A program made the translations under genes and the position numbers. From Blasia pusilla (taxonomy: Eukaryota): a stretch of DNA of 64,000 bases. The stretch is taken from positions 48,174,001 to 48,238,000 of the forward strand of contig CM114271.1 of assembly GCA_050084515.1 (NCBI GenBank), written 5' to 3'. Shown piece after piece: positions 1 to 64,000 of this stretch. The notes beneath the pieces were generated by a model. The model ran no database searches and was not told the origin of the DNA. It saw nothing but the letters and a program-made list of their open reading frames with translations. Positions within the stretch are counted from its first letter, which is position 1. Each line of letters starts with the position of its first letter.

Positions 1-721
1 AGACCAGGATAAGGAATATAGTCCATCATCCTTGGGAAGACATAGAGAAACAACGACCCGGAAAAGCATCATCCTTCACTTCACGAAACTACTGGATGAG
101 CTGAAAAGTTTCAGTTCCCAAGCGTCGACACCCGCCATCGAGAAATTGACAACGCTCGGATGGAAGCTTCAACGAAACGGGCACGCTCCGTGGACGGTCC
201 ATGGGGTGGTCGAAGAGGTGGCGGTGGATCTCTTGGTCGCTGATTTGCCCTAGGGGTTGCGCTTGTGGGATGAGAATCCGTCCGACGGGGTCCTAGACTG
301 GAATGTCCCCCTTTCTTATGACCAGATCGCGCTCCTATTTTCCTTTGCAGACGCTTATCTCAGTGACATGGGTTGTTTCTTAGTTTTGACTAGAGGGAGC
401 TAGGACGAGCTTTTCAACCTCCAGTACGTCAAGAGGTCGCTGAAGTGGAGGACGATGCAATCGTGGATCATCAAGAACAAGTACCCACTCCGATCCGCGA
501 CGAGTCAAATTCGGGTAAGGCTCTATTCCTCTCTCCAGATTATATTTCTCCGACGGATTGTTTTTGTCCATGAGCAACCCGTCGGAAGGCGACAGGTTGC
601 TGGTTGAGAGCAATCCGTCACTTTCCGACGGATCGCATCATTCCACAAACACAGGGAAAACGCATTACCACCTGCAACCCGTCGGAACCCGACGGGTTGT
701 AGGTGGTAATGCATTTTCCTT
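1..721 (+). mobile_element. Fragment (copy 0) of the MULE-like element: end of ParB-MTase exon 3 plus start of intron 3, inverted relative to copy A
   Basis: Translation ...VVEEVAVDLLVADLP*GLRLWDENPSD...SQIR followed by GTAAGG donor at ~515; matches 27117-27600 in reverse; ends in a hairpin at ~653-721. Confidence 0.85.
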
Positions 722-1555
722 GTTGGAAAAATCTCGTTTTTTATTACCTCCGAAGGAACCTCGGAAATGTACATTTGATGTAGTCTATGATTTCTTCAAC
801 CTCGTCATCTACAAATATACTCCTAACTCTCCTAGGTTCCTCTACAAAAGGAATGTCTTGGGATACAAGTGGCTCCTGTGGCCGATTATAGACGGGGATC
901 GAAAATGTTAGCGAATTTGAGAGCCTTGGCCCCCCCCTAGGTACACCATAACGGTCCCATGTAACCTGATTTGAGTCCCACCGCCTTCCTCGGTGGTATA
1001 TCTTGTACGCTCTATAATGTGACACCCATCCAGTATCAATATGTGCTTCGTCCTTGAAAATACCATGATGGCAATCCCACAAGTAGTAGGAATCCAGCAC
1101 GTCTGAGAGAAGAGAAGAAGCCTACGCCTTGTTTGACGATACTAGGGGAAGGTGCCAAAGTGAAGAAGCCGGCCAAACTGCCTCTTAAGTTGGACCAAGA
1201 GGGAAAGAGTCTGATCACTCACTTAACCAACGTGTTGGAATCCGACAGGTTGCCTAGAAGTGGTTAAAAAGGTGCAGTGGTCAAAAAGTGAAAAGTTGCA
1301 AGTCGTGGAAATCCGACGGGTTGCAAATTAGAAGTCCTCGGAGTACATAGACAATCACAGTCGAAAAGACACAAAAGATATTCAGCAAACTTTTAGAAAC
1401 ACCACCATCGTTCGAAAAAATTTTGTCCTTTATTAGATCCGAAAGAAGCTCGGAACTGTACATTTCATCTATTCTATGAATTATTTTGCCCTCGTCATCA
1501 AATAAATCCCTACTCCAAACGTTGCAATCAAGCTGGGTCCTTGAGTTCTTTGAAC

Positions 1556-4500
1556 TCACTCATCATTGTTCGAGAGCTCTTGCAAAATTACTTTCCGCCT
1601 TGCCCTCCCGATTTTTGGAATCGTGTTAAGTGACGATGGTGTCACTACCAATGGTGGGTGTGGAACCGGAGCTCTCGGCTTCAGAGGAGAGTTGTACGCC
1701 CCAACTAGCCTCTCGTAATCTGCCTTTGCCTCCTTGCAAAGGTCAAATAGTTCCTGCCTTCCCTCGAGGCAGAGAATGTTCGTGCCACTCTGCCAGGCAC
1801 CTTTGATACTCGCCCCTGAAAGGCCTACTAAGTCAAACACCAAGTCACCCAGCCTTGAGCAAAGCTCGATGAGCGTTTGCATCAGGGCTCGCGACTTTTC
1901 CCTTCCTCCAAGTAGTGGCGTACCGTCTTGCATGAAAATTCCCGGGGGGAAATTGTATAAACTATCTAAGCTGTACCCATCGGAGCATGGATCCACAGGA
2001 TCCAGGATCTTAAACACCTAGAAGTTGTGCTCGGGCCGAACGAAGCAATAAACATAGGAGTGGTCCATCTGTAAAGAAGCACGTTGGAAACAATGTCAGC
2101 AACTTGGCCAATGGTCTACTCTCAGTATGGTGACATAATGTGCAACACGTCCCCAAAGAACTTCGCTTAACCCCAGAGAACTTCTTTATAATACTAACAT
2201 TGGAGCAACCGGTTGTAGTCCGACGGGTTGTTTTTGTCCATGACCAATCCGTCGGAAGGCGACGGGTTGCTCGCTTAGACCCTGTCGGACAAATTCTCAT
2301 CCCACAAGCGCAACCCCGAGGGCAAATTAGCGACCAAGAGATCCACCGCCACCTCTTTGACCACCCCATGGACCGTCCAGGGAGCGTGCCCGTTTCGTTG
2401 AAGCTTCTATCCCAACGTTGTCAATTTCTCAATGGCGGGTGTCGACGCTTGGGAATTGAAACTTTTCAGCTCATCCACTAGATTCGTGAAGTGAAGGATG
2501 ACGCTTGTCCGGGTCGTTGTTTCTCTATGTCTTCCCAAGGATGATGGACTGTATTCCACATCCTAGTGTGCTCCTTGGGACAACCCTGGCGCCTCTCGCT
2601 TCCACTTCTCCTCAGTCTGCGGTCTGCTTGTTGGGGTCTCTATGACCTCAGACTCTTGTGGGGTTTTTCTCGCGGAGGAACTGGTCCGACCCTCTCTCCC
2701 CGCTCGCTCGGACGATTTCGACTCTGGCCTTGAATCTTCAGCCTCTCTTTGGGAAGACTCGGCCTCGGAATTCTTCGATCCCCTCGCCTTGCCTTTGAGA
2801 CCCGCTGTAGATTTTTCTTTGGTTTTGTGGACCTTGGACGCCAACTCCGCTGTCTCGAGGGCTTGCTCTTCCGCATCTCCTTCGAAAAAGTCTTCATGCT
2901 GCACAAAATTGGGGATGCCGTCCCTACCTGCGGCCACCGCATCATAAAGCAGGCGTAGATCTTTCTCCGTTATGTCCTCAGGGTCGTTGAAGTCCATCCA
3001 AATCGGGCAATTCTCCACCTCCCAATTGGACATGCTATGAGCCATCTCCGTGAATGTCTCTCCATCAGGCGGAGAAGCCCATAATTTGCAGGCTGCCGGT
3101 ATTTTTTGCCAGGTACCTGCATTCTTACAATGGACGAGGTACCTGAACACCATGCGTTGGGCAGCTCTTTAGTCGAACTGCATTGGCCGCTTGCTCCTGA
3201 AGATCTCGCTTCTTCTTTGCAAAATCCCTTTTCTTCCCCTCAATTTCTTCGTCAAGGTCTGCCTGAGGGAGGATGCAATCCTTGAACATCATCCTGAAAC
3301 CTGGGTTTTTGATGGGCTTGTCCCGGATGTCATCGAGCCAAAGTTTGAAATCATCAGCACTCTCTAGGTTTGCTTCCTCCACAAGTGGCTCTATTCTTTT
3401 CAGCTCTGCTTGGAGACCGTCGAGCATGGACTTCCCGATAAGCCGCAACGCATCCCAGAATAACCATTTGCGGAGCCAATGGGAGATCAGTCGATCAGAG
3501 ACACCCAGAGGATGGTGTGCCGCCCTCTTTTGGGCCTCTGTGCCCTCGAGACTAATTTTCATCAATCGTATTCTCGTAAATTTTCTTATTCCAGGCAAGG
3601 CAAATCGATGCACGCGATCGAGAGACACTTTCTCCCCAATCCGACCTTGTGGATATTCATCCCTTTTTCCGTTGGCGCTTGATTATCGCCTTCAGCTCCT
3701 TGTAGAAATCAGGACCAAGTTCGGGGTTGAGAATGGCAATGTAGCGCTGCATCTTGCTTGCCGTGTACTTCATAGCTGCAGATACTGCACCTTGGATGAA
3801 TTTTGCACGCTCAGACACAGACACTTTCTGCCTCCGCTCCAGCTCCAATGCAACACTCTTCTTGGCGGCCTGTATCTTCGACCAGCAAAGGATTGTCACG
3901 GCTGCATCTTGGGTAATAAATTTATTTGCCCTAGTCTTCTTTTTTATTTGTGCACCCTTTGCCAACATCTCATTTACAAGGGCGTCGCCCAAGAACCCCT
4001 TGTACTGTGTCGGGTGCGTCGTTAGCACTTTCTTCACCCGATCGCAATCCTGGATCCAGTGGTGGGTGACATTTCCCTCCGATACAATCCTGCACATCCA
4101 AACTCAATCTAAGAAATTTTGTAAGGTACATGGGTTCCTGCAACCCGTCGGACTCCGACAGGTCGTTACAGCTCAAGGTCGGATTGTAGCAACTAGCTAA
4201 ATTTTGCAACCCATCGAAGTCCAACGGATTGCATTCAGATTTGTGATTGCCTGGTTTCAACCCGTCGGACTCCGACGGGTTGTTAGATAGTCGGTATCAA
4301 AAGTGAAGATATCAACCCGTCGGAGTCTGACAAGTTGCGCAATGTCAATGAAAACTGCAATTTGACGCCAAAAATGTAGCTCCCAACTTTCAAATGCAAC
4401 CTGTCGGACCCCGTCGAGTTGCTTTCGGCCAAAAACCTCCAAAAATAGCTTCAAGTCAAGCAACCCGTCGGACTCTGACGAGTTTCTTTCTTCAAAAAAC

Positions 4501-6018
4501 ATCCAAAAAATGCGGCCACTCGAGCAACTCGTCGGACTCCGACGAGTTGCTTTCTTCAAAATACATCCAAAGAATGCGGCCATTCAAGCAACTCGTCAAA
4601 CTCCGACGAGTTGCTTTGGGCCAAAAACATCCTAAACCTGTGGTCAGTCGAACAACTCGTCGGAGTCCGAGGAGTTGGCCAAAAGCATCCTAAACCAGTG
4701 TTCAGTCGAGCAACTCGTCGGAGTCCGACAAGTTGCTTTCCAGATGTTGCACCCCAAAAATAGTGGCGAGTCAAACATCTTGTCGGAGTCCGACGGTTTG
4801 CAGCAAGAAGAAACTTACGTGTTCATGGCATGCATGGCCATCTCCACCGTTGCCATGTGATGAGGGTATGGATGAAGCACCACTGCCTTCACGCAAAAAT
4901 GTGCCTCCAAGGAGTTTGGGCGCTCCTCTGCAAACTTTGTCCACGCCATGAACCTGTGATTTCCATCCCAGATGAAGAAATATAGGTTCCTCATCCTGCT
5001 GAATTCCGTCCCCTCTATCGCCCTTCTGAATTCCTGATCTTTCATCCTCCAGAATGTGTCGAGCGATTCCAAGTCCTCCTCCATAATGAGTGCTTAGGTT
5101 CCATGGCCATTATAAGGCTGAACATAGAACGGAGGGAAGTTGTCGACGTAGGATGTTGTCGCCGTCGATTGTTTGAGCTTCGCAATATCCTCGTCAGACT
5201 GAATTTCGCGGACGTACTCCATTGTCCGCAATCGGCAGAGTGGAATTCTCCGAGCGTTGTGGCCCTCCATCAGTGCCATCTGCTTTACCACCTGTCACAA
5301 CGGGGACAAGATCAATAAGCTACACTGAATTGCCAATGAATTGCAACATGGACCTTCACATAATTCAAAAAACACAGATCCTCTCTTACGCGCTCGAAGA
5401 TTGGGTCGGTGTCTTGGCCAGCCAACTGCTCTGAGATAGCAGTTGGCAAGTCCACTGGAAACTCGTCGATCCGATAGAGGTCGATTTCTTCCGCCGGGCT
5501 TAGAGACGAGGATGACCGCTCTCCTGCTTCTTCAGCGATGTCCACCATCTCCATGCTGGCGATCATCATGACCTCATCGTCCGTGACTTGAACTTTGGCC
5601 GTTTCCGCTATATTGATTGTGTCCTCGGACTTCATCCGGGACATTTTCCGCATCTCAACACTTTTGGTTGGACGGGCAGGGCTTTCTTCAATGGCTATTT
5701 CTTTTTCCCTCCGAGCTTTAGCCAATTCTGCTCTCCTCACCGACGCATCTAGACGCTTCGTTTCTCGCTTTTCGTCGGCGACCCTTTCTTCAAGGCCTGC
5801 GACGCCTCAACCTCTGCGTTTTGTTTATCGAGCGCCTCCTGTACACGTTTTGCAAGAAACTCCTGCTTGTGCATCTCCGCTTCCCTTTCCTGCTCCTCAA
5901 TTTCTTGTTGCCTTATCTCATTGGCCGAACGAGGCCCTAGAGATGGTGATCCAGGAGTCCTCATGGACTTGGGAGTGAAGTTCCCACCCTTGTTTGCTTG
6001 AGATTTTTTCCTCGTCAT
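1556..6018 (-). pseudogene. ParB/Srx-like + beta-class DNA amino-methyltransferase-like fusion gene, 4 coding exons, disrupted
   Basis: ATG 6018; intron 1 5389-5292 (phase 0); exon 2 5291-4819 with RIPLCRLRTMEYVREIQSDEDIAKLKQS...FFIWDGNHRFMAW...VKAVVL...AMHAMN; intron 2 4818-4090 (AC|G joins in frame); last exon has EKSRALMQTLIELCSRLGDLVFDLVGLSGASIKGAWQSGTNILCLE; frameshifts, stops and a deletion near 2290. Confidence 0.82.
4394..4802. repeat. Tandem array of ~65-bp units, each with a GCAAC(C/T)CGTCGGA-N-TCCGACG(G/A)GTTGC palindrome, inside intron 2
   Basis: Palindromes near 4395, 4460, 4524, 4589, 4652, 4710, 4775; intervening sequences are homologous to each other. Confidence 0.85.
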
Positions 6019-6106
6019 TTTTCCCAAAAATGCCTCCACCTATGTGCACGATGAATCGCTTGATGAGTCGCCTTGCTGATGTCGAGATGAGTTGCCTTGA
6101 TGGGTA

Positions 6107-6180
6107 GCTCGAATTGTCTCGCGATTGTTCGCTCGAATCGTCTCGCGATCGTTCGCTCGTATCGTCTCGCGATGAGTCAC
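6107..6180 (-). repeat. Short tandem repeat (~23 bp x3, CGATCGCGAGACGATTCGAG-like) upstream of the ParB-MTase ATG
   Basis: Also present at ~62935-63005 in copy H. Confidence 0.7.
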
Positions 6181-6273
6181 CGTGTAAAGCGCCCCTTGGT
6201 ATCTGGTCAGTTGCTGCGCGGGAGAGCAATTGAGATCGCAAAATGAAAAACCGGAAATGAGCGATTTCTCCCC

Positions 6274-7231
6274 TATTTATACTTTTCGAGCCGTTGGGCT
6301 GACCGTTGGGTCGCATCGTCCTTCCGACGGCGACGTGCCGGCCGTTACGGAGGTACCCGCGCAATCCGTCGGAGACCATTGGATTGCACGCTTCCCTCAT
6401 CAAGGGATAACAAAGCGGGCTTCCCGCACAACTTGTCGGAGGCCGACAAGTTGCATGCTTCCTTCATGTAAGCGAAACAAGGCAAGGCCCTTGCGCAACC
6501 CGTCTAAGGGCGACGGGTTGCACGCCTCGCCGTCTTTGGGCAAGAAGGTGCAGCACCCGTGGAACTCGTCGGAAACAGACGGTTTGCACGCTTCCTTCAT
6601 GTAAGTGTTACACCGTGAGATGATTGGGCAACCCGTCTGATGCTGACGGGTTGCGCGCCTCCGCCGTCTCCGGGCATGAAGGCGCGGTATCCGCGCAACT
6701 TCGTTGACGGGTTGCCAACCTCGTTCATGTTTGCGTTACAAGGTAAAGCAGAAGCGTGCAACCTGTCCAAAGCCTACGGGTTGCACGCCTTGCTTAGCTT
6801 GGGTTAATAGTTGAGTTACCAGGGCAAGCCGTCGGTTATCGACAGGTTGCACACTTTCCTATCCCTCGGGAAACAATGCGACAACGTATTGTTCCGAGGA
6901 AACCCATTGCAATCCGACGGGTCACAACATGTACCATGAGTTGGAAAATCCCGAAAAAACAAGCGATATCTTTTGTTTGATGCTAGCAAAATCGCCTCAA
7001 AAGATCTTTGGTCGGCAAGAAGGGTGTACCAACCCAACGGACTCCGACAGGTTCCAACAAAATGAAGTGTGCTTCGCAACCCACGTCTCTGCTTCCCAAA
7101 TTCTATAACCCACCTGACTCCAACAGGTTGCAAGAGAATTGAATCCATTGTGTCAAAAAATTTCACCTACCAAACTTCATCTTGTCAGTCAAATTTTGTC
7201 AGGAGAATCTGAGTTCCTATTCAATATAAAT
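6274..7231. promoter_or_regulatory. Putative bidirectional promoter region with two outward TATA boxes flanking a palindrome array
   Basis: TATAAATA on - strand at 6274-6281 (copy H 62830-62837); TATAAAT at 7225-7231 (copy H ~61574-61580); about ten degenerate CAACCCGTC/GACGGGTTG palindromes between them. Confidence 0.55.
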
Positions 7232-7276
7232 TAAACATTCTCATTCTCATTCTTCTCCCGTTGGAATCTTCTAGGA

Positions 7277-10200
7277 ATGGATAATTATGTGAAGCTCACT
7301 TGTGGCAGTCATCTAGAAATCAATCAGAAATCGTTCGACCGCAAGCTCTTGAGTCTTTCATAGCAGTGGATGAAAATTTTCTCTCAGTTCGATTTCTTCT
7401 CCAAATTGGAACCATCTTTGTATCCAAGGATGTTAGGATGGACAGTACAGAGGACATTATAGGTGAGACAGTCCAGCCAGTGATTGCAGACCGTAAAGTA
7501 TGGAATCTCCTACCTCTAGCAAATGGTCAATACAAAGTTTACGGCTTGCCCCTAAATTCCTTTGTTTCCCAAGTAGACGGTCGAGAATTTCCTAGTGCAT
7601 CGAGCTCTACGTTTGCAACTCCTAGCTCAGTAGATCTGGCTTTGACTCCAACTTCACACGCTCGTAACAATGTTGTTCTTCCTGAAGAGATTCCGGATGT
7701 TATCAACCTCAATGGATATGTCGGACACCAACTGGGCCCTCTGTCCGCCTACTCATTCCTCTTGCGAGTATCAGGCAATAGTTTGCTTTCTTCTCTGGCC
7801 TTGAAAATATTCAAGCATATTCTTGTCGACGAGCTGCCACCCACGTACCATGGTAATTGCATTTTTTAGTTGCCTCCACTTGTTTCTCCTGCTCAAAAGA
7901 TAGATGGAGGACGCTTGAAGGGTATGGACAGAAATTTTGATTGTCATCGATGGTGCAGGCTTCAACGGACTAGTGCTTCAATTCCAGATGGTCCTTGGAT
8001 TTTCTCTCGCCGCCAATGCGTTGGAGCCTTGGAGTGTAGAAGTCCAGCATGCCCGTATTTAGAGCGCAATGGGCGAGTCAATACGTCGTAATTCCCCCCC
8101 AAGAATGCAGAAACTCCATACGAGGTCAGTGCCACCATACCGCCGGGAGGACATCGATGTCCTCATTGTCAGGCATCCCCCTTCTACGTTGGAGCGTGTC
8201 CTGCATACATATTTTTCATTCTCCACGACTTGGGCTCCACGTCAGAGTACACAAGGCTGGCAGTTCATGTTGGCTCCCACACTTATCCTGTGACCGATGC
8301 AATTCAGAGACACATCAAGGAGGATGTGGCAAAGAAAGTTGCCGAGGTCTACAGAAACTCTCCGGGTTCAAAGCCCGGAGTGATCAAGCTCACAACAGCA
8401 TCACAAATTTGTGAACAATTGCTTGGAATCCCTCGATAGGGGGAGATCACGTCGGCTAAGGAGAAACAACTCTACAAAAATCTCGCATTTCTTGCTGATC
8501 CTGAATGCTTCCGGAATTTGCTGCGTCAAATACGGGTTTTGGATGGAAAGACGGCCAAAATGAATGCCATCACCTGAATCAAGGCCAACTCCAAATTTCC
8601 ATTCATTCAGAGATGGCAGTTCATGGGCCAAGGAGGCAAGGGATCCAGGTCGGTCAAGTGGCCTCGACCTTATAGATGGAATGAGGGAAGGGGAAGATCT
8701 TTACGGCAGCTGGGTAAGCTTTGATATTTGCTATAGAGTGCTGAACGGATGGTTGACAATGGGTGCTCACGTTTATGACCATGTGGAGAAGGGACTCAAA
8801 ACTATATTTGTCTATGAAGTAAAAGCAGAAGACGTTGGCAGTTTGAAGATGTGCTAGTTACTCTTATTGGAGGTGGTGAAGGAAAACAAAAGGCCACCTC
8901 CGGAAATTTATGGGTTCATGGCGGACAATGCACAACCAGGGTGGATTGCTATCAGGGAAGTGTTCTCGGGTGGAGAGGTTCAACCGGAGAGGGAAAGGTC
9001 GGATGCTTTCCATTGGCAAGAGTCTGTGACCCGGTACACCAAATCTTGCATCAAGGAGAATAAGAGGACAAAGCATGTCGCTCTACTCGAACGCTGCAAG
9101 GACAACAAAACCTTGAAACAGGCCATGGAATGCCAAGAAGAACTTCAAGGGTGGTGGAGGAAGCATGCGATTGAGGGGAAGTAAAAAGGGTTGTGCTCTT
9201 GGTTGAGTTGGTGGACTGTACGTATGAGACAATGGGGAAACTTCATGCGGCAGGTAAGTTCACTATTTCGTGTTGTCAAGCTCACGCTGAGAATTGTTTG
9301 TAAAGTTGCAGCTCAAGTTGAGAAGCATGGGAACTATAGGGATTTCAAACCGAAGAAACCAAGCAATTTTTTGGATGCGACAAGTTGCCCGAGTGTGCAA
9401 CCTGTTCGAAACGGACGGGTTGCCTGAGTGTGCAACCAGTCGGAAACCGACGGGTTGCATCCAGAATTTTGGTGCAACCCGTATACAAATATGCAAGTCG
9501 CATGTTTACAAGGCCTGCAAATAGTTCAACCCGGATGGGTTTCGGATGACTTGCACTTGGATCTTCTTGCCCGGAGTGGCCAAAGGTTCTTGCAACCTGT
9601 CGGAATCGGACGGGTTGCAGTAGGTGTTTCGTGGGTGTTGCAACACGTCGGGAACCGAGGGGTTGCAGAGTCGTTCATGGGATACCTCGGCCTTACAACC
9701 CGTCTGGTTCCGAAAGGTAGCTTATTTCTTTGACTTCTGAGCTATTTTCGTTCCCTTCTAACATTGCCATCGTTGCAGGGATTGAACATTCATGAAAATA
9801 CCCTCTGCCCCAACACAAGTGGAGCAGAAAGTGTTCATTCCTCCTGGAGGTCGTCACAAGCATGCCAACAAATTTCACTTGTGGAGGCATGCCAACAAGA
9901 CCAAGCAAGAGCAATGCTACAGTCTGCAACATCCCATATCTTCCTCACAAAAGGCATAACAAAAGGAAGGGGGTCTTCGATCTACGAGCTCTATGTCAGG
10001 GCGGCTGTGAGATCTGGTGATGAAAAACTCTATGTGAATGCCTTCAACTGGTGCGTAGCTGGAACTCCCCTCAAGCAAGACGTACACATTGGTGGGGACA
10101 TTTGTGGGCGGGTTTCAAGATGTCCCATACAGATGGTGGTAGAGCAGTCCGAACGAGACTCGTGGAGACCAGATAAGTATCTTGATTTCACGCAACTGAA

Positions 10201-10345
10201 GAGGCAGCATCGAGGAACGAATCCGGTGATTGATTTGGATGAGGAAATTACGCCGCCCAGGTATTCGGGGACCCCGGACCGCTCCCAAATCCATGATGGA
10301 GTAACTTCTCCAACATCAGTGAATGAAAATTGTGGGACTGCTTAA
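7277..10345 (+). pseudogene. Mutator-like (MULE) DDE transposase, 2 exons, disrupted, C-terminus deleted
   Basis: ATG 7277 (MDNYVKLTCG); Zn finger CRSPAC...CPHC...HTYP; WVSFDICYRV (D), GFMADNA (D), DAFHW; intron 9254-9778 (GTAAGT...TTGCAG, phase 0); PNTSGAESVHSSW (E). Confidence 0.85.
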
Positions 10346-10599
10346 TAATTGAGCAAAAAAGTGCAAAAAAATTCACACAAAAAGTTTCCTCTCTTCAACT
10401 CAACGGAAAATCTCCTTAAAAAAAAGTATCTATTTCGGTTGAAGGTAGTTTCCTCTCTCCTCTCTTCCTCTCTTCCTCTCCTCTTACCGCACCTCGAAAG
10501 ATTCTATGTAGAGTCAAGAAGTGCTCAACGTCTTTTCAAGGGATGTAGTACTTCTTTGGGGCTAACATTGATCGTTCCATGTGCAATAACATTGATTTT

Positions 10600-11280
10600 T
10601 TATAAGAATGTAGTAGTAGGATATGACGCGAGCGATATCGTGGGAACCGGTTTATACAAAATTGTAGACCATTGTAAAATAAGAGGAATGCATGGCTTTA
10701 GGGAAGAAATGTACTATTGCATGATGGTGTATAAGGAATCATCTCTATCATGATCTAGAAAATTGATGATTCGCGAGCTATTATTTTACATCGCAGTGTT
10801 GTTTGCATGGTGGGAAGGTTGATCGAGGATCCACCAAGTGCCATTTTTCCATATTGGAATGGTGGATACCTCGAAAACTGGTTGCGAGCATGCCATAACT
10901 TGAAGAACAGTGGGGGTAATCTAGGAGAGTTGGAAAAGATGAGATGTCTCCCAATAGCATCAAATTTTGTCCAGCTTGTGGTTGCCCTTCTTGGTACCTT
11001 GGAGATTGTCCACAAGCGTGGGGTTTTTCATACCAAACTCCATGCTAGAAACATGTTCATCCATTTTGGATCCAACTCTAGCCCATACATCGGCGTTGGA
11101 GATTGGGGAAATGCCATGTGGACTGATGAAATCTTAGAGTCTCATAGATGGTGGCAACATGAAAAAAAAATCATGTTAGGAATATAGCACCAGAGTTGAC
11201 ATCAGGGCCTCTGAATCTCCCTTTCACCAAGGCCACTAACATCTATGCCCTATGGATGATTGTGAAGAATTTGAACTATG
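10600..11280 (+). pseudogene. Decayed protein-kinase-like sequence
   Basis: IVGTGLYKIV (Gly-loop-like), VHKRGVFHTKLHARNMFI (catalytic-loop-like, Asp lost), IGVGDWG (DFG-like), ATNIYALW (subdomain IX-like); broken frames. Confidence 0.55.
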
Positions 11281-11681
11281 TGACATACAACCTCTCTGTC
11301 GGGAATATATGCCCAAGCGAATGTGAAATTTACTTATTTGGAAAGGATTCAAAAGTGGGCATTAGCTTTGAATCCCTTTGATCACAAAAGCTTAGATTTT
11401 CTTATTGCATATATCAGAGCAAATGCAAAAGTATGAGGTGTACACGATGTAGATTTGGGATTAAGGCTAGTAAGAATGGTAGTGCGATTGTAAATCCATT
11501 TGAGGATTAGATATTTTTCATGATAAATGAAAGACTTGGTTCAAAAAGATGAATATGTTACTAAGAATTTTTGTAAATGATTAAGCTTGATTGATGTATG
11601 GATATATCGTGTGTCATCATATCACTATTATTGGAATCATTTCTAAATCACCTTTATTTTTGTATTTTGGTAAAAGACAAG

Positions 11682-12953
11682 ATGGAGTTGCCACCTCATG
11701 CAGACCATAGCCCTCATGACAATGAGGACGAGAAAAGAGGGGAAAAACCCCTCGATACATGGACACTAGAGATGCTTTCGAAGGTGAACAAGAAGATGGT
11801 CTCGCAATTCATCACGGAAGATGAATTGAAGGCGCACTTGGATAGCCCATTGACGCACAAGTTTTGAAAGGAGAGTTCAAGAAGTTGCGGCTGAAGTGGC
11901 CGGAGCGTGGGATTGGAGAATTTGCAAGGAAAGTGGAAGGGAATGAGTGGACAAAGGATTGGGCTTTATTCAATGGCGTCCGAAAGTACGAAAACCTCCT
12001 TAAGAGGAAGAGGAAGTTAGTCAGCAAGCTATTTGTTCAACTTAAAGTCGCGGAGTTGATGAAGGATATGGCGGTTCAGTATGGTGATATGGATGAGGGG
12101 TCTTTGAGAAGAGATAGAGACCAAGAGAAGGAAGATAGTATAACCCCAATGCCACACTTTAAATGAGTAAGAGTGGAAGCTTCATCACCACGAGCGTCAT
12201 CGCGCCATTATTAGCAAGGTGGATTTTCAAGGAGCGTTAGAGCCATACTATCTTCCTTGGATGGTCAAAGAAGAAATCTTTGTGCTGAAGAAGATATACA
12301 AGACGAGAGTAGAGATGAAGGGCAAGTGCACATGTAGGATAGACAAGATGGTTTGAATGACCTTTATGTAGGTTGTAGTACGAGCTTTGATGAGCCCGGG
12401 GAGAGTTCTGATCGCCATGTACAAAGCGATGCTTCTCCCAGAACCTTTCGTGGGGAGAGTGCTCCGGATAATAGCAAGGTAATATCTGGTCTATAACAAG
12501 TGGAGAGTTTAATAAAAAATTCCCAACGTAATCTTGATTTAGCCGTCAGAATACAACGCTTTGAAGGGGAAGTATGAACAGTTATCTGAGAAGCACATCA
12601 TATTGAAGAGCGAGATAAAGAGGATTTTGAACAAATCTATTTCTAGAGATGACCTCCATAGAAGGCAAAGAGCTATAATGGTTGATCACATAGAGTAGTG
12701 GAGGAGAGCATACAAGAATATCATGGCAAGACGACAACAAGAGATGGATAAACTCTTGCGATGGAGAGCAAGGGGTAATGTGGGAGAACTCACCCCCAAG
12801 ACAACTCTACTTGAGGGTCGTGTTTTGAAGGAGGTTGAGATGATCTTATTTCAACCTATCGAGAAGTTGTGGCCTCTAGCTCTACGGGCAGCATGGGACA
12901 ATGTCATAGATCCAAACGCTGAAAACTATGCCTCCATGAAAACTATGCCATGA
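11682..12953 (+). pseudogene. Decayed coding sequence of unknown function, charged/coiled-coil-like
   Basis: Consecutive same-strand ORF pieces 11598-11867, 11864-12166, 12723-12953 with protein-like composition; no recognisable domain. Confidence 0.35.
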
Positions 12954-13009
12954 GCTCATGAGACACCTGAATTGCTACATTTGGTACTCACACGAAGTAG
13001 GGAAGCTTA

Positions 13010-14268
13010 TCTTGGTTAGTCAGTTAAGCACGATTATCTTAACTATGGTTAGTTAATCATAATTAGTCTAACTTGAGACTATGGTTAAGGGTAGGGTTAG
13101 GGTTGCTTGTACATTTCCTATATAATTGAGAAGAGGACCAACCTCCACTCATTCTCTCATTGCAAATTTTGTTCTCCATGGTGGTGTGTGTGTGTGAGAG
13201 CCATTTTCCACCAGTTATGCTTGTTTAGTAGTTTTCCACATGGTATCAGAGCGGGAGAAGAACATCACCTGAAAATCTTGGTGTTTGAAGAGAGAAGAGA
13301 GGCAAGAGAAGGCACAATTTCAGTTTGGGAGAAGGAAATTTTATTCAGAGCTCAGCGGGTGCAGGATTTAGGTGGAGCTTTAACGGTGATCAAACTTTGG
13401 AGGCATTTTTTAGGGGTATCCCGGTCGATTCAGCCGTCAGGTTCCACTTTGGCTAGAATGACACCAAAGGCTCGTCCTAGATTTGTTTTAGAGCTTGTCG
13501 AGATTTTTCCAACGCACCCAAAATCGCTCAATTTTGACACTCTGAGCTCATGTAGTAGCAATTTCAGTGTAGGAAAGTGCAATTAGTGAAGAAAAGTTGT
13601 GTAGTTTGCTCAGGCCAATTTCGACTAGTTCTTTCATACAGTTGATAAATTTTGGAAAATTTTAGGTCGATTTCTGTGTAGGAGTGGTCTATGCTTCAAT
13701 TGGAGCAATAAAAAGCCTGAAATTACGTTTTTGTGAGTGAAATCGTTTATCATGGAGTATTCCTCAGCAACAATCACAAGCGAGAAGCTACACAAGCATA
13801 ATTACAATGTCTGGAAGTTTCGCATAAAACAATTTTTCATAGGTCAAGAACTATGGGAGCTTGTCACAGGTGATGAGGCCAAGCCAGAAGGTGACTCAAC
13901 AAACTTGAATGTTTGCGCTTGGAACAAACGTGCAAGGCAAGTAATCCACTACATTTCAATAACGATTAGTTCGCCAATGATAGGTCACATCCAAGATGTT
14001 GATATTCCGAAGGAGACTTGGGATGCATTGGAAAAGTTGTTCCAGAAATCTACAAAGGCCAGAAAGCTTCAATTGAAATAGCAATTGAACAAAGTGAGGA
14101 AAGGATCGCATAGCATCAATGATTATATTTTCAGTATCAGACATATTGTTGATCAGTTGAATAGCATTGGAGTGACAGTAGAAGATGATGATCTGATTTT
14201 ATTCACTCTTCAAGGCCTTCCAAAGGATTACAAGTCCTTTGAGACCTCTATCTCTGTGAGAGAGAAGT
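13010..14268 (+). mobile_element. Ty1/Copia LTR retrotransposon 5' part (LTR, PBS, gag), truncated by MULE insertion
   Basis: LTR ending ...CA at 13240 followed by tRNA-iMet PBS TGGTATCAGAGC (13241-13252); gag KLHKHNYNVWKFRIK...LWELV...WDALEKLF...LQGLPKDYKSF with one in-frame stop; LTR start approximate. Confidence 0.88.
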
Positions 14269-17200
14269 GGGGCTGGTATTCTGGCATGAGAGAGGACGAG
14301 AGGAGAGGAAGAGAGGAGAGTCTCTCTTAAAAAAAAAAAGGGCAGAATCCGCCTCCTCTCTTCAAAACTTTTTGAAAATTTTGAAAATTTTGTTTGCTTT
14401 CAAATTCATGAAATATTTAAAAGAGAGTAGCAAATGAACCACATTCAGGCCTAATGTAACTTTCTTTTTCCAGGCTTGCAAGAACAAGTAGACATCATAA
14501 GACCACTACAAACATCCTTCCATCACTCTCCATGTGAGCCCAATTTTCTTTACATTGCCTGTCTAAGCCAACTCTATAGTAAGCCGGGCTGAGGGGTATT
14601 AATATCGGCGGACCATCGGTAGATAATTTGACCCAAAGTAGCAATTTCATCTCAATGAAAGGTTCAAATAAAGACTCTAACTATGGTCTTAATAGACTCC
14701 TCTGCCCTTCAAGGTTTAACTTCTCTAAAGATGTGGTGGATATTATGGATTGTTGACTCTTCTTGCATTAAATATCCTATCCGATCAATACTCATCCATG
14801 AGGGTTTTACACAACAGAACAAATCACTCATCACTAATGGTAGCCAAAGACTTTCATGATAGCATTGGATGATGTTGGCTCATGAATGGGTGCATAAAGT
14901 ATACCATGGAGTGCTATGCGTTTGACAACTTGGTTTCACCATTCTCTCAACCACTGAGAAATGTATGCATCAAGAAGAAAATATGTTGAGATTGAGAGGA
15001 CAATGGAACCAAAAGGTTGATAGCTGTCAGGAGTAAAGAGGAACTGATGCACCTATGTCCCTTCATTCAGACCCTAAATGTCGGAATCTGACAGGTTGCA
15101 ACTCTTGCAACCCGTCGAAATCCAATGGGTTGCACCCCCTTTCAAGCAAGCACACCACAACAAAAGAAGGATCTTGAGAAGTGATTCCATTCCACCCTGC
15201 AATCCATGAGAATCCGACTGGTTGGGAATCTAACATGAGAATCCGACAAGTAGTAGGAATCCAACACGTCTCTGAAATACCGTGTTAGAGAAGAATGGTG
15301 TGACGATAATGGGGGAACAAGGCAAAAGTGAAGAAGCCTGCCAAAATGCCTGAAAAGTTGGACTAACAAGAAAAGAGTGGGATCACTCAAGCAGCCAACA
15401 TGTCGGAATCCGACAATTTTCCTGCAAGAGGTTTAAAATATTGTGACAAGTTGCAACGCGTCCGAATCCGACGGGTTACAAAATAAACAACCTCGAGTAG
15501 ATAGACCAACACAATCGATAAGAACAAAAACAATTCAGCATAAGTTTACAAAAACCATCCTGGTTCAAAAACTTTATGTCCTTTATTACATCCAAGGGAA
15601 GCTCGGAAATGTACATTTGATCTAGTCTATGATTTCTTCAACCTCGTCATCTACAAATTTACTCGTAACTCTCCTAGGTTCCTATACAAAAGGAATGTCT
15701 TGGGATACAAGTGGCTCCTCTGGCCGATTGTAGACGAGGATCAAAAATATTGGGGAATTCAAGAGCCATGGCCCCGCCCTAGGTACACCATAACGGTCCC
15801 ATGTAACATGATTTGAGTCCCAACACCTTCCTCGGCAGTAAATCTTGTATGCTCTGCAAGGTGACACCCATCTTGTATCAATATGTGCTCCGTCCATGGA
15901 AAGCACTAAATCCCAACTCCAAAACACTTCAATCAAGCTGGGTCCAATACATCTTTGAACTCACTCGTCATCGTCCGATAGCTCTTCCAAAATTACTCTC
16001 AACTTTTCCCTCCCGATTTTCGGAATAGTAGGAAGTGACGATGATGTCACTATTAATGCTGGTTATGGAACCGGAGCTATTGGCTTTGGAGGAGAGTTGT
16101 ATACTCCCACTAGCCTCTCGTAATCCACCTTTGCCTCTTTCCAAAGGTCAAAAAGTTCCGGCCTTCCCTCAAGGCAGAGAAAGTTCCTGCGACTGTGCCA
16201 GGCACCTCTGATACTCGCCCTTGATAGGCCCACTAAGTCAAAGACCAAGTCATCCGGCCTCGAACAGAACTCGATGAGCGTTTGCATCAAGGCAGGTGAC
16301 TTTTCCCTTCCTCCAAGTAAGGGGTTCGTGTCTTGCATGTAAATTCCCGGGGGGGGAGGAGGGGGAATTGTAGAGACTATCTAAGTTGTACCCATCGGAG
16401 CATGGATCCACTGGATCCGGGATCTGGAACACCTGGAAGTTGTGCTCGGGCCTTACAAAGCAGTAGAAAAATGATCGGTCCATCTATAAACAAGTAGGTA
16501 AAAAATAATGTCTGCAAAAAGAAAAAGCTAGTAGACCGCTGGTCTACTCTCCATAAACTGACATAATGTGCAAACCGTCGGGATCCGACGGGTTGCTTTT
16601 CAACCCGTCATACTAGTCCATACTAATTACCAACTCGTCCAAACTTGGCCTATAGGCCTGACGAAACAATGACCTGTCAGAGTCCGACGGGTTGTCTTAC
16701 AACTCTAAGACCCCTTTTTGGCCATGAGCAACCCGTCGGAAGCCGACAGGTTGCTCATCTTGCTGGACAAAACCTCCACCGTTTCGAGTGCGATGGTTGG
16801 CTTACAACTGAATACAATTGTTCACAGTTGATAAGTTCCTAATATAAGAGCAACCCATCACTTTTAGACAAGTTGCATCAATCCAGAAACATGGGGAAAA
16901 GCAGTGCTACTTGCAACCCGTCGGATTCCGACGGGTTGCAGTCAATGGAGACTTGTTGGTGAGTTTGCAACCGGTCGCTTTCAGACGGATTGCAACACCG
17001 CAGACACAAGCTATTGGGATCCGATGGGTTGCATGCTCAGATACAACCCGTCGAAGCCTGACGGGTTGATTTTCTGTTAAACTAAATTTTTTTAATAAGA
17101 GGACTTACCCGGACTTGACTCGTCGCCGATCGGAGTGGATACTCATTTTTAATTACCCATGATTGTGTCATCCTCCACTTCAGCAACCTCTTTACGCACT

Positions 17201-20200
17201 GAAGGTTGAAGAGCTTATCTTCGCTCCCTCTAGTGAGAACCAAGAAACAACCCATATCACTCAGATACGCGTCGGCAAAAGAAAACAACAACGCGATCTG
17301 GTCGTACGAAAGCGGGACATTCCAGTTTGGGATAGTGTCAGATGGATTTTTGTCCCACAAGAAAAACCCAGAAGGCAAATCCGCAATGAGGAGGTCCACC
17401 GCCACCTCCTCAACCACCCCATGCACCGTCCAGGGGGCGTGCCCATTTCGAAGGAGTTTTCATCACAGCACGGTCAATTTGTCGATGGCAGGTGTCGACT
17501 CCTAAGAACTGAAACTCTGCAGCTCATCGACAAGATGAGTCAAGTGAACAAGGACACTTGTCCTGATGGTTTTTTCCCTATGGCTGCCCAAGGATGATGG
17601 AGTGTATATCACATCCTTATCTCCTCCCTCGGACGAACAAGATGCCTCCCGCTTCCGCTTCTCCCGAGTCTGCTGTCGGCTTGTGGGAGTCTCTATTACC
17701 TCAAACTCCACAAGAGTTTTCTTGGACGAGGACCTGGTTAGGCCCTCTCGCCCCGCTTGCCCGGACGATTCTACCTCTCACCTTGAGGACTTAGCCTCTT
17801 TTCTAGAAGACTCTGCCTCAGATTTCCTCGATCCCTTCGCCTTCCTCTTTGGTGGTGACGACCTTGCCCACCAACTCCGCTGTCTCAAGGGCTTGCTCCT
17901 CCGCATCTCCTTCGAAAAAATTGTCACGTTGCACAAAGTTTGGAATGTCATCCCTACCTGCAACCACAGCATCATACACCTCCCAGTCGGACATGCCCTG
18001 TCCCATCTTCATGTCGTACATGAAGAATGCCTCTCCATCAGGCGCAGAAGCCCAAAATTTGCAGGTTGCCGGTAATTTTTGCCAGGTACCTGCATTCTTA
18101 CAATTGATGAGGTACCTATACACCATCCGCTCAGCAGCTCTTTGTCGAGATGACTTGGCCGCCTGGTCCTCAAGGTCCCGCTTCTTCTTTGCAAAATCTT
18201 GTTTTTTGGCATCTATTTCTTCATGCAGGTGTGCCTAAGGGAGGATGTGATTCTTGAACATCGTCCTGAATCCGGGGTTTTTCGTGGGCACTATTTTGAA
18301 CTATGTCATCAAGTCATAGTTCAAAATCTTCTGCAACCTCTAGGTTTGCTTCTTCTGGAATTGGCTCAATCTTCTTCAGCTCCGCTTGAAGATCCACGAG
18401 CATGGACTTCCCCAGAAGGCGTAACGCGTCCCAGAATGACCATTCCCGTACCCAATGGGAGATCACTGGATCTGAAACTCCCGAAGGACGGTGTGCCGCC
18501 CGCTTTTGGTCCTTAGTGCCCTCGAGACTGATTTTCATCAGTCAGATTCGCCTAAACTCGGATATCCCAGACAGTGCAAATTTGTGCATGTGTTCTAGAG
18601 ACACTTTCTCGCCGATCCGACCCTGTGGATCTTCGTCTCTCTTCCGCTGGCGCTTGATTATTGCCTTGAGCTCTTTGTAAAACTCTGGACCAAGTTCGGG
18701 GTTGAGAATTGCAATGTAACGCTCCATCTTGCTTGTAGTGTACTTTGTAGCTACAGATACAGAAACATGAATAAACTTTGCACATTTCGACGCTGACACG
18801 TTCTCTCTTCGCTCCAATTCCAACGAAGCACTCTTCTTGGCGGCTGGATCTTGGACCAACATAGGATTGTGACGGCTGCATCTTGGGAAATGAAGGTATT
18901 TGCCCAAGTCTTATTTTTTATTTGAGCTCCCTTTGCCAGCATCTCATTTACCAGACCGTCGCCAAGGAATCCCTTGTACTCTGCCCGGTGCGTCGTAAGC
19001 ACCTTCTTCGCCCTGTTGCAATCCTGGATCCAATGGTGGGTGACGTTCCCCTCCGATACAATCCTGCACATCCAAACATAAGGTAAGAATACTACAACCT
19101 ATCGGGTTCTTGCAACCCGTCGAATTCCGCCAGGTCGTAATTGTGTCAACCCATGGGGGTCGTAATGGTAGCATAGAGATAAATGTTGCAATCCGTCGGA
19201 GTCCGACGGGTTGCAACATGTATCTTTGTGTTACACTTATTGCAACACTCTTGAAATTTTTAGAGAGAATTGCAACCCATCAAAGTCCGAAAGGTCGCAC
19301 TCTCTTTTCGTGACTTTCTGGTCCAACCGATTTAGTCATTGGTTACAACTCGTCGGACTCCGATGGGTTGTAGAATGACTTCAATTCGGAGACAGGTTTC
19401 CGGAAAAAAACTGCACATATCCACCCGTTGGAGTCCGACAGGTTGCGCAATGCCTTGTAAAGCTGGAATTGGACGCCTAAAAGCAAGCTCTCGTACTCTG
19501 ACCACCTACTCTAGGGGGGGAAATGCAACTCGTCGGAGTCCGACGAGTTGCTTTTAGGCGTCCGATGATTTGTTACCTCTCGTTGTGCAACCCGTCGGAG
19601 TCCGACCGATTGCAGAACAAATAAATCATGCATTTATTTTTCCACTCGCTGATGTTCGACTGGCTTCAGTATCCCGGATTAATTTGGTATGCTTGGCCAC
19701 CAAGCAACTCGTCGGACTCAGACGGTTTGCTTTACTATGAAATTGACCACAAAGAGGATAGTGGCAAGAGACTCAAATCATTCTTGACCATCTTTAAGCT
19801 TTCCAATTATTCAACATGTATGACTCCGACAGGTTGAAGCAATCAAACTTAAGGAAGAGGAAACTGATGTATTCATCGCATGCATTGCCATTTCCACCAT
19901 TGCCATGTGATGAAGAAATGGATGGAGCACCACTGCCTTCACGTAAAAAATGCGCCTCCAATGAATTTGGGCGCTCCTCTGCTGTCGCGCCCCTACTCTC
20001 CTTGAACGCCAATCTCTAGTGTTGCGGAAGCGTACGTTCAGTAGGACACGGTCTCATCGCCGATCTGCACCCAAACACGCATTCTCGTTAGTCGGGTCCG
20101 TGCCAACCAGCGTTCCAACCCACCGAGTTCTCAACTTGGCGTCTCATCAAGCTCAACCTTCCTTAATTCCTAGTTTCCAAAACATGGCAAGTCCTTCAAG

Positions 20201-22621
20201 ACTTGGAACAAACTTCCTGGTTAGTCTAGGGATCTGAAACGGCACTTGCGCGCCTAGTGATCCCAAATGTTCAACGGACCTCGTGTGAGTAAACCGAGAC
20301 CCAAGTAATTGAGTCGCGGGGTGAAATCCAAGAGGGATGTCTAAAATCGCCTCAATAGACTTGGTGCAAGTTTTCCAATCCAACCCCCAAACTCGCGTTC
20401 CGTTCCATGCCCTTGAGCCGCCCCGCGGCGCCCAAAGTGGGGTTTGGGTTCCAAGCACTCTCGGAGACCTTCCCCCTTACTTGTACTTCTGGGGTTCTCC
20501 AATAACCCCCCTTTGGAAAAGAAGGGTCGGGCCCTTCATTGTGGCCCTCAACCCGACTCTACTTATAGTTGTTTCCGGGTTTTTTCTCAGCTGATGCTTA
20601 AGCATTTGCAAAGATCTTTAGTGCGTTTGAACCGGCTTTCCATAAGCCTTCCAACGCATCCTTTTTTAATTCAAACGCATCTTGGCGCTAAAAGTTATGG
20701 CCATAAATACAGTCGGAAACTCTCAAACGCTAGTGGCGTTCCAAATCCGGATTCTTCCTTTGGCAACCCACTTCCTAGACTCAACTTCTTTCAAGTCTTG
20801 TTCGGCGTTTGGTCCAGGTTTCTCAGTCGTGACCATAACATCTGAAACGCGAAGCCTCGCTTTCGTCTCATCTCTTGTCTCTTCTTCGAGACCAATCCAA
20901 CGCGCAAACCATCTTAGCGTGAGCCCGCTTATGTTCTGATGTTCTGCTTTGGCACTCGTTTGGTCATGAGGGTCGCAACATCTGCAAACTGCGTCCACGC
21001 CATGTACCTGTGGTTTCCATCCCACATGAAGAAGTAAAGGTTCCGCATCCAGCTAAATTTGGTTCCTTCAATCGCTTTTCTGAACTCCTGATCTCTTATC
21101 CTCCAGAAAGTATCCAATGCCTCCAAGTCCTCTTCCGTCACCAACGCTTGGGTTCCATGTTCATTGTAAGGCTGAGCATAGAACGGAGGGAAGCTATTGA
21201 CATAGGATGCAGTCGCTGCCGACTGTTTGAGCTTTGCAATATCCTCCTCCAATTGAATTTTGCGGACGTACTCCATTGTCCGCAATCCACAGAGTGGAAT
21301 TCTTGGGGCATTCTGGCCCTCCATCAGTGCCATCTGCTTAATAACCTGCCACAATGGGGACCAAGTCAATAAAATAAAATGTTCTGCCAATGAATTGCAT
21401 AATGAGCCTTCACATAACTCAACTTTTTCTTACCCGCTCAAAGATTGGGTCGGTGTCTAGGCCCGCCAGCTGCTCTGGGAGAGCATCTGGCAAGTCCACG
21501 GGAAACTCATCGATCTGATAAAGGTTGATTTCTTCCACACGGCTCAAAGACAACGAAGACTCTTCTCCTGCTTCTTCAGAGATGTCCACCATCTCCACAC
21601 TTGCTGTCCTCATGACCTCATCATTTGTCACTTGAACTTCGGCCGTTTTCTCAGCCAATTTTAGATTCATGGTGTCCCCAGACCTCATCGGAGACATTTC
21701 TTGCATCTTAACACTCTGTTGGACGAGCATGGCTTTCTTCAATAGCAATTGCTTTTTCCCTTTGAGCTTTCGCCAATTTTGCTCTCCTCAAAGAGGCTTC
21801 AAGACGCTTCTTCTTGCATTTCTTGTCCGCGACTCTTTTCTTGAAGGCCTCCGATGCCTCAGCCTCGGTGTTTTGCTTAGCAAGCTCCTCCAGTACACGT
21901 TTTGCTAGAACCTTTTGCCTGTCCATATCTGCTTCCCTTTCCCGCTTCTCTATTTCTTGTTGCCTTATCTCATTTGCCGAACGAGGATCTGAAGATGGTG
22001 ACATCGGAGTCCTGATGGACTTGGGAGTGATGCTCCCTACCTTGGTTGCTTGTGTTTTCTTGTCATGGTGCACGTTGGGTCAATTCTTCCTCCTCAAAAG
22101 TCTAATCTGCTCCTGTGCACGATAGATCCCTCGAAGTGTTTCGTGATGAAGCACCATGACCCTAAACCCAACTCTCTTAGAGTTTTGTGATGAAGTGCCG
22201 TGACCCTCCAACGGATGGGCTTGCCAAAATCGAACCCTCTAAGCGTCAGGTGCTAGATCTTTGTAACCTTCTAGTGAATTGGTGATGTAACCGAGTTTGG
22301 CAGCGGAAAGGTAACGCCAGCTGCTACGAGGAAGAGCAAATGAAATCGCGAAATGAAAAAAGAAAATGATCGAAACCTTAGCCTTTTATACTTTTCGAGC
22401 CGTTGAGCTGACCGTTGGGTTGTTGGGTCATACCGGTGGCGACGTGTCGGCCATTATGGAACTTTGCACGTGGGAATTCGGGCATACCGTTGGTCTCCGA
22501 CGGGTTGCAAGCTTCCCTCGTCTTGGGGATGCAGGGCGAGTTACCAAGGCAACCTGTTCGAGACCGAAGGGTTGCACGTATCCCTCATCCTCGGGTAACA
22601 GGGCGAGGTACTGAGGCAACC
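14269..22621. mobile_element. Copy B (more diverged) of the MULE-like element: left end through ParB-MTase pseudogene to promoter
   Basis: Starts GGGGCTGGTATTCTGGC...GAGAGGAAGAGAGG at 14269; - strand pieces 16063-16338 (MTase C), 17082-17426 (VDLLIADLPSG), 18751-19071, 20929-21390 (FFMWDGNHRY), 21708-22073. Confidence 0.85.
19983..20980. mobile_element. Solo LTR (998 bp) with 5-bp target-site duplication
   Basis: Begins TGTCGCGCCC, ends GGGTCGCAACA; TCTGC on both sides (19978-19982, 20981-20985); removing it restores the ParB exon seen at 4910-4945. Confidence 0.85.
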
Positions 22622-24242
22622 GAGGTGCGGTAAGAGGAGAGGAAGAGAGGAAGAGAGGAGAGAGGAAACTACCTTCAACAGAAATAAATACTTTTTTTTA
22701 AAGAGAGTTTTTGTTGGGTTGAAGAGAGGAAACTTTTTGTGTGATTTTTTTTGCACTTTTTTGCTCAATTATTAAGCAGTCCCACAGTTTTTTTTTCCTC
22801 TTCCATATTTTGGCAACCCCTCTGAGTCCGACGAGTTGCAAATTGCACAAAATTTAGAAAACTGAAAAATCAATGGAATCATAAGTGTGGAACCAATCAC
22901 TTTTTCCATCCAAGGTCTGGAAAAAATCTATCATTTGCCCTAGGTTGAAAAGAGTTCAAGCTCAAAGTGAAGGTTCTGGAAAAATGAAAGTACAATCTAA
23001 AACCTCATTTTGCATCCTCAAAGTGGTTTGTTTAAAATACTTTGCACTTTTGTGAGGGACAGAATTGGTTGGTGGATTCCTACTCCTACCTCCGACTCTC
23101 TTAAAACTACCAGCAACACATAGTACATGTGCTTACAAGGGAAATACCTTTTGCCACTTGTCTCTCTTTGGACAAAGTCATCACATGAACATGTGGGAAA
23201 GCAACAGATATGCACCACATACACCCCTGTGACACTTGAATTTACAGTGTTGTTCCTGACCCAATAAATCCTTCCTATTCCATTGCCACTTAAGACATCT
23301 TTCGTGGCGATGATCTCCATTTTTTCCTCCCGAGCTGATGCAATTCGCTTGCTCTCTCCACCGTTGGCCTACACATTCTATTTCTCTTCACCCCATTTCT
23401 AGATTCAAACAGAAATAGTGGATTGAGATCATCCACCTTCTCCGGGTACATGTTGACATCAATCTTGGGTTGAATATGAAATGCGAAGGTCTCGATAATG
23501 CGAACATGCTCCGAACTTCCCCCGTCTACGAGTCTGAAACCGGCACTTGTAAGATTGTCCACTTCGTCTTGAGTGCAACTCGTACCTACGGCGATGGGCC
23601 AAATTGTGGGGGTATTCCCCGGAGCTCCAATGGCAGCCAAGTAAGACTTCCGGAAAGCCCAAGATTCATTTGGGCATAAGAACTACTTCAATTGATCCCC
23701 GGTCCTCGTGAAACGATCAAAGGTTTTGAGTCCCCAAAACCTTGGCAGTGGTCGTCCAGTCCTTGTAGAGTTCTTATTTAGGAAAGTGCCGAATGCTCTC
23801 CTTATGCCATCAGATCCTGCCCTGCAAGTGGGTCCACGTCCTGGGTTGCTCCGAGATATATGCCAACGTTTTAGGTTGCAATCCACCTCCATTACCGGAA
23901 TCCCATATTGTTGAACCACCCCACCAACCGGATGTTGCGAACTTCCAGCAACGGAGGGCTTTTGAAATAAAACATTCACCGATTTTTGGATAAGTTACTC
24001 CATCACGAATTTGGGAGCGGTCAAGGGTCCCCGAATACCTGGGCGGCGTAATTTCCTCATCCCAATCAATCACCGGATTCGTTCCTCGATGTTGCCTCTT
24101 CACCTGCGTGAATTCAAGATACTTATCTGGTCTCCACGAGTCTTGCTCGGACTGCTTTACCACCATCTATATGGGACGTCTTGAAACGCGCCCACGAATA
24201 TCCCCACCAATGTGTACGTCTTGCTTGAGGGGAGTTCCTGCG
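22622..24242 (-). mobile_element. Copy C right arm (reverse): right terminus and transposase 3' part with SWIM finger
   Basis: GAGGTGCGGTAAGAGGAGAGG at 22622; ORF 23018-23320 CSCDDF...PCKHMYYV. Confidence 0.85.
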
Positions 24243-26067
24243 GGGGCAGGTATTCTGACAGGAGAGAGTAAGAGAGGAGAGGAAGAGAGGAAGAGAGGAG
24301 AGTCTCTCTTAAAAAAAAAGGCCAAATCTGCCTCCTCTCTTCAAAACTTTTTGACATATTTGAAATTTTTGTTTGCTTTAAAATTCAGGAAATCTTTAGA
24401 AGAGAGTATTTAGTGGTCCACATTTGGCCCTAAAAAAACCTCCTCTTTCCTGGGGGCGAGAAAAAAGGAGACATCATAAGACCACCCAAAACATTTTTCC
24501 ATCACTCTCCATGTGAGCCTAAGTTTCTTAACATTCCCTGTCTCGGTCAACAAAAAGCAGTGCCCTTGGTATTTTTGTTGGAGGAGCACCCGGATGGGTA
24601 CCTCTCTTTTTGCAAGGATTGTTTCCTGCATCATGGCCTCCCCTAAATTGCCCCATAACCAACTTTCTGTCGGTTATGAATGGTGTCTGCTCAAGACCAA
24701 CTTTCTGAAATGTGAACAAATCAGATCCTAAGGCTAAGAAACCGAGAAGCTGCACCCCTCCCAACCCGTAAGAAAGCTCACCATAAGAAAGGAAAGATTT
24801 TTAGAAGTGATTTTCTTCCACCCTGCACCCACGACGATCTAACGGGTTGGGAATCCGAAATGGCAATCCGACAGGTAGTAGGAATCCTGCACATCTTCGA
24901 CAAGAAAAGAAGCCTACAACTGGTTGGACGAATGAAGGGGAACGAGCCAGAAGTCAAGAAGCCCGCCACAATGCGTCAGAAGTTGGTCTCACCGAGATAG
25001 AGCCCGATCACTCAAGCAGTCAACCTGTTGGAATCCGACAACTTGCCTAGAAATGGTTAAAAAGTTGCAGTGGGCAAAAAGCAAAAAGTTGCAACTCGTC
25101 GGAATCATACTGGTTGCACAATTGTAATTCTGAGTAGCTAAAAGAACACAATCCACAAGTCCAAAAACATATTCCAGAAAACTTTTACAAACACCATTAT
25201 GGGTTGAAAAAATCTCGTCCTTTATTACCTCCGAAGGAACCTCGGAAATGTACATTTCACCTAGTCTATGATTTCTTCAGCCTCGTCATCTACAAATTTA
25301 CTCCTAACTCTCCTCGGTGACAGTACCAAAGGAATGTCCTGGGATTCAAGTGGCTCCTCTGGCCGATTGTAGACGGGGATCGAAAATGTTGGCGAATCCG
25401 AGAGCCTTGGACCCCCCCCTAGGTACACCATAACGGTCCCATGTCTCAGGTCCCACCGCCTTCCTCGACAGTATACCTTGTACGCTCTGCAATGTGACAC
25501 CCATCCAGTATCAATATCTGCTCCGTCCTCGGTAATACCATTATGGCAACCACACTGGTAGAAGGAATCCAACACGTCTGAGAGAAGAAAAGAAGCCTAC
25601 GCCTGCCTTTACGAGTTGAGGGGAAGGTGCCAAGGGAAGAAGCCCGCCAGACTGCCTCTTAAGTTGGACCAACATGGAAAGGGTCCGATCAGGCAACCTG
25701 TCGAGAATCAGACAAGTTGCCTGGAGGTGGTAAAAAGGGTGCAGTGGTCAAAAAGCGAAAAGTTTCAAGGAGGAGAAATCCGACGGGTTGCAGTGGTCAT
25801 AAAGTGAAAGTTGCAAGCAGGAGAAATCCGACGGGTTGCAAAATAGAAGTCCGTGGAGTACATAGACGATCACATTCGAAAAGACAAAAAATGATCAGCA
25901 AACATTTACAAGCACCACCATCGATCGAAAAAATCTTCTGCTTTATATCATCCGAAAAAAGCTCGGAACTGTACATTTGATCTATTCTATGAAATCTTTT
26001 GCCTCATTATCAAAAAACTCCCTACTCCAAACGCTGCAGTCAAGCTGGGTCGTTGAGTTCTTTGAAC

Positions 26068-28937
26068 TCACTCGTCATCGTCCGAGAGCTCTTGCAAAAT
26101 CACTTTTGGCCTTGCCCTCCCGATTTTGGGAATCGTTGGAAGTGACGATGGAGTCACTACCAAGGGTGGCTCTGGAACCGGAGCTCTCGGCTTCGGTGGA
26201 GAGTTGTACGCCCCAACCAGCCTTTCGTATTCTGCCTTTGCCTCCTTGCAAAGGTCAAACAGTTCCTGCCTTCCCTCGAGGAAGAGAATGTTCCTGCCAC
26301 TCTGCCAGACGCCTTTGATACTTGCCCCTAAAAGTCCCACTAAGTCGAACACCAAGTCACCCGGCCTTGAGCAGAGCTTGATGAGCGTTTGCATCAGGGC
26401 TAGCGACTTTTCCCTTCCTCCCAGAAGTGGGGTACTGTCTTGCATGTAAATTCCCGGGGGGGAATTATACAAACTATCTAAGCTATACCCATCTGAGCAT
26501 GGATCCACAGGATCCTGGATCTTGAACACCTGGAAATTGTGCTCGGGCCGAACGAAGACGTAGGAGTGGTCCATCTGTAAATCAACACGTTGGAAACAAT
26601 GTGAGAAACTAAAGAAGTCGCCTTGAGAACATTTTCAATAATTGACTTTGGATCAACCTGTCCGAGTCCGACGGGTTGTTTTGTCCCGGACCAGCCCGTC
26701 GCCTTCTGACGGGTTGGTCAGGGAGAAAACAACCCGTCAGGCTCCGTTGTTTTTGTCCGTGAGCAACCTGTCGGAAGGCGACGGGTTGCTGGCCTAGAGC
26801 AGCCCATGCTTGCCTGAGAGCAATCCGTCGCTATCAGACGGGTTGCATCCAAAAACCAAAATCAACTGGGAAAACCCAAAAGAAACTGCAACCCGTCGAT
26901 TTCCGACGGGTTGCAGGTACACCGCGGTTTTCCCTGTATGTGGGAAAGATGCAACCCGTCGGAAATCGACGGGTTGCTCTTAGCCGAGCATGGGCTCTAA
27001 GCCAGCAACCCGTCGCCTTCCGACGGGTTGCTCACGGACAAAAACAACCCAGATTGACTCTCATTATACACATCATTAAAATATAATTGAAATTATAGTA
27101 CAGGAATTGAGCCTTACCCGAATCTGACTCGTTGCGGATCGGAGTGGGTACTCGTTTTTGATGATCCACGATTGTGCCGTCCTCCACTTTAGCGACCTCT
27201 TGACGCACTGGAGGTTGAAGAGCTTTTCCTCACTCCCTCCAGTCAACACCAAGAAGCAGCCCTTGTCACTCAGATAGGCATCTGCAAAGGAGAACAAAAG
27301 TGCAATCTGGTCATAAGTGAGCGGCACATTCCACTCAGGTACCTCGTCCGATGGATTCTCGCCCCAAAGTCGCAACCCCGAGGGCAGATCGGCGATCAAG
27401 AGATCCACCGCAACCTCTTGGACCACTCCATTCACCGTCCGGGCAGCGTGCCCGTTTCGTTGGAGCTTCCGTCCCAGCGTTGTCAATTTTTCGATGGTTG
27501 GTGTTGACGCTTGAGAACTGAAGCTCTTCAGCTCATCCAGTAAAGGAGTGAACTGAAGGAGGACGCTTGTCCGGGTTGTTGTTTGTTTGTGTCTTCCCAA
27601 GGATGATGGGCTGTATTCTCCTTGGGACAACCCAGGCACCTCTCGCTTCCGCTTCTCCCTGGCCTGGGGACGGCTTGTCGGGGTTTCTATGACCTCAGAT
27701 TCTGGTGGAGTTTTTTTCGCCGAGGATCTGGTTCGACCCTCTCTCCCCGCTCGTCCGGACGATTCCGCCTCTGGCCTTGAATCTTCAGCCTCTCTTTGGG
27801 AAGACTCGGCCTCTGAATTTTTCCCTCCCCTCGCCTTGCCTTTGAGACCCGCTGTGGATTTGTCTTTGGATGTGCGGACCTTGGAAGCTAACTCAACTGT
27901 CTCGTGGGCCTGCTCTTCTGCATCTCCTCCGAAGAAGTCTTCAGGCTGGACGAAATTGGGGATGTCGTCTTGTCCTGAGGCCACTGCATCATGAAGTAGG
28001 TACCTCGTCTAGTGTAATGCTGTCGAACAGAATCAGCCGTCTGCTCCTGTAGATCTCGCTTCTTCTTCGCTTGATCCCGTTTGTTCCCCTCTACTTCTTC
28101 ATCAAGCTCTGCCTGAGGGAGGACGCAAACCTTGAACATGGTCTTGAATCCTGGGTTTTTGGTTGGCTTGTCCTGGATGTCGTCGAGCCAAACCTCGAAA
28201 TCTCCAAACTTTCAAGGTTTGCTTCCGGCGGAATGGGCTCTAATCTTCTGAGCTCCGCTTGCAGACCGTCCAGCACGGACTTCCCAATTACCCGCAACGC
28301 GTCCCAGAACGACAATTCGCGTAGCCAATGCGAGATCACTGGATCGGACACACCCGGAGGATGGTGTGCCGCCCTCTTCTGGGCCTCTGAGCCCTCGTGA
28401 CTGATTTTCATCAGTCGTATCCTCCTAAACTTGCTTATCCCGGACAACGCAAACCGATGCACGCTATCCACCGACACTTTCTCCCCAATCCGACCATGCG
28501 GATCTTCATCCCTCTTCCGCTGGCGCTTGATAATCACCTTCAGCTCCTTGTAGAACTGCGGACCAAGTTCGGGATTGAGAATGTTGATGTATCGCTGCAT
28601 CTTGCTCGCCGTGTATTTCGTTGCAGCAGATACTGCAGCTTGGATGAATTTGGCGCGCTCAAACGCAGATACCTTCTCCCTCCGCTCCAGCTCCAATGCA
28701 TCGCTTTTCTTTGCGGCATGTATCTTCGACCAGCAAAGGATGGTTACGGCTGCATCTTGAGAAATAAACTTGTTTGCCCAAGTTTTCTTCTTAATCTGAG
28801 CACCCTTTGCAAGCATCTGATTGACAAGGGCATCGCCCAAGAACCCCTTGTACTCTCCCGGGTGCGTTGTAAGCACCTTCCTCACCCGATCGCAGTCCTG
28901 GATCCAGTGGTGGGTGACATTCCCCTCCGATACAATC
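26068..28937 (-). pseudogene. Exons 3-4 of the ParB-MTase gene; best-preserved methyltransferase domain
   Basis: VDLLIADLPSG...LLFSFADAYLSDKGCFLVL...SWIIKN...SQIR | intron 27117-26575 (phase 0) | MDHSYVFVRP...GGREKSLALMQTLIKLCSRPGDLVFDLVGLLGASIKGVWQSGRNILFLE. Confidence 0.82.
26746..27050. repeat. ~300-bp fold-back built from nested palindromes in intron 3
   Basis: TTGTTTTTGTCCGTGAGCAAC... at the left arm and ...GTTGCTCACGGACAAAAACAA at the right arm; central CAACCCGTCG/CGACGGGTTG palindrome at ~26890-26913. Confidence 0.8.
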
Positions 28938-30799
28938 CTGCACATCCAAACTCAACCCGTCAGGAAATTACATGGGTTCCTGCAACCCGTCGGACTCCGA
29001 CGGGTCGTCACAGCTGAAGGTCGGATTCTAGCAACGAGCTAAATGATGCAACCCGTTGGAGTCCAACAGATTGCATTCAGATTTGCTAATGCCTAGTAAG
29101 CAAACATCCTTCCTATTCCATTGCCACTCAAGACATCTTTCGTGGCGATGATCTCCATTTTTGCCTCCCGAGCTGATGCAATTCGCTTTGCTCTCTCCAC
29201 CGTTGGCCTACACATTCTGTTTCTCTTCACTCCATTTCTAGACTCAAACAGAAATAGTGGATTGAGATCATCCACCTTCTCCGGGTGCATGTTGACATCA
29301 ATCTTGGGTTGAATACGAAATGCAAAGGACTCTGTAATGCGAACATGCTCCAAACTTCCCCCGTCTACGAGTCTAAAACCGGAACTTGTAAGATTGTCCA
29401 CTTCGTCTTGAGTGCAGTTCGTACCTACGGCGATGGGCCAAATCGTGGGGGTATTCCCCGGAGCTCCAATGGCAGCCGGATAAGACTTCCGGAAAGTGCA
29501 AGATTCATTTGGGCAGAGGAAGTACTTCAATTGATCCCCGGTTCTCGTGAAATGATGAAAGGTTTTGAGTCCCCAAAACCCAGGCAGTGGTTTAGGGTCC
29601 TTGTATAGTTCTTATTTAGGAAAGTGCCGCAAGCTCTCCTAATGCCATCAGATCCTGCCCTACAGGTGGGTCCAGCACCCAGGAAACACCTATTGCAACT
29701 CGTCCGATTCTGACGGATTGCAAGAACCTTTGGCCACTCCGGGCTGGAAGATCCAAGTGCAAGTCATCCGAAACCCATCCGGGTCGAACTATTTACAGGC
29801 CTTGTATACATGCCACTTGCATACTTGCATATGGGTTGCACCAAAATTCTGGATGCAACCCGTCGGATTCCGACGACTTGCACACTCGGGCAACCCGTCG
29901 CATCCAACAGCTTGCTTGGTTTCTTCGGTTTGAAATCCCTATAGTTCCCACGCTTCTCAACTTGAGCTGCAACTTAACAAACAATTCTCAGCGTGAGCTT
30001 GACAAGACAAAATTGTGAACTCACCTGCCGCATGAAGTTTCCCCATTGTCTCATACGTAGAGTCCACCAACTAATCCAAGAGCACAACTCTTTGTACTTC
30101 CCCTCAATCGCATGCTTCCTCCACCACACATGAAGTTCTTCTTGGCATTGCATGGCCTGTTTCAAGGTTATGCTGTCCTTGCAGCGTTGGAGTAGAGTGA
30201 AATGCTCTGTCCTCTTATTCTCCTTGATGCAAGATTTGGTGTACCGGGTCATAGATTGTTGCCAATGGAAAGCATCCGACCTTTCCCTCTCCGGTTGAAC
30301 CTCTCCACCCCAGAACACTTCGCAAATAGCAATCCACCCAGATTGTGCATTGTCCACCATGAACCCATAAATTTCCGGAGGTGGCCTTTTATTTTCCTTC
30401 ACCACCTCCAATAAGAGTAACCAACACATCTTCAAACTTCCAACGTCTTCTGCTTTTACTTCACAGACAAATATAGTTTTGAGTCCCTTCTCCACATGGT
30501 CATAAACGTGAGCACCCATCGTCAACCATCCGTTCAGCACTCTGTAGCAAATATCAAAGCTTACCTAGCTGCCGTAAAGATCTTCCCCTTCCCTCATGCG
30601 ATCTATAAGATCGAGGCCACTCGACGGACCTGTGGTTGACATTTTGAAGACATAGGCCCTGGATCCCTCGCCTCCTTGGCCCATGAACTTCCATCTCTGA
30701 ATGAATGGAAATCTGGAGTTGGCCTTGATTGTGGTAATGGCATCCATTTTGGCCGTCTTTCCATCCATAACCCGTATTTGACGCAGAAAATTCCTCAGT

Positions 30800-33700
30800 G
30801 GATCTGTCGGACACTGGGTCCTCTGTCCGCCTACTCGTTCCTCTTGCGAGTATCAGGCAATAGTTTGCTTTCGTCTCTGCCCTTGAAAATGTTCAAGCAC
30901 ATTCTTGTCGACAAGTTGCCACCCACGTACGATGGTAATTGCATTTTTGAGTTGCCTCCACTTGCTGTTCCTGCTCAAAAGAAGGATGGAGGATGCCTGA
31001 AGGGTATGGACAAAAAGTCTGATTGTCATCGATGGTGCAGGCTTCAACGGACCAGTGCTTCAATTCCAGATGGTCCTTGGATTGTCTCCCGCCGCCAATG
31101 CGTGGGAGCCTTGGAGTGTAGAAGTCCAGCATGCCTGTATCTAGAGCGCAACGGGCGAGTCAATACGTCGCAATTCCCTCCCAAGCATGCAAAAACTCCA
31201 TACGAGGTCGGTGCCACCATACTGCCAGGAGGCCATCGATGTCCTCATTGTCAGGCATCGCCCTTCTGCGTTGGAGCGTGTCCTGCATACATATTTTTCA
31301 TTGTCCACAACTTGGGCTCCACGTCAGAGTATACAAGGCTGGCTGTCCATGTTGGCTCCCACACTCATCCTGTGACCGATGCAATTCAAAGACACATCAA
31401 GGAGGATGTGGCGAAGAAAGTAGCCGAGGTCTATAGAAACTCTCCGGGTTCAAAGCCCGAAATGATCAAGCTCACAACGGCATCACAAATTTGTGAACAA
31501 TTGCTTGGAATCCCTGGACAGGGCGAGATCACGGCGGTTGAGGAGAAACAACTCTGGGAAAATCTCGCATTTCTGGCTGATCCTGAATGCTTCCGGAATT
31601 TGCTACGTCAGATACAAGTTCTGGATGGAAAGACGGCCGAAATGGATGCCATCGCCAAAATCAAGGCCAACTCCAGATTTCCATTCATTCAGAGATGGCA
31701 GTTCATGGGCCAAGGAGGCGAGGGATCTAGGGCCTATGTCTTCAAAATGTCAACCACAGGTCCGTCGAGTGGCCTCGATCTTATAGATCGCATGAGGGAA
31801 GGGGAAGATCTTTACAGGAGCTGGGTAAGCTTTGATATTTGCTACAGAGTGCTGAACGGATGGTTGACGATGGGTGCTCACGTTTATGACCATGTGGAGA
31901 AGGGACTCAAAAATATATTTGTCTGTGAAGTAAAGGCAGAAGACGTTGGAAGTTTGAAGATGTGCTGGTTACTCTTATTGGAGGTGGTGAAGGAAAATAA
32001 AAGGCCACCTCCGGAAATTTATGGGTTCATGGCGGACAATGCACAACCTGGGTGGATTGCTATCTGGGAAGTGTTCTGGGGTGGAGAGGTTCAACCGGAG
32101 AGGGAAAGGTCGGATGCTTTCCATTGGCAACAATCTGTGACCCGGTACACCAAATCTTGCATCAAGGAGAATAAGAGGACAGAGCATGTCACTCTACTCC
32201 AACGCTGCAAGGACAGCAAAACCTTGAAGCAGGCCATGGAATACCAGGAAGAACTTCATGGGTGGTGGAGGAAGCATGCGATTGAGGGGAAGTACAAAGA
32301 GTTGTGCTCTTGGTTGAGTTGGTGGACTGTACATATGAGACAATGGGGAAACTTCATGCGGCAGGTGAGTTCACAATTTTGTCTTGTCAAGCTCACGTTG
32401 ACAATTGTTTGTAAAGTTGTAGCTCAGGGTGAGAAGCGTGGGAACTATATGGATTTCAAACCCAAGAAACCAAGCAAGTTGTCGGATGCGACGGATTGCC
32501 CGAGGGTGCAACCCGACGGAAACCGACGGGTTGCATCCAGATTTTTGGTGCAACCCAAGTGTGCAACCCGAGTGTGCAACCCGTCGGGACCCGACGGGTC
32601 ACAGAGTCATTCATGGGATGCCTCGGCCTTGCAACCCGTCGGGTTCGGCGGGTTGCGTGGAAAGGGGGTTTAAGGTTACAACACCGGGACCTGGACGGGT
32701 CGCAGAGTCGCGTTCATGGGATGCCTCGGGCCTGGCAACCCGCCTGGTTTTGTGGTCACTTATTTCTTTGACTCTGAGTTATTTTCGTTCCCTTCTAACA
32801 TTGCCGTCGTTGCAGGGATTGAACGTTCATGAAAATGCCCTCTGCCCCAACACAAGTGGAGCAGAAAGTGTTCATTCCTCCTGGACGTCGTCACAAGCAT
32901 GCCAATGAATTTCACTTGTGGAGGCATGCCAACAAGACCAAGCAAGAGCAATGCTACAGTCTGCATCATCCCATATCTTCCTCACAAAAGGCATAACAAA
33001 AGGAAAGGGGCCGTCAATCTACGAGCTCTATGTCAGGGCGGCTGTGAGATGTGGTGATGAAAAAATGTATGTGGAAGCCTTCAACCGGTGCGTAGTTGGA
33101 ACTCCACTCGAGCAAGACGTACACATTGGTGGGGATATTCATGGGCGGGTTTCAAGACGTCCCATACAGATGGTGGTAGAGCAGTCCGAGCGAGACTCGT
33201 GGAGACCGGATAAGTATCTTGACTTCAGGCAGGTGAAGAGGTAGCATCGAGGAACGACTCCGGTGATTGATTTGGATGAGGAAATTACACCGCCCAGGTA
33301 TTCGGGGCCCCGGACCCGTCCTAAATCTGTGATGGAGTTACTTCTCCAAAATCAGTGAATGTTTTATTTCAAAAGCCCTCCGTTGCTGGAAGTTCGCAAC
33401 ATCCTGTCACTGGGGTGGTTCAACAATATGGGATTCGGTAATGGAGGTGGATTGCAACCTAAAACGGTGGCATATATCTTAGAGCAACCCAGGGCGTGGA
33501 CCCCTGCAGGCGGATCTCGATGGCATTAGGAGAGCATGCGGCACTTTCCTAAATAAGAACTGTACAAGGACTGGACGACCACTGCCTGGGTTTTGGGGAC
33601 TCAAAACTTTTGATTGTTTCACGAGGACCGGGGATCAATTGAAGTACTTCTTTTGCCCAAATGAATGTTGCGCTTTCCGGAAGTCTTATCCGGCTGCCAT

Positions 33701-34312
33701 TGGAGCTCCCGGGAATACCCCCACGATTTGGCCCATCGCCGTAGGTACGAACTGCACTCAAGACGAAGTGGACAATCTTACAAGTGCCGGTTTCAGACTC
33801 GTAGATGGGGGAAGTTCGGAGCATGTTCACATTACAGAGACCTTCGCATTTCGTATTCAACCCAAGATTGATGTCAACATGTACCCGGAGAAGGTGGATG
33901 ATCTCAATCCATTATTTCTGTTTGAGTCTAGAAATGGGTTGAAGAGAAACAGAATGTGCAGGCCAACGGTGGAGAGAGCAAAGCGAATTGCAGCAGCTCG
34001 GAAGGCAAAAATGGAGATCATCGCCACGAAAGATGTCTTAAGTGGCAATGGAATAGGAAGGATGTATTGGGTCAAGAACAACACTGTAAATTCAAGTGTC
34101 ACAAGGGTGTATGTGGTGCACATCTGTTGCTTTCCCACATGTTCATGTGATGATTTTGTCCAAAGAGAGACAAGTGGCAAAAGGTATTTCCCTTGTAAGC
34201 ACATGTACTATGTGTTGCTGGTAGTTTTAAGAGAGTCGGAGGTAGGAGTAGGAATCCACCAACCAATTCTGTCCCTCAAAGAAGTTTGAAGTATTTTAAA
34301 CAAACCACTTTG
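30800..34312 (+). pseudogene. MULE transposase (longest open segment; DD and E motifs, SWIM)
   Basis: ORF 30676-32673 carries Zn finger, SFDICY, FMADNA, DAFHW; donor after GNFMRQ (GTGAGT ~32364), acceptor TTGCAG ~32815; TSGAESVHSSW; SWIM in 33639-34289; stops in exon 2. Confidence 0.88.
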
Positions 34313-34706
34313 AGGATGCAAAGGAGGTTTTAGATTGTACTTTTATTTTTTTCTCAACCTTCACTTCGAGCTTGAACTCTATTCTTAGGGCAAATGACAT
34401 GATTATTTCGAGACCTTGGATGGAAAAAGTGATTGGTTCCACACTTATGATTCCATTGATTTTTTAGTTTTCTAAATTTTGTGCAATTTGCAACTCGTCG
34501 GACTCAAAGGGGTTGCCAAAATATGGAAGAGGAAAAAAAAACTGTGGGATTGCTTAATATATGAACAAAAAAGTGCAAAAAATTTCAAATTTTTTTTTCC
34601 TCTCTTCAACCCAACAGAAACTCTCTTCAAAAAAGAGTATCTATTTTGGTTGACCCTAGTTTCCTCTCTCCTCTCTTCCTCTCTTCCTCTCCTCTTACCG
34701 CACCTC

Positions 34707-36868
34707 TTTACAGATGGACCACTCCTATGTTTACTACTTCGTTCGGCCCGAGCAAAACTTCCAGGTGTTTAAGATCCTAGATCCTGGATCCTATGGATCC
34801 ATGCTCCAATGTGTACAGCTTAGATAGTTTATACAATTTCCCCCCCGGGAATTTTCATGCAAGACGTTACCCCACTACTTGGAGGAAGGGAAAAGTCGCC
34901 AGCCCTGATGCAAACGCTCAACGAGCTCTACTCAAGGCCGGGTGACTTGCTGTTTGACTTAGTGGGCCTTTCAGGGGCGAGTATGAGAGGCGCCTGGCAG
35001 AGTGGCAGGAACATTCTCTGCCTTGAGGGAAGGCAGCAACTGTTTGACCTTTGCAAGGAGGCAAAGGCAAATTAAGACAGGCTAGTTGGGGCGTACAACT
35101 CTCCTCCAAAGCCAAGAGATCCAGTTCCAGACCCACCATTGGTAGTGACACCATCGTCACTTCCCACAATTTTGAAAATCGGGAGGGCAAGGTCGACAGT
35201 AATTTTGCAAGAGCTCTCAGACGATGACGAGTGAGTTCAAAGAACTCGAGGACCCAGCCTGACTGCAGCGTTTGGAGTAGGGATTTATTTGATGAGGAGG
35301 GCAAAAGAATTCATAGAATAGATGAAATGTACAGTTCCGAGCTTCTTTCGGATGTAATAAAGGACAAGATTTTTTCGAACGATGGTGGTGTTTCTAAAAG
35401 TTTGTTGAATATCTTTTATGTCTTTTTGAATGTGATTGTCTATGTACTCTGAGGACTTCTATTTTGCAACCCGTTGGATTTCCATGGCTTGACCACTGCA
35501 CCTTTTTAACCACTTCCAGGCAACCTGTCGGATTCCGACAGGTTGGCTGCGTGAGTGATCGGACTCTTTCCCTGTTGGTCCAACTTAAGATGCATTATGG
35601 CGGGCTTCTTCACTTTGGCACCTTTCCCTAGTATCGTCAAACAAGGGGTAGGCTTCTTCTCATCTCTCAGTCGTGTTGGATTCCTACTACCTGTGGGATT
35701 GCCATCATGGTATTTCCAAGGACGAAGCACATATTGATACTGGATGGATGTCACATTGCAGAGCGTACAAGATATACTGCCGAGGAAGGCGGTGGGACTC
35801 AAATCAGGTTACATGGGACCGTTATGGTATACCTAGGGGGGCAAGGCTCTCGAATTTGCCAACATTTTCGATCCCCGTCTACAATCGGCCAGAGGAGCCA
35901 CTTGTATCCCAGGACATTCCTTTTGTACAGGAAACTAGGAGAGTTAGGAGTAGATTTGTAGATGACGAGGCTGAAGAAATCATAGACTAGATCAAATGTA
36001 CATTTCCGAGGTTCCTTCGGAGGTAATAAAGGACGAGATTTTTTCAACCGATAATGGTGTTTGTAAAAGTTTACTGAAATTTTTTTTTGGACTTGTGGAT
36101 TGTGTTCGTCTAGCTACTAAGAATTTTTATTTTGCAACCCGTGTGATTCCGACAGTTTGCAACTTTTCACTTTTTAACCACTGCAACTTTCCAACCATTT
36201 CCAGGCAAGCTGTCGGATTCTGACAGGTTGGCTGCTTGAGTGGTCGGACTCTTTCCCTGGTAGACCAAAAGTGAAGGGGGCTAATTCTGAAGGGTTGCAA
36301 GAGTTGGAACCTGTAAAATTTCGACGGGTTGGGAGGGGTGCAGCATCTCGGTTGATCAGATTTAGGATCTGAATGAAGGGACATCAGTTTCTCTTTACTT
36401 TAGACAACTAACAATCTTTTGGTTTAATTATCGTCTCCTGTGTTCACATTTCACAAAGTTGGTCTTTATTTGAACCTTTCATTGAGATGAGATTGCTACT
36501 TCTGGTCACATTATTTGCCAATGGTCCTCCAAAAAAAATAGCCCTAGGCACAGCTTATTGTAGACTAAGACAGGCAATGTGAAAAAACTTAGGCTCTCAT
36601 GGAGAGTGATGGAAAAATGTTTGTAGTGGTCTTATGATGTCTACTTGTTTCTCGCCACCTGAAAAAAAGAGGTTTCTTAAGGCCCGAATGTAGACCACTA
36701 CCTACTCTCTTCTAAAAATTTCATGAATTTGAAAGCAAACAAAAATTTCAAATATGTCAAAAGTTTTGAATATAGGAGGCGGATTTGGCCCTTTTTTTTG
36801 AAGAGAGACTCTCCTCTCTTCCTCTCTTCCTCTCCTCTCTTCCTCTCTCCTGCCAGAATACCAGCCCC
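34707..36868 (+). mobile_element. Copy C left arm (reverse): MTase last exon, left-arm repeats, left terminus
   Basis: TTACAG|ATGGACCAC acceptor at ~34712; GGREKSPALMQTL...DLVGLSG in 34857-35075; ends ...CCAGAATACCAGCCCC at 36868. Confidence 0.82.
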
Positions 36869-36960
36869 CATGAAACTTGAGGTGTTAGTGTACTTTGCAG
36901 TGCCAGAATGTTCACTATAATATGCAACTCTAATCGGCTAGGGACAAATGATGAATCTTT

Positions 36961-37276
36961 TTTAGACCTTGGATGGACAAAGAGATTTGTTCAACAAGTT
37001 TGGTTCCAATGATTTTTCAGTTTGTCTACTTCTGTGCAAGTTACAATCCGTCGGATTCAGACGGGTTGCCAAAATGGGAAAGAGGAAAAACCAATTTGAG
37101 GAAGTGACTAAGCACAAATTACCAAATTGAAAAATATGTTCACAAAAAAAACTTCCTCTCTTCAACCCAACGGAAACTTTCTTCAACTCAGAGGAAACTC
37201 TCTTAAAAAATAAAGTATCTCTTTGGGTTGAAGGAAGTTTCCTCTCTCCTCTCTTCCTCTCCTTTTACTATGCCTT
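36961..37276. mobile_element. Isolated, degenerate right-end fragment of the MULE-like element (copy E)
   Basis: Similar to 34410-34706; includes one palindrome (~37043-37070) and GTTTCCTCTCTCCTCTCTTCC. Confidence 0.75.
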
Positions 37277-37279
37277 ACA

Positions 37280-38630
37280 AAGCTAGATGGTTTAGAGGGG
37301 ACACATGTGTTGCAAGTTTGGGAGCATGGTAGAGTACGTGTAGTGCCTCATCCTTCATAGAAAGCACATTCGGTGCGTCATGCCCACAAGGAGTTGGGTC
37401 ATTGTGGGGTGAAGCGGATGTACAACCTACTCCACATACAATATTGGTGGGGAGGCATGTAGGTTGACGTTCAACAATTTGTTGCTAGGTGCATGGCGTA
37501 TGATTGGATCCGGACATCATTCAATGCTCCGACTCCATAGTTGCATCCACTTATGATCATGGTTTGAGGCTTTAAATGGAGTTTGGATTTTGTAGGAACT
37601 TTATCTTTGACGGAGCGCCATAGTCATTATGTATTGGTGATGGTCGAGCACTTCTCGAAGTGGATAGAGTTGGTTGCATTACCTGACAAAGCAAGTGAGG
37701 GAGTAGCATATTCTCTCCTAGATCGAGTGCTCAGTCATAACAACGCACCAACTGAGGTGTTGACAGACCAAGGTACAGAGCTTCGCGGGGAGTTTGAGAC
37801 CTTGTGTGATCAAACACTGATCAACCACCACATCACTTCGCGAGATCATCCTGAGGCGGATAGAGTAGCGGAGAGGGTTGTGCAAAGGGTGAAGAGAGGA
37901 TTATGCAAGTATGGCTTGCAGAGAGGTCACCTAGGAGATTGGGACCTACAGTTTCCGTGGTTGGCGATGGGATACAGATTCAGCAGGCAGACCTTCTTAG
38001 CTTCTTTCTTACCGTACTTGTTGCTTTATGGTCGAGAGTCGGGTTTACCTATGGCCATTCATCAAGATGTTGGTGAGATGTTGAACCTTGATGACCCTGA
38101 TGTATGGATGTGAGCATGTTCTCAGAGGGCTGAGTTATTTCGGAGAGTGATGCCTATAGCGTTTGAGAAATTGGCAATTGCATAACATCAGGATACGTTG
38201 AGGTATGCAACTATTCAGGGAGGTAGTTATTGACCTACTATCCAGAGGTCTCATCTGGGAGACTATGTCTACTTGTAGCAGATTGCACCCACGACATTGG
38301 ATGTGATTTTAGGGCGCACTATCTTGAGAGTGCGTGAGATTTTGCCATTTGGTATTCTCTTATTGGAGGAACACGATGGTGTGGCTTAGAAGGACCATGT
38401 GCGTAACTGTGCGCCATGTCATCTTCCTAATATTGATGGTACACTTGATCCAAGCTTAGCAGTAGTTTCTGTAGGCTTGCGATGAATGTTGTGTGGTTGT
38501 GCCCGTGCTGCAGCCACTATGCTAGTCTATGATGGGTTTTCGAGAGGGTATGACATATGGCATGTCTAACGCCACCTCTCACTAGGGTTCCTCGGGAACA
38601 ATGGATGTGTTCCAGATGTACATAGAGTAG
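37280..38630 (+). mobile_element. Ty3/Gypsy pol remnant: integrase (HHCC + DDE) followed by a decayed PHD finger
   Basis: HAHKELGHCGVKR...YWWGGM; WSLDFVG...VEHFSKW...VLTDQGTE...AERVVQRVKRGL; downstream LCGCARAAATMLV...WMCSRC; several stops. Confidence 0.85.
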
Positions 38631-38807
38631 GTAGTTTTAGATTTCAAGTTTTGTATATGATATGGAAGACAAGAAGGAAACTAACGATGGGGCCACATGA
38701 GCACCCGAACTTTTTGCTCTTAGCGTCCGAGAGATGTATGTCATGGTAGGTAGGGATAGATGGCTATTTGGAGTTAGAGGGACCTAACCATCATCCGTGG
38801 GGGCAAT

Positions 38808-39377
38808 TGGAGATATTTTGGTACTTCTCGTCTTGTTGTTTGGATGCCATGAGTTAGCATGAGATTTTGCATATTTGTGTGTATGTTTGGTGACAACGAT
38901 GTATATTGTGTAGCGATGTGTATGAGGATGAAAATTTCCATGTCTGTTAGGATAGATCGACCAGATCTGGTAAGCAACTTTGGAGATACTGGAGGATAGC
39001 CTCAAGAGGTCGAGGATGACCTATTGAGAGCGCGGATAACTTGAGAGAGCAAGTTTCCCCTTCGTTTCGGCTCATTTGAAACCATATTGAGGAACTTACT
39101 ATTTTGAGTAAGTTACCATTTTTGATATAGTTGAGTTTCCAATTTGGGAAGTGTCCCTTGATCCACTATAGCAGGTCAAGAGCCAAGGAGGTGATATACA
39201 AGCATAGGTTATCGTGGAGAGAGCTTGGGAGAGCTTGGGGTATACCTCCAAGAGAGAGTGCTTGAGAGCTCATTCTCTTTTTGTTGAACCTCTTGGCATG
39301 AGGTGGCGGAGCTATGGTCCTCCTTGCCTTGTGGGTGTAACCCAAGACTCTTATTAGGAGAGTGGGTTTGGTTTGAC

Positions 39378-39449
<72 letters not shown>

Positions 39450-39650
39450 ATCATAGAGAGCTTGTTGTGAGAGATTTAATTGATTTATTGGAGATATTTT
39501 GGTACTTCTCGTCTTTTTTTGGATGCCATGAGTTAGCATGGGATCGTGCGTATTTGTGTGTATGTATGTTTGATGATAGTAATATATATGTTGTGTAGCA
39601 ATGTGTATGCGTATGACATAATTATTCACATTGAGTTGACGTTACCTTTG
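38808..39650 (+). repeat. Probable Gypsy 3' LTR region with an internal ~130-bp direct repeat
   Basis: Purine-rich GTGGGGGCAA just before; TGGAGATATTTTGGTACTTCTCGTC...GGATGCCATGAGTTAGCATG at ~38808 and ~39490; right boundary uncertain. Confidence 0.45.
39381..39448. repeat. (AG)34 microsatellite
   Basis: Direct reading. Confidence 0.97.
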
Positions 39651-41281
39651 TATAATATGAAATATAGGGCTTTGAGCAAGCCACTTAGTTGTCATAACAT
39701 AAAAATATTGCACTTGTCCAGATGGTGGCCAAGTGCAAATCAATCAACATCATACTTAAGCACCATTCATCTCTACAAAATTTCTCGACTACCATGTTCA
39801 TAAATACTGACTACAAACAACAATTCACACTCACTACAATCACCACAAAACCTTAAGTTATATCTCACTTGTTCAAACTTAACTAAATTTATGAAGCGTA
39901 AATTTTCAACTTTCTCATATTCTAGTTCATACTAATTAAGTATTTCTATTAACTACCACATGCAACTATCTTTTTTATTCTTTGCATCATACATACTACA
40001 CCTGCAACCATATCTTTTCATTCACACATTTGGACATACTATAGTGGCCGCATGCTAGTTTCTCATCCATTAGATTTTACATATGTGAGACATAAAGGTT
40101 GGGTCCTTGTAGGCCCCATGGGTATGGGCAATAACGGGTGGCGAGTGGGTTAGGGGTTGGATGAGATGGGTAGGGGGTTTATGGCTCCATATTCGTAATC
40201 CGGAGCCATAAATGCTATGAGTTATGATTCTGTCGAGAGCCGAAGTCCCAACTGACCGAGTCGCGTTGTTCCCCTAGCCATAGAGATGTACGGGGTTATG
40301 GGTGAGAAGTTTGACTCGTTCCTTACGGATTGCATTCATCATCTCTAGTCAAGAAATGGGTTATCCTTAATTACCACGATTCTTTATTGTAGGCCAAACA
40401 ACAGGTGCTAGAAGCCCACTTAATAATAGTCATGATTCACTATGCATTCCCTTATCCACTAACTAACCACTTAAGCAATCTAGCAACTCATGGTGAATTA
40501 TGACTAGTATTAAGTGGTCTTCTACCACCAGCGTCTTCCATAATCTAATCCCGCCGTAAAAGCCTATTGGTCTATGGATACTAGACTCTTTGAATCGCAA
40601 ATGCGACACGAGAGAGAACGGTTCTGTAGTACGACTGGTGTTAACGAATCCACTCTGATGTGAAGTGGCACCACCAGTGACCAGACCCATGCCATGCGCG
40701 CGCTGCTGCTGTCTGCTTTCCGAACGAACGGGAGTCGGTTACAATCTCGAGGGTTCGCGCGGCCTTTCACATGAACTATCGGATTCTCATTCGCTTCATC
40801 CACCCTCATCCCACCTTCGTTGCCAATGCCACCTCCCACCCTCCAGAGCCGGTCAGTACTCTTTTTTGGGTCGGTTGCACTTGGATGTGCACTTGGAGCG
40901 ATGGTTGTGGTACCTATTGCCACCCAAGCAAGAGAACGCAGGAAATGTAGGCATCAGCTGATTTCAGAAGTTAGGCAGGAAAGGACAGGACATGCAGCGG
41001 AAACAGAGGTTGTGGGAACGTGTGCAGGGCAGTTAATGCGGTGGATGCAGGTGAGGGGATCACATTATTTGAGAACGTGGGAAGGGCAGGAAATGCTTTG
41101 GATTCAGATGAGGGACGAGCTGGCATGAGAACATAGACAGGGCAGCGGATGTTGTGGATGAAGGAGATGTGGGCATCAGACATACTGAAGGCAGAGCAGG
41201 GCAACTGTTGGTTTGAGGACGGATTGGGGAGGAGAAATTCGCAAGCTTGAATTGAAGTGAATTAATAGAATTGGCGGAAAG

Positions 41282-44200
41282 ATGGAGGTGGCGTGCAATT
41301 TGGCCTGCCTAAGGAGCACCAAGAACATGACGCGCATTTCAATATGGGATAGCGCCCAGTTGGGTTCGTCCTCTCCTCCATTACCGCCACTCTTTTGGAG
41401 CTCAAATGTCTATCTAATGGAAGGTTAGGATGCGTTACAACATAACAAAGGTCATTCTGCCAGCGTAATTCTACTCTACTCTTCTCTTCCGTTGAGATTA
41501 AGTCGATGTATGCGTCAGATTATCTAGACCCACGTCAGGGGCGAGAGTTGTTTGCCTCAAGTGCCCATAGAAGACATCGACGCTGAACAGGTTAGAAACG
41601 AATGGGCGAACGATGGGGGGTCGGATGAGGGAATGAAGGGCATATCAACCATAACTGCAAACTCGGTAGAGTTGTAAAAGCAAACACGTAACCATTCGAA
41701 GCCAATTGTGGGAGAGACTGCCTCTCGTCGCTTAGTTCCTGTCGACAATAGACCCTGCGGTTAGGCTGCCTGAGTGCGAGCTAGTCTGATGGATGCAGGA
41801 GGAAGAATCGATGAAGTTACCATATGAGAGAACGGAGATTCTTATAGAGTGTGAGTGAGTATCATACATAGAACTTCCATATGTAAGCCATGAAACTATG
41901 TACTACACAATGCAACTCACCTGAGTTAGACCAAATGAAACACGACCAACCAGTAGAGCATCTCGGGGCAGTGAATCTAATATGGGCTAGTGAATGTGAG
42001 AAACAGCTCTCGTGATATCAGATTTTTATTCACGGTATAGGATGTCTCTCTTTCTGCTGTACATTTCGCACCAGTGACCAGAAGTTTCACCCCCACCATC
42101 ACGCAGTTTTGCGGGATGCTGATTGTGTTCCTATCTTGATCTTTGTGTCCTGAACTTAACCAGACTAGTGTAAGCTCGTGTGATGCACAGGTTTAAATTA
42201 CCTCCCAAAATGATAATTAAGTCTGATAATTCTCAAGTGTCATTTCAAATGAATTTCTGAATTTCAAGCGATCTCAGTATTTTCAGAAGGTGAACGATAT
42301 TATTGGCTAAAGTTCCAAGTGTCAAGAGAAGGAGTTTGAAAAATTGAAGGGGCACTCTCCAATAATACTATAGATTTCCCAACTTCGAGAATTCCCTGCA
42401 AAAGTTTCTTGAGCTGTGCTGGTCACGATACTCATTCAGTGGAGAAATGTGTAACTTTGTGTTGTAGATTGACAAAGAGACTGTAGTCATTAGGTAGTGC
42501 CCCTCGTAGGGATTCAACCATAGACCCCGCACTGGTTAGAAGGCGTGAATTAGACGGAGAGAGCCTACCCATTTAATGTGTGTGGTGCCCTAATATGAAG
42601 GTGCTAGAGACTAGCTTGAATGCAGAGGGAGGAGTAAGTGAAGAAAGTATTGTGCAGAGCTTCCAGGCATCAACCAAGAAACTCCCTACAACGCTATATA
42701 CGTCACCTGATTGGCAACCCCAAAAGATGTCATGAGCAGTATTGCCGTTACGACCAGCTCTGGTGCTACCAACTCAGCAATTTGAGCTTATGTTGATGTA
42801 TGCGTTGTAAATTTTGCCTATGTGACCTGATAGTGACTGGCCCTATTTGCGGTTGAAGGGAACAGCCTCCGCCCAGAACTTGGACAAAGAGTCCCCTAGA
42901 AATAGTTCTTTAGCTCTGCTGGTCCAGGATACACACTGAAGAGCGAAAGGAGTCCTCAATGCTGAATTGTAGTGAGTCCTCCCCTACTACTTTCGTTATG
43001 GTATCCACAGAGAAGTTTTCTTCTTGCTCCCACAGCTCAGGCGCTGTAGGGAGCTTTTTCATATTCTGTCTCTTGAGTCCATGATTTGGTCTACTTCACT
43101 GGTCTCATAGTGATCCCCAGACTTAAAAGGTACTGTTGGGAATCCATTGTCTCCAGCTTCCTCTATCTCTCCAACTTGGCAATGTCACATTTATTCCCAG
43201 TAGTACCTCTTCGAATTCAGATCCCACACCAGCATTCGCGGTTGGTGAGGAAGCTGACACCATACTCTGAAACGCCTTCAGCTGCACAACTTAAAAGCCC
43301 ATTCTTCCGTTGGAGGAACTTGGTGAAACCATCGGTCGCTACGCGATATTTCTAGTAGTCTTCTAGATGTCAGAAACCCGCATACTATCCTCTGTAAATT
43401 CAATGCCAAGGTAAGAGGGAGCTAGCAGTGGTCTAGTAGTTTCACGGTACAGTGCATGTAGAAGCTCAGATCTGCTGGCGGTTGGGTCTGTCGAATGTGG
43501 AAGGCAAGACTTGCGAATTCTACTCATAACTAGAGCATGGGCATGCAATTTGTTAGTGACTGACTGACTACAAGTTAGCACAAGATTCGTTTGCATACAC
43601 TGATTTTAGCAGCAGCGTGTAATTATTTGATGCAGCATTACTCAATCTGAGAGAGCAGGAAGAACTTCGATACATAATTGACCACATGGGTGTTCTATCG
43701 GCCCAAGCGCAGCACTTGAGAACGCCCATTACAGATTACAATCGTTTGAAGGCTGGATCTCATACCCTGTATCTCTGTTCGACGGGATTACCAGGCAAGC
43801 CAGAATTTATCTTGGCCAAAGGGATGTTGAAGGTAGGTCAGAAGAATCTCTACATTCGCAAGGACAATGGAAAGCTTGTGGAAATGGCACCCACGTGCGT
43901 CCTTGACTTCTACGTTCACGAATCGTGTCAAAGGTACACACTCAAGTTCATTCACTTCTTATTTCCAAGCTCTTGTGGTGCCTTTTCGTAAACGGACTCC
44001 AAGAATTGACACAGGGGCTTACAACGAGCGCTTTGAAGGTCATTCCTTATCAATCCTGGACTTCTTCTTTTAGTATGGTTCATCTGTATTGTGTATGAGA
44101 TCCGGAGTTCTTGTCCTTTTTCTCGACAATGAGAATCCATTCACTTTCACGAGCTTGCTGTCGTGGACAGAATGGGTCTGGGTCACGAGCTGTTTGAGGC

Positions 44201-46357
44201 CATGCTAGTACGCGAGAAGAAGCGTCCTCGAGAACTTGGGTGAGTTCATCGTGCGTTCATTAGGTTCACATGTTTCGCCTAATTTCTGCATCCCAAGGTG
44301 TATTTATGTAGGCTACTACCAATTCACTGTCTACACTCCGATTGCAATCCTCTTTTGTCCATAGGATCCAAACCTATGAAGTGAATGATAGAAAGTCACA
44401 AGAAGAAATTCCATGATCTGAGAGACTATCCTGTGGACCAAACGAGCAATTATCAGTCGGGGAGTGACTTTGTGGATTGGGCTTAGTTAACCTGAAATAA
44501 ACTAGTTTCCCAAGGTGGAGAGCCGATTCAGCGTGCCAAAGAAAGAATCGAATTAATTCTACAGAGACATGAACACACCACAAAACTCAGAGTGTCTACC
44601 ATGTAGCGAGTGTTTACGATGGATTGTATCGATCTTCAGCTTTTATCATATTGTCCAATTCAACAGGACAGCCACAAGATAGAAGATGAATGAAAAGAAG
44701 TTAGTCTTGGTTGGATATCTGTACCATGAACTGATGTGTAAGTTTCTCATTTGATGACACGAATGCTTCTATAGTAGACTCGTAGCTGAAGCATGAGCAG
44801 AGAACAGAGCAGATCATATTAATGAGTTGTTTTACACAGCTGGATTCTTGTCCCCTTGGATTCGGAGCAGCTATGACAGGCCATCATCCAAGCTTCACTC
44901 TTTTTTGGCAAAGTACTACGGCCTCAAAGATTTCTTACCGCAGGTATCTTCTGGGACTGGGCATAATGAGCTGTTATAATTGTCAGCAAGAACTCTCCTA
45001 TCAACCTATAATTTGCAAGTGAGTGGACACAAAGAAGACTAGGGGTATTCCCGTGCTATGTGCAGATTTAATGCTGGAGTAGTGGACAACTCATTTTAAT
45101 TACCTACTATTTCCAATAATTGCCCCCTTCTCCCTCCATACATTCTTTTGCAATGGTTTTACTTTTATGATGGCAGCACTTGTTTCAAACGGTGCCAAGA
45201 CAAACAGACTTTGGGGGCATGTTCCATCAGCAGAGCTTCAGTACTAGAATGTCATTACCTTGTAGTCCAATTTTATCAAGATTTCTAGAATCTATTTCAG
45301 CTTTTGGGAGGAATTTTAGTTCTGAGGGGCCTTCAACTCTCTACCCAAATGTGCACTGTTTTTATCTGGCTCCTCCTTTCCTTGTATTTTCCTTGATAGG
45401 TTTCTTACCATACATTTTCATTTCAGTTTTATTTTATTTTCAAACACTCACTGTTGTGTGACTTTTGGACCTTAGGCAAATCAATTTGTGGTTTTCAAGG
45501 ACTACTTCTACGAGCAGGCCAGTGCCAATGTTGGAAGAGACAGTCCTGTAGATGACTGGGGCAAAGACAGCTCAGGGCCGAATTACCTTCTGGAGAGAGA
45601 TTGTTGCGGAAAGGATAAGGTTCTTCATGGACGGAGAGCAACAAACCCTCAACAATCAACAGTAGACCGTGACTTTCTACGATTGAGAAAGATAGAGTCT
45701 GGAATTGAAAGGACTGATGACATGGCGGTAGTAGATCCTTGCACAAGTCAACAGCAGCTATGTGGAAGACGGCAATCAGGACATCAGATGACAAATATTC
45801 CTGGTGCAAACAAGGTATCTTGTTCCTCGAAATCAATTGAGAACCAGAAGCATCACTTGAGTTACCCCCCTGTTCCCAGCGAGAGAGATGACTTTTTTGG
45901 CAAGAACTTTTTGGATGAACAAAAACAATCAACCACTCAAGTCCTGAAAATAGCACATGGGCGGAGGAATAGCTCTTTGGAAGCAAGGAAAATGACTGAT
46001 ATCAGGTATTTTAGTCCTCCCAGCCTTCCAAAACCTTTCGAGGATGAATCCAAGCATCTTACATACTGCAGCCCTTCAAAACTGTCCCGAAGAGATTCGA
46101 CGAGAGCCAGATTGTTCCACGAAGGCTCGTATGTTCAGAAGAACACCACACTCCAACCCACTCTGAAATGTCCATTCTGGACAAAAGAAGGACGTCTTTT
46201 CGACTCTACGAATTTCGATGCATCTACAAAGCCAGATTTTGTGCCTATTCCAGCTACATTTCAAAAGACAAGGTCTTGCTATCATGCTGGAATGAGAGGA
46301 TACCAGGCAGCAGAAGCTATTGGATACTCTGGAGGCCTATGGGGATCAAGTTCATGA
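41282..46357 (+). CDS. ATAT1: Alpha-tubulin N-acetyltransferase (ATAT1/MEC-17 family), 5 exons, ~467 aa with long low-conservation C-tail
   Basis: Exons 41282-41363, 43636-43933, 44171-44239, 44871-44943, 45476-46357; all GT-AG and phase-compatible; IIDHMGVLSAQAQHL...GMLKVGQKNLY...CVLDFYVHESCQRMGLGHELF...GYDRPSSKLHSFLAKYYGL...PQANQFVVF. Exon 1 is the least certain. Confidence 0.92.
42620..43450 (-). mobile_element. Decayed LINE 3' fragment in ATAT1 intron 1, related to the LINE at 49.4-51.8 kb
   Basis: Shared colinear blocks TCAACCAAGAAACTC, TCTGGTGCTACC, AATAGTTCTT, CCATTGTCTCCAGCT, GAAACGCCTTCAGCTGCA. Confidence 0.7.
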
Positions 46358-47191
46358 CATGAAAGAATGATGAGTGCATTGATATGAAAGTTGAGTGCAA
46401 TGATATGATTTAAAAAGGCTCTTTGTGGGAAATGGATCCAGTGATATTATTTATTCCGCATGAGTTTGCTCACAACATTGTAATGCATCACCTAGATTCT
46501 CGATTCTGTCAAGTACATATGATTTTGTAATGTCATTTTCTGTTTGAAAGTTCATTTGTGTAAGCAGCGGATCCTCTATGATCTTGCGAAGTCATCGGTT
46601 TTTCCTGAAACTCCTTGTTTCATCTCTTAGCAATAACTTTACCCAGGCTCAAAACCTGTTTGCTCTTCGAAACTAAAGGCCCATAAGGCTTCACAGTATT
46701 AGCCTTCGCCACAAAAGAGATTACTGCCAATATCCCATGTAAGAAATAATAATTTTTGCTTCACATTCACATTTTTTATCACATTTTGTCTCTTCTATGT
46801 TCTTCCCAATCCTAAGGAAGGCCAGAGGTCAGAAGTCAAGGGCCACCATGATCACTTCCAGTTGGTCAATGATTATATGCAATAGACATGAGAGTAGGGA
46901 ATGGTCTTGCGGACCCTTCCTTGGATTCTACATTGCTGAGAGATTGAAGAGTTTATGTGCCTGCAGAATCCAGGAGATCATTGGCTTCGATCCGAGGCAA
47001 CAAGACTCGCGGATGGAATGCATTCTTCGTGTAATGCTGTGATGATGAGTGTTCCTGGGCAGTCTCGTAGACTTATAGTTAACCCATGTATTTTTGAATG
47101 CCAAACTGCTTCAAGTAAGGCAGCTCCTGATCAGCTCCTGACCAGGAGAGGTAAGGTGTGATGGCTACTAGCAAGTACAATCAATATTAGC

Positions 47192-47212
47192 TATATATAT
47201 ATATATATATAT
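47192..47212. repeat. (TA)10 microsatellite
   Basis: Direct reading. Confidence 0.9.
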
Positions 47213-48016
47213 GATGGTAACCCACCTGTGATTCTGACCGACTTTTGAACACCAAATGTACAATCAATTGGAAGACTAGTTCGTGCACTGCTTTTCTTGA
47301 AAGCTAAGGGATACAATTGGTTACTTCGGCAGTCCTTTCCTCAACTACCACCTCATGTGCACTCTAAAGATTTGAGCTTTTGGAGGTCCTACCAAATCAG
47401 GCATGTAGCAACAGAGCAAAATTTGATGTCTCCCTCTCCCTAGGGCTCGCCAAGACACCGAACAGAACCCAGGAGGTCATTTGGATGGGACCAATGGTCA
47501 AATAATTTGTTGATAGATGGTTTGGTTGATTTATTAGGCATCATATAGTTTGTATCATGGATGGATGGATGGAAGGAGAGGGGGACGGATAAATTAAAAA
47601 GTGTACGAGAAGAAGAAAGCACGCATCCATTGCATTTTCATCTTAACTAGGTTGAGTATGTAGACTATTCCAGAATTTCAGGCCTGTTAAAAAATTTGAG
47701 GATTCCACTCAATGAACATTTTTTTCATTATGGCATAATCTCGAACGCAACAATTTCCAATGTTGATAATGCATGCATTGATTGGATAACCTGCCTAGTA
47801 GCTCCACTAGACTTCTTGTACCTAGTAGGTGCACAACATATCATGGAACTTTGTGATGCTAGTAGGTGTGAATCAAACATTTAACTAGACTTACTTGTGT
47901 ATCAATTGTTAGTTTACACCATCCAACTCTTAATAAAGTAATTGCATTCTTTTGTTATCTTATTATTTATCAATCATTAATAATGCCCCTGACAAAAGCA
48001 TACAATACTACTTTAA

Positions 48017-48091
48017 GGGGAGTGGTAGCAAGAATCGTACTTGCGGCCTCTTGCACCCAAAGGAAGAATCACACCACTAGACCAAATACCC
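48017..48091 (-). pseudogene. tRNA-Pro(TGG)-derived pseudogene or SINE head
   Basis: - strand GGGTATTTGGTCTAGTGGTGTGATTCTTCCTTTGGGTGCAAGAGGCCGCAAGTACGATTCTTGC; A-box, TGG anticodon loop and paired T-stem; acceptor stem and T-loop mutated. Confidence 0.75.
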
Positions 48092-48544
48092 TTGTTTTCA
48101 GTACAAGGTCACCTCGATAACAAAATTTTTTTGGAGAGATGAACCTCATTCATTCATTCCTTATAATTAATCAAGAAGACGGGAATGAGCAATATCACAA
48201 TCCTTGCCAATCGTGGTAACGTAACATGAGTCCAATCTCAAATCACAAACGAAAGAGATTGGATGGTTAGGGTGAGCAAGTACATTATTTGATGCTCCAC
48301 TCACTTGGGAAATCAGTTGCAAGTGCGTTCCTAGGATGGACATGGACGAACAAGTTTGGATATGTCCACGGACATGAATTGCAAGAGGTAGGGCCCACAC
48401 TTAGAGCTCATGTGGAAGGCATGGTAGGGGCGGGTGGGCGGGCAGGGCAATAAGGAGGGAGGGAGTGGAGGTGGGGCCCACATGGGACAAGTTCTTCCAT
48501 AAGACGGACGTAGTCACCTAAGTACACGGACATGTACTTTGTCC

Positions 48545-49360
48545 ATATGCAATCTGGGTGCAACCCGTCGGACTCTGAGGGGTTGTAATTTTTACTTATT
48601 CTGTAAGGGGCATAATACCTCATATTGCTTACGTGCAGCTCTCATGCAACCCGCCAAAGAAAAGGTTGCATCTTAGAATCTATCAATGACAACAATGTTG
48701 AGGATTTGATCTTTGTAATCCATTGAAGGCCGACAAGTTGCACGAGAGTTGAATTAGTCGGCCTTGTTGATAATATATGACCATTGTGAGAGAATCGCTT
48801 AAGGACTTGCAACCCCTTGGAGTCCGACGGGTTGCAGTAGACACACTAAGGTCCTCTTCCACTTTTTTCTTGAACCTTAAGGCATCAAATCAAGACTTGA
48901 GACTCCTTGCAACCCATGTGAATTTGAAAAGTTTCCAAACAAAGAGCGTATGCCTATCTCCTTGCAACTTGTCTCTGATGGGTCATAGAGGTGATTTGGG
49001 AGTATGAATTCAAGGAAAAATGAAATTCACTGTACCAATAATTACTTACGCGTTTATAGGATGCACGGAGATTCTGACCATAACCATATGATTCAAAATT
49101 GGGCAAAGAAAAATTTCCTTCACACAAAAATATGCATCCCATGAATTTGGGCGCTCCGCAGCAAACTAGGATCATGCCATGATTTGGTGATACCCATCCA
49201 GATGAGAAGTAGAAATGCTGCATCCACTTGTATTTTGTGCCAACCGCCAATATATAGAATTCTGCATCCCTCATCTTCCCGAATGCATCTGTCTTGTCCA
49301 AGTCTTTGTCTATGACATGGTACTATTTAATTTCCCTATTCAAGGCTGAACATAGAAAGG
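48545..49360 (-). mobile_element. Copy F: strongly diverged relative of the ParB exon with palindrome-bearing intron
   Basis: PFYVQP...KMRDAEF...GTKYKWMQHFYF / GYHQIMA / FAAERPNS read across frameshifts; palindromes at ~48560, 48810. Confidence 0.7.
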
Positions 49361-49399
49361 TACCATATGAGAGGAGGGAGCCACTCTCATATAGTGTGA

Positions 49400-51786
49400 G
49401 TGTTGAAAAAACAATGTGTTTGTGCGGAGCTTCCAAGTGTCAACCAAGAAACTCTTCACCACACCATCTACTTTACCTGATTGGGATCCCCAATAGACAT
49501 TACTTACCAGTGTAGCATTTTTGGGCAATGAATCAAGGCTACTGAATGTGTTGAACAGTTCTGGTGCTACCAGCTTAGCAATATCAGCATATGCTCTTGC
49601 TCCGTGAGTTGTGAATTTTGCGCAGGAGACCAAGTAATGACTAGAGGTTTCATCCCCATCATCACACACGGTGCAAGAGTTTATCCTGCTTTTCTTATGG
49701 TTCAAGGGGATTGCTCCCGTTCTGAACTTGAACTTGAGCCGGGTTCCCAAGCAAGGGGATCCCCGCAAATAGTTCTTCAGTTCAGCCTTCTCGGGATATA
49801 CCGTCAAGAGAGAGAGGTCAAACATCTTCGTTGCTTCCTCCATGCTGTTCTGCTGTGAGCGTTTGCCCACTGCTTTGGTTATGGTATCCACGAATGCTTT
49901 CTCATCTTGCTCCCACAGTTCATGCCATGCTGGGAGCTTGGAAGCTTGCACAATCTCTTGAACCTTTTTCGTCCAAGATTTGGCTTGCTTTACGGGTCTT
50001 CTTTGGGTCCAGGTTTGCCCCATCACCTCTTTAGGATAGCGATGGGAGTCCATTGTCTCCAGCTGCCTCCGCCATTTCAATTTGGCAATGTCATGTCTAT
50101 CCTCCAAGGATTCCACACCTAGTTCTGATCTCGCACCAACTCGGGCTATTTGTGATGAGGTTGACATCATACCCCGAAACGCCTTCAGCTGCATAGCTTC
50201 AAGCCTATCCCTTTATTTGGTGTTGACATCCCACACTGCTGCCCCATATTCCAGCGAGGGACTTTCTCAGTAGTCTTCTTAATGTGTGCATCCCACATGC
50301 AATCTTCCGAGAATTCTATGCCCAGATAGGTGTATGTAGCCACACGGGGGATCTCTTTTTTGCCCTAGTACCACTGTTGGTCTTGGTCCTCCTCCTTGCC
50401 ATTGAAAATCATCACACCGCTTTTCAGTACATTTGCCTCCATACCCCACATGTCACACCAGATTTTGGTTAGGGAGATCATCTCTTGGAGTTTCTCTCCT
50501 GTTTTCTCGAGGCCACCAAAGTCATCAGCAAACATGAGGGCAACAACAAAGCTGTTGCCCACCCGTATGCCTAGTCCACAATCCTCCAATTATTCCAATA
50601 GGGAATTCACAAAAATGTTGAAGAGAGTGGGGGAGAGCGGGCATCCTTGAGCCACTCCTTGCTTTATGTTGAATGTCCCACTCTTTTGGCCATTCACCAA
50701 AACTCTACTCCATGTGTTTTGGTACATCTTCTCCACCACCCTCCACATTTTCCCTCTCAGCCCCGCCTTCCATAAGCTATAAGATAGCTCGTCACGCCAT
50801 ACAGTGTCGTATGCCTTCTTGAGGTCCAAGAAGAAGCAATAGGTGGGTTTCCCCTCTTTTTTCCTACCCTGGATAATCAGACTGAAGGTGAAGATGTGAT
50901 CCACGCATCCTCGGGCTTGCCAGAAGCCAGCCTGGCCTTCGTTGATGACAGAATTCTCCTCCAGGTACACAGAGATCCTATTGTTGAGTATACGGCAAAG
51001 GAGCTTCCCGACTACACTCAGGAATGTAATACCCTTGTAGTTTCTAGGGTCTTCTCGCTCACCCTTCTTGAAGAGGTTCACGATGACTCCCACCCGCCAT
51101 CTTTGTGGGATGATTTCTGCCTGCCAGATCAGGTTGAAGAGACTCACTAGAGAATGAGCCATAGCAGCATCGCCATACTTCAACAGCTCATTCACAAGCT
51201 CATCACCACCGCCTGCTTTGTGGTTCACAAGTTCTTTGATCGCTGCTCCCACCTCAGTCAAGGAGAACCAATCGTTATATGGGTTGCCCAACTCAACCTC
51301 ATCATCTACCTTCTCCTGTTGTATCTTAACAAAATCCTCCACCACCCTCTCGAAGTTCTGCTCTTCAAGGGATGTCCGAGCGGGCTTCCTGCCTAACTCC
51401 TTGTAATGGTCTTCCAACACATGTCGGATCTATTCAGCGGTGGTCACCATTCCACCATCTTTTCTCTTCAAGGCCTTTACGTCATTTTTGTCCCTCGCCT
51501 TGCTCAATTTCTGCACTTCCATCTAGAACTTTTTTTGATTCTCAGGGAAATTCTCATTGATGGATGAGTATGTCGCTTGGTTCAATTTCTTCTTGTGCAT
51601 GAGCACGAGAAGACGGGCTTCCTTGCATTGGGCCACATACTCTACCCACAAGGATGCATTTTCCTTGGCTTTGGCACTTGTTACATATGCTTCCCTTCGT
51701 TTGGCAATGGCTGGCTTGAGTTCCAAGGACCACCATTTGACGGCTCTGCCGCATATTATCAATTTCTTGCCGACAGCAATCTTGAC
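49400..51786 (-). mobile_element. Non-LTR retrotransposon (LINE) RT + C-terminal Zn knuckle, 5' end cut by MULE insertion
   Basis: YKGITFLSVVGKL, QAGF, FLDLKKAYDTV, GVAQGCPLSPTLFNIF, LMFADD, CTVC...ETSSHYLVSC; stops and frameshifts. Confidence 0.92.
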
Positions 51787-54700
51787 GGGGCTTGTATTCT
51801 GGCAGGAGAGAGGAAGAGAGGAAGAGAGGAGAGTCTCTCTTAAAAAAATAGGGCCAAATCCGCCTCCTCTCTTCAAAAAATTCTGACATATTTGAAATTT
51901 TTGTTTGCTATCAAATTCATGAAATCTTTAGAAGAGAGTAGGTAGTGGTCCATATTCGGGCCTAAAGAAACCTCCTTTTTCCAAGGGGGGAAAAATAAGT
52001 AGACATCATAAGACCACTACAAAAATTTTTCCATCACTCTCCATGTGAGCCTAAGTTTCTTCACATTGCCTGTCTCAGTCTATAGTAAGGTGTGCCCGAG
52101 GGTATTTTTTTTGGAGGACCATTGGCAAATAATTTGACGAGAAGTAGCAATCTCATCTCAATGAAATTTTCAAGTAAAGACCAAATTTGTGAAATGTGAA
52201 CATATGAGACGATAATTCAACCAAAAGATTGTTAGCTGTCTGGAGTAAAGAGGAACTGATGTCCCTCCTGTCGGAATCACATGGCTTGCACCCCTTGCAA
52301 GCAAGCTCACCATAACAAAGGAAAGATTTTGAGAAGTGATTCCATTCCACCCTGCACCCAGAAAAATCCAATAGGTTGGGAATCCGAAATGGCAATCCAC
52401 AAGTAGTAGGAATCCAGCACGTCTTAGAGAAGTTAAGAAGCCTACAACTGGTCTGACAATACTAGGGGAACGAGCCAAAAGTGAAGAAGCCCTCCACAAT
52501 GCCTCAGAAGTTGGTCTCATAGGGAAAGAGTCTGATCACTCAAGGAGCCAACTTGTCGGAATCCGACAACTTGCCTGGAAATTGTTAAAAAGTTTCTTGC
52601 GGTGCTTTTCAAGGTTTAACTTCTCGGAATATTTGGTTGACATTTTGGATTGACTTCTCTTCTTGCAAAAGAAAGGCACAAGGAAATGCCTATAAATGAT
52701 TGTTGACTCTTCTTGCAGAAGGCATCAATACTCATCATACATTATGGAAAACCATTGGCAACATAGTACCAAAATGAGAATTGTTGAGCTTCCCCCATTC
52801 CCAAGTGTCTCTGAAGTGTTAATGTGTCATAAGACCTCACCCGGATGCGCATCGGGTACGATGCCAACCTCTCTTTTTGAAGGGATTTTTTCCTGCATCA
52901 TGGCCTCCCTCGAATTGCCCCATAATGAATGGTGTATGGTCAAGACCAACTTTGTGAAATGTGAACACACGAGATGATAATTGAACCAAAAGCTTGTTAG
53001 CTATCTGGAGTAAAGAGGAACTGATGTCCCTTCATTCACATCCTAAATCTGAGAAACCGAGAAGCTGCACCCCTTCCAACCCGTCGGAATTTTAGAGGTT
53101 GCAACTCTTGCAACCTGTCAGAATCACATGGCTTGCACCCCTTGAAAGCAAGCTCACCATAACAAAGGAAAGATTTTGAGAAGTGATTCCATTCCGCCCT
53201 GCACCCACGAAAATCCAATAGGTTGGGAATCCAAAATGGCAATCCTACAGGTAATAGGAATCCAACATGTCTTAGAGAAGACAAGAAGCCTACGACTAGT
53301 TTGACGATACTAGGGGAACGAGCCAAAAGTGAAGAAGCCCACCACAATGCCTCAGAAGTTGGTCTCACAAGGAAAGAGTCTGATCACTCAAGCAGCCAAT
53401 CTGTCGGAGTCCGACAACTTGCCTGGAAATGGTTAAAAAGTTACAGTGGTCAAAAAGTGAAAAGTTGCAACGCGTCGGAATCAGAGAGGTTGCAAAATAA
53501 ACATTATGAGTAGCTAGACGAACACAATCGAAAAGTCCAAAAAAAATATTCAACAAACTTTTACAAACACCATTATCGTTTGAAAAAATCTTGTCCTTTA
53601 TTACATCCGAAGGAAGCTCGGAAATGTACATTTGATCTAGTCTATGCTTTCTTCAGCCTCGTCATCTACAAATTTACTCCTAACTCTCCTAGGTTCTTAT
53701 ACAAAAGGAATGTCTTGGGATACAAGTGGCTCCTCCGGCCGATTGTAGAAGGGGATAAATTTTTTTGGCAAATTCAAGAGCCCTGGCCCTCCCCTAGGTA
53801 CACCATAACGGTCCGATGTAACCATATTTGAGTCCCACCGCCTTCCTTGGCAGCATATCTTGTACGTTCTGCAAGGTGACACGCATCCAGTATCAATATG
53901 TGCTCTGTCCTTGGAAACGCCATCATGGCAGTGTGACAGGTAGTAGGAATCCAACACGTCTTAGAAAAGAGAAGAAGCCTACGACTTGTTTGACGATACT
54001 AGGGGAAGGAGCAAAAGTGAAAAATCCCTCCAGAATGCGTCTAAAGTTGGACTAACAAGGAAAGAGTCCGATCACTCACGCAGCCAAATTGTCGGAATCC
54101 GACAGCTTGCCTGGAAGTGGTTAAAAAGATGCAGTGGTCAAAAAGTGAAAAGTTGCAACCCATGAGAATCACACGGGTTGCAAAATAAACTGTCACAGTA
54201 CATAGACAATCACAATCGACAAGACCAAAGAAGATATTCAGCAAACTTTTACAAACACCATCATCGTTCGAAAAAATCTTGTCCTTTATTACATCCGAAG
54301 GAAGCTCGGAACTGTACATTTGATTTATTCTATGAATTCTTCTGCCTCATCATCAAGTAAATCCCTACTCCAAAACGCTACAGTCAAGCTGGGTCCTTGA
54401 GTTCTTTGAACTCACTTGTCATCGTCCGAGAGCTCTTCCAAAATTACTGTCGGCCTGTCCCCTCCCGATTTTCAGAATCGTGGGAAGTGACGATGGTGTC
54501 ACTACCAATGGTGGGTCTGGAACCAAAGCTCTCGGCTTCGGAGGAGAGTTATACGCCCCAACTAGCATATCGTAATCTGCCTTTGCCTCTTTGCAAAGGT
54601 CAAAATGTTCCTGCCTTCCCTCAAGGCAGAGAATGTTCCTGCCACTCTGCGAGACGCCTCTTATACTCGCCCCTGAAAGGCCCACTAAATTGAACACCAA

Positions 54701-57139
54701 GTCACCCGGCCTTGAGTAGAGCTTGATGAGCGTTTGCATAAGGGCTGGTGACTTTTCCCTTGCATGTAAATTCCGGGGGGAGGGGGAATTGTATAAACTA
54801 TCTAAGTTGTACCCATTAGAGCATGGATCCATTGGATCCAGGATCTTAAACACTTGGAAGTTGTGCTCGGGCCAAAAAAAGCACTAAACATAGGTGGTCC
54901 ATCTGTAAAGAAGTAGGTTGGAAACAATGTCAGCAACAAGAAAGAGCTACTTGACCGCTGGTCTACTCTCAGTATGGTGACATAATGTGCAACACGTCCC
55001 CAAAGAAATTCTCTTAACCCCAGAGAACTTTGTTATAGTCCTAACATTGGAGCAACCTTTCAGAGTCCGACGGGTTGTTTTACAAGTGTTAGTGATTTTT
55101 TTTGCCATGAGCAACCTGTCGGAAGTCGACAGGTTGCTGGTTTAGAGCATCCCATGGTTGGCTAAGAGCAACCCGTCACTTTCAGACGGGTTGCATCATT
55201 CCAGAAACAAAAGGAAAAGCATAAGCACTTGCAACCCGTCCGGTTCCGACGTGTTGCATTCACCCAATGGAGACTTGTGGTAAATTTACAACCCATCGCT
55301 TTTAGACGGATTGCAACACCATAGTCACCAGCTCAGACGATCCGACGGGTTGCATGCAGAGATGCAACCCGTCGGAGCAAGACAAATTGTATATGGATTT
55401 AGAGCCCTTACGCGGATTTGACTCGTCGCCGATTGGAGTGGGAACTCGTTCTTGATGACCCACAATGACTCTTCACGCACTGCAGGTTGAAGAGCTTGTC
55501 CTCACTTCCTCCAGTCAAGACCAAGAAACAACCCCTGTCACTGAGATAAGCGTCTGCAAAGGAAAATAGAAGCGCGATCTGGTCATAGGTAAGAGGGACA
55601 TTCCAGTCCGAGACACTATCAGACGGATTGTCGTCCCACAAGTGCAACCTAGAGGGCAAATCAGCGACGAGGAGATCCACCGCCACCTCCTCGACCTCCC
55701 TATGGACCGTCCGGGAGCGTGCCCGTTTCGTTGAAGCTTCCATCCCAGCATTGTCAATTTTTCGATGGCGAGTATCGACTTTTAGGAACTGAAACTTTGC
55801 AGCTCATCCAGAAGATTCGTGCAGTGAATGATGACACTTGTCCGGGTTGTTGTTTCTCTATGTCTTCCCAAGGATGATGGAGTGTATTCCACATCCTGGT
55901 CTGCTCCTTGGGACAAACCTGGCGCCTCTCGCTTCTACTTTTCCCAAGTCTACGGTCGGCTTGTTGGGGTCTCTATTACCTCGGACTCTGTTGGAATTTT
56001 CTTGGGGGAGGACTTGGTCCGGCCCTCTCTCTCCGCTCGCCTGGATGATTCCGCCTCTGGCCTTGAATTCTCAGCCTCTCTTTTGGAAGACCCGGCCTCG
56101 GAATTCTTCGATCCCCTCGCCTTTGCTTTCAGACCCGTTGTAGATTTTTCCTTGGCGGTGATGATCTTGGACACTAGCTCCGCTGTCTCGAGGGCTTGCT
56201 CCTCCGCATCTCCTTCGAAAAAAGTCTTCATGATGCACGAAATTTGGGATGTCGTCCCTACCTGCGGCCACTGCATCATACACCCGTCAAAGATTATTGT
56301 CGGTGATGTCCTCGGGATCGTTGAAGTCCAGCCAGATCGGGCAATTCTCCACCTCCCAATCAGATATGCTTTGAGCCATCTCCATGTCGTACATGAAAAA
56401 TGCCTCTCCATCAGGCGGAGAAGCCCACAATTTGCAGGCTCCCAATATTTTTTTCCAGGTACCTGCATTCTTACAATGGATGAGTTACCTGAACACCATC
56501 CGTTGGGCTGCTCTTTGTCGAGATGCATCGGCCGCCTGCTCCTAAAGATCTCAATTCTTCTTTGCAAAATCTCTTTTCTTTGCCTCGATTTCTTCATCGA
56601 GGTGTGCCTAAGGGTGGATGTGATCCTTGAACATCGTTCTGAAGCCTGGGTTTTTCATGGGCTTGTTCCGGATGTCATCAAGCCAAAGTTTTAAATCTTC
56701 AGCACTCAGGTTTTGTTTCCTACGGAACACGCTCTATTTTTTTGAGCTCCGCTTGGAGACCTACGAGCATGGACTTCTCGAGAAGCCACATCGCGTCCCA
56801 AAATGACCAATTCACGGAGCCAGTGGGAGATCACTGGATGAGAGACACCTGGAGGATGGTGTGCCACCCTCTTTTGGGCCTCTATGCCCCCGAGACTGAT
56901 TTTCATCAGTTGGATCCTCGGAAATTCCAGACAAGGCAAATCTATGGATGCGGTCGAGAGACTTTTTCTCCCCAATCCGACCCTGCGGATCTTCGTCCCT
57001 CTTCTTCTGGTGCTTGATTATCGCCTTCAACTCCTTGTCAAAATCGGGGCCAAGTTTCGGGTTGAGAATGGCGATGTAGCGCTGCATCTTGCTTGCAGTG
57101 TACTTCGTAGCTGCAGATACTGCAACTTGGATGAACTTA
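51787..57139. mobile_element. Copy G: left terminus, triplicated left-arm unit, MTase exons (-)
   Basis: GGGGCTTGTATTCTGGCAGG at 51787; ORFs 54419-54853 (MTase C), 55408-55743 (VDLLVADLPS), 55950-56597. Confidence 0.85.
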
Positions 57140-60100
57140 GCAGTAAGAGGAGAGGAAGAGAGGAAGAGAGGAGAGAGGAGAGAGGAAACTACCTTCAACC
57201 GAAATAAATACTTTTTTTAAAGAGAGTTTCCGTTGGGTTGAAGAGAGGAAACTTTTTGTGTGATTTTTTTTGCACTTTTTTGCTCAGTTATTAAGCAGTC
57301 CCACAGTTTTTTTTTCCTCTTCCATATTTTGGCAACCCCTCTGAGTCTGACGAGTTGCAAATTGCACAAAATTTAGAAAACTGAAAAATCAATGGAATCA
57401 TAAGTGTGGAACCAATCACTTTTTCCATCCAAGGTCTGGAAAAAATCTATCATTTGCCCTAGGTTGAAAAGAGTTCAAGCTCAAAGTGAAGGTTCTGGAA
57501 AAATGAAAGTACAATCTAAAACCTCATTTTGCATCCTCAAAGTGGTTTGTTTAAAATACTTTGCACTTTTGTGAGGGATGAGGTGGTTGGTGGATTCCTA
57601 CTCCTACCTCCGACTCTCTTAAAACTACCAGCAACACATAGTACATGTGCTTACAAGGGAAATACCTTTTGCCACTTGTCTCTCTTTGGACAAAGTCATC
57701 ACATGAACATGTGGGAAAGCAACAGATGTGCACCACATACACCCCTGTGACACTTGAATTTACAGTGTTGTTCCTGACCCAATACATCCTTCCTATTCCA
57801 TTGCCACTTAAGACATCTTTCGTGGCGATGATCTCCATTTTTGCCTCCCGAGCTGATGCAATTCGCTTTGCTCTCTCCACCATTGGCCTACACATTCTGT
57901 TTCTCTTCACCCCATTTCTAGACTCAAACATAATAGTGGATTGAGATTATCCACCTTCTCCGGGTACATGTTGACGTCAATCTTGGGTTGAATACAAAAT
58001 GTGAAGGTCTCTGTAATGCGAACATGCTCCGAACTTCCTCCGTCTACGAGTCTGAAACCGGCACTTGTAAGATTGTCCACTTCATCTTGAGTGCAGTTCG
58101 TTCCTGCGGCGATGGGCCAAATGGTGGGGATATTCCCCGGAGCTCCAATGGCAGCCGGATAAGACTTCCGGAAAGGGAAAGATTCATTTGGGCAGAAGAA
58201 GTACTTCAATTGATCTCCGGTCCTCGTGAAACGATCAAAGGTTTTGAGTCCCCAAACCCCAAGCAGTGGTTGTCCAGTCTTTGTACAGTTCTTATTTAGG
58301 AAAGTGCCGCATGCTCTCCTTATGCCATCAGATCCTGCCCTACAAGTGGGTCCATGTCCTGGGTTGCTCCGAGATATATGCCACCGTTTTAGGTTGCAAT
58401 CCACCTCCATTACCGGAATCCCATATTGTTGAACCATCCCACCGACCGGATGTTGCGAACTTCTAGCAACCGAGGGCTTTTGAAATAAAACATTCACTGA
58501 TTTTGGATAAGTTACTCCATGACGGATTTGGGAGTGGTCCGGGGTCCCCGAATACCTGGGCGGCGTAATTTCCTCATCCAAATCAATCACCAGATTCGTT
58601 CCTCGATGCTGCCTCTTCACCTGCATGAAGTCAAGATACTTATATGGTCTCCACGAGTCTCGCTAGGACTACTCTACCACCATCTGTATGGGACGTCTTG
58701 AAACGCGCCCACAAATATCCCCACCAATGTGTACGTCTTGCTCGAGGGGAGTTCTTGCTACGCACCGGTTGAAGGCTTCCACATAGAGTTTTTCATCACT
58801 AGATCTCACAGCCGCCCTGACATAGAGCTCGTAGATCAAAGGCCCCCTTCCTTTTGTTATGCCTTTTGTGAGGAAGATATGCGATGTTGCAGACTGTAGC
58901 ATTGCTCTTGCCTGGTCTTGTTGGCATGCCTCCACAAGTGAAATTCATTGGCATGCTTGTGACGACCTCCAGGAGGAATGAAAACTTTCTGCTCCACTTG
59001 TGTTGGGGCAAAGGGCATTTTCATGAATGTTCAATCCCTGCAACGACGGCAATGTTAGAAGGGAAAGAAAATAGCTCAGAAGTCAAACTCTGCGTCGGGT
59101 TCCGACGTGTTGCAACACCCAGGAAACACCTACTACAACCCGTCCGATTCCGACAGGTGCAAGAACCTTTGGCCACTCCGGGCTGGAAGATCCAAGTGCA
59201 AGTCATCCGAAACCCATCCGGGTCGAACTATTTGGAGGCCTTGTATGCATGCGACTTGCATACTTGTATACGGGTTGCACCAAAATTCTTGATGCAACCC
59301 ATCAGTTTCCGACTGGTTGCACACTCAGGAAACCCGTCGGTTTCGGACAGGTTACACACTCGGGCAACCCGTCACATCCGACAAACTGCTTGGTTTCTTC
59401 GGTTTGAAATCCCTATAGTTCCCACGCTTCTCAACTTGAGCTGCAACTTTTCAAAAACTTCTCAGCGTGAGCTTGACAAGACGAAATAGTGAACTCACCT
59501 GCTGCATGAAGTTTCCCCATTGTCTCATACGTACAATCCACCGACTCAACCAAGAGCACAACTCTTTGTACTTCCCCTCAATCGCATGCTTCCTCCACCA
59601 CCCATGAAGTTCTTCCTGGCATTCCATGGCCTGCTTCAAGGTTTTGTTGTCCTTGCAGCGTTGGAGTAGAGTGACATGCTCTGTCCTCTTATTCTCCTTG
59701 ATGCAAGATTTGGTGTACCGGGGCACAGACTGTTGCCAATGGAAAGCATCCGACCTTTCCCTCTCCGGTTGAACCTCTCCACCCAAAAACACTTCCCTGA
59801 TAGCAATCCACCCAAGTTGTGCATTGTCCGCCATGAACCCATAAATTTACGGAGGTGGCCTTTTGTTTTCCTTCACCACCTCCAATAAGAGTAACCAGCA
59901 CATCTTCAAATTGCCAACGTCTTCTGCTTTTACTTCATAGACAAATATAGTTTTGAGTCCCTTCTCCACATGGTCATAAAGTGAGCACCCATTGTCAACC
60001 ATCCGTTCAACACTCTGTAGCAAATATCAAAGCTTACCCAGCTCCCGTAAATATCTTCCCCTTCCCTCATTCGATCTATAAGATCGAGGCCACTCGACGA

Positions 60101-63100
60101 ACCTGTGGTTGACATTTTGAAGACATAGGCCCTGGATCCCTCGCCTCCCTAGCCCATGAACTGCCATCTCTGAATGAAAGGAAATCTGGAGTTGGCCTTG
60201 ATTCTGGCAATGGCATCCATTTTGGCCGTCTTTCCATTCAATACCCGTATTTGACGCAGCAAATTCCGGAAGCATTCAGGATCAGCAAGAAATGCGAGAT
60301 TTTCCCAGAGTTATTTCTCCTCAGTAGCCGTGATCTCACCTTGTCCCGGGATTCCAAGCAATTGTTCACAAATTTGTGATGCTGTTGTGAGCTTGATCAC
60401 TCTGGGATTTGAACCCGGAGAGTTTCTATAGACCTCCGCCACTTTCTTCACGACATCCTCCTTGATGTGTCTGTGAATTGCATCGATCATAGGATGAGTG
60501 TGGGAGCCAACATGAACTGCCAACCTTGTGTACTCTGACGTGGAGCCCAAGTCGTGCACAATGAAAAATATGTATGCAGGACACGCTCCAACGCAGAAGG
60601 GGGATGTCTGACAATGAGGACATCGATGGCCTCCTGGCGGTATGGTGGCACCGACCTCATATGGAGTTTCTACATTCTTGGGGGGGAATTGCGACGTATT
60701 GACTCGCCCGTTGCGCTTTAGATACAGGTATGTTGGACTTCTACACTCCAAGGCTCCAACGCATTGGCGGCGGGAGACAATCCAAGGACCATCTGGAATT
60801 GAAGCACTAGTCCGTTGAAGCCTACACCATCGATGATAATCAGACTTTCTGTCCATACCCTTCAAGCGTCCTCCATCTTTCTTTTGAGCAGGAGCAGCAA
60901 GTGGAGGCAACTCAAACATGCAATTACCATCGTACGTGGGCGGCAACTCGTTGACAAGAATGTGCTTGAACATTTTCAAGGCCAGAGACGATAGCAAACT
61001 ATTGCCTGATAATCGCAAGAGGAACGAGTAGGCGGACAGAGGGCCCGGTTGGTGTCCGACAGATCCACTGAGGTTGACAACATCCGGAATATCTTCAGGA
61101 AGTACAACATTGTTACGAGCGTGTGAAGTTGGAGTCAAAGCCGGATCTACTGAGCTAGGAGTTGCAAAAGTAGAGCTCTGTGCACTTGGAAATTCTCGAC
61201 CGTCTACTTGGAAAACAGAGGAATTCAGGGGCAAGCCGTAAACTCTGTATTGCATATTTGCTAGAGGTAGAAGATTCCATACCTTACGGTCTGCAATCAT
61301 TGGCTGGACTGTCTCACCTATAATGTCCTCCGTACCGTCCACCCTAACATCCTTGGATACAAAGATGGTTCCAATTTGGAGAAGAAATCGAACTGAGAGA
61401 AAATTTTCATCCACTGCTATGAAAGACTCACGAGCTTGCGGTCGAATGATTTCTGATTGAGGAAGGGCCGCTAGATGACTACCACAAGTGAGCTTCACAT
61501 AATTATCCATTCCCAGAAGATTTCACCGGAAGGAGAGAGAGAATTGGTATGAGAATGAGAATGAGAATGTTTAATTTATAGTGAATAGGGACTCAGATTC
61601 TCCTGACAGAATTTGAGTGACAAGATGAAGTTTGGTAGTTGAAAATGTCTGACACAATGGATCCAATTCTATTGCAACCTATGGGAGTCAGGTGGGTTGC
61701 AGAATTTGGGAATTAGAGACGTTGGTTTCGAAGCATGCACTTCTTTTTGTTGGAACCCGTTAGAGTCCGTTGGGTTGGTACCCCCTTCTTGTCGACCAAA
61801 GGTTTTTTGAGTCGATTTTGCTAGCATCAACACAAGATATCGCTTGCATATGCTAAGGCAACCAATCGTTGGGGACTTTTGCGGGATTGTCCAACTCAGG
61901 GTAGATCTTGTGACCCGTCGGATTGCAATGGGTTGCCTCGGAACTATGCGTTGTCGCATTGTTACCCGAGGGATAGAAAAGCGTGCAACTTGTCGATAAC
62001 CAACAGGGAAGCCTAGTACCTTGCCTATTAACCCAACATAAGCAAAGCGTGCAACCTGTCGGCTTCGGACATATTGCACGCTTCTGCCTCACCTTGTAAC
62101 GCTAACATGAAGGAAGCGTGCAACCCGTCGATCTTCGACGAGTTGCGCGGGTGCCGCACCTTCTTGCCCGAAGACGGTGGAGGCGTGCAACCCGTCGGTC
62201 TCATACGGGTTGCGCAATTGCCTCACCTTGTGTTACTTACATTAAGGAAGCGTGCAACCTGTCTCTTTCCGACGAGTGGCACGGGCCGCACCTTCTTGCC
62301 CAAAGACGGCGGAGGCGCGCAACACGTCGGCCTCAGACGCGTTGCGCAAGTGCCTCGCCTTGTAACGCTTACATGAAGGAATCATGCAACCTGTCGGCCT
62401 CCAACAAGTAGCGTGGGAAGCCCACCTTGTTATCCCAAGACGAGGGAAGTGTGCAACCCACCGGAATCCGACGGGTTGCGCGGGTACCTCGCGTTCTTGT
62501 TCGAAGGCGGGAAACCTGTCGGTCTCCGACGGGTTGCATGGGAACCTCGTGTTCTTGTCCAAAGACGACAGAGGCGCACAACCTGTCGGTCTCCAACGGG
62601 TTGCGCGGGTATCTCGTGTTCTTGTCCGAAGATGACGGAGGCGCGCAACCTGTCGGTCTCCGATGGTTTGCCACGAGGACCGATGCCTTGAACCCTCGGG
62701 AAGCGTCCAACCTGTCGAAGCGTTCGGGTTGGTTTTTTTTCACTCAAATTGTCCAGACTTCCATAACGGCCGGCACGTTGCCGTCGGAAGGACGATGCGT
62801 CCCAACGATCAGCCCAATGACTCAAAAAGTATAAATAGGGGAAGGCTCGCTCATTTCCGGTTTTTTTTCGCGGTCTCAATTGCTCTTCCGCGTAGCAGTT
62901 GACCAGATACCAAGGGGTGATTTACACGGCGACTCATCGCGAGACGATTCGAGTGAACGATCGCGAGACGATTCAAGCGAACGATCGCGAGACGATTCGA
63001 GCTACTCATCAAGGCGACTCACCGCGACATTAGCAAGCTGACTCATCGAGGCTACTCATCGCGATATGAGCAAGGCGACTCATAAAGGCGATTCCTCGAG

Positions 63101-64000
63101 CTGATTCATTGTGCACACATAGCAATTTCCTTGTCCATAGGAGGCATTTTCGGAAACAATGACGAGGAAAAAATCTCAAGCAAACAAGGCTGGGAGCTTC
63201 ACTCCCAAGTCCATGAGGACTTCTGCTTCACCATCTCCAGGGCCTCGTTTGGCCAATGAGATAAGGTAGCAAGAAATCGAGGAGCGGGAAAGGGAAGCAG
63301 AGATGCACAAGCAGGAGCTTCTTGCAAAACGTGTACATGAGGCGCTCAAAAAATAGAACGCAGAGGCTGAGGCGTCGCAGGCATTGAAGAAAAGGTTCGG
63401 AGACGAAAAGTGAGAAAAGAAGCGTCTGGATGCGTCGGTAAGGAGAGCAGAATTGGAAAAAGCTCGAAGGGAAAAAGAAATTGCCATTAAAGAAAGCCCT
63501 GCCCGTCCAACCGAAAAATTTGAGATGCAGGAAATGTCCCCGATGAAGTCCGGGGACACAATCAATGTAGCGGAAACGGCCAAAGTTCAAGTGACGAACG
63601 ATGAGGTCACGAGAACCGCCAGCGTGGAGATGGTGGACATCGCTGAAGAAGCAGGAGAGCGGTCATCCTCGTCCCTAAGCCCGGCGGAAGAAATCGACCT
63701 CTATCGGATCCACGAGTTTCCAGTGGACTTGCCAGCTGCTGTCCTAGAGCAGTTGGCTGGCCTAGACACCGACCCAATCTTCGAGCGGGTAAGAGAGGAT
63801 TTGTATTCATTGAATTATGTGAAGGCCCATGTTGCGATTCATTGGAAATTCAGTGTAGCTTGTTGACCTTGTCCCCGCTGTGACAGGTGGTAAAGCAAAT
63901 GGCACTGATGGAGGGCCAGTACGTCCACAAAATTCAGTCTGATGCGGATATTGCGAAGCTGAAACAATCGGCAACGACAGCATCCTACGTCGACAGCTTC
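57140..64000. mobile_element. Copy H (reverse): right end, transposase (-), palindrome spacer, 5' part of ParB-MTase gene (+), running off the window
   Basis: GCAGTAAGAGGAGAGG at 57140; ParB-MTase ATG 63159, intron 63789-63886. Confidence 0.88.
57538..61510 (-). pseudogene. Full-length but disrupted MULE transposase (N-terminus to SWIM)
   Basis: 60311-61510 MDNYVKLTCG...CPHC...HTHP; SFDICY; MADNA...DAFHW; intron ~59497-59039; SWIM CSCDDF...PCKHM in 57551-57931. Confidence 0.88.

Follow-up and report, generated by a model that had tools for sequence, protein, structure and literature searches.

Brief descriptions of transposon accessory proteins that carry a ParB-like domain together with a DNA methylase already exist for brown, red and green algae. 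In Ectocarpus, the element Sola1-1_Ec32 is described as encoding, opposite its transposase, a protein of 1104 aa that combines a ParB-like domain with an N4C/N6A methylase domain, and a citing sentence of the Ectocarpus paper attributes green-algal ParB-methylases to Iyer 2011 (PubMed 21507349). In Plavaka elements of Bostrychia, PAG3, in which ParB is combined with a 2OG oxygenase, is described as adjoining tandem inverted-repeat arrays (10.1101/2025.02.11.637652). A survey of the ParB fold reports fusions with N6_N4 methylases to be enriched in phages and prophages, and the binding of ATP, CTP or GTP to depend on the Box II arginine (10.1101/2025.10.10.680097). A full-text literature search returned no ParB-methylase gene described in a land-plant transposon; the case presented here, from a land plant and a Mutator-like element (MULE), adds to the algal ones. 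The first-pass annotation of the locus had missed these published precedents.

The locus lies in a 64,000-nt stretch of Blasia pusilla DNA (contig CM114271.1, positions 48,174,001 to 48,238,000), referred to here as the window, whose numbering is used throughout. The minus-strand segment 4819-5291 is probably exon 2 of a decayed accessory gene copy belonging to a Mutator-like DNA transposon, and the intact protein is then a fusion of a ParB/Srx domain with a methyltransferase. From N- to C-terminus, this protein of about 1,100 aa is composed of a disordered charged region, the ParB/Srx domain, a helical domain of about 250 aa, a disordered linker and a beta-class N6-adenine/N4-cytosine DNA methyltransferase domain.

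Like the algal proteins, it has an N-terminal ParB-like domain and a methylase predicted for 4mC or 6mA, is about 1,100 aa long, and its gene, part of a large DNA transposon, runs on the other strand from the transposase; as with red-algal Plavaka PAG3, inverted-repeat arrays lie nearby. However, the carriers differ (Sola1 and Plavaka in the algae, a Mutator-like element here), the likeness drawn here is one of architecture, and the hosts here are seed-free land plants, namely liverwort, moss, lycophyte and fern species. In this way, a group of transposon helpers with few descriptions so far is extended from algae to land plants and to another transposon superfamily.

The accessory protein is also the eukaryotic-transposon counterpart of the phage and prophage ParB-N6_N4 methylase fusions. 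As in the PF02195 + PF01555 fusions, a ParB/Srx fold with its Box II arginine precedes a beta-class amino-methyltransferase, and the gene is carried by a mobile element; the exon peptide also has phage DNA methylases among its structural neighbours. In contrast, no sequence similarity between the phage fusions and the plant protein is detectable. The plant protein is much longer, has the 250-aa helical domain and disordered linkers between its two domains, and is interrupted by introns. Its DGNHR box is preceded by a two-helix insert, and its motif IV is D-x-P-T/S/F as opposed to DPPY.

The gene is read on the minus strand. Exon 1 (5390-6018, with the ATG at 6018-6016) encodes a charged and probably disordered N-terminal region, as suggested by the sequence of a second copy and by the N-terminus of the moss homologue P0151 (pLDDT <50). 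Sequence reading places intron 1 (98 nt, GT..AG, phase 0) at 5292-5389, joining ...PIFER|VVKQ. The segment 4819-5291 is exactly one exon, with GT..AG introns on both sides, and encodes a complete ParB/Srx-fold domain of 157 aa with a DGNHR box, as assigned by translation, AF2 modelling, Foldseek and homologues; from 5291 to 4819 it reads VVKQMALMEGHNARRIPLCRLRTMEYVREIQSDEDIAKLKQS...FFIWDGNHRFMAW...VKAVVL...AMHAMN. Intron 2 (4090-4818, 729 nt, GT..AG, phase 2) joins AC|G to give ...AMNT-IVSEGNVTHHWIQ, and the alignment to liverwort proteins carries on across this joint. From exon 3 onward (2563-4089), the helical domain and then a charged linker were located by tblastn with the Riccia proteins P0147 and P0022, which gave collinear matches at 4070-3684, 3664-3317 and 3192-2839. 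The methyltransferase motif IV region lies at 2317-2355 and reads VDLLVANLPSG followed by a stop, a better copy having ADLPSG at 27393-27376. The last coding exon (1556-2062), with motif I VFDLVGLSGA at 1840-1811, contributes the C-terminal portion of the beta-class methyltransferase (PF01555, E 0.015; alignment to P0147). Both Riccia proteins are collinear with 5249-1679, which supports the gene model.

Splicing was assessed in three raw-read RNA runs (X3, X4 and X5) under the same species label as the window. Intron 2 was spliced in 6 reads (1, 3 and 2 in the respective runs). No read crossed the intron 1 junction, and none of the three runs had any coverage over 5313-5914 (depth 0). Exon 1 was uncovered, and 621 of the 740 aligned reads were only 90-95% identical to this copy. 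The first-pass annotation had described a domain exon bounded by introns in a plant DNA transposon, and both the GT..AG introns and the transposon context were found; all the motif strings it quoted occur in the minus-strand translation. Its claim that both flanking introns join in frame agrees with the GT..AG joints on either side, with RNA reads at the downstream junction only. The insertion of about 35 aa that it placed before the box corresponds in the AF2 model to a family-specific two-helix insert, located between strand 3 (residues 55-58) and the strand leading into the box (105-109), in which W77, W81 and F88 are nearly invariant among homologues.

The AF2 model of the exon peptide, built on a 117-sequence alignment, had a pLDDT of 92 and a pTM of 0.86. 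In the Foldseek comparison with PDB, the matches listed, down to an E-value of about 0.4, all belonged to the ParB/Srx superfamily: Noc 7ng0 (E 1.3e-3, TMq 0.47), ParB 6sdk, 7bnr and 7bm8, KorB 8qa9, sulfiredoxin (Srx) 6ky4, 3hy2 and 1xw3, SbnI 5ujd, PadC 6ryk, SerK 5x0b, and 1vk1. Their probabilities ranged from 0.66 to 1.00 and TMq from 0.32 to 0.47, with a best E-value of 1.3e-3; the statistics are marginal, with 0 matches at E ≤ 1e-3 and TM values of 0.4-0.53. Against BFVD, 4 matches were obtained at E ≤ 1e-3 (best 2.1e-4), and the named ones among those listed were mostly ParB-like and included two phage DNA methylases. The Atlas structure neighbours include DndB clusters. On the basis of this model, the exon is predicted to encode a bacterial-style ParB/sulfiredoxin-fold domain.

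Membership in ParB/Srx, as modelled, is at the level of fold only. PF02195 (ParB_N) matched neither the window peptide at E ≤ 1 nor any of the 40 members of alignment A1 at E ≤ 0.1, and the 120 short homologues listed carried no precomputed Pfam domains. Searches of PDB chain sequences with the peptide and with a profile gave only irrelevant matches. Within A1, Pfam returned only sub-threshold matches to DUF1015 (2 of 40) and to DndB PF14072 (1 of 40, E 0.066). The commonest NCBIfam match was to the DGQHR model TIGR03187, in 5 of 117 members (best E 1e-3), all well short of significance; the window peptide itself matched neither TIGR03187 nor PF14072. The ParB-like identity put forward in the first-pass annotation is therefore borne out by the fold, the Foldseek neighbours of this confident model being almost all ParB, Noc, KorB, sulfiredoxin, SbnI or SerK, and not by sequence, with no Pfam ParB_N match.

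The box is of the G-x-H-R type found in DGQHR/DndB proteins and in sulfiredoxin, not GERR, and DGNHR is predicted to be a phosphate-binding box. DGQHR proteins and DndB (TIGR03187, PF14072) share the D-G-(Q/N)-H-R box and gave the best, though weak, sequence-model matches; however, no dnd or other defence context is present here, and the plant domain is fused to a methylase. With the canonical CTP clamps ParB, Noc and KorB, the common features are the fold of the N-terminal domain (top PDB matches) and an arginine at the Box II position, whereas the GERR box is lacking and neither an HTH, a C-terminal dimerisation domain nor a ParA partner was detected. The ParB HTH (PF17762), other ParB domains and the C-terminal dimerisation domain were not found in full-length P0147, P0022, P0019, P0149, P0151, P0162 and P0164. 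C-terminal to the ParB/Srx domain, the helical domain (about 250 aa) was modelled in blocks mostly with pLDDT 84-95. For ParB research, the family would represent an intron-containing eukaryotic branch of the ParB/Srx fold outside any Pfam family.

HMMER searches of 1.84 billion proteins with the exon peptide yielded 141 homologues at E ≤ 1e-3 (best 2.8e-21), all of the named ones hypothetical proteins, from a liverwort, a moss, a lycophyte and ferns. These homologues, and further copies in the window, indicate that the domain is not a chance occurrence. DGNHR was present in 30 of 39 sequences in alignment A1 and in 78 of 116 in alignment A2, where [DEN]GNHR was found in 94; the conservation of the box, on which the first reading had made its proposal depend, is borne out by these counts. 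G110, N111, H112 and R113 are each at least 90% conserved in A1, so that the arginine of the G-x-x-R Box II, or P-motif, is present. Long homologues of the same architecture numbered 25, many of them Riccia paralogues, in four plant lineages, and intact homologues are about 1,100-1,200 aa long. Between window copies, dN/dS was 0.13-0.17 for the ParB exon, 0.12 for the helical domain and 0.23-0.34 for the methylase exon. Purifying selection acted on all three coding parts as the copies diverged (dN/dS 0.12-0.34). Consequently, the element appears to need the accessory protein.

The methyltransferase partner, which the first-pass annotation had missed, suggesting only a phylogeny against phage ParB-methylase fusions, was recognised by PF01555 above the gathering score (26.7 bits) in three homologues: Ceratodon P0151 (30.4 bits, profile positions 2-217 of 221), Diphasiastrum P0162 (33.8 bits) and Adiantum P0164 (27.7 bits). 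The window's own decayed last exons scored 15.7 and 15.2 bits, under that threshold. The full-length P0151 model gave 39 PDB matches at E ≤ 1e-3, of which those listed were beta-class amino-methyltransferases (M1.HpyAVI, CcrM, M.BceJIV, M.RsrI, M.MboIIA, rotifer N4CMT and M.PvuII). Motif IV precedes motif I in all aligned homologues, motif I being FDPFVGCGST in Diphasiastrum.

The canonical catalytic motif IV is (D/S)-P-P-(Y/F). This form was absent from 12/12 aligned homologues and from the window copies. The homologues (12/12) instead carry D-x-P-T/S/F/D, with N-x-P-T in one, and the window copies DLPS or NLPS (ADLPSG, ANLPSG). Judged from this motif, the methylase may be weak, re-targeted or inactive. 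A link to Marchantia DN4MT1 was considered and dropped on the motif alone, the Marchantia enzymes having a canonical TSPPY, unlike the transposon family. A tblastn search of 50,697 phage records with P0151 gave only 2 weak matches (E 7e-5 and 2e-3), confined to the methylase part. In a word-index search against shorter proteins, the methylase part gave 16 short matches of 49-86% identity that resemble pieces of this same plant family. With no prokaryotic or phage sequence relative found in these searches, descent from bacteria or phages is not demonstrated. To our knowledge, 6mA and 4mC are little studied in bryophytes, lycophytes and ferns, and for plant DNA methylation the family provides candidate non-5mC writers in these groups.

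The accessory gene and a MULE-type transposase gene are arranged head to head within one element. Judging by how its nested copies overlap, this element measures about 13 kb, and such copies fill the window (72-95% identity by self-alignment). The two genes are separated by a divergent intergenic region (6019-7284) with a palindrome array at 6428-7029. A decayed copy of the transposase gene occupies 7285-10345 on the plus strand, as seen by self-alignment, with an intron at about 9250-9774 whose GT..AG joint is present in 4 reads. An open paralogue of 677 aa lies at 30640-32673. The head-to-head arrangement occurs in two copies (6018 versus 7285; 62313-64000 versus 62490-58491, in the copy at 58491-64000). 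The Atlas feature neighbours of the transposase P0003 are MULE clusters (0.95; 9 of the 10 best matches in one family or clan), and Pfam gave no match to it, including PF10551 at E ≤ 1. Pfam searches of ten neighbouring ORFs and ten large ORFs returned only an RVT_1 fragment.

Element ends recur at 14269, 24242, 51787 and 36868 and at 34706, 22622 and 57140, with an imperfect GA-rich inverted repeat (score 61 versus a shuffle maximum of 41). No 9-11-bp target-site duplication was readable, because every copy is nested or truncated and the flanks of the seven element ends are unpaired. The assignment to MULE-type transposons is accordingly a soft one. Arrays of a 27-bp palindrome are found in the intergenic space, close to the element's ends and within introns of both the accessory and the transposase gene, many of them centred on GANTC; intron 2 alone holds 10 units of GCAACCCGTC-N7-GACGGGTTGC.

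For the intact protein, we tentatively propose a mechanism that, taken as a whole, is possible but doubtful: an NTP-switched ParB/Srx module would hold the methylase on the element's own DNA. The ParB/Srx domain would bind a nucleotide triphosphate and act as a switch or loading module that keeps the enzyme on this DNA, possibly at the 27-bp palindrome arrays. The methylase would mark the element with 6mA or 4mC, and the treatment of the element by the host would change as a result. A more specific version, in which an NTP-gated clamp of the ParB type loads at the palindrome arrays, carries the D-x-P-T/S/F methyltransferase along and writes 6mA/4mC in cis, seems unlikely as it stands. If true, land plants would harbour an epigenetic writer encoded by a transposon, with which the element counters host silencing or turns it to its own advantage. 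The first-pass annotation, too, had offered a role like that of the bacterial ParB sliding clamps only as a conjecture.

The non-canonical motif IV also bears on a different function, somewhat unlikely overall, in which the protein is an inactive methylase that binds DNA or chromatin and regulates the element, like the ATP-dependent repressor DndB or the inactive partner subunits of methylases. The ParB/Srx domain would then be an ATP-binding switch and the methylase fold a scaffold binding SAM or DNA. The first proline of motif IV is missing in 12/12 homologues and the aromatic residue in 9/12, the box has the G-x-H-R form known from DGQHR/DndB and sulfiredoxin, and a lycophyte homologue has acquired a Myb DNA-binding domain. 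In the ParB-fold survey, a DndB-like protein bound ATP and GTP (10.1101/2025.10.10.680097). However, motif I and the whole methylase fold are kept, and dN/dS values of 0.23-0.34 indicate purifying selection on the methylase exon. The aromatic is moreover found at motif IV in the moss (DTPF) and in one of the two ferns considered (DVPF), the other, P0164, being unaligned there.

A nuclease role, in which the domain aids transposition or attacks competing DNA independently of the methylase, would follow the original 'ParB-like nuclease' annotation. Some ParB/Srx-fold proteins cut DNA, and many of the exon peptide's structural neighbours bear the label of ParB-like nuclease domain proteins. This role is improbable: no nuclease motif was seen, the conserved G-N-H-R residues are those of the phosphate-binding box, the characterised neighbours among the PDB matches are NTP binders, and DNA cleavage is already provided by the transposase.

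Under the preferred reading of an element-borne ParB/Srx-methyltransferase gene, the window contains several copies in different states of decay. In the copy at 4819-5291, an in-frame TAA at residue 66 (5094-5096, minus strand) breaks the domain; a paralogous second copy has CAA at this codon. The copy at 4819-5291 therefore cannot make the domain. The stop codon had not been mentioned in the first-pass annotation. Exon 1 contains a frameshift near 5750-5806, with ORFs 5749-6039 and 5312-5806 in different frames, and the helical-domain part is likewise shifted (4103-3657 versus 3682-3125), whereas its reading frame is unbroken in a third copy (28951-28091). One further in-frame stop lies upstream of the 1556-2017 ORF in the last coding exon. 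With the in-frame TAA and these other defects, the copy at this locus is a dead pseudogene, embedded in a nest of repeats.

Capture of a host fragment as Pack-MULE-like cargo without a role in the transposon, or a chance resemblance to ParB, is extremely unlikely: MULEs often capture host fragments (PMC12477816) and the copy at 4819-5291 is a pseudogene, but several diverged copies retain the complete multi-exon gene (dN/dS 0.12-0.34), its architecture is common to the 25 long homologues (many of them Riccia paralogues) in four plant lineages, and the fold match is consistent in two libraries (PDB and BFVD).

The second copy of exon 2 (19868-21348, minus strand) has residues 1-123 at 21348-20980 and the rest at 19982-19868, with an insertion of about 1 kb between them. 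Two further copies were found by similarity: a strongly decayed one with several stops at 49049-49360 on the minus strand, and the start of exon 2 at 63884-64000 on the plus strand, in an oppositely oriented element that the window boundary truncates. As regards annotation, about two thirds of the database homologues are gene models that end at the exon-2 boundary.

The ParB/Srx-fold exon under study, exon 2 of a transposon accessory gene, is a single exon of 473 nt at exactly the coordinates given in the first-pass annotation (5291..4819, minus strand). The motifs quoted there are present, the peptide reading VVKQMALMEGHNARRIPLCRLRTMEYVREIQSDEDIAKLKQS...FFIWDGNHRFMAW...CVKAVVL...MAMHAMN. Upstream lies an intron of 98 nt (5389..5292, minus strand; GT..AG, phase 0), which joins ...PIFER to VVKQ; downstream, intron 2 (4818..4090, minus strand; 729 nt, GTAAGT..AG) joins AC to G, giving ...AMNT-IVSEGNVTHHWIQDCDRV. 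Both introns thus have GT..AG borders and keep the frame, as had been proposed, but RNA backs only the downstream one. Six spliced RNA-seq reads cross the intron 2 junction (1, 3 and 2 in three runs carrying the same species label), and liverwort homologues (...AMHNLNASSHATVQYDWIQDAER) align with the reading past this joint. The upstream junction has no supporting reads, depth being zero over 5313-5914 in all three runs.

An in-frame TAA, absent from the first-pass annotation, was found at 5096-5094 (residue 66 of exon 2); copy 2 of the exon (21348-20980 and 19982-19868) has CAA at this codon. The same accessory gene copy is frameshifted within exon 1 and again past exon 3, in a region that copy 3 (e.g., 28951-28091) keeps continuous, and it has one stop ahead of the last ORF and another directly after the catalytic methyltransferase motif IV. 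Because of the TAA, the frameshifts and the further stops, the accessory gene copy at this locus is a pseudogene. Copy 2 exon 2 is interrupted directly past its DGNHR box by an insertion of ~1 kb (19983-20979).

The domain encoded by exon 2 is genuine and conserved. When 1.84 billion representative proteins were scanned exhaustively with HMMER, 141 scored E ≤ 1e-3, of which 36 passed E ≤ 1e-10. No E-value reached 1e-30, the top homologue standing at 2.8e-21 with ~34% identity. A further 239 homologues of comparable length, plus 25 long proteins, came from a profile search of a word-indexed collection. Among the first ten looked up, seven came from the liverwort Riccia sorocarpa, annotated as hypothetical proteins, and one from the fern Adiantum nelumboides; the long set extends the family to a moss (Ceratodon purpureus), a lycophyte (Diphasiastrum complanatum) and Adiantum capillus-veneris. 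The 120 short homologues listed have no precomputed Pfam domain. In the 40-row alignment, L18, Y48, W81 and F88 are invariant, and conservation is 90% or higher at P17, C19, R20, V27, R28, W77, D109, G110, N111, H112, R113, W117, H131, V134 and N157. The DGNHR box is exact in 30 of 39 homologues there and in 78 of 116 in the 117-row alignment, where [DEN]GNHR occurs in 94. Homologues frequently end no more than 3 residues from the AMHxxN column, the exon 2/intron 2 boundary (26/39 and 56/85 in the two alignments, respectively), as expected if the intron position is conserved and many gene models are truncated.

Sequence models did not detect ParB in the exon 2 peptide: Pfam gave DUF1015 alone, below threshold (E 0.013-0.014; 14.8 bits, cut-off 25.8). 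Among 40 family members, DUF1015 appeared in two and DndB in one, also sub-threshold, and the commonest NCBIfam match was the DGQHR domain (5 of 117 members, best E 1e-3). The structural model built with the 117-row alignment was confident (pLDDT 92, pTM 0.86), with the element order strand-strand-helix-strand-[two helices]-strand-helix-strand-helix. Foldseek returned no PDB match at E ≤ 1e-3; the matches listed to about E 0.4 belong to the ParB/Srx superfamily (Noc, ParB, KorB, plant and human sulfiredoxin, SbnI, PadC, archaeal free serine kinase and 1vk1), with probability 0.66-1.00, TMq 0.32-0.47 and best E 1.3e-3. Against predicted viral structures, four matches reached E ≤ 1e-3, and the named ones among the matches listed were mostly ParB-like, including two phage DNA methylases. 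Atlas neighbours of one homologue (P0010), namely ParB_N, DndB and DUF6551, point in the same direction as a lead only. The model and the Foldseek matches therefore agree with the proposed ParB/Srx fold, and neither outcome that would have overturned the first-pass reading (a different predicted fold, or homologues lacking a conserved DGNHR) was observed. The likeness to ParB holds at the level of fold and stops at the box, which is of the G-x-H-R type found in DGQHR/DndB proteins and sulfiredoxin, in contrast to GERR of segregation ParBs. The insertion noticed ahead of the box consists of two helices specific to this family and carries W77, W81 and F88. The P0010 neighbours also include fungal DUF3723 clusters (0.89-0.90), which may hint that DUF3723 is another ParB/Srx-fold family.

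The domain is part of a larger protein. Riccia proteins of ~1,200 aa align collinearly to 5249-1679 (minus strand), and their C-terminal parts match the end of Pfam N6_N4_Mtase slightly under threshold. Scores are lower for window ORFs 1556-2017 (15.7 bits) and 26068-26634 (15.2 bits). The curated cut-off is 26.7 bits, which three homologues exceed: Ceratodon P0151 (30.4 bits, profile positions 2-217 of 221), Diphasiastrum P0162 (33.8 bits) and Adiantum P0164 (27.7 bits). The full-length P0151 model had a mean pLDDT of 63; 10-residue blocks were mostly at 84-98 across residues 220-600 (ParB/Srx and helical domains) and mostly at 61-91 in the methylase core, with low-confidence loops. It gave 39 PDB matches at E ≤ 1e-3, and those listed are beta-class amino-methyltransferases (M1.HpyAVI, CcrM, M.BceJIV, M.RsrI, M.MboIIA, rotifer N4CMT and M.PvuII). 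P0162 additionally bears an N-terminal Myb/SANT domain (PF00249, E 8e-9) ahead of the ParB/Srx and methylase parts, and its motif I has stayed canonical (DPFVGCGST); this protein may have been domesticated or re-targeted.

In the methylase part, motif IV precedes the SAM-binding motif I, which can be recognised both in the lycophyte (FDPFVGCGST) and in the window (VFDLVGLSGA). Motif IV of characterised enzymes is (D/S)PP(Y/F), and Marchantia enzymes have TSPPY. This canonical form was found in none of the 12 aligned homologues or the window copies: all 12 have D-x-P-T/S/F/D (N-x-P-T in one), and the window copies read ADLPSG or ANLPSG. In the main rival explanation, the less likely one, this non-canonical motif would make the accessory protein a regulator and not an enzyme.

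Between diverged window copies, dN/dS was 0.13-0.17 for the ParB/Srx exon (copies 1, the locus under study, and 2; 121 codons), 0.12 for the helical domain (copies 1 and 3; 140 codons) and 0.23-0.34 for the methylase exon (copies 1 and 3; 153 codons). Differences in the ParB/Srx exon numbered 14, 9 and 41 at codon positions 1, 2 and 3. The accessory gene therefore kept its function during the spread of the lineages. Few RNA reads mapped to 1400-10400 (203, 306 and 231 in three runs), and the majority (166, 259 and 196) were only 90-95% identical to copy 1 and therefore derive from related copies. At 5198-5241, 33-48 antisense reads per run match these 44 bases alone and diverge on either side; their flanking sequence encodes a diverged version of the exon 2 peptide, so a distant paralogue is transcribed above the level of copy 1.

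Copies of a single element, 72-95% identical, are nested within one another across the window. One end type (GGGGCTGGTATTCTGGCAGGAGAGAGG...) is found at 14269, 24242, 51787 and, reversed, at 36868; the other (...CCTCTCCTCTTACCGCACCTC) is found at 34706 and, reversed, at 22622 and 57140. The two ends have in common an imperfect inverted repeat rich in GA (local score 61 versus a mean of 25 and maximum of 41 in shuffles); no target-site duplication was readable at the element ends in the window. Between the ends, over ~13 kb as assembled from overlapping copies, the accessory gene and a putative transposase gene stand head to head, an order seen again in the copy at 58491-64000. The transposase intron (9250-9774, GT..AG) is crossed by four spliced reads in one run. 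An open transposase paralogue of 677 aa (30640-32673, plus strand) with a Cys/His-rich N-terminal part had no Pfam match at E ≤ 1. By Atlas features it lies closest to MULE transposase/SWIM clusters (0.95; nine of the ten best matches in one family or clan), and the transposase thus looks like a divergent MULE lineage.

ParB-like/methylase transposon proteins are known from algae. According to the Ectocarpus transposon paper, Sola1-1_Ec32 has a gene opposite its transposase for a 1104-aa protein with ParB-like and N4C/N6A methylase domains. In the Bostrychia preprint (10.1101/2025.02.11.637652), Plavaka accessory proteins with a ParB domain adjoin inverted-repeat arrays, and Iyer et al. 2016 (PMC4738411) report ParB-HTH fused to Dam-type methylases in chlorophytes and chytrids. 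Full-text literature searches turned up no ParB-methylase gene in land plants or Mutator-like elements. The 5291..4819 locus itself is a dead copy.

Fold, box, fusion, transposon context and selection of the accessory protein are established here; beyond these, the ParB/Srx domain may serve the methylase as a nucleotide-binding switch or DNA-loading module. We infer this role from the phage fusions and NTP binding of ParB-fold proteins in a survey (10.1101/2025.10.10.680097). There, N6_N4 methylase fusions characterise phages and prophages, ATP, CTP or GTP is bound in dependence on the Box II arginine, and ATP and GTP binding is reported for DndB-like proteins. The enzyme's target would be the DNA of the element itself, a mode of action already suggested for the algal proteins.

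A palindrome, GCAACCCGTC-N7-GACGGGTTGC, occurs in 97 units in the window versus 0-2 in 20 shuffles, allowing up to 3 mismatches per arm. Its arrays, with a period of ~64 bp, lie at 4140-4710, 6428-7029, 9397-9695, 19188-19704, 26653-27005, 62051-62645 and elsewhere, in intron 2, in the transposase intron, between the genes and near element ends. GANTC is present in 43 of the 97 spacers, including 7/10 and 6/7 in two intron 2 arrays. The palindrome is a possible binding or target site for the accessory protein. An RVT_1 fragment at 50590-51429 (minus strand, E 5.5e-23) shows that the window also holds an unrelated retroelement.

Follow-up and report, generated by a model that had tools for sequence, protein, structure and literature searches.

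The 64,000-nucleotide stretch of Blasia pusilla DNA analysed here (the window) carries a repeat family that consists of several decayed copies, 75-95% identical, of an element with two genes and GA-rich inverted ends. These ends are imperfectly inverted and about 45-60 bp in length. Because no two of those in the window can be paired as one simple insertion, no target-site duplication of the element is readable. The CpG value is 0.73 for family DNA and 0.61 for non-family DNA. The best explanation of this arrangement is a large Mutator-like (IS256/MULE-type) two-gene DNA transposon. Coordinates of its genes, ends and associated palindromes are collected in Table 1, with exon-intron borders set by homology and by GT-AG dinucleotides read in the sequence.

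The transposase belongs to a clade without a Pfam model, for which public data contain at least 368 relatives. Specifically, Pfam assigns no family to the transposase ORF in the window or to 13 of its relatives at E values up to 0.01, and a 14-member transposase alignment yields no MULE, Transposase_mut or SWIM match at E values up to 1, aside from scattered matches of single members at chance level. A PDB sequence search with the transposase likewise returns no match. Its matches to Atlas features fall mostly in MULE/SWIM clusters, and the SWIM finger in the downstream exon (E 0.013) scores 15.5 bits, under the cut-off of 19.6. The structure model of the protein has a mean pLDDT of 77.3, and between about residues 60 and 560 most values exceed 90. 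In this model, the DDE core is structurally most like chains of the ISCth4 transposase (Z 8.0 over 164 aligned residues, rmsd 11.7; Foldseek probability 0.97-1.00). Retroviral integrase cores (Z about 7.5) and Hermes (Z 6.3) come next. Residues 68-316 align with 1odh_A, a GCM domain bound to DNA, over 137 of 157 residues (Z 6.5, rmsd 4.4; Foldseek probability 0.91). On the scale of the structure-comparison tool itself, Z values of 6.5-8 rank as 'middling'. IS256 is the bacterial relative of Mutator, and a [C/D]xxH signature belongs to the IS256/Mutator-type core; residues D399, D466 and D492-A-F-H495 of the transposase fit this signature. The model shows a transposase with a DDE core nearest that of the IS256-family ISCth4 and with a predicted GCM/WRKY-like DNA-binding domain.

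Gene 1 is an orphan. Searches for homologues of its product found none, no relative of it is present among the 16 loci that encode transposase relatives, and NCBIfam assigns it no family. The initial annotation had named a ParB-methyltransferase as one possible binder of the palindromes described below. Its ParB part was not recovered, as 17 gene-1 ORFs from four copies give no ParB-type Pfam match at E values up to 10, and its methyltransferase part is reduced to a likeness below the cut-off. The C-terminal part of gene 1 matches the N6_N4 methylase profile (PF01555) in four of four copies (E 3.4e-5 to 0.037), with a best score of 24.4 bits under a cut-off of 26.7. N6_N4 methyltransferases carry the catalytic motif (D/N/S)PP(Y/F), and the motif-IV-like stretch of gene 1 reads DLPS in three copies instead of DPPY. 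A search of the literature on transposon-encoded ParB or methylase proteins in Mutator-like elements found nothing relevant.

The DNA of this family is studded with a 29-bp palindrome. At positions 16912-16940, in the gene-1 intron of copy B, the sequence reads TGCAACCCGTCGGA-T-TCCGACGGGTTGCA, which is the perfect 14-1-14 palindrome reported in the initial annotation. The window holds 20 full palindromes with at most 3 mismatches (0.00 expected from 100 shuffles) and 100 with at most 7 mismatches in 28 positions; 200 first-order random sequences contain none at this level. Half-sites with no more than 2 mismatches number 120 (0.27 expected). All seven copies initially described as near-perfect are recovered, six of them with at most 3 mismatches (2 at 673, 3 at 4256, 1 at 19187, 2 at 26887, 3 at 28981 and 3 at 62452) and the seventh, at 37042, with 4. 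Left and right half-sites are offset by exactly 15 in 56 pairs (the next commonest offset is found in 6 pairs); the arms keep a constant spacing around a centre base devoid of information (IC 0.01). The palindrome carries four CpGs. It has no stop codon in any frame, and its arrays therefore yield spurious long ORFs, against which annotators should be warned.

Every one of the 100 palindromes falls within the DNA of this single repeat family. They fill a single intron in either gene, one subterminal spot and the intergenic spacer with its tandem units of 35-67 bp, which alone accounts for more than half of the copies; they also occur 30-400 bp upstream of the first ORFs of both genes. None overlaps the 10.8 kb of homologue-supported transposase coding DNA, where circular shifts place a mean of 24.8 and give zero overlap in 15 of 5000 trials, and none lies in the 15 gene-1 ORFs. 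This enrichment check upholds the earlier impression that exons are free of the motif, for the supported transposase exons and the 15 gene-1 ORFs that it covers; the 3′ part of gene 1, which may be coding, does contain palindromes. The retroelements are equally free of it, as had been claimed, with no palindrome in the rve, RVT and gag ORFs of the window. About 18 kb of non-family DNA in the window contains none, including the segment at 10.5-14.27 kb. In the region that the initial annotation labelled an 'ATAT1 island', the Pfam matches are a copia gag and a weak piece of a kinase, and no acetyltransferase is among them. Between 37.3 and 51.8 kb, the only palindromes are those at 48559 and 48808, inside a diverged fragment of the family spacer. 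The claim that copies populate the introns, the spacer and both arms of the element holds for the introns and spacer and is overstated for the arms, as no palindrome was found in the inverted ends. On the right, a single degenerate palindrome occupies the subterminal region, about 170-200 bp inward. The first palindromes on the left belong to the 3′ part of gene 1 and lie some 800 bp inward.

Table 1. Genes, ends and palindrome clusters of the element family in the window.
Feature	Position	Strand	Remarks
Left GA-rich end	24243..24310	+	Others near 14269 and 51787, and reversed near 36868
Gene 1	24770..29085	-	Orphan accessory gene; weak N6_N4 methylase-like C-terminal motif
Transposase core exon, copy C	30823..32365	+	Predicted GCM/WRKY-like domain and DDE core
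Downstream transposase exon	33435..34301	+	Weak SWIM finger
Right GA-rich end	34650..34706	+	Another at 10476-10495, two more reversed
3 palindromes, copy A	573..701	.	Where inverted duplication joins
2 palindromes	1226..1325	.	Gene-1 3′ part; paralogous sites 15106-15480, 25090-25840, 35519-36232, 53075-54182
2 palindromes, copy A	2204..2271	.	Gene-1 intron
11 palindromes, copy A spacer	4139..4802	.	5′ of gene 1 and 64-bp tandem array
10 palindromes, copy A spacer	6360..7132	.	67-bp tandem array and transposase upstream region
5 palindromes, copy A	9396..9722	.	Intron 3′ of transposase core exon (intron about 9340-9752)
5 palindromes, copy B	16569..17070	.	Gene-1 intron
9 palindromes, copy B spacer	19111..19838	.	
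6 palindromes, copy C	26652..27032	.	Fill gene-1 intron; on minus strand, donor GTAAGG near 27121, acceptor ..ttacag near 26575
2 palindromes, copy C	28981..29075	.	30-120 bp 5′ of first gene-1 ORF
2 palindromes, copy C	29694..29882	.	Inverted duplicate of transposase intron
2 scored palindromes, copy C	32507..32603	.	Transposase intron, further degenerate ones by eye; donor CAG/GTGAGT at 32365/6, acceptor near 32815
1 degenerate palindrome	34489..34517	.	About 190 bp inside right end; paralogues 22812, 57331, 37042
2 palindromes	48559..48836	.	Old diverged spacer fragment; degenerate half-sites to about 48990
5 palindromes, copy E1	55051..55315	.	Gene-1 intron
3 palindromes, copy E2	59134..59356	.	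Transposase intron
13 palindromes, copy E2 spacer	61673..62672	.	Transposase upstream region and 67-bp array

The arms of the palindrome hold to one consensus with little compensatory change. Arm positions (cells) are paired in 67.9% of cases versus 65.9% in shuffles, and the T8/A22 double change is seen 8 times when about 6 are expected from column frequencies. Cells altered on both sides number 182 versus 142 +/- 10 in shuffles, an excess that points to structure-driven processes, although it is drawn from paralogues that are not independent. The arms keep their sequence, beyond mere pairing ability. Among paralogous copies, identity is 0.844 for palindromes versus 0.862 for flanks, or 0.874 versus 0.864 at non-CpG positions; because the palindromes do not exceed their flanks in conservation, this comparison points to neutral decay and gives no direct sign of constraint. 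Within three tandem arrays, the palindrome outlasts the spacer, its CpGs notwithstanding (likeness between units of 0.81 versus 0.65, 0.68 versus 0.52, and 0.74 versus 0.63). Decay of the palindrome copies is fastest at CpG. The CpG and CCG sites that the initial annotation regarded as targets of host 5mC are indeed present in the sequence, and their decay fits such methylation but does not prove it.

Could DNA structure alone have produced these arrays? A palindromic satellite might copy itself through hairpins or cruciforms, slippage, template switching and inverted duplication, be harmless in non-coding DNA, and have no dedicated binder. Single palindromes fold stably as single-stranded DNA (-16 to -19 kcal/mol), and the perfect copy at 16912..16940 yields -17.2 kcal/mol with a z of -8.0. 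Positions 26740-27050, in the gene-1 intron of copy C, form one long hairpin of about 300 nt (-135 kcal/mol, z -23) with a stem of about 140 bp that is near-perfect in copy C only. Flanks often prolong the palindrome, by 2 bp in 21 of 100 copies (6.2 expected), by 3 bp in 7 (1.6 expected), by 10 bp at 673, and by 18 nt in the different palindrome of a sister family. The arrays of 35-67 bp units, the large inverted duplications that end at palindrome clusters, and the lack of conservation above flanks among paralogues also agree with such a satellite. However, this origin leaves unexplained why some 30 sites per element, set in dissimilar flanks, keep a single 14-nt arm sequence with a centre of exactly 1 base, where complementarity alone would suffice for folding. 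Nor does it account for the better preservation of the palindrome than of the spacer in arrays, or for the other specific palindrome that the sister family has at the homologous intron. We therefore consider a purely structural origin possible, though unlikely.

As judged by sequence comparison, the palindrome is specific to its element family. The 16 loci encoding transposase relatives (142.7 kb) contain no half-sites, the exact palindrome has no match in the viral and prokaryotic collections, and the motif strings appear in the literature only in two unrelated primer contexts. The initial annotation had asked whether related families carry palindromes of their own, and the outcome is one sister contig with another palindrome in the homologous intron and 15 loci without any multi-copy one. 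The sister contig, L003, encodes the nearest relative recovered, 47% identical in its best segment, and the comparison draws on this one 2-kb contig, which lacks the DNA-binding part of its protein. L003 carries a different 24-bp palindrome in 3 copies (0 expected) right after the homologous splice donor, the first of which starts 24 nt past the donor; neither the window nor any of the other 15 related loci contains this palindrome. Those 15 represent a handful of families and include several near-duplicates. One of these families has only an excess of a direct 10-mer (33 versus 7.2), and two loci, L005 and L008, have in common a single 17-1-17 palindrome that is not independent evidence, because they are 80-87% identical copies of one family.

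The palindrome might instead be a motif of the host genome or of several families, such as a host factor site, an insulator or a dispersed repeat, which looks element-wide here because the window is mostly element. The non-family DNA surveyed amounts to only about 18 kb, and one patch of palindromes, at 48.5-49 kb, lies outside the recognisable copies. However, the next piece after this patch, at 49117-49205, matches positions 4886-4975 of the family spacer (E 8.5e-14), the retroelement ORFs and the 10.5-14.27 kb island are empty, and the half-sites are missing from all 16 related loci. A host-wide or multi-family motif is thus improbable.

An RNA-level role, in which intronic hairpins in both pre-mRNAs tune splicing or feed small-RNA silencing, would suit the two introns that have canonical GT-AG ends and consist mostly of palindromes, the short distance between donor and first palindrome in L003, and the stem potential of the copy C intron. 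Yet the possibly untranscribed intergenic spacer harbours more copies than all other places together, stems of 14 bp are short substrates for dicing, near-perfection of the long hairpin is limited to copy C, covariation is weak, and the window has no Rfam matches, so that we give this role little credence. That each palindrome is an independent micro-element of about 29 bp, MITE-like or of the foldback type, placed in many different flanks, is very improbable and largely refuted: none of the 100 copies has the target-site duplication of its own by which the initial annotation would have recognised such units (direct flanking repeats of at least 3 bp, 1.6 expected), 39 well-kept copies compared with paralogous places show matching positions and no clean presence or absence, the sole gain is a 35-bp tandem unit, and the element's own ends are unrelated GA-rich repeats.

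We favor, with a probability of roughly one half, the interpretation that the palindromes are family-specific binding sites for a dimeric protein encoded by the element, analogous to the VANC/VANDAL21 system. The initial annotation had suggested sites for a dimeric protein, and the geometry, the single consensus of the arms, the family specificity and the modelled GCM/WRKY-like domain are all consistent with this suggestion; the ParB candidate dropped out and the methylase likeness is weak. Protein binding, the identity of the reader and the effect of binding on the element are what we infer from these features. Each 14-bp arm would be occupied by one protein subunit, with the central base between them left free. 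The leading candidate for this reader is the transposase, which may bind through its N-terminal GCM/WRKY-like zinc-finger domain, and the second is the product of the orphan gene 1. The sites have multiplied through tandem duplication of the 35-67 bp units, both within one intron per gene and within the promoter spacer, such that the protein could load densely on non-coding DNA while exons are kept free of sites. By analogy with VANC/VANDAL21, TnpA/Spm and AtMu1c, the likely effect would be that a CpG-rich, methylation-prone target is transcriptionally activated, or protected from silencing, in a family-private manner. The assembly of a transposition complex is another possible role.

The inverted ends, which the transposase must bind for transposition, are without the palindrome, and this observation counts against the binding-site interpretation.

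Several known systems resemble this arrangement in part. ParB binds parS as a dimer at a palindromic 16-bp site that often occurs in several copies, whereas the palindrome here is 29 bp long and belongs to a eukaryotic transposon whose gene 1 has no ParB domain. Bacterial REP elements, MITEs and foldback elements are abundant, short, hairpin-forming repeats of non-coding DNA. Unlike these, the palindromes show no target-site duplications or independent insertions, and they keep to a single transposon family instead of being scattered over intergenic DNA. En/Spm elements (CACTA) contain 12-bp subterminal motifs bound by TnpA, some of them in inverted pairs. As in En/Spm, many copies of one motif lie inside the element; an element-encoded binder is known for Spm and predicted here. 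The Spm motifs are subterminal, whereas in the present element the ends are nearly motif-free and the sites lie in introns and in the central spacer.

TnpA is described as a transposon-encoded regulator derived from a transposase, and in the same account the AtMu1c transposase alone binds its cognate motifs and causes hypomethylation and activation of its own family, with ChIP peaks at terminal inverted repeats (bioRxiv 10.64898/2026.08.24.746577). So far as that account describes AtMu1c, the two systems would share a Mutator-type transposase as the sequence-specific reader, which is a prediction for the present element, and they differ in that the terminal repeats here lack the motif.

The closest parallels are with VANDAL21, a Mutator-like element of Arabidopsis. 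VANC21 is reported to bind YAGTATTAY motifs, which form tandem-repeat arrays in the introns and upstream regions of VANDAL21 (PMC5735166), and VANC6 is reported to recognise other motifs, AGTTGTCC/AGTTGTAC (PMC5735166; PMC10398659). As these sources present it, VANDAL21 has in common with the present element a short family-specific motif in introns and upstream regions and none in exons, multiplication of that motif as rapidly changing tandem repeats, and a lineage-specific accessory gene in a multi-gene Mutator-like element. Similarly, a related family has a different motif, which in our case rests on the one sister contig. Unlike the 8-9-bp motif described for VANDAL21, which occurs in one orientation, the motif here is a 29-bp dimer-type palindrome, and unlike VANDAL21 the element encodes no protein recognised as VANC-like, gene 1 being an orphan with a weak methylase-like motif. 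Enrichment of a motif as tandem repeats in the non-coding parts of one TE family, a feature of VANC-type systems, is found here as well.

A more speculative and rather unlikely extension of the binding-site interpretation is that the element is an independent, convergent counterpart of VANC in an uncharacterised Mutator-like clade. The long, CpG-rich, dimer-type palindrome would mark the element's own non-coding DNA for a private reader, be it the transposase with its GCM/WRKY-like domain or the orphan accessory protein with its methylase likeness. Dense loading of this reader over promoters and introns would block or reverse host CG/CHG methylation. In its boldest form, the methylase-like partner would write a competing mark. 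If palindrome and reader diversify together between sister families, then each family would escape silencing privately.

To our knowledge, arrays of private protein-binding motifs that serve self-activation or escape from silencing come from few transposons, all of them from Arabidopsis or maize. If true, the binding-site interpretation would provide a clean example, easy to recognise, from a transposase clade without a Pfam model. Because a 29-bp motif is essentially unique in a genome, the binding, methylation and co-evolution that it predicts are directly testable.

The sequence TGCAACCCGTCGGA-T-TCCGACGGGTTGCA at positions 16912 to 16940 is a perfect 14-1-14 palindrome, read directly from the DNA as the initial annotation had claimed. 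There are 20 copies with no more than three mismatches in the window (0.00 expected), and 120 half-sites with no more than two (0.27 expected). Seven other copies had been called near-perfect; six of these carry one to three mismatches, whereas the copy at 37042 carries four. When the rule is loosened to at most 7 mismatches in 28 and at most 5 per arm, 100 palindromes are found, and none in 200 first-order random sequences. Left and right half-sites are offset by exactly 15 in 56 pairs, and any other offset occurs at most 6 times. The centre base has an information content of 0.01, while both arms are held to a single consensus that contains four CpGs (8 CpG positions). No palindrome matches an Rfam family, the exact palindrome is absent from viral and prokaryotic collections, and in print the motif strings occur in two unrelated primer contexts only.

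Self-comparison reveals that approximately 43 kb of the 64-kb window is a mosaic of copies of one large two-gene element, which are 75-95% identical, rearranged and decayed, and have GA-rich, imperfectly inverted ends in common. The order reconstructed from these copies is left end, gene 1 (an accessory gene, minus strand), roughly 3 kb of spacer, the transposase gene (plus strand) and right end. One pair of ends lies 10.5 kb apart (24243 to 34706); the copy between them has inverted duplications in its interior and shows no readable target-site duplication. Inverted duplications are present within copies A and C (14-530 and 27102-27618; 29832-30794 and 31595-32557; 29101-29674 and 33497-34069). 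Junctions of the large ones coincide with palindrome clusters (573-701, 29854), and palindromes may be rearrangement hot spots.

All 100 palindromes are contained in family DNA. Two that seem to be outside it, at 48559 and 48808, are within a 450-bp patch of degenerate sites, and the piece after this patch matches the family spacer (E 8.5e-14). Canonical GT-AG introns are readable in the window and, together with a copia-type gag, an integrase core and a reverse transcriptase, mark it as eukaryotic. As the initial annotation proposed, clusters occupy one intron of each gene and the intergenic spacer. Its claim that exons are free of palindromes is borne out for the supported transposase exons. 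Specifically, the 10.8 kb of homologue-supported transposase coding DNA has no overlap, compared with a mean of 24.8 in circular shifts that preserve clustering (zero overlap in just 15 of 5000). The retroelement ORFs and 15 ORFs of gene 1 are likewise free of palindromes. The inverted ends themselves also carry none. Between adjacent palindromes, 27 of the 63 gaps of up to 150 bp measure 62-69 bp. The palindrome is stop-free in all frames, and its arrays consequently read as extended but spurious ORFs, whose peptides include QPVGFRRVA and CNPSDSDGL. The supposed ATAT1 island (10500-14269) yields a copia-type gag and a weak kinase-like piece in Pfam, and no acetyltransferase.

Features of the window and locations of palindromes (window coordinates)
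Feature	Position	Strand	Remarks
Weak kinase-like piece	10759-11187		Pfam, E 8.8e-4
Copia-type gag	13737-14081		Pfam, E 3.9e-11
Integrase core	37568-38113
Reverse transcriptase	50590-51429
Gene 1	24770-29085, plus paralogues	minus
Palindromes in 3' part of gene 1			part that may be coding or non-coding
Gene-1 intron cluster	e.g. 26652-27032		GT-AG borders
Intron 3' of transposase core exon, copy A	9340-9752		5 palindromes
Intron 3' of transposase core exon, copy C			2 scored palindromes and degenerate ones
Intron 3' of transposase core exon, copy E2			3 palindromes
Spacer clusters	including sites 30-400 bp 5' of each gene's first ORF		with tandem arrays (unit 64 or 67 bp)
Degenerate single palindrome	~190 bp inward of right end
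Palindrome-derived spurious ORF	26763-27086	plus
Palindrome-derived spurious ORF	3973-4296	minus
Palindrome-derived spurious ORF	32366-32673	plus

At the sequence level, the data favour a sequence-specific reader of the palindrome over a structure formed by it. Hairpin pairing is maintained in 67.9% of cells, versus 65.9% in shuffles. Double-sided changes affect 182 cells, compared with 142 +/- 10 when shuffled, although paralogous copies and tandem units make up the rows, which are thus non-independent; T8 together with A22 is the most frequent such pair, with 8 occurrences when about 6 are expected from column frequencies. Within three arrays, palindromes outdo the spacer in between-unit likeness (0.81 versus 0.65, 0.68 versus 0.52 and 0.74 versus 0.63) despite their four CpGs. 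Several observations point the other way. Among dispersed paralogues, conservation of palindrome and flank is 0.844 versus 0.862 overall (0.874 versus 0.864 at non-CpG and 0.72 versus 0.82 at CpG positions). Because these palindromes are kept no better than their flanks, the dispersed copies are decaying neutrally, and fastest at CpG. The flanks also extend the palindrome by 2 bp in 21 of 100 cases (6.2 expected) and by 3 bp in 7 (1.6 expected), and large inverted duplications terminate at palindrome clusters. Furthermore, the region 26740-27050 in the gene-1 intron of copy C forms a single hairpin (-135 kcal/mol, z -23), although two other copies form such a long hairpin only partly. This copy C intron is a nearly perfect inverted repeat with five palindromes symmetric about 26887 and, if transcribed, would pair into a stem some 140 bp long.

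Of the 482 departures from consensus, 176 fall on the 8 CpG positions, and 106 of these are transitions. Family DNA has a CpG observed/expected ratio of 0.73, compared with 0.61 for the rest of the window. These ratios and the CpG decay are compatible with a methylated genome, short of proof.

Independent insertion of the palindromes as micro-elements is rejected by a comparison of 39 well-kept copies, in which paralogous places have palindromes at matching positions and the lone gain is a 35-bp tandem unit, and by the absence of a target-site duplication of its own for each copy (direct flanking repeats of at least 3 bp in 0 of 100, 1.6 expected).

If a protein reads the palindrome, the transposase would be the first candidate. 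Its ORF (30640-32673, 677 codons) has three relatives at 37-39% identity in a 90% clustered collection, and 368 at E up to 0.001 in a representative library. Pfam gives no match for this ORF or for 13 relatives (E up to 0.01). At E up to 1, an alignment of 14 members returns scattered chance-level matches, each to a single member, and no MULE/SWIM family; a PDB sequence search finds no match. Protein-language features lead to MULE/SWIM clusters. A structure model from 77 sequences (mean pLDDT 77.3; approximately residues 60-560 mostly above 90) places ISCth4, a transposase of the IS256 family, nearest to the core (~345-569), with a Foldseek probability of 0.97-1.00, a Z of 8.0 and an rmsd of 11.7 over 164 aligned residues; retroviral integrase cores (Z ~7.5) and Hermes (Z 6.3) come next. 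Residues 68-316 resemble the DNA-bound GCM domain 1odh_A (Z 6.5, 137 of 157 residues, rmsd 4.4). IS256 is Mutator's bacterial kin, and MULE transposases carry WRKY-GCM1 fingers. Because the Z values are middling, we describe the modelled protein as Mutator-like rather than as a proven member. The clade (30640-32365 and the 368 relatives) is a sizeable, confidently folding GCM-like plus DDE architecture lacking a Pfam model.

From residue 570 on, the protein is disordered in the model. A splice donor (CAG/GTGAGT at 32365/6) marks the tail of the ORF as an intron, and palindrome-encoded peptides lie within this tail, whose final 100 codons are spurious coding of the palindrome type. An exon further downstream matches SWIM weakly (E 0.013). 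Outside homologues cover the core exon without interruption in copy C alone; in copies A (7741-9310) and E2 (59460-60961) they match it as two adjoining pieces, which suggests frame breaks near 8648 and near 59981, respectively.

The second candidate reader would be the orphan gene-1 protein, for which searches of 5.8 billion proteins detect no homologue and the related loci contain no relative. All that can be recognised in it is a C-terminal N6_N4 methylase motif that stays below threshold: the SAM-binding part of N6_N4_Mtase is matched in all four copies (best score 24.4 bits, below the 26.7 cut-off), and the motif-IV-like catalytic stretch is DLPS. A ParB-type protein, suggested previously, has no match in gene 1 at E up to 10. 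Within gene 1, the 3' region contains a repeat unit, present twice in copy E1 about 690 bp apart (53247-53666 and 53936-54354) and also at 1068-1499 and 24860-25290; each E1 unit has one palindrome preceded by an identical 23-base lead-in.

Scanning metagenome contigs with the transposase alignment recovered 16 related loci (142.7 kb, several near-duplicates), and the window half-site occurs in none of them. The nearest, L003, is a 2,078-bp contig with 47% identity in its best segment. Its core exon ends ..WGNYIRL/gtaatg, and the 200 bp after it contain another palindrome, ATTGCTAGCGCCGGCGCTAGCAAT, three times (0 expected). These copies lie in an intron homologous to that of the window because the next exon starts at about 1390. 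ATTGCTAGCGCCGGCGCTAGCAAT is absent from the window and the other 15 loci, and more distant loci have no multi-copy palindrome. Thus, the palindrome appears to co-vary cleanly with the family, in the single instance of L003. The middle L003 palindrome and 18 complementary bases per side form a 60-bp perfect hairpin (1172-1231), and this outward growth is shared with the window copy at 673.

Another related locus, L002, is without an intron at the homologous place. The direct 10-mer TTGAAACATG is in excess in L005, from a decayed family, with 33 occurrences (7.2 expected), most of which precede the transposase. L005 (12130-12164) and L008 (4938), two loci of a distant family, share a perfect 17-1-17 palindrome between transposase core and SWIM exon. 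The two copies are 80-87% identical, and they carry the surrounding 800-bp segment in opposite orientations.

We put at about one half the probability that the palindromes are sites, private to this family, at which a dimeric protein encoded by the element binds. On this reading, tandem duplication multiplied the sites in promoter-proximal and intronic DNA; a transposase reader would presumably act via its GCM/WRKY-like domain. This function is inferred by analogy with VANC21 and AtMu1c. En/Spm TnpA, for its part, binds 12-bp motifs. VANC21 binds YAGTATTAY in fast-changing tandem repeats of VANDAL21 introns and upstream regions and removes methylation at these motif regions, whereas VANC6 has other motifs (PMC5735166; PMC10398659). 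According to a preprint, the AtMu1c transposase alone binds cognate motifs and activates its own family (10.64898/2026.08.24.746577).

A transposon with private cis-motif arrays read by its own protein is of an already known kind. What is new in this family is that the motif is a 29-bp CpG-rich palindrome of dimer type, that the transposase clade lies outside Pfam, and that the partner is an orphan methylase-like gene.

Follow-up and report, generated by a model that had tools for sequence, protein, structure and literature searches.

A putative accessory gene of a probably Mutator-like DNA transposon in Blasia pusilla encodes a beta-class methyltransferase-like domain with anciently eroded motifs

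A 64-kb stretch of the Blasia pusilla genome (contig CM114271.1, positions 48,174,001 to 48,238,000; hereafter the window) carries on its minus strand a gene whose product resembles beta-class DNA amino-methyltransferases, with residues at the catalytic and cofactor-binding motifs that are not the canonical ones. Does this domain still catalyze an unusual reaction, did it lose its catalytic signature long ago and take on another role, or do its odd motifs merely reflect the decay of repeated DNA?

The N-terminal half of the domain is encoded by the terminal part of a long exon (27118..27414, minus strand). It contains strand beta4 and the eroded motif IV, followed by WNVPLTYDQ and DKGCFLVLTGG, and the exon ends with ...SQIR at 27118. 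Next comes a phase-0 intron of 543 nt (GTAAGG...TTTACAG; 26575..27117, minus strand), which is placed by its sequence, by comparison of copies and by RNA depth. Its splice sites are kept in other window copies, and it is packed with 25-nt palindromes of the form CAACCCGTC-N7-GACGGGTTG. The last exon (26068..26574, minus strand) encodes a motif X-like segment, motif I, the motif II glutamate, a proline-rich tail and an acidic terminus, LSDDDE, directly before the stop codon. Upstream of the domain, the same exon contains an open reading frame (27415..28008, minus strand) for a linker rich in Ser, Glu and Lys, with basic stretches of the KRKRE type; the moss protein P0005 has a collinear linker. 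The gene's N-terminal region (28091..28951, minus strand) weakly resembles the moss protein at its N-terminus (E 0.003). Fused ahead of the domain is a long N-terminal region, some 400-450 residues in length, and in the reference copy this region is severed from the rest by frameshifts and a deletion of ~197 nt (~28000-28090), as judged against copy A and a DNA contig. The 3' non-coding part of the repeat (24242..26067, minus strand) reaches a terminus common to four copies. The interval given in the initial annotation, 26068-27420, comprises the two exons and the 543-nt intron (27117..26575); that annotation mentioned neither the intron nor the upstream break.

On the minus strand of the reference copy, the motif IV segment VAVDLLIADLPSG is at 27414..27376, with DLPS at 27390..27379. 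Six-frame motif searches placed the motif X-like GGREKS at 26421..26404 and the motif I segment GDLVFDLVGLLGAS at 26361..26320, with the eroded motif I DLVGLLG at 26326-26346. NILFLEG lies at 26292..26272 and includes the motif II glutamate codon at 26275-26277. By six-frame search and tblastn, the motif IV variant VDLL(I/V)A(D/N)LP(S/*)(G/R) was found at five sites in the window (224-256 on the plus strand; 2314-2346, 17367-17399, 27376-27408 and 55648-55680 on the minus strand). The motif I variant DL(V/L)F(D/N)LVGL(S/L)(G/R)AS was also found at five sites (34944-34982 on the plus strand; 1808-1846, 16213-16251, 26320-26358 and 54665-54703 on the minus strand). The LLG at motif I is private to the reference copy; three of the other four read LSG, and copy B reads LSR. 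RNA reads encode serine at this site (A>G at plus-strand position 26330 in 15/15 reads of run X6 and 11/12 of run X5).

The window contains at least six decayed and rearranged copies, and none is an intact gene. Copy 0 (14..547, plus strand) covers the portion of the domain encoded by exon 1, contains two stop codons and stops short within its intron. Copies A (1559..2952), B (15964..17979) and G (54415..56283), all on the minus strand, have both exons: A has stop codons and has lost the end of exon 1 through an internal deletion, B has stop codons and one frameshift, and G has frameshifts and deletions. Copy D (34699..35231, plus strand) has the last exon without exon 1 and directly abuts the transposase/SWIM part. 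The variants had been reported to recur across copies, and each motif was indeed found in 5 of the 5 copies that cover it, copy D being without motif IV and copy 0 without motif I.

We compared these copies with relatives, namely moss proteins and unnamed fragments, of which 13 cover motif IV and 11 cover motif I. Motif IV in the canonical form (D/N/S)-P-P-(Y/F/W) was present in none of the 5 window copies and none of the 13 relatives; it reads DLPS in the window (NLPS in one copy) and DAPE, DAPS, DAPD, DTPS, DIPE, YAPE or DALE in the relatives. Likewise, F-x-G-x-G at motif I was present in 0 of 5 window copies and 0 of 11 relatives, the residues being V-G-L-S/L-G in the window and S-A/P-S/N-T/S-G/S in the relatives. 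The HPTQKP signature of motif X is replaced by G(G/S)REK. Two acidic residues were kept: the motif IV aspartate in 4 of the 5 window copies and in 12 of the 13 relatives, and the motif II glutamate at the end of strand beta2 in all 5 window copies and all 8 relatives that cover the site. Since all five covering copies for each motif and all 13 and 11 relatives carry eroded motifs, the sequence comparison indicates that the erosion is ancestral and not a product of decay. This agrees with the proposal of the initial annotation that the variants are older than the decay: the covering window copies, the distant relatives and, at motif I, the RNA-expressed paralogues are all non-canonical. That annotation did not mention the retention of the motif IV aspartate and the motif II glutamate.

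The family profile (A3) was searched against PDB sequences. It matched CcrM (6pbd) with an E-value of 2e-5, aligning profile positions 22-241 to chain residues 26-255, and DpnA/M1.HpyAVI with an E-value of 1.1e-5. The CcrM alignment put DLPS at DPPY (vdlliaDlPsglrl on VDLIFADPPYNLQL), REkspalm on TQKPEALL, and DLVGL(S/L)G at DPFFGVG (gdlvfDlvaltgAS on GDVILDPFFGVGTT). The circularly permuted order IV ... X-I-II was found within one domain, collinear with CcrM over ~220 positions, and the glutamate aligned to M1.HpyAVI E216 corresponds to the acidic, AdoMet ribose-binding residue that closes strand beta2 (motif II) in beta-class enzymes. Both the beta-class succession of motifs IV, X and I and the identification of DLPS as motif IV and DLVGLSG as motif I, which had been read from the letters, were borne out by this whole-domain alignment, and the sequence comparisons confirm that the domain is collinear with beta-class N6/N4 DNA methyltransferases. 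With a moss-dominated profile (A4), CcrM was not listed at E <= 1, and the exon-1 half alone found nothing relevant in the PDB. PF01555 scores were about 15-22 bits, and no member reached the gathering cut-off of 26.7 bits: the window copies scored 15.2 and 15.7 bits, and P0005, P0009, P0010 and P0008 scored 14.5-22 bits. These matches were limited to profile positions ~165-220, and the same part was matched independently by window copies, by moss proteins and by a fragment. Among the 30 Atlas clusters ranked nearest, 22 belong to PF01555.

A search of all protein representatives with exon 2 gave eight matches at E <= 0.001, of which P0005 and P0008 were accepted. We dropped P0001 as a translated tandem repeat, P0006 as an unrelated repeat protein, and P0002-P0004 and P0007 as long proteins with a match confined to query residues 11-67. 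A word-based search with exon 2 for longer proteins found none among 2249 candidates. The moss relatives occupy three loci on different chromosomes with 89-92% identity. The whole multi-exon gene, including the N-terminal region and the acidic tail, is conserved between window and moss, and fragments of the moss lineage have an intron at or adjoining the same position. The window and moss lineages are only about 29% identical, and the D-x-P loop is nonetheless conserved, which hints that this loop may still have a role.

The fold was modeled on a family representative, P0013, a moss-lineage fragment with two read-through introns, so the model is not of the window protein. The AlphaFold model from a family-only alignment was mediocre (pLDDT 50.8, pTM 0.47); an earlier model from an 8-row alignment had a pLDDT of 35.8. 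Among 48,161 chains, the eight best matches to the P0013 model were without exception N6/N4 DNA methyltransferases of the beta class (Z 8.7-10.2). Proteins of the Type III Mod and MT-A70 kinds came next (MT-A70 Z 5.6-7.1), and unrelated chains scored at most 5.2. Foldseek returned identical top families (E 3.9e-4 and 6.4e-4). The predicted structure of P0013, rather than of the window protein, thus has the seven-stranded methyltransferase fold, and the modeling suggested by the initial annotation as a check of its assignment retrieved a beta-class fold.

The substitutions fall at residues with known functions. In M1.HpyAVI, G197 is reported to be crucial to AdoMet binding, and H168, S198 and T200 to contact the AdoMet carboxylate (PMC5173035). 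In the profile A3 alignment, the G197 position is leucine in the window and serine or asparagine in relatives, H168 corresponds to glycine, and T200 corresponds to alanine. The last residue of motif IV is described as stacking on the target base (PMC7544214); it is serine, glutamate or aspartate in the window copies and relatives. Of the two options offered in the initial annotation, a dead binder or an enzyme with altered chemistry, these mapped positions tilt the balance towards an enzyme that is dead or crippled. On the other hand, alanine mutants of the motif IV aspartate and the strand beta2 glutamate of M1.HpyAVI are reported to abolish AdoMet binding (PMC5173035). Since both residues are conserved here, cofactor binding, and hence some activity, may persist.

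The initial annotation had also proposed dN/dS between subfamilies as a check. It was 0.11-0.19 in six between-subfamily pairs (138-251 codons), which is purifying; the bootstrap upper limit was at most 0.29, and none of the 999-1000 replicates per pair reached 1. Strong purifying selection spans the whole domain, both motif regions included. The closest copy pairs had dN/dS of 0.73 and 0.78 (point estimates only), as expected from decay after insertion. Three RNA-seq runs of the same species cover the exons, with a depth of 0 across 26628-27050 in all three. Two reads carry the exact exon junction, joining 27118 to ATGGACCAC..., and first mates are on the strand expected of minus-strand RNA. 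Each run contributes only 80-102 reads, most of them 90-95% alike, so they come from other, paralogous copies.

The gene sits in a repeated unit of more than 12 kb that also bears a MULE/SWIM-like transposase, and transposase open frames adjoin the gene. The transposase open frame (30640..32673, plus strand; 677 codons) is MULE-like by language-model features only: the Atlas clusters closest to it belong to MULE/SWIM families (score 0.95), and 9 of the 10 best family-bearing matches share a family or clan. This frame had no Pfam match at E <= 1, including the MULE-type DDE domain PF10551. A downstream transposase exon (33483..34289, plus strand) has a sub-threshold SWIM-type zinc finger (PF04434, E 0.013). 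In three copies, PF04434 matched with E-values of 0.013, 0.0054 and 0.0063 and 15.5-16.7 bits against a cut-off of 19.6. The MULE label of the carrier comes from the Atlas features and the sub-threshold SWIM matches. One element terminus (...CTGCCAGAATACCAGCCCC) is common to four copies with four different flanks. An inverted copy of this terminus (TIR) was absent from the 64-kb window at up to three mismatches, and a second terminus and a target-site duplication were not found there. The order of the transposase and the methyltransferase-like gene varies among copies. An open reading frame at 20932-21429 (minus strand) was suspected of a ParB-like motif and was rejected, as it had no Pfam or PDB support. 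SET, ParB and 2OG domains were absent in Pfam scans that covered 8 + 4 proteins and, out of 110 listed open frames with at least 110 codons, 59. The initial annotation did not mention the transposase-bearing repeat as the carrier.

The gene product is probably a transposon accessory pseudo-methyltransferase, in which the methyltransferase-like domain would form the C-terminus of an accessory protein, and the carrier would be a large repeated DNA transposon with a Mutator-like, SWIM-finger transposase. The domain would derive from a beta-class (CcrM/DpnA-like) DNA amino-methyltransferase and keep its fold and motif order. Before the window lineage split from the moss lineage, motif IV would have lost its first proline and the base-stacking aromatic residue (DPPY to D-x-P-S/E/D), motif I its phenylalanine and first glycine, and motif X its HPTQKP signature. 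Paralogous copies are transcribed and spliced, and the gene was under purifying selection during the divergence of transposon subfamilies. Since the protein was kept under such selection while the subfamilies diverged, the transposon is likely to use it. The ability to methylate adenine N6 or cytosine N4 would be gone, and because key catalytic and cofactor-loop residues are missing, a binding module is more likely than a normal enzyme. Such a module might act by itself or within a dimer. It might bind nucleic acid (perhaps the palindromic repeats of the element itself), the transposase, or a host methyltransferase, and its role may be in transposition or in the evasion of silencing. Beta-class amino-methyltransferases work as dimers, and METTL14 and MTA9, paralogues with eroded motifs, are obligatory partners in them. 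A more specific version, drawn by analogy and in our view a long shot, is a decoy subunit that would pair with a host beta-class enzyme (DN4MT1-type for 4mC or MT-A70-type for 6mA), poisoning it or redirecting it to or away from the palindrome-rich DNA of the element. If true, Mutator-like transposons of land plants would have here a novel type of device for anti-silencing or self-marking.

Three other readings have to be weighed against an accessory pseudo-methyltransferase. The domain might still be a SAM-dependent enzyme with an unusual D-x-P-S/E/D loop, acting on another atom or substrate (RNA, protein or a small molecule) or weakly on DNA, with which the transposon marks its own or host nucleic acid. 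The conserved aspartate and glutamate whose loss abolishes AdoMet binding in M1.HpyAVI, the strong selection over the entire domain including both motif regions, and the D-x-P loop shared by distant lineages would all fit such an enzyme, as would the putative N6-adenine methylase accessory genes described in red-algal giant DNA transposons (10.1101/2025.02.11.637652). We nevertheless consider this reading unlikely, with no aromatic or bulky residue to stack on the target base and with the first glycine and phenylalanine of motif I and the histidine of motif X replaced. Moreover, METTL14 (EPPL) and MTA9 (NALW), which also have an eroded motif IV, are described as non-catalytic partners (PMC7544214).

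Alternatively, a host gene might have been captured passively in Pack-MULE style, or belong to a host family in duplicated DNA, with no role for the transposon. Mutator-like elements are reported to capture host gene fragments often (PMC6431247), the window copies are rearranged with none intact, and the two termini of the element are not both defined. Yet dN/dS was 0.11-0.19 during the divergence of the repeat subfamilies, and what is conserved between window and moss is a whole multi-exon gene and not a fragment, with the shared or adjoining intron position, several copies in both lineages, and transcription and splicing. Passive capture is therefore quite improbable. It is hardly credible that the methyltransferase likeness is a chance or generic Rossmann-like pattern in a domain of another kind. 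Every Pfam score is sub-threshold, the exon-1 half alone has no relevant PDB match, and the structure models are of low confidence, but the collinear CcrM alignment over ~220 positions (E 2e-5) and the DpnA match (E 1e-5), the independent matches to the same part of PF01555 by a fragment as well as by window copies and moss proteins, and the structure searches that rank only beta-class enzymes on top all argue against chance.

CcrM (6pbd), M1.HpyAVI/DpnA (5hfj, 5hek) and PF01555 share their motif order and collinear sequence with the window family and are the best structural matches to the P0013 model; the window family retains the motif IV aspartate, the motif II glutamate, a W-x-x-x-N-P-x-P hairpin region and the L-x-D-x-G strand of CcrM and M1.HpyAVI. 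Unlike these, the window gene is eukaryotic, intron-bearing, N-terminally fused and transposon-borne. METTL14 and the ciliate MTA9, which are described as structural or substrate-binding dimer subunits of beta-class-like MT-A70 enzymes, resemble the window family in having an eroded motif IV in an otherwise kept fold (PMC7544214). They belong to another clade, however, and are host genes and not transposon cargo; EPPL and NALW keep a hydrophobic last residue, and no partner enzyme is known for the window family.

Among mobile elements, the DIRS1 retrotransposon domain is also transposon-borne and amino-methyltransferase-like, and it was judged inactive from its substituted catalytic and substrate-binding residues (PMC4738411). 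It is a group-2 domain (M.EcoKI/M.TaqI-like, PCIF1-derived) inside a retrotransposon polyprotein, while the domain here is beta-class and has a gene of its own in a DNA transposon. PAG2 is an accessory gene with a putative N6-adenine methylase and a SET domain in giant DNA transposons of red algae (Plavaka, Mutator and Zisupton; 10.1101/2025.02.11.637652). Compared by description only, it differs from the window gene in its SET domain and in traveling with ParB-2OG and other genes. MURB of maize MuDR and VANC of Arabidopsis VANDAL are described as second MULE genes needed for integration or anti-silencing, and MURB as binding the transposase N-terminus (PMC12973397). We liken them to the window gene by accessory role and claim no sequence relation; they are not known to be methyltransferase-like. 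In the literature searched for beta-class methyltransferase-like genes in Mutator-like elements or bryophyte DNA transposons, only the red-algal preprint was related. Next to the DIRS1 domain, which is inactive, and the methylase cargo of red algae, the window family adds a beta-class example from a DNA transposon.

DNA transposons have few accessory genes, and the function of most is obscure; here the ancestry is recognizable and the old loss of the catalytic signature is clear. With its selection, its transcription and its relatives in a transformable moss lineage, the family is a tractable case of how transposons may use dead nucleic-acid-modifying enzymes. It also matters for annotation, since a family that escapes the Pfam thresholds would be annotated as 'hypothetical'.

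Eukaryotic parallels in origin are N4CMT of a bdelloid rotifer (8s9n/8s9o) and DN4MT1 of Marchantia, which, as here, are eukaryotic genes of bacterial beta-class origin. The motifs of both are canonical. Both differ from the window gene in being active host enzymes and not transposon cargo, and DN4MT1 shows that bryophytes use beta-class enzymes (10.1101/2021.02.12.428880). N4CMT was among the structural matches to the P0013 model, with a Z-score of 8.7.

The DNA of the window has a eukaryotic look and is mostly made up of copies of a single large repeat, decayed and rearranged. A tblastn search and a motif scan located six copies of the methyltransferase-like domain region within the 64 kb: 14-547 (+), 1559-2952 (-, copy A), 15964-17979 (-), the reference copy (26068..27420, -), 34699-35231 (+) and 54415-56283 (-). 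In the reference copy, the open frame of exon 1 (28008 to 27118, -) ends in SQIR and is followed by a 543-nt phase-0 intron (GTAAGG to TTTACAG), and exon 2 spans 26574 (ATG) to 26068 (stop) on the minus strand. The intron donor and acceptor are kept in other window copies, and both domain exons are open in the reference copy only. Judged against copy A and a DNA contig from a sequencing run, the reference copy is broken upstream of the domain, where it has lost about 197 nt and carries frameshifts around 28000-28090. Exon 1 contains the motif IV stretch VAVDLLIADLPSG (27414..27376, -), and exon 2 contains GGREKS, GDLVFDLVGLLGAS and NILFLEG. The motif IV and motif I stretches are each covered by five window copies, and all carry the same variants, barring single substitutions or stops. 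Therefore, the non-canonical motifs reported in the initial annotation were confirmed.

Single-sequence evidence for a putative beta-class methyltransferase domain was weak. PF01555 (N6_N4_Mtase) matched single window sequences at E 0.015-0.021 (15-16 bits, cut-off 26.7) over the C-terminal positions 165-220 only; exon 2 alone matched DpnA/M1.HpyAVI at E 0.05, and exon 1 alone had no relevant match in the same kind of search. Among 1.84 billion representative proteins scanned, eight matched at E ≤0.001. Two were accepted: P0005, a hypothetical protein of 758 residues from the moss Ceratodon purpureus, whose two paralogues lie on other chromosomes, and P0008, an unnamed fragment of 147 residues. 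The window exons are collinear with P0005 (E values of 4e-10 and 1e-12, with identities of 26% and 40%, respectively), whose N-terminus is weakly similar to the ORF 28951..28091 (E 0.003). A subsequent profile search brought in a further 18 ORF fragments, all unnamed, with E ≤1e-14 for 15. A family profile (A3), built from window sequences and their moss counterparts, aligned over the whole domain with CcrM (E 2e-5) and matched M1.HpyAVI at 1.1e-5. This alignment pairs DLPS with DPPY, (G)REKS with (T)QKP(E), D-L-V-G-L-S-G-A-S with D-P-F-F-G-V-G-T-T, and the Glu of LFLE with the Glu of IGIE. With a larger, moss-dominated profile (A4), M1.HpyAVI was still matched at 7e-5 and CcrM was gone from the list.

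Modelling of P0005 with eight alignment rows failed to fold confidently (pLDDT 35.8). P0013, a 315-residue fragment, was modelled from 28 family-only rows with no bona fide methyltransferases in the alignment, giving pLDDT 50.8 and pTM 0.47, with 60 residues at 70-90. Its best Foldseek matches were M1.HpyAVI (E 3.9e-4) and CcrM (6.4e-4), followed by M.MboIIA, M.PvuII, M.BceJIV, TTHA0409, N4CMT and M.RsrI. In an independent all-against-representatives search, the first eight matches were beta-class N6/N4 DNA methyltransferases (Z 8.7-10.2); type III Mod subunits (7.8-7.9), MT-A70 proteins (5.6-7.1) and unrelated chains (≤5.2) ranked lower. Modelling had been named beforehand as a test, and the beta-class fold was recovered in this relative. 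The predicted structure is mediocre and belongs to a moss-lineage relative rather than to the window protein; combined with the aligned sequences, it nevertheless removes the objection that there is no methyltransferase fold.

None of the 13 relatives covering motif IV has (D/N/S)PP(Y/F/W), and 11 of them have D-x-P-(S/E/D); F-x-G-x-G is likewise absent from all 11 relatives covering motif I. Moss-lineage fragments have an intron after LPHQK, at or adjoining the position of the window intron, and a second one within motif I. Judged from these alignments, the odd motifs IV and I are old, and the earlier proposal that they predate decay holds.

Between subfamilies, the dN/dS of the domain was 0.11-0.19 (six pairs of 138-251 codons, which are not independent and whose dS may be inflated by CpG decay). 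Bootstrap upper limits were ≤0.29, and none of the 999-1000 replicates per pair reached 1. The closest pairs gave 0.73 and 0.78, and domain dN was about 1/5 to 1/4 of intron divergence. Three raw RNA-seq runs under the same species label, with reads kept at ≥90% likeness to the reference, yielded 80-102 reads per run. Most were 90-95% alike to the reference copy, so they derived from other copies. Depth was 2-13 in exon 2, 1-5 in exon 1 and zero across 26628-27050 in all three runs, and the intron was covered by a DNA run. Two RNA reads joined 27118 straight to ATGGACCAC, as predicted. In motif I, expressed copies have Ser where the reference copy carries a private Leu.

In M1.HpyAVI, AdoMet binding is lost in alanine mutants of D29 (DPPY) and E216 (end of beta2), G197 within FMGSG is crucial for it, and the carboxylate is touched by H168, S198 and T200 (PMC5173035). 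The last motif IV residue makes the stacking contact with the target base, and the motif I Phe packs on the SAM adenine (PMC7544214). In the A3 alignment, the window and moss family retains the equivalents of D29 and E216, and the changed positions are F195 (V/S), G197 (L/S/N), H168 (G), T200 (A) and the stacking Tyr (S/E/D). From these substitutions we infer that the fold may still touch the adenosyl moiety but could not perform ordinary amino-methylation. We consider residual or altered enzymatic activity, the main rival explanation, rather unlikely. METTL14 (EPPL) and MTA9 (NALW) are eroded-motif partners and provide precedents for such erosion (PMC7544214). The best explanation, and a probable one, is that the gene encodes a pseudo-methyltransferase accessory to a Mutator-like DNA transposon, and the initial interpretation of a beta-class domain whose odd motifs predate decay is supported.

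The methyltransferase-like gene sits within a repeat of >12 kb that also contains a transposase frame (30640-32673, 677 codons) and, downstream of it, a putative SWIM-finger exon. Pfam found no transposase domain in this frame, and its closest language-model clusters are MULE/SWIM families. The two genes are in tandem in three copies with differing junctions, and head to head in two places. One repeat terminus, ending in CTGCCAGAATACCAGCCCC, lies about 1.8 kb past the stop codon and is common to four copies with four differing flanks (GGGGCTGGTATTCTGGCAGGAGAGAGG on the outward strand; 24242-24269, 14269-14295, 51787-51813 and 36842-36868). No inverted partner was found within the 64-kb window, nor was the other repeat end, and the window holds no intact repeat copy. 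A 25-nt palindrome, CAACCCGTC-N7-GACGGGTTG, occurs 92 times window-wide (≤3 substitutions; 0-1 in shuffles) in non-coding parts including the intron (e.g., 4141-4735, 26654-27030 and 62000-62700), and could be a protein-binding site or hairpin of the element. The sites cluster in introns and intergenic parts of the repeat, and some form a tandem array that repeats about every 64 bp.

Red-algal giant Plavaka, Mutator and Zisupton transposons are reported to carry an accessory gene with a putative N6-adenine methylase and a SET domain (10.1101/2025.02.11.637652). Those elements carry tandem inverted repeats (10.1101/2025.02.11.637652). DIRS1 retrotransposons have an inactive methyltransferase domain (PMC4738411), and Mutator-like elements carry diverse accessory proteins such as the transposase-binding MURB (PMC12973397). 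The portions used of a survey of eukaryotic adenine methylases (PMC4738411) list no such land-plant or Mutator clade, and no description of the family was found in the literature searched. Therefore, we place it among transposon cargo genes that descend from nucleic-acid methyltransferases; this one is of beta class, eroded long ago, expressed and under selection.

The copies of the repeat show nesting and recombination, and CT-rich tracts occur at several junctions. The transposase segments 29832-30794 and 31595-32557 form an inverted duplication (95% identical) abutting at 30793/30794. On the strand opposite the transposase, the upstream region of the repeat contains an ORF at 20932-21429 (-) and related ORFs at 5315-5806 (-) and 63414-63863 (+); these could represent a third gene carried by the element. 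A ParB-type identity, prompted by WDGNHRYMAW in one of them, was unsupported by Pfam and PDB. Between repeat copies there are other mobile elements, namely a copia-type gag (13737-14078, +, E 3.9e-11), an integrase core (37568-38110, +, E 5.9e-11) and a non-LTR reverse transcriptase (49343-51429, -, E 5.5e-23). An exon-like ORF at 43623-43988 (+), within a stretch poor in repeats (40-48 kb), strongly matches Mec-17/alpha-tubulin acetyltransferase (PF05301, E 1.5e-29) and probably represents a host gene.
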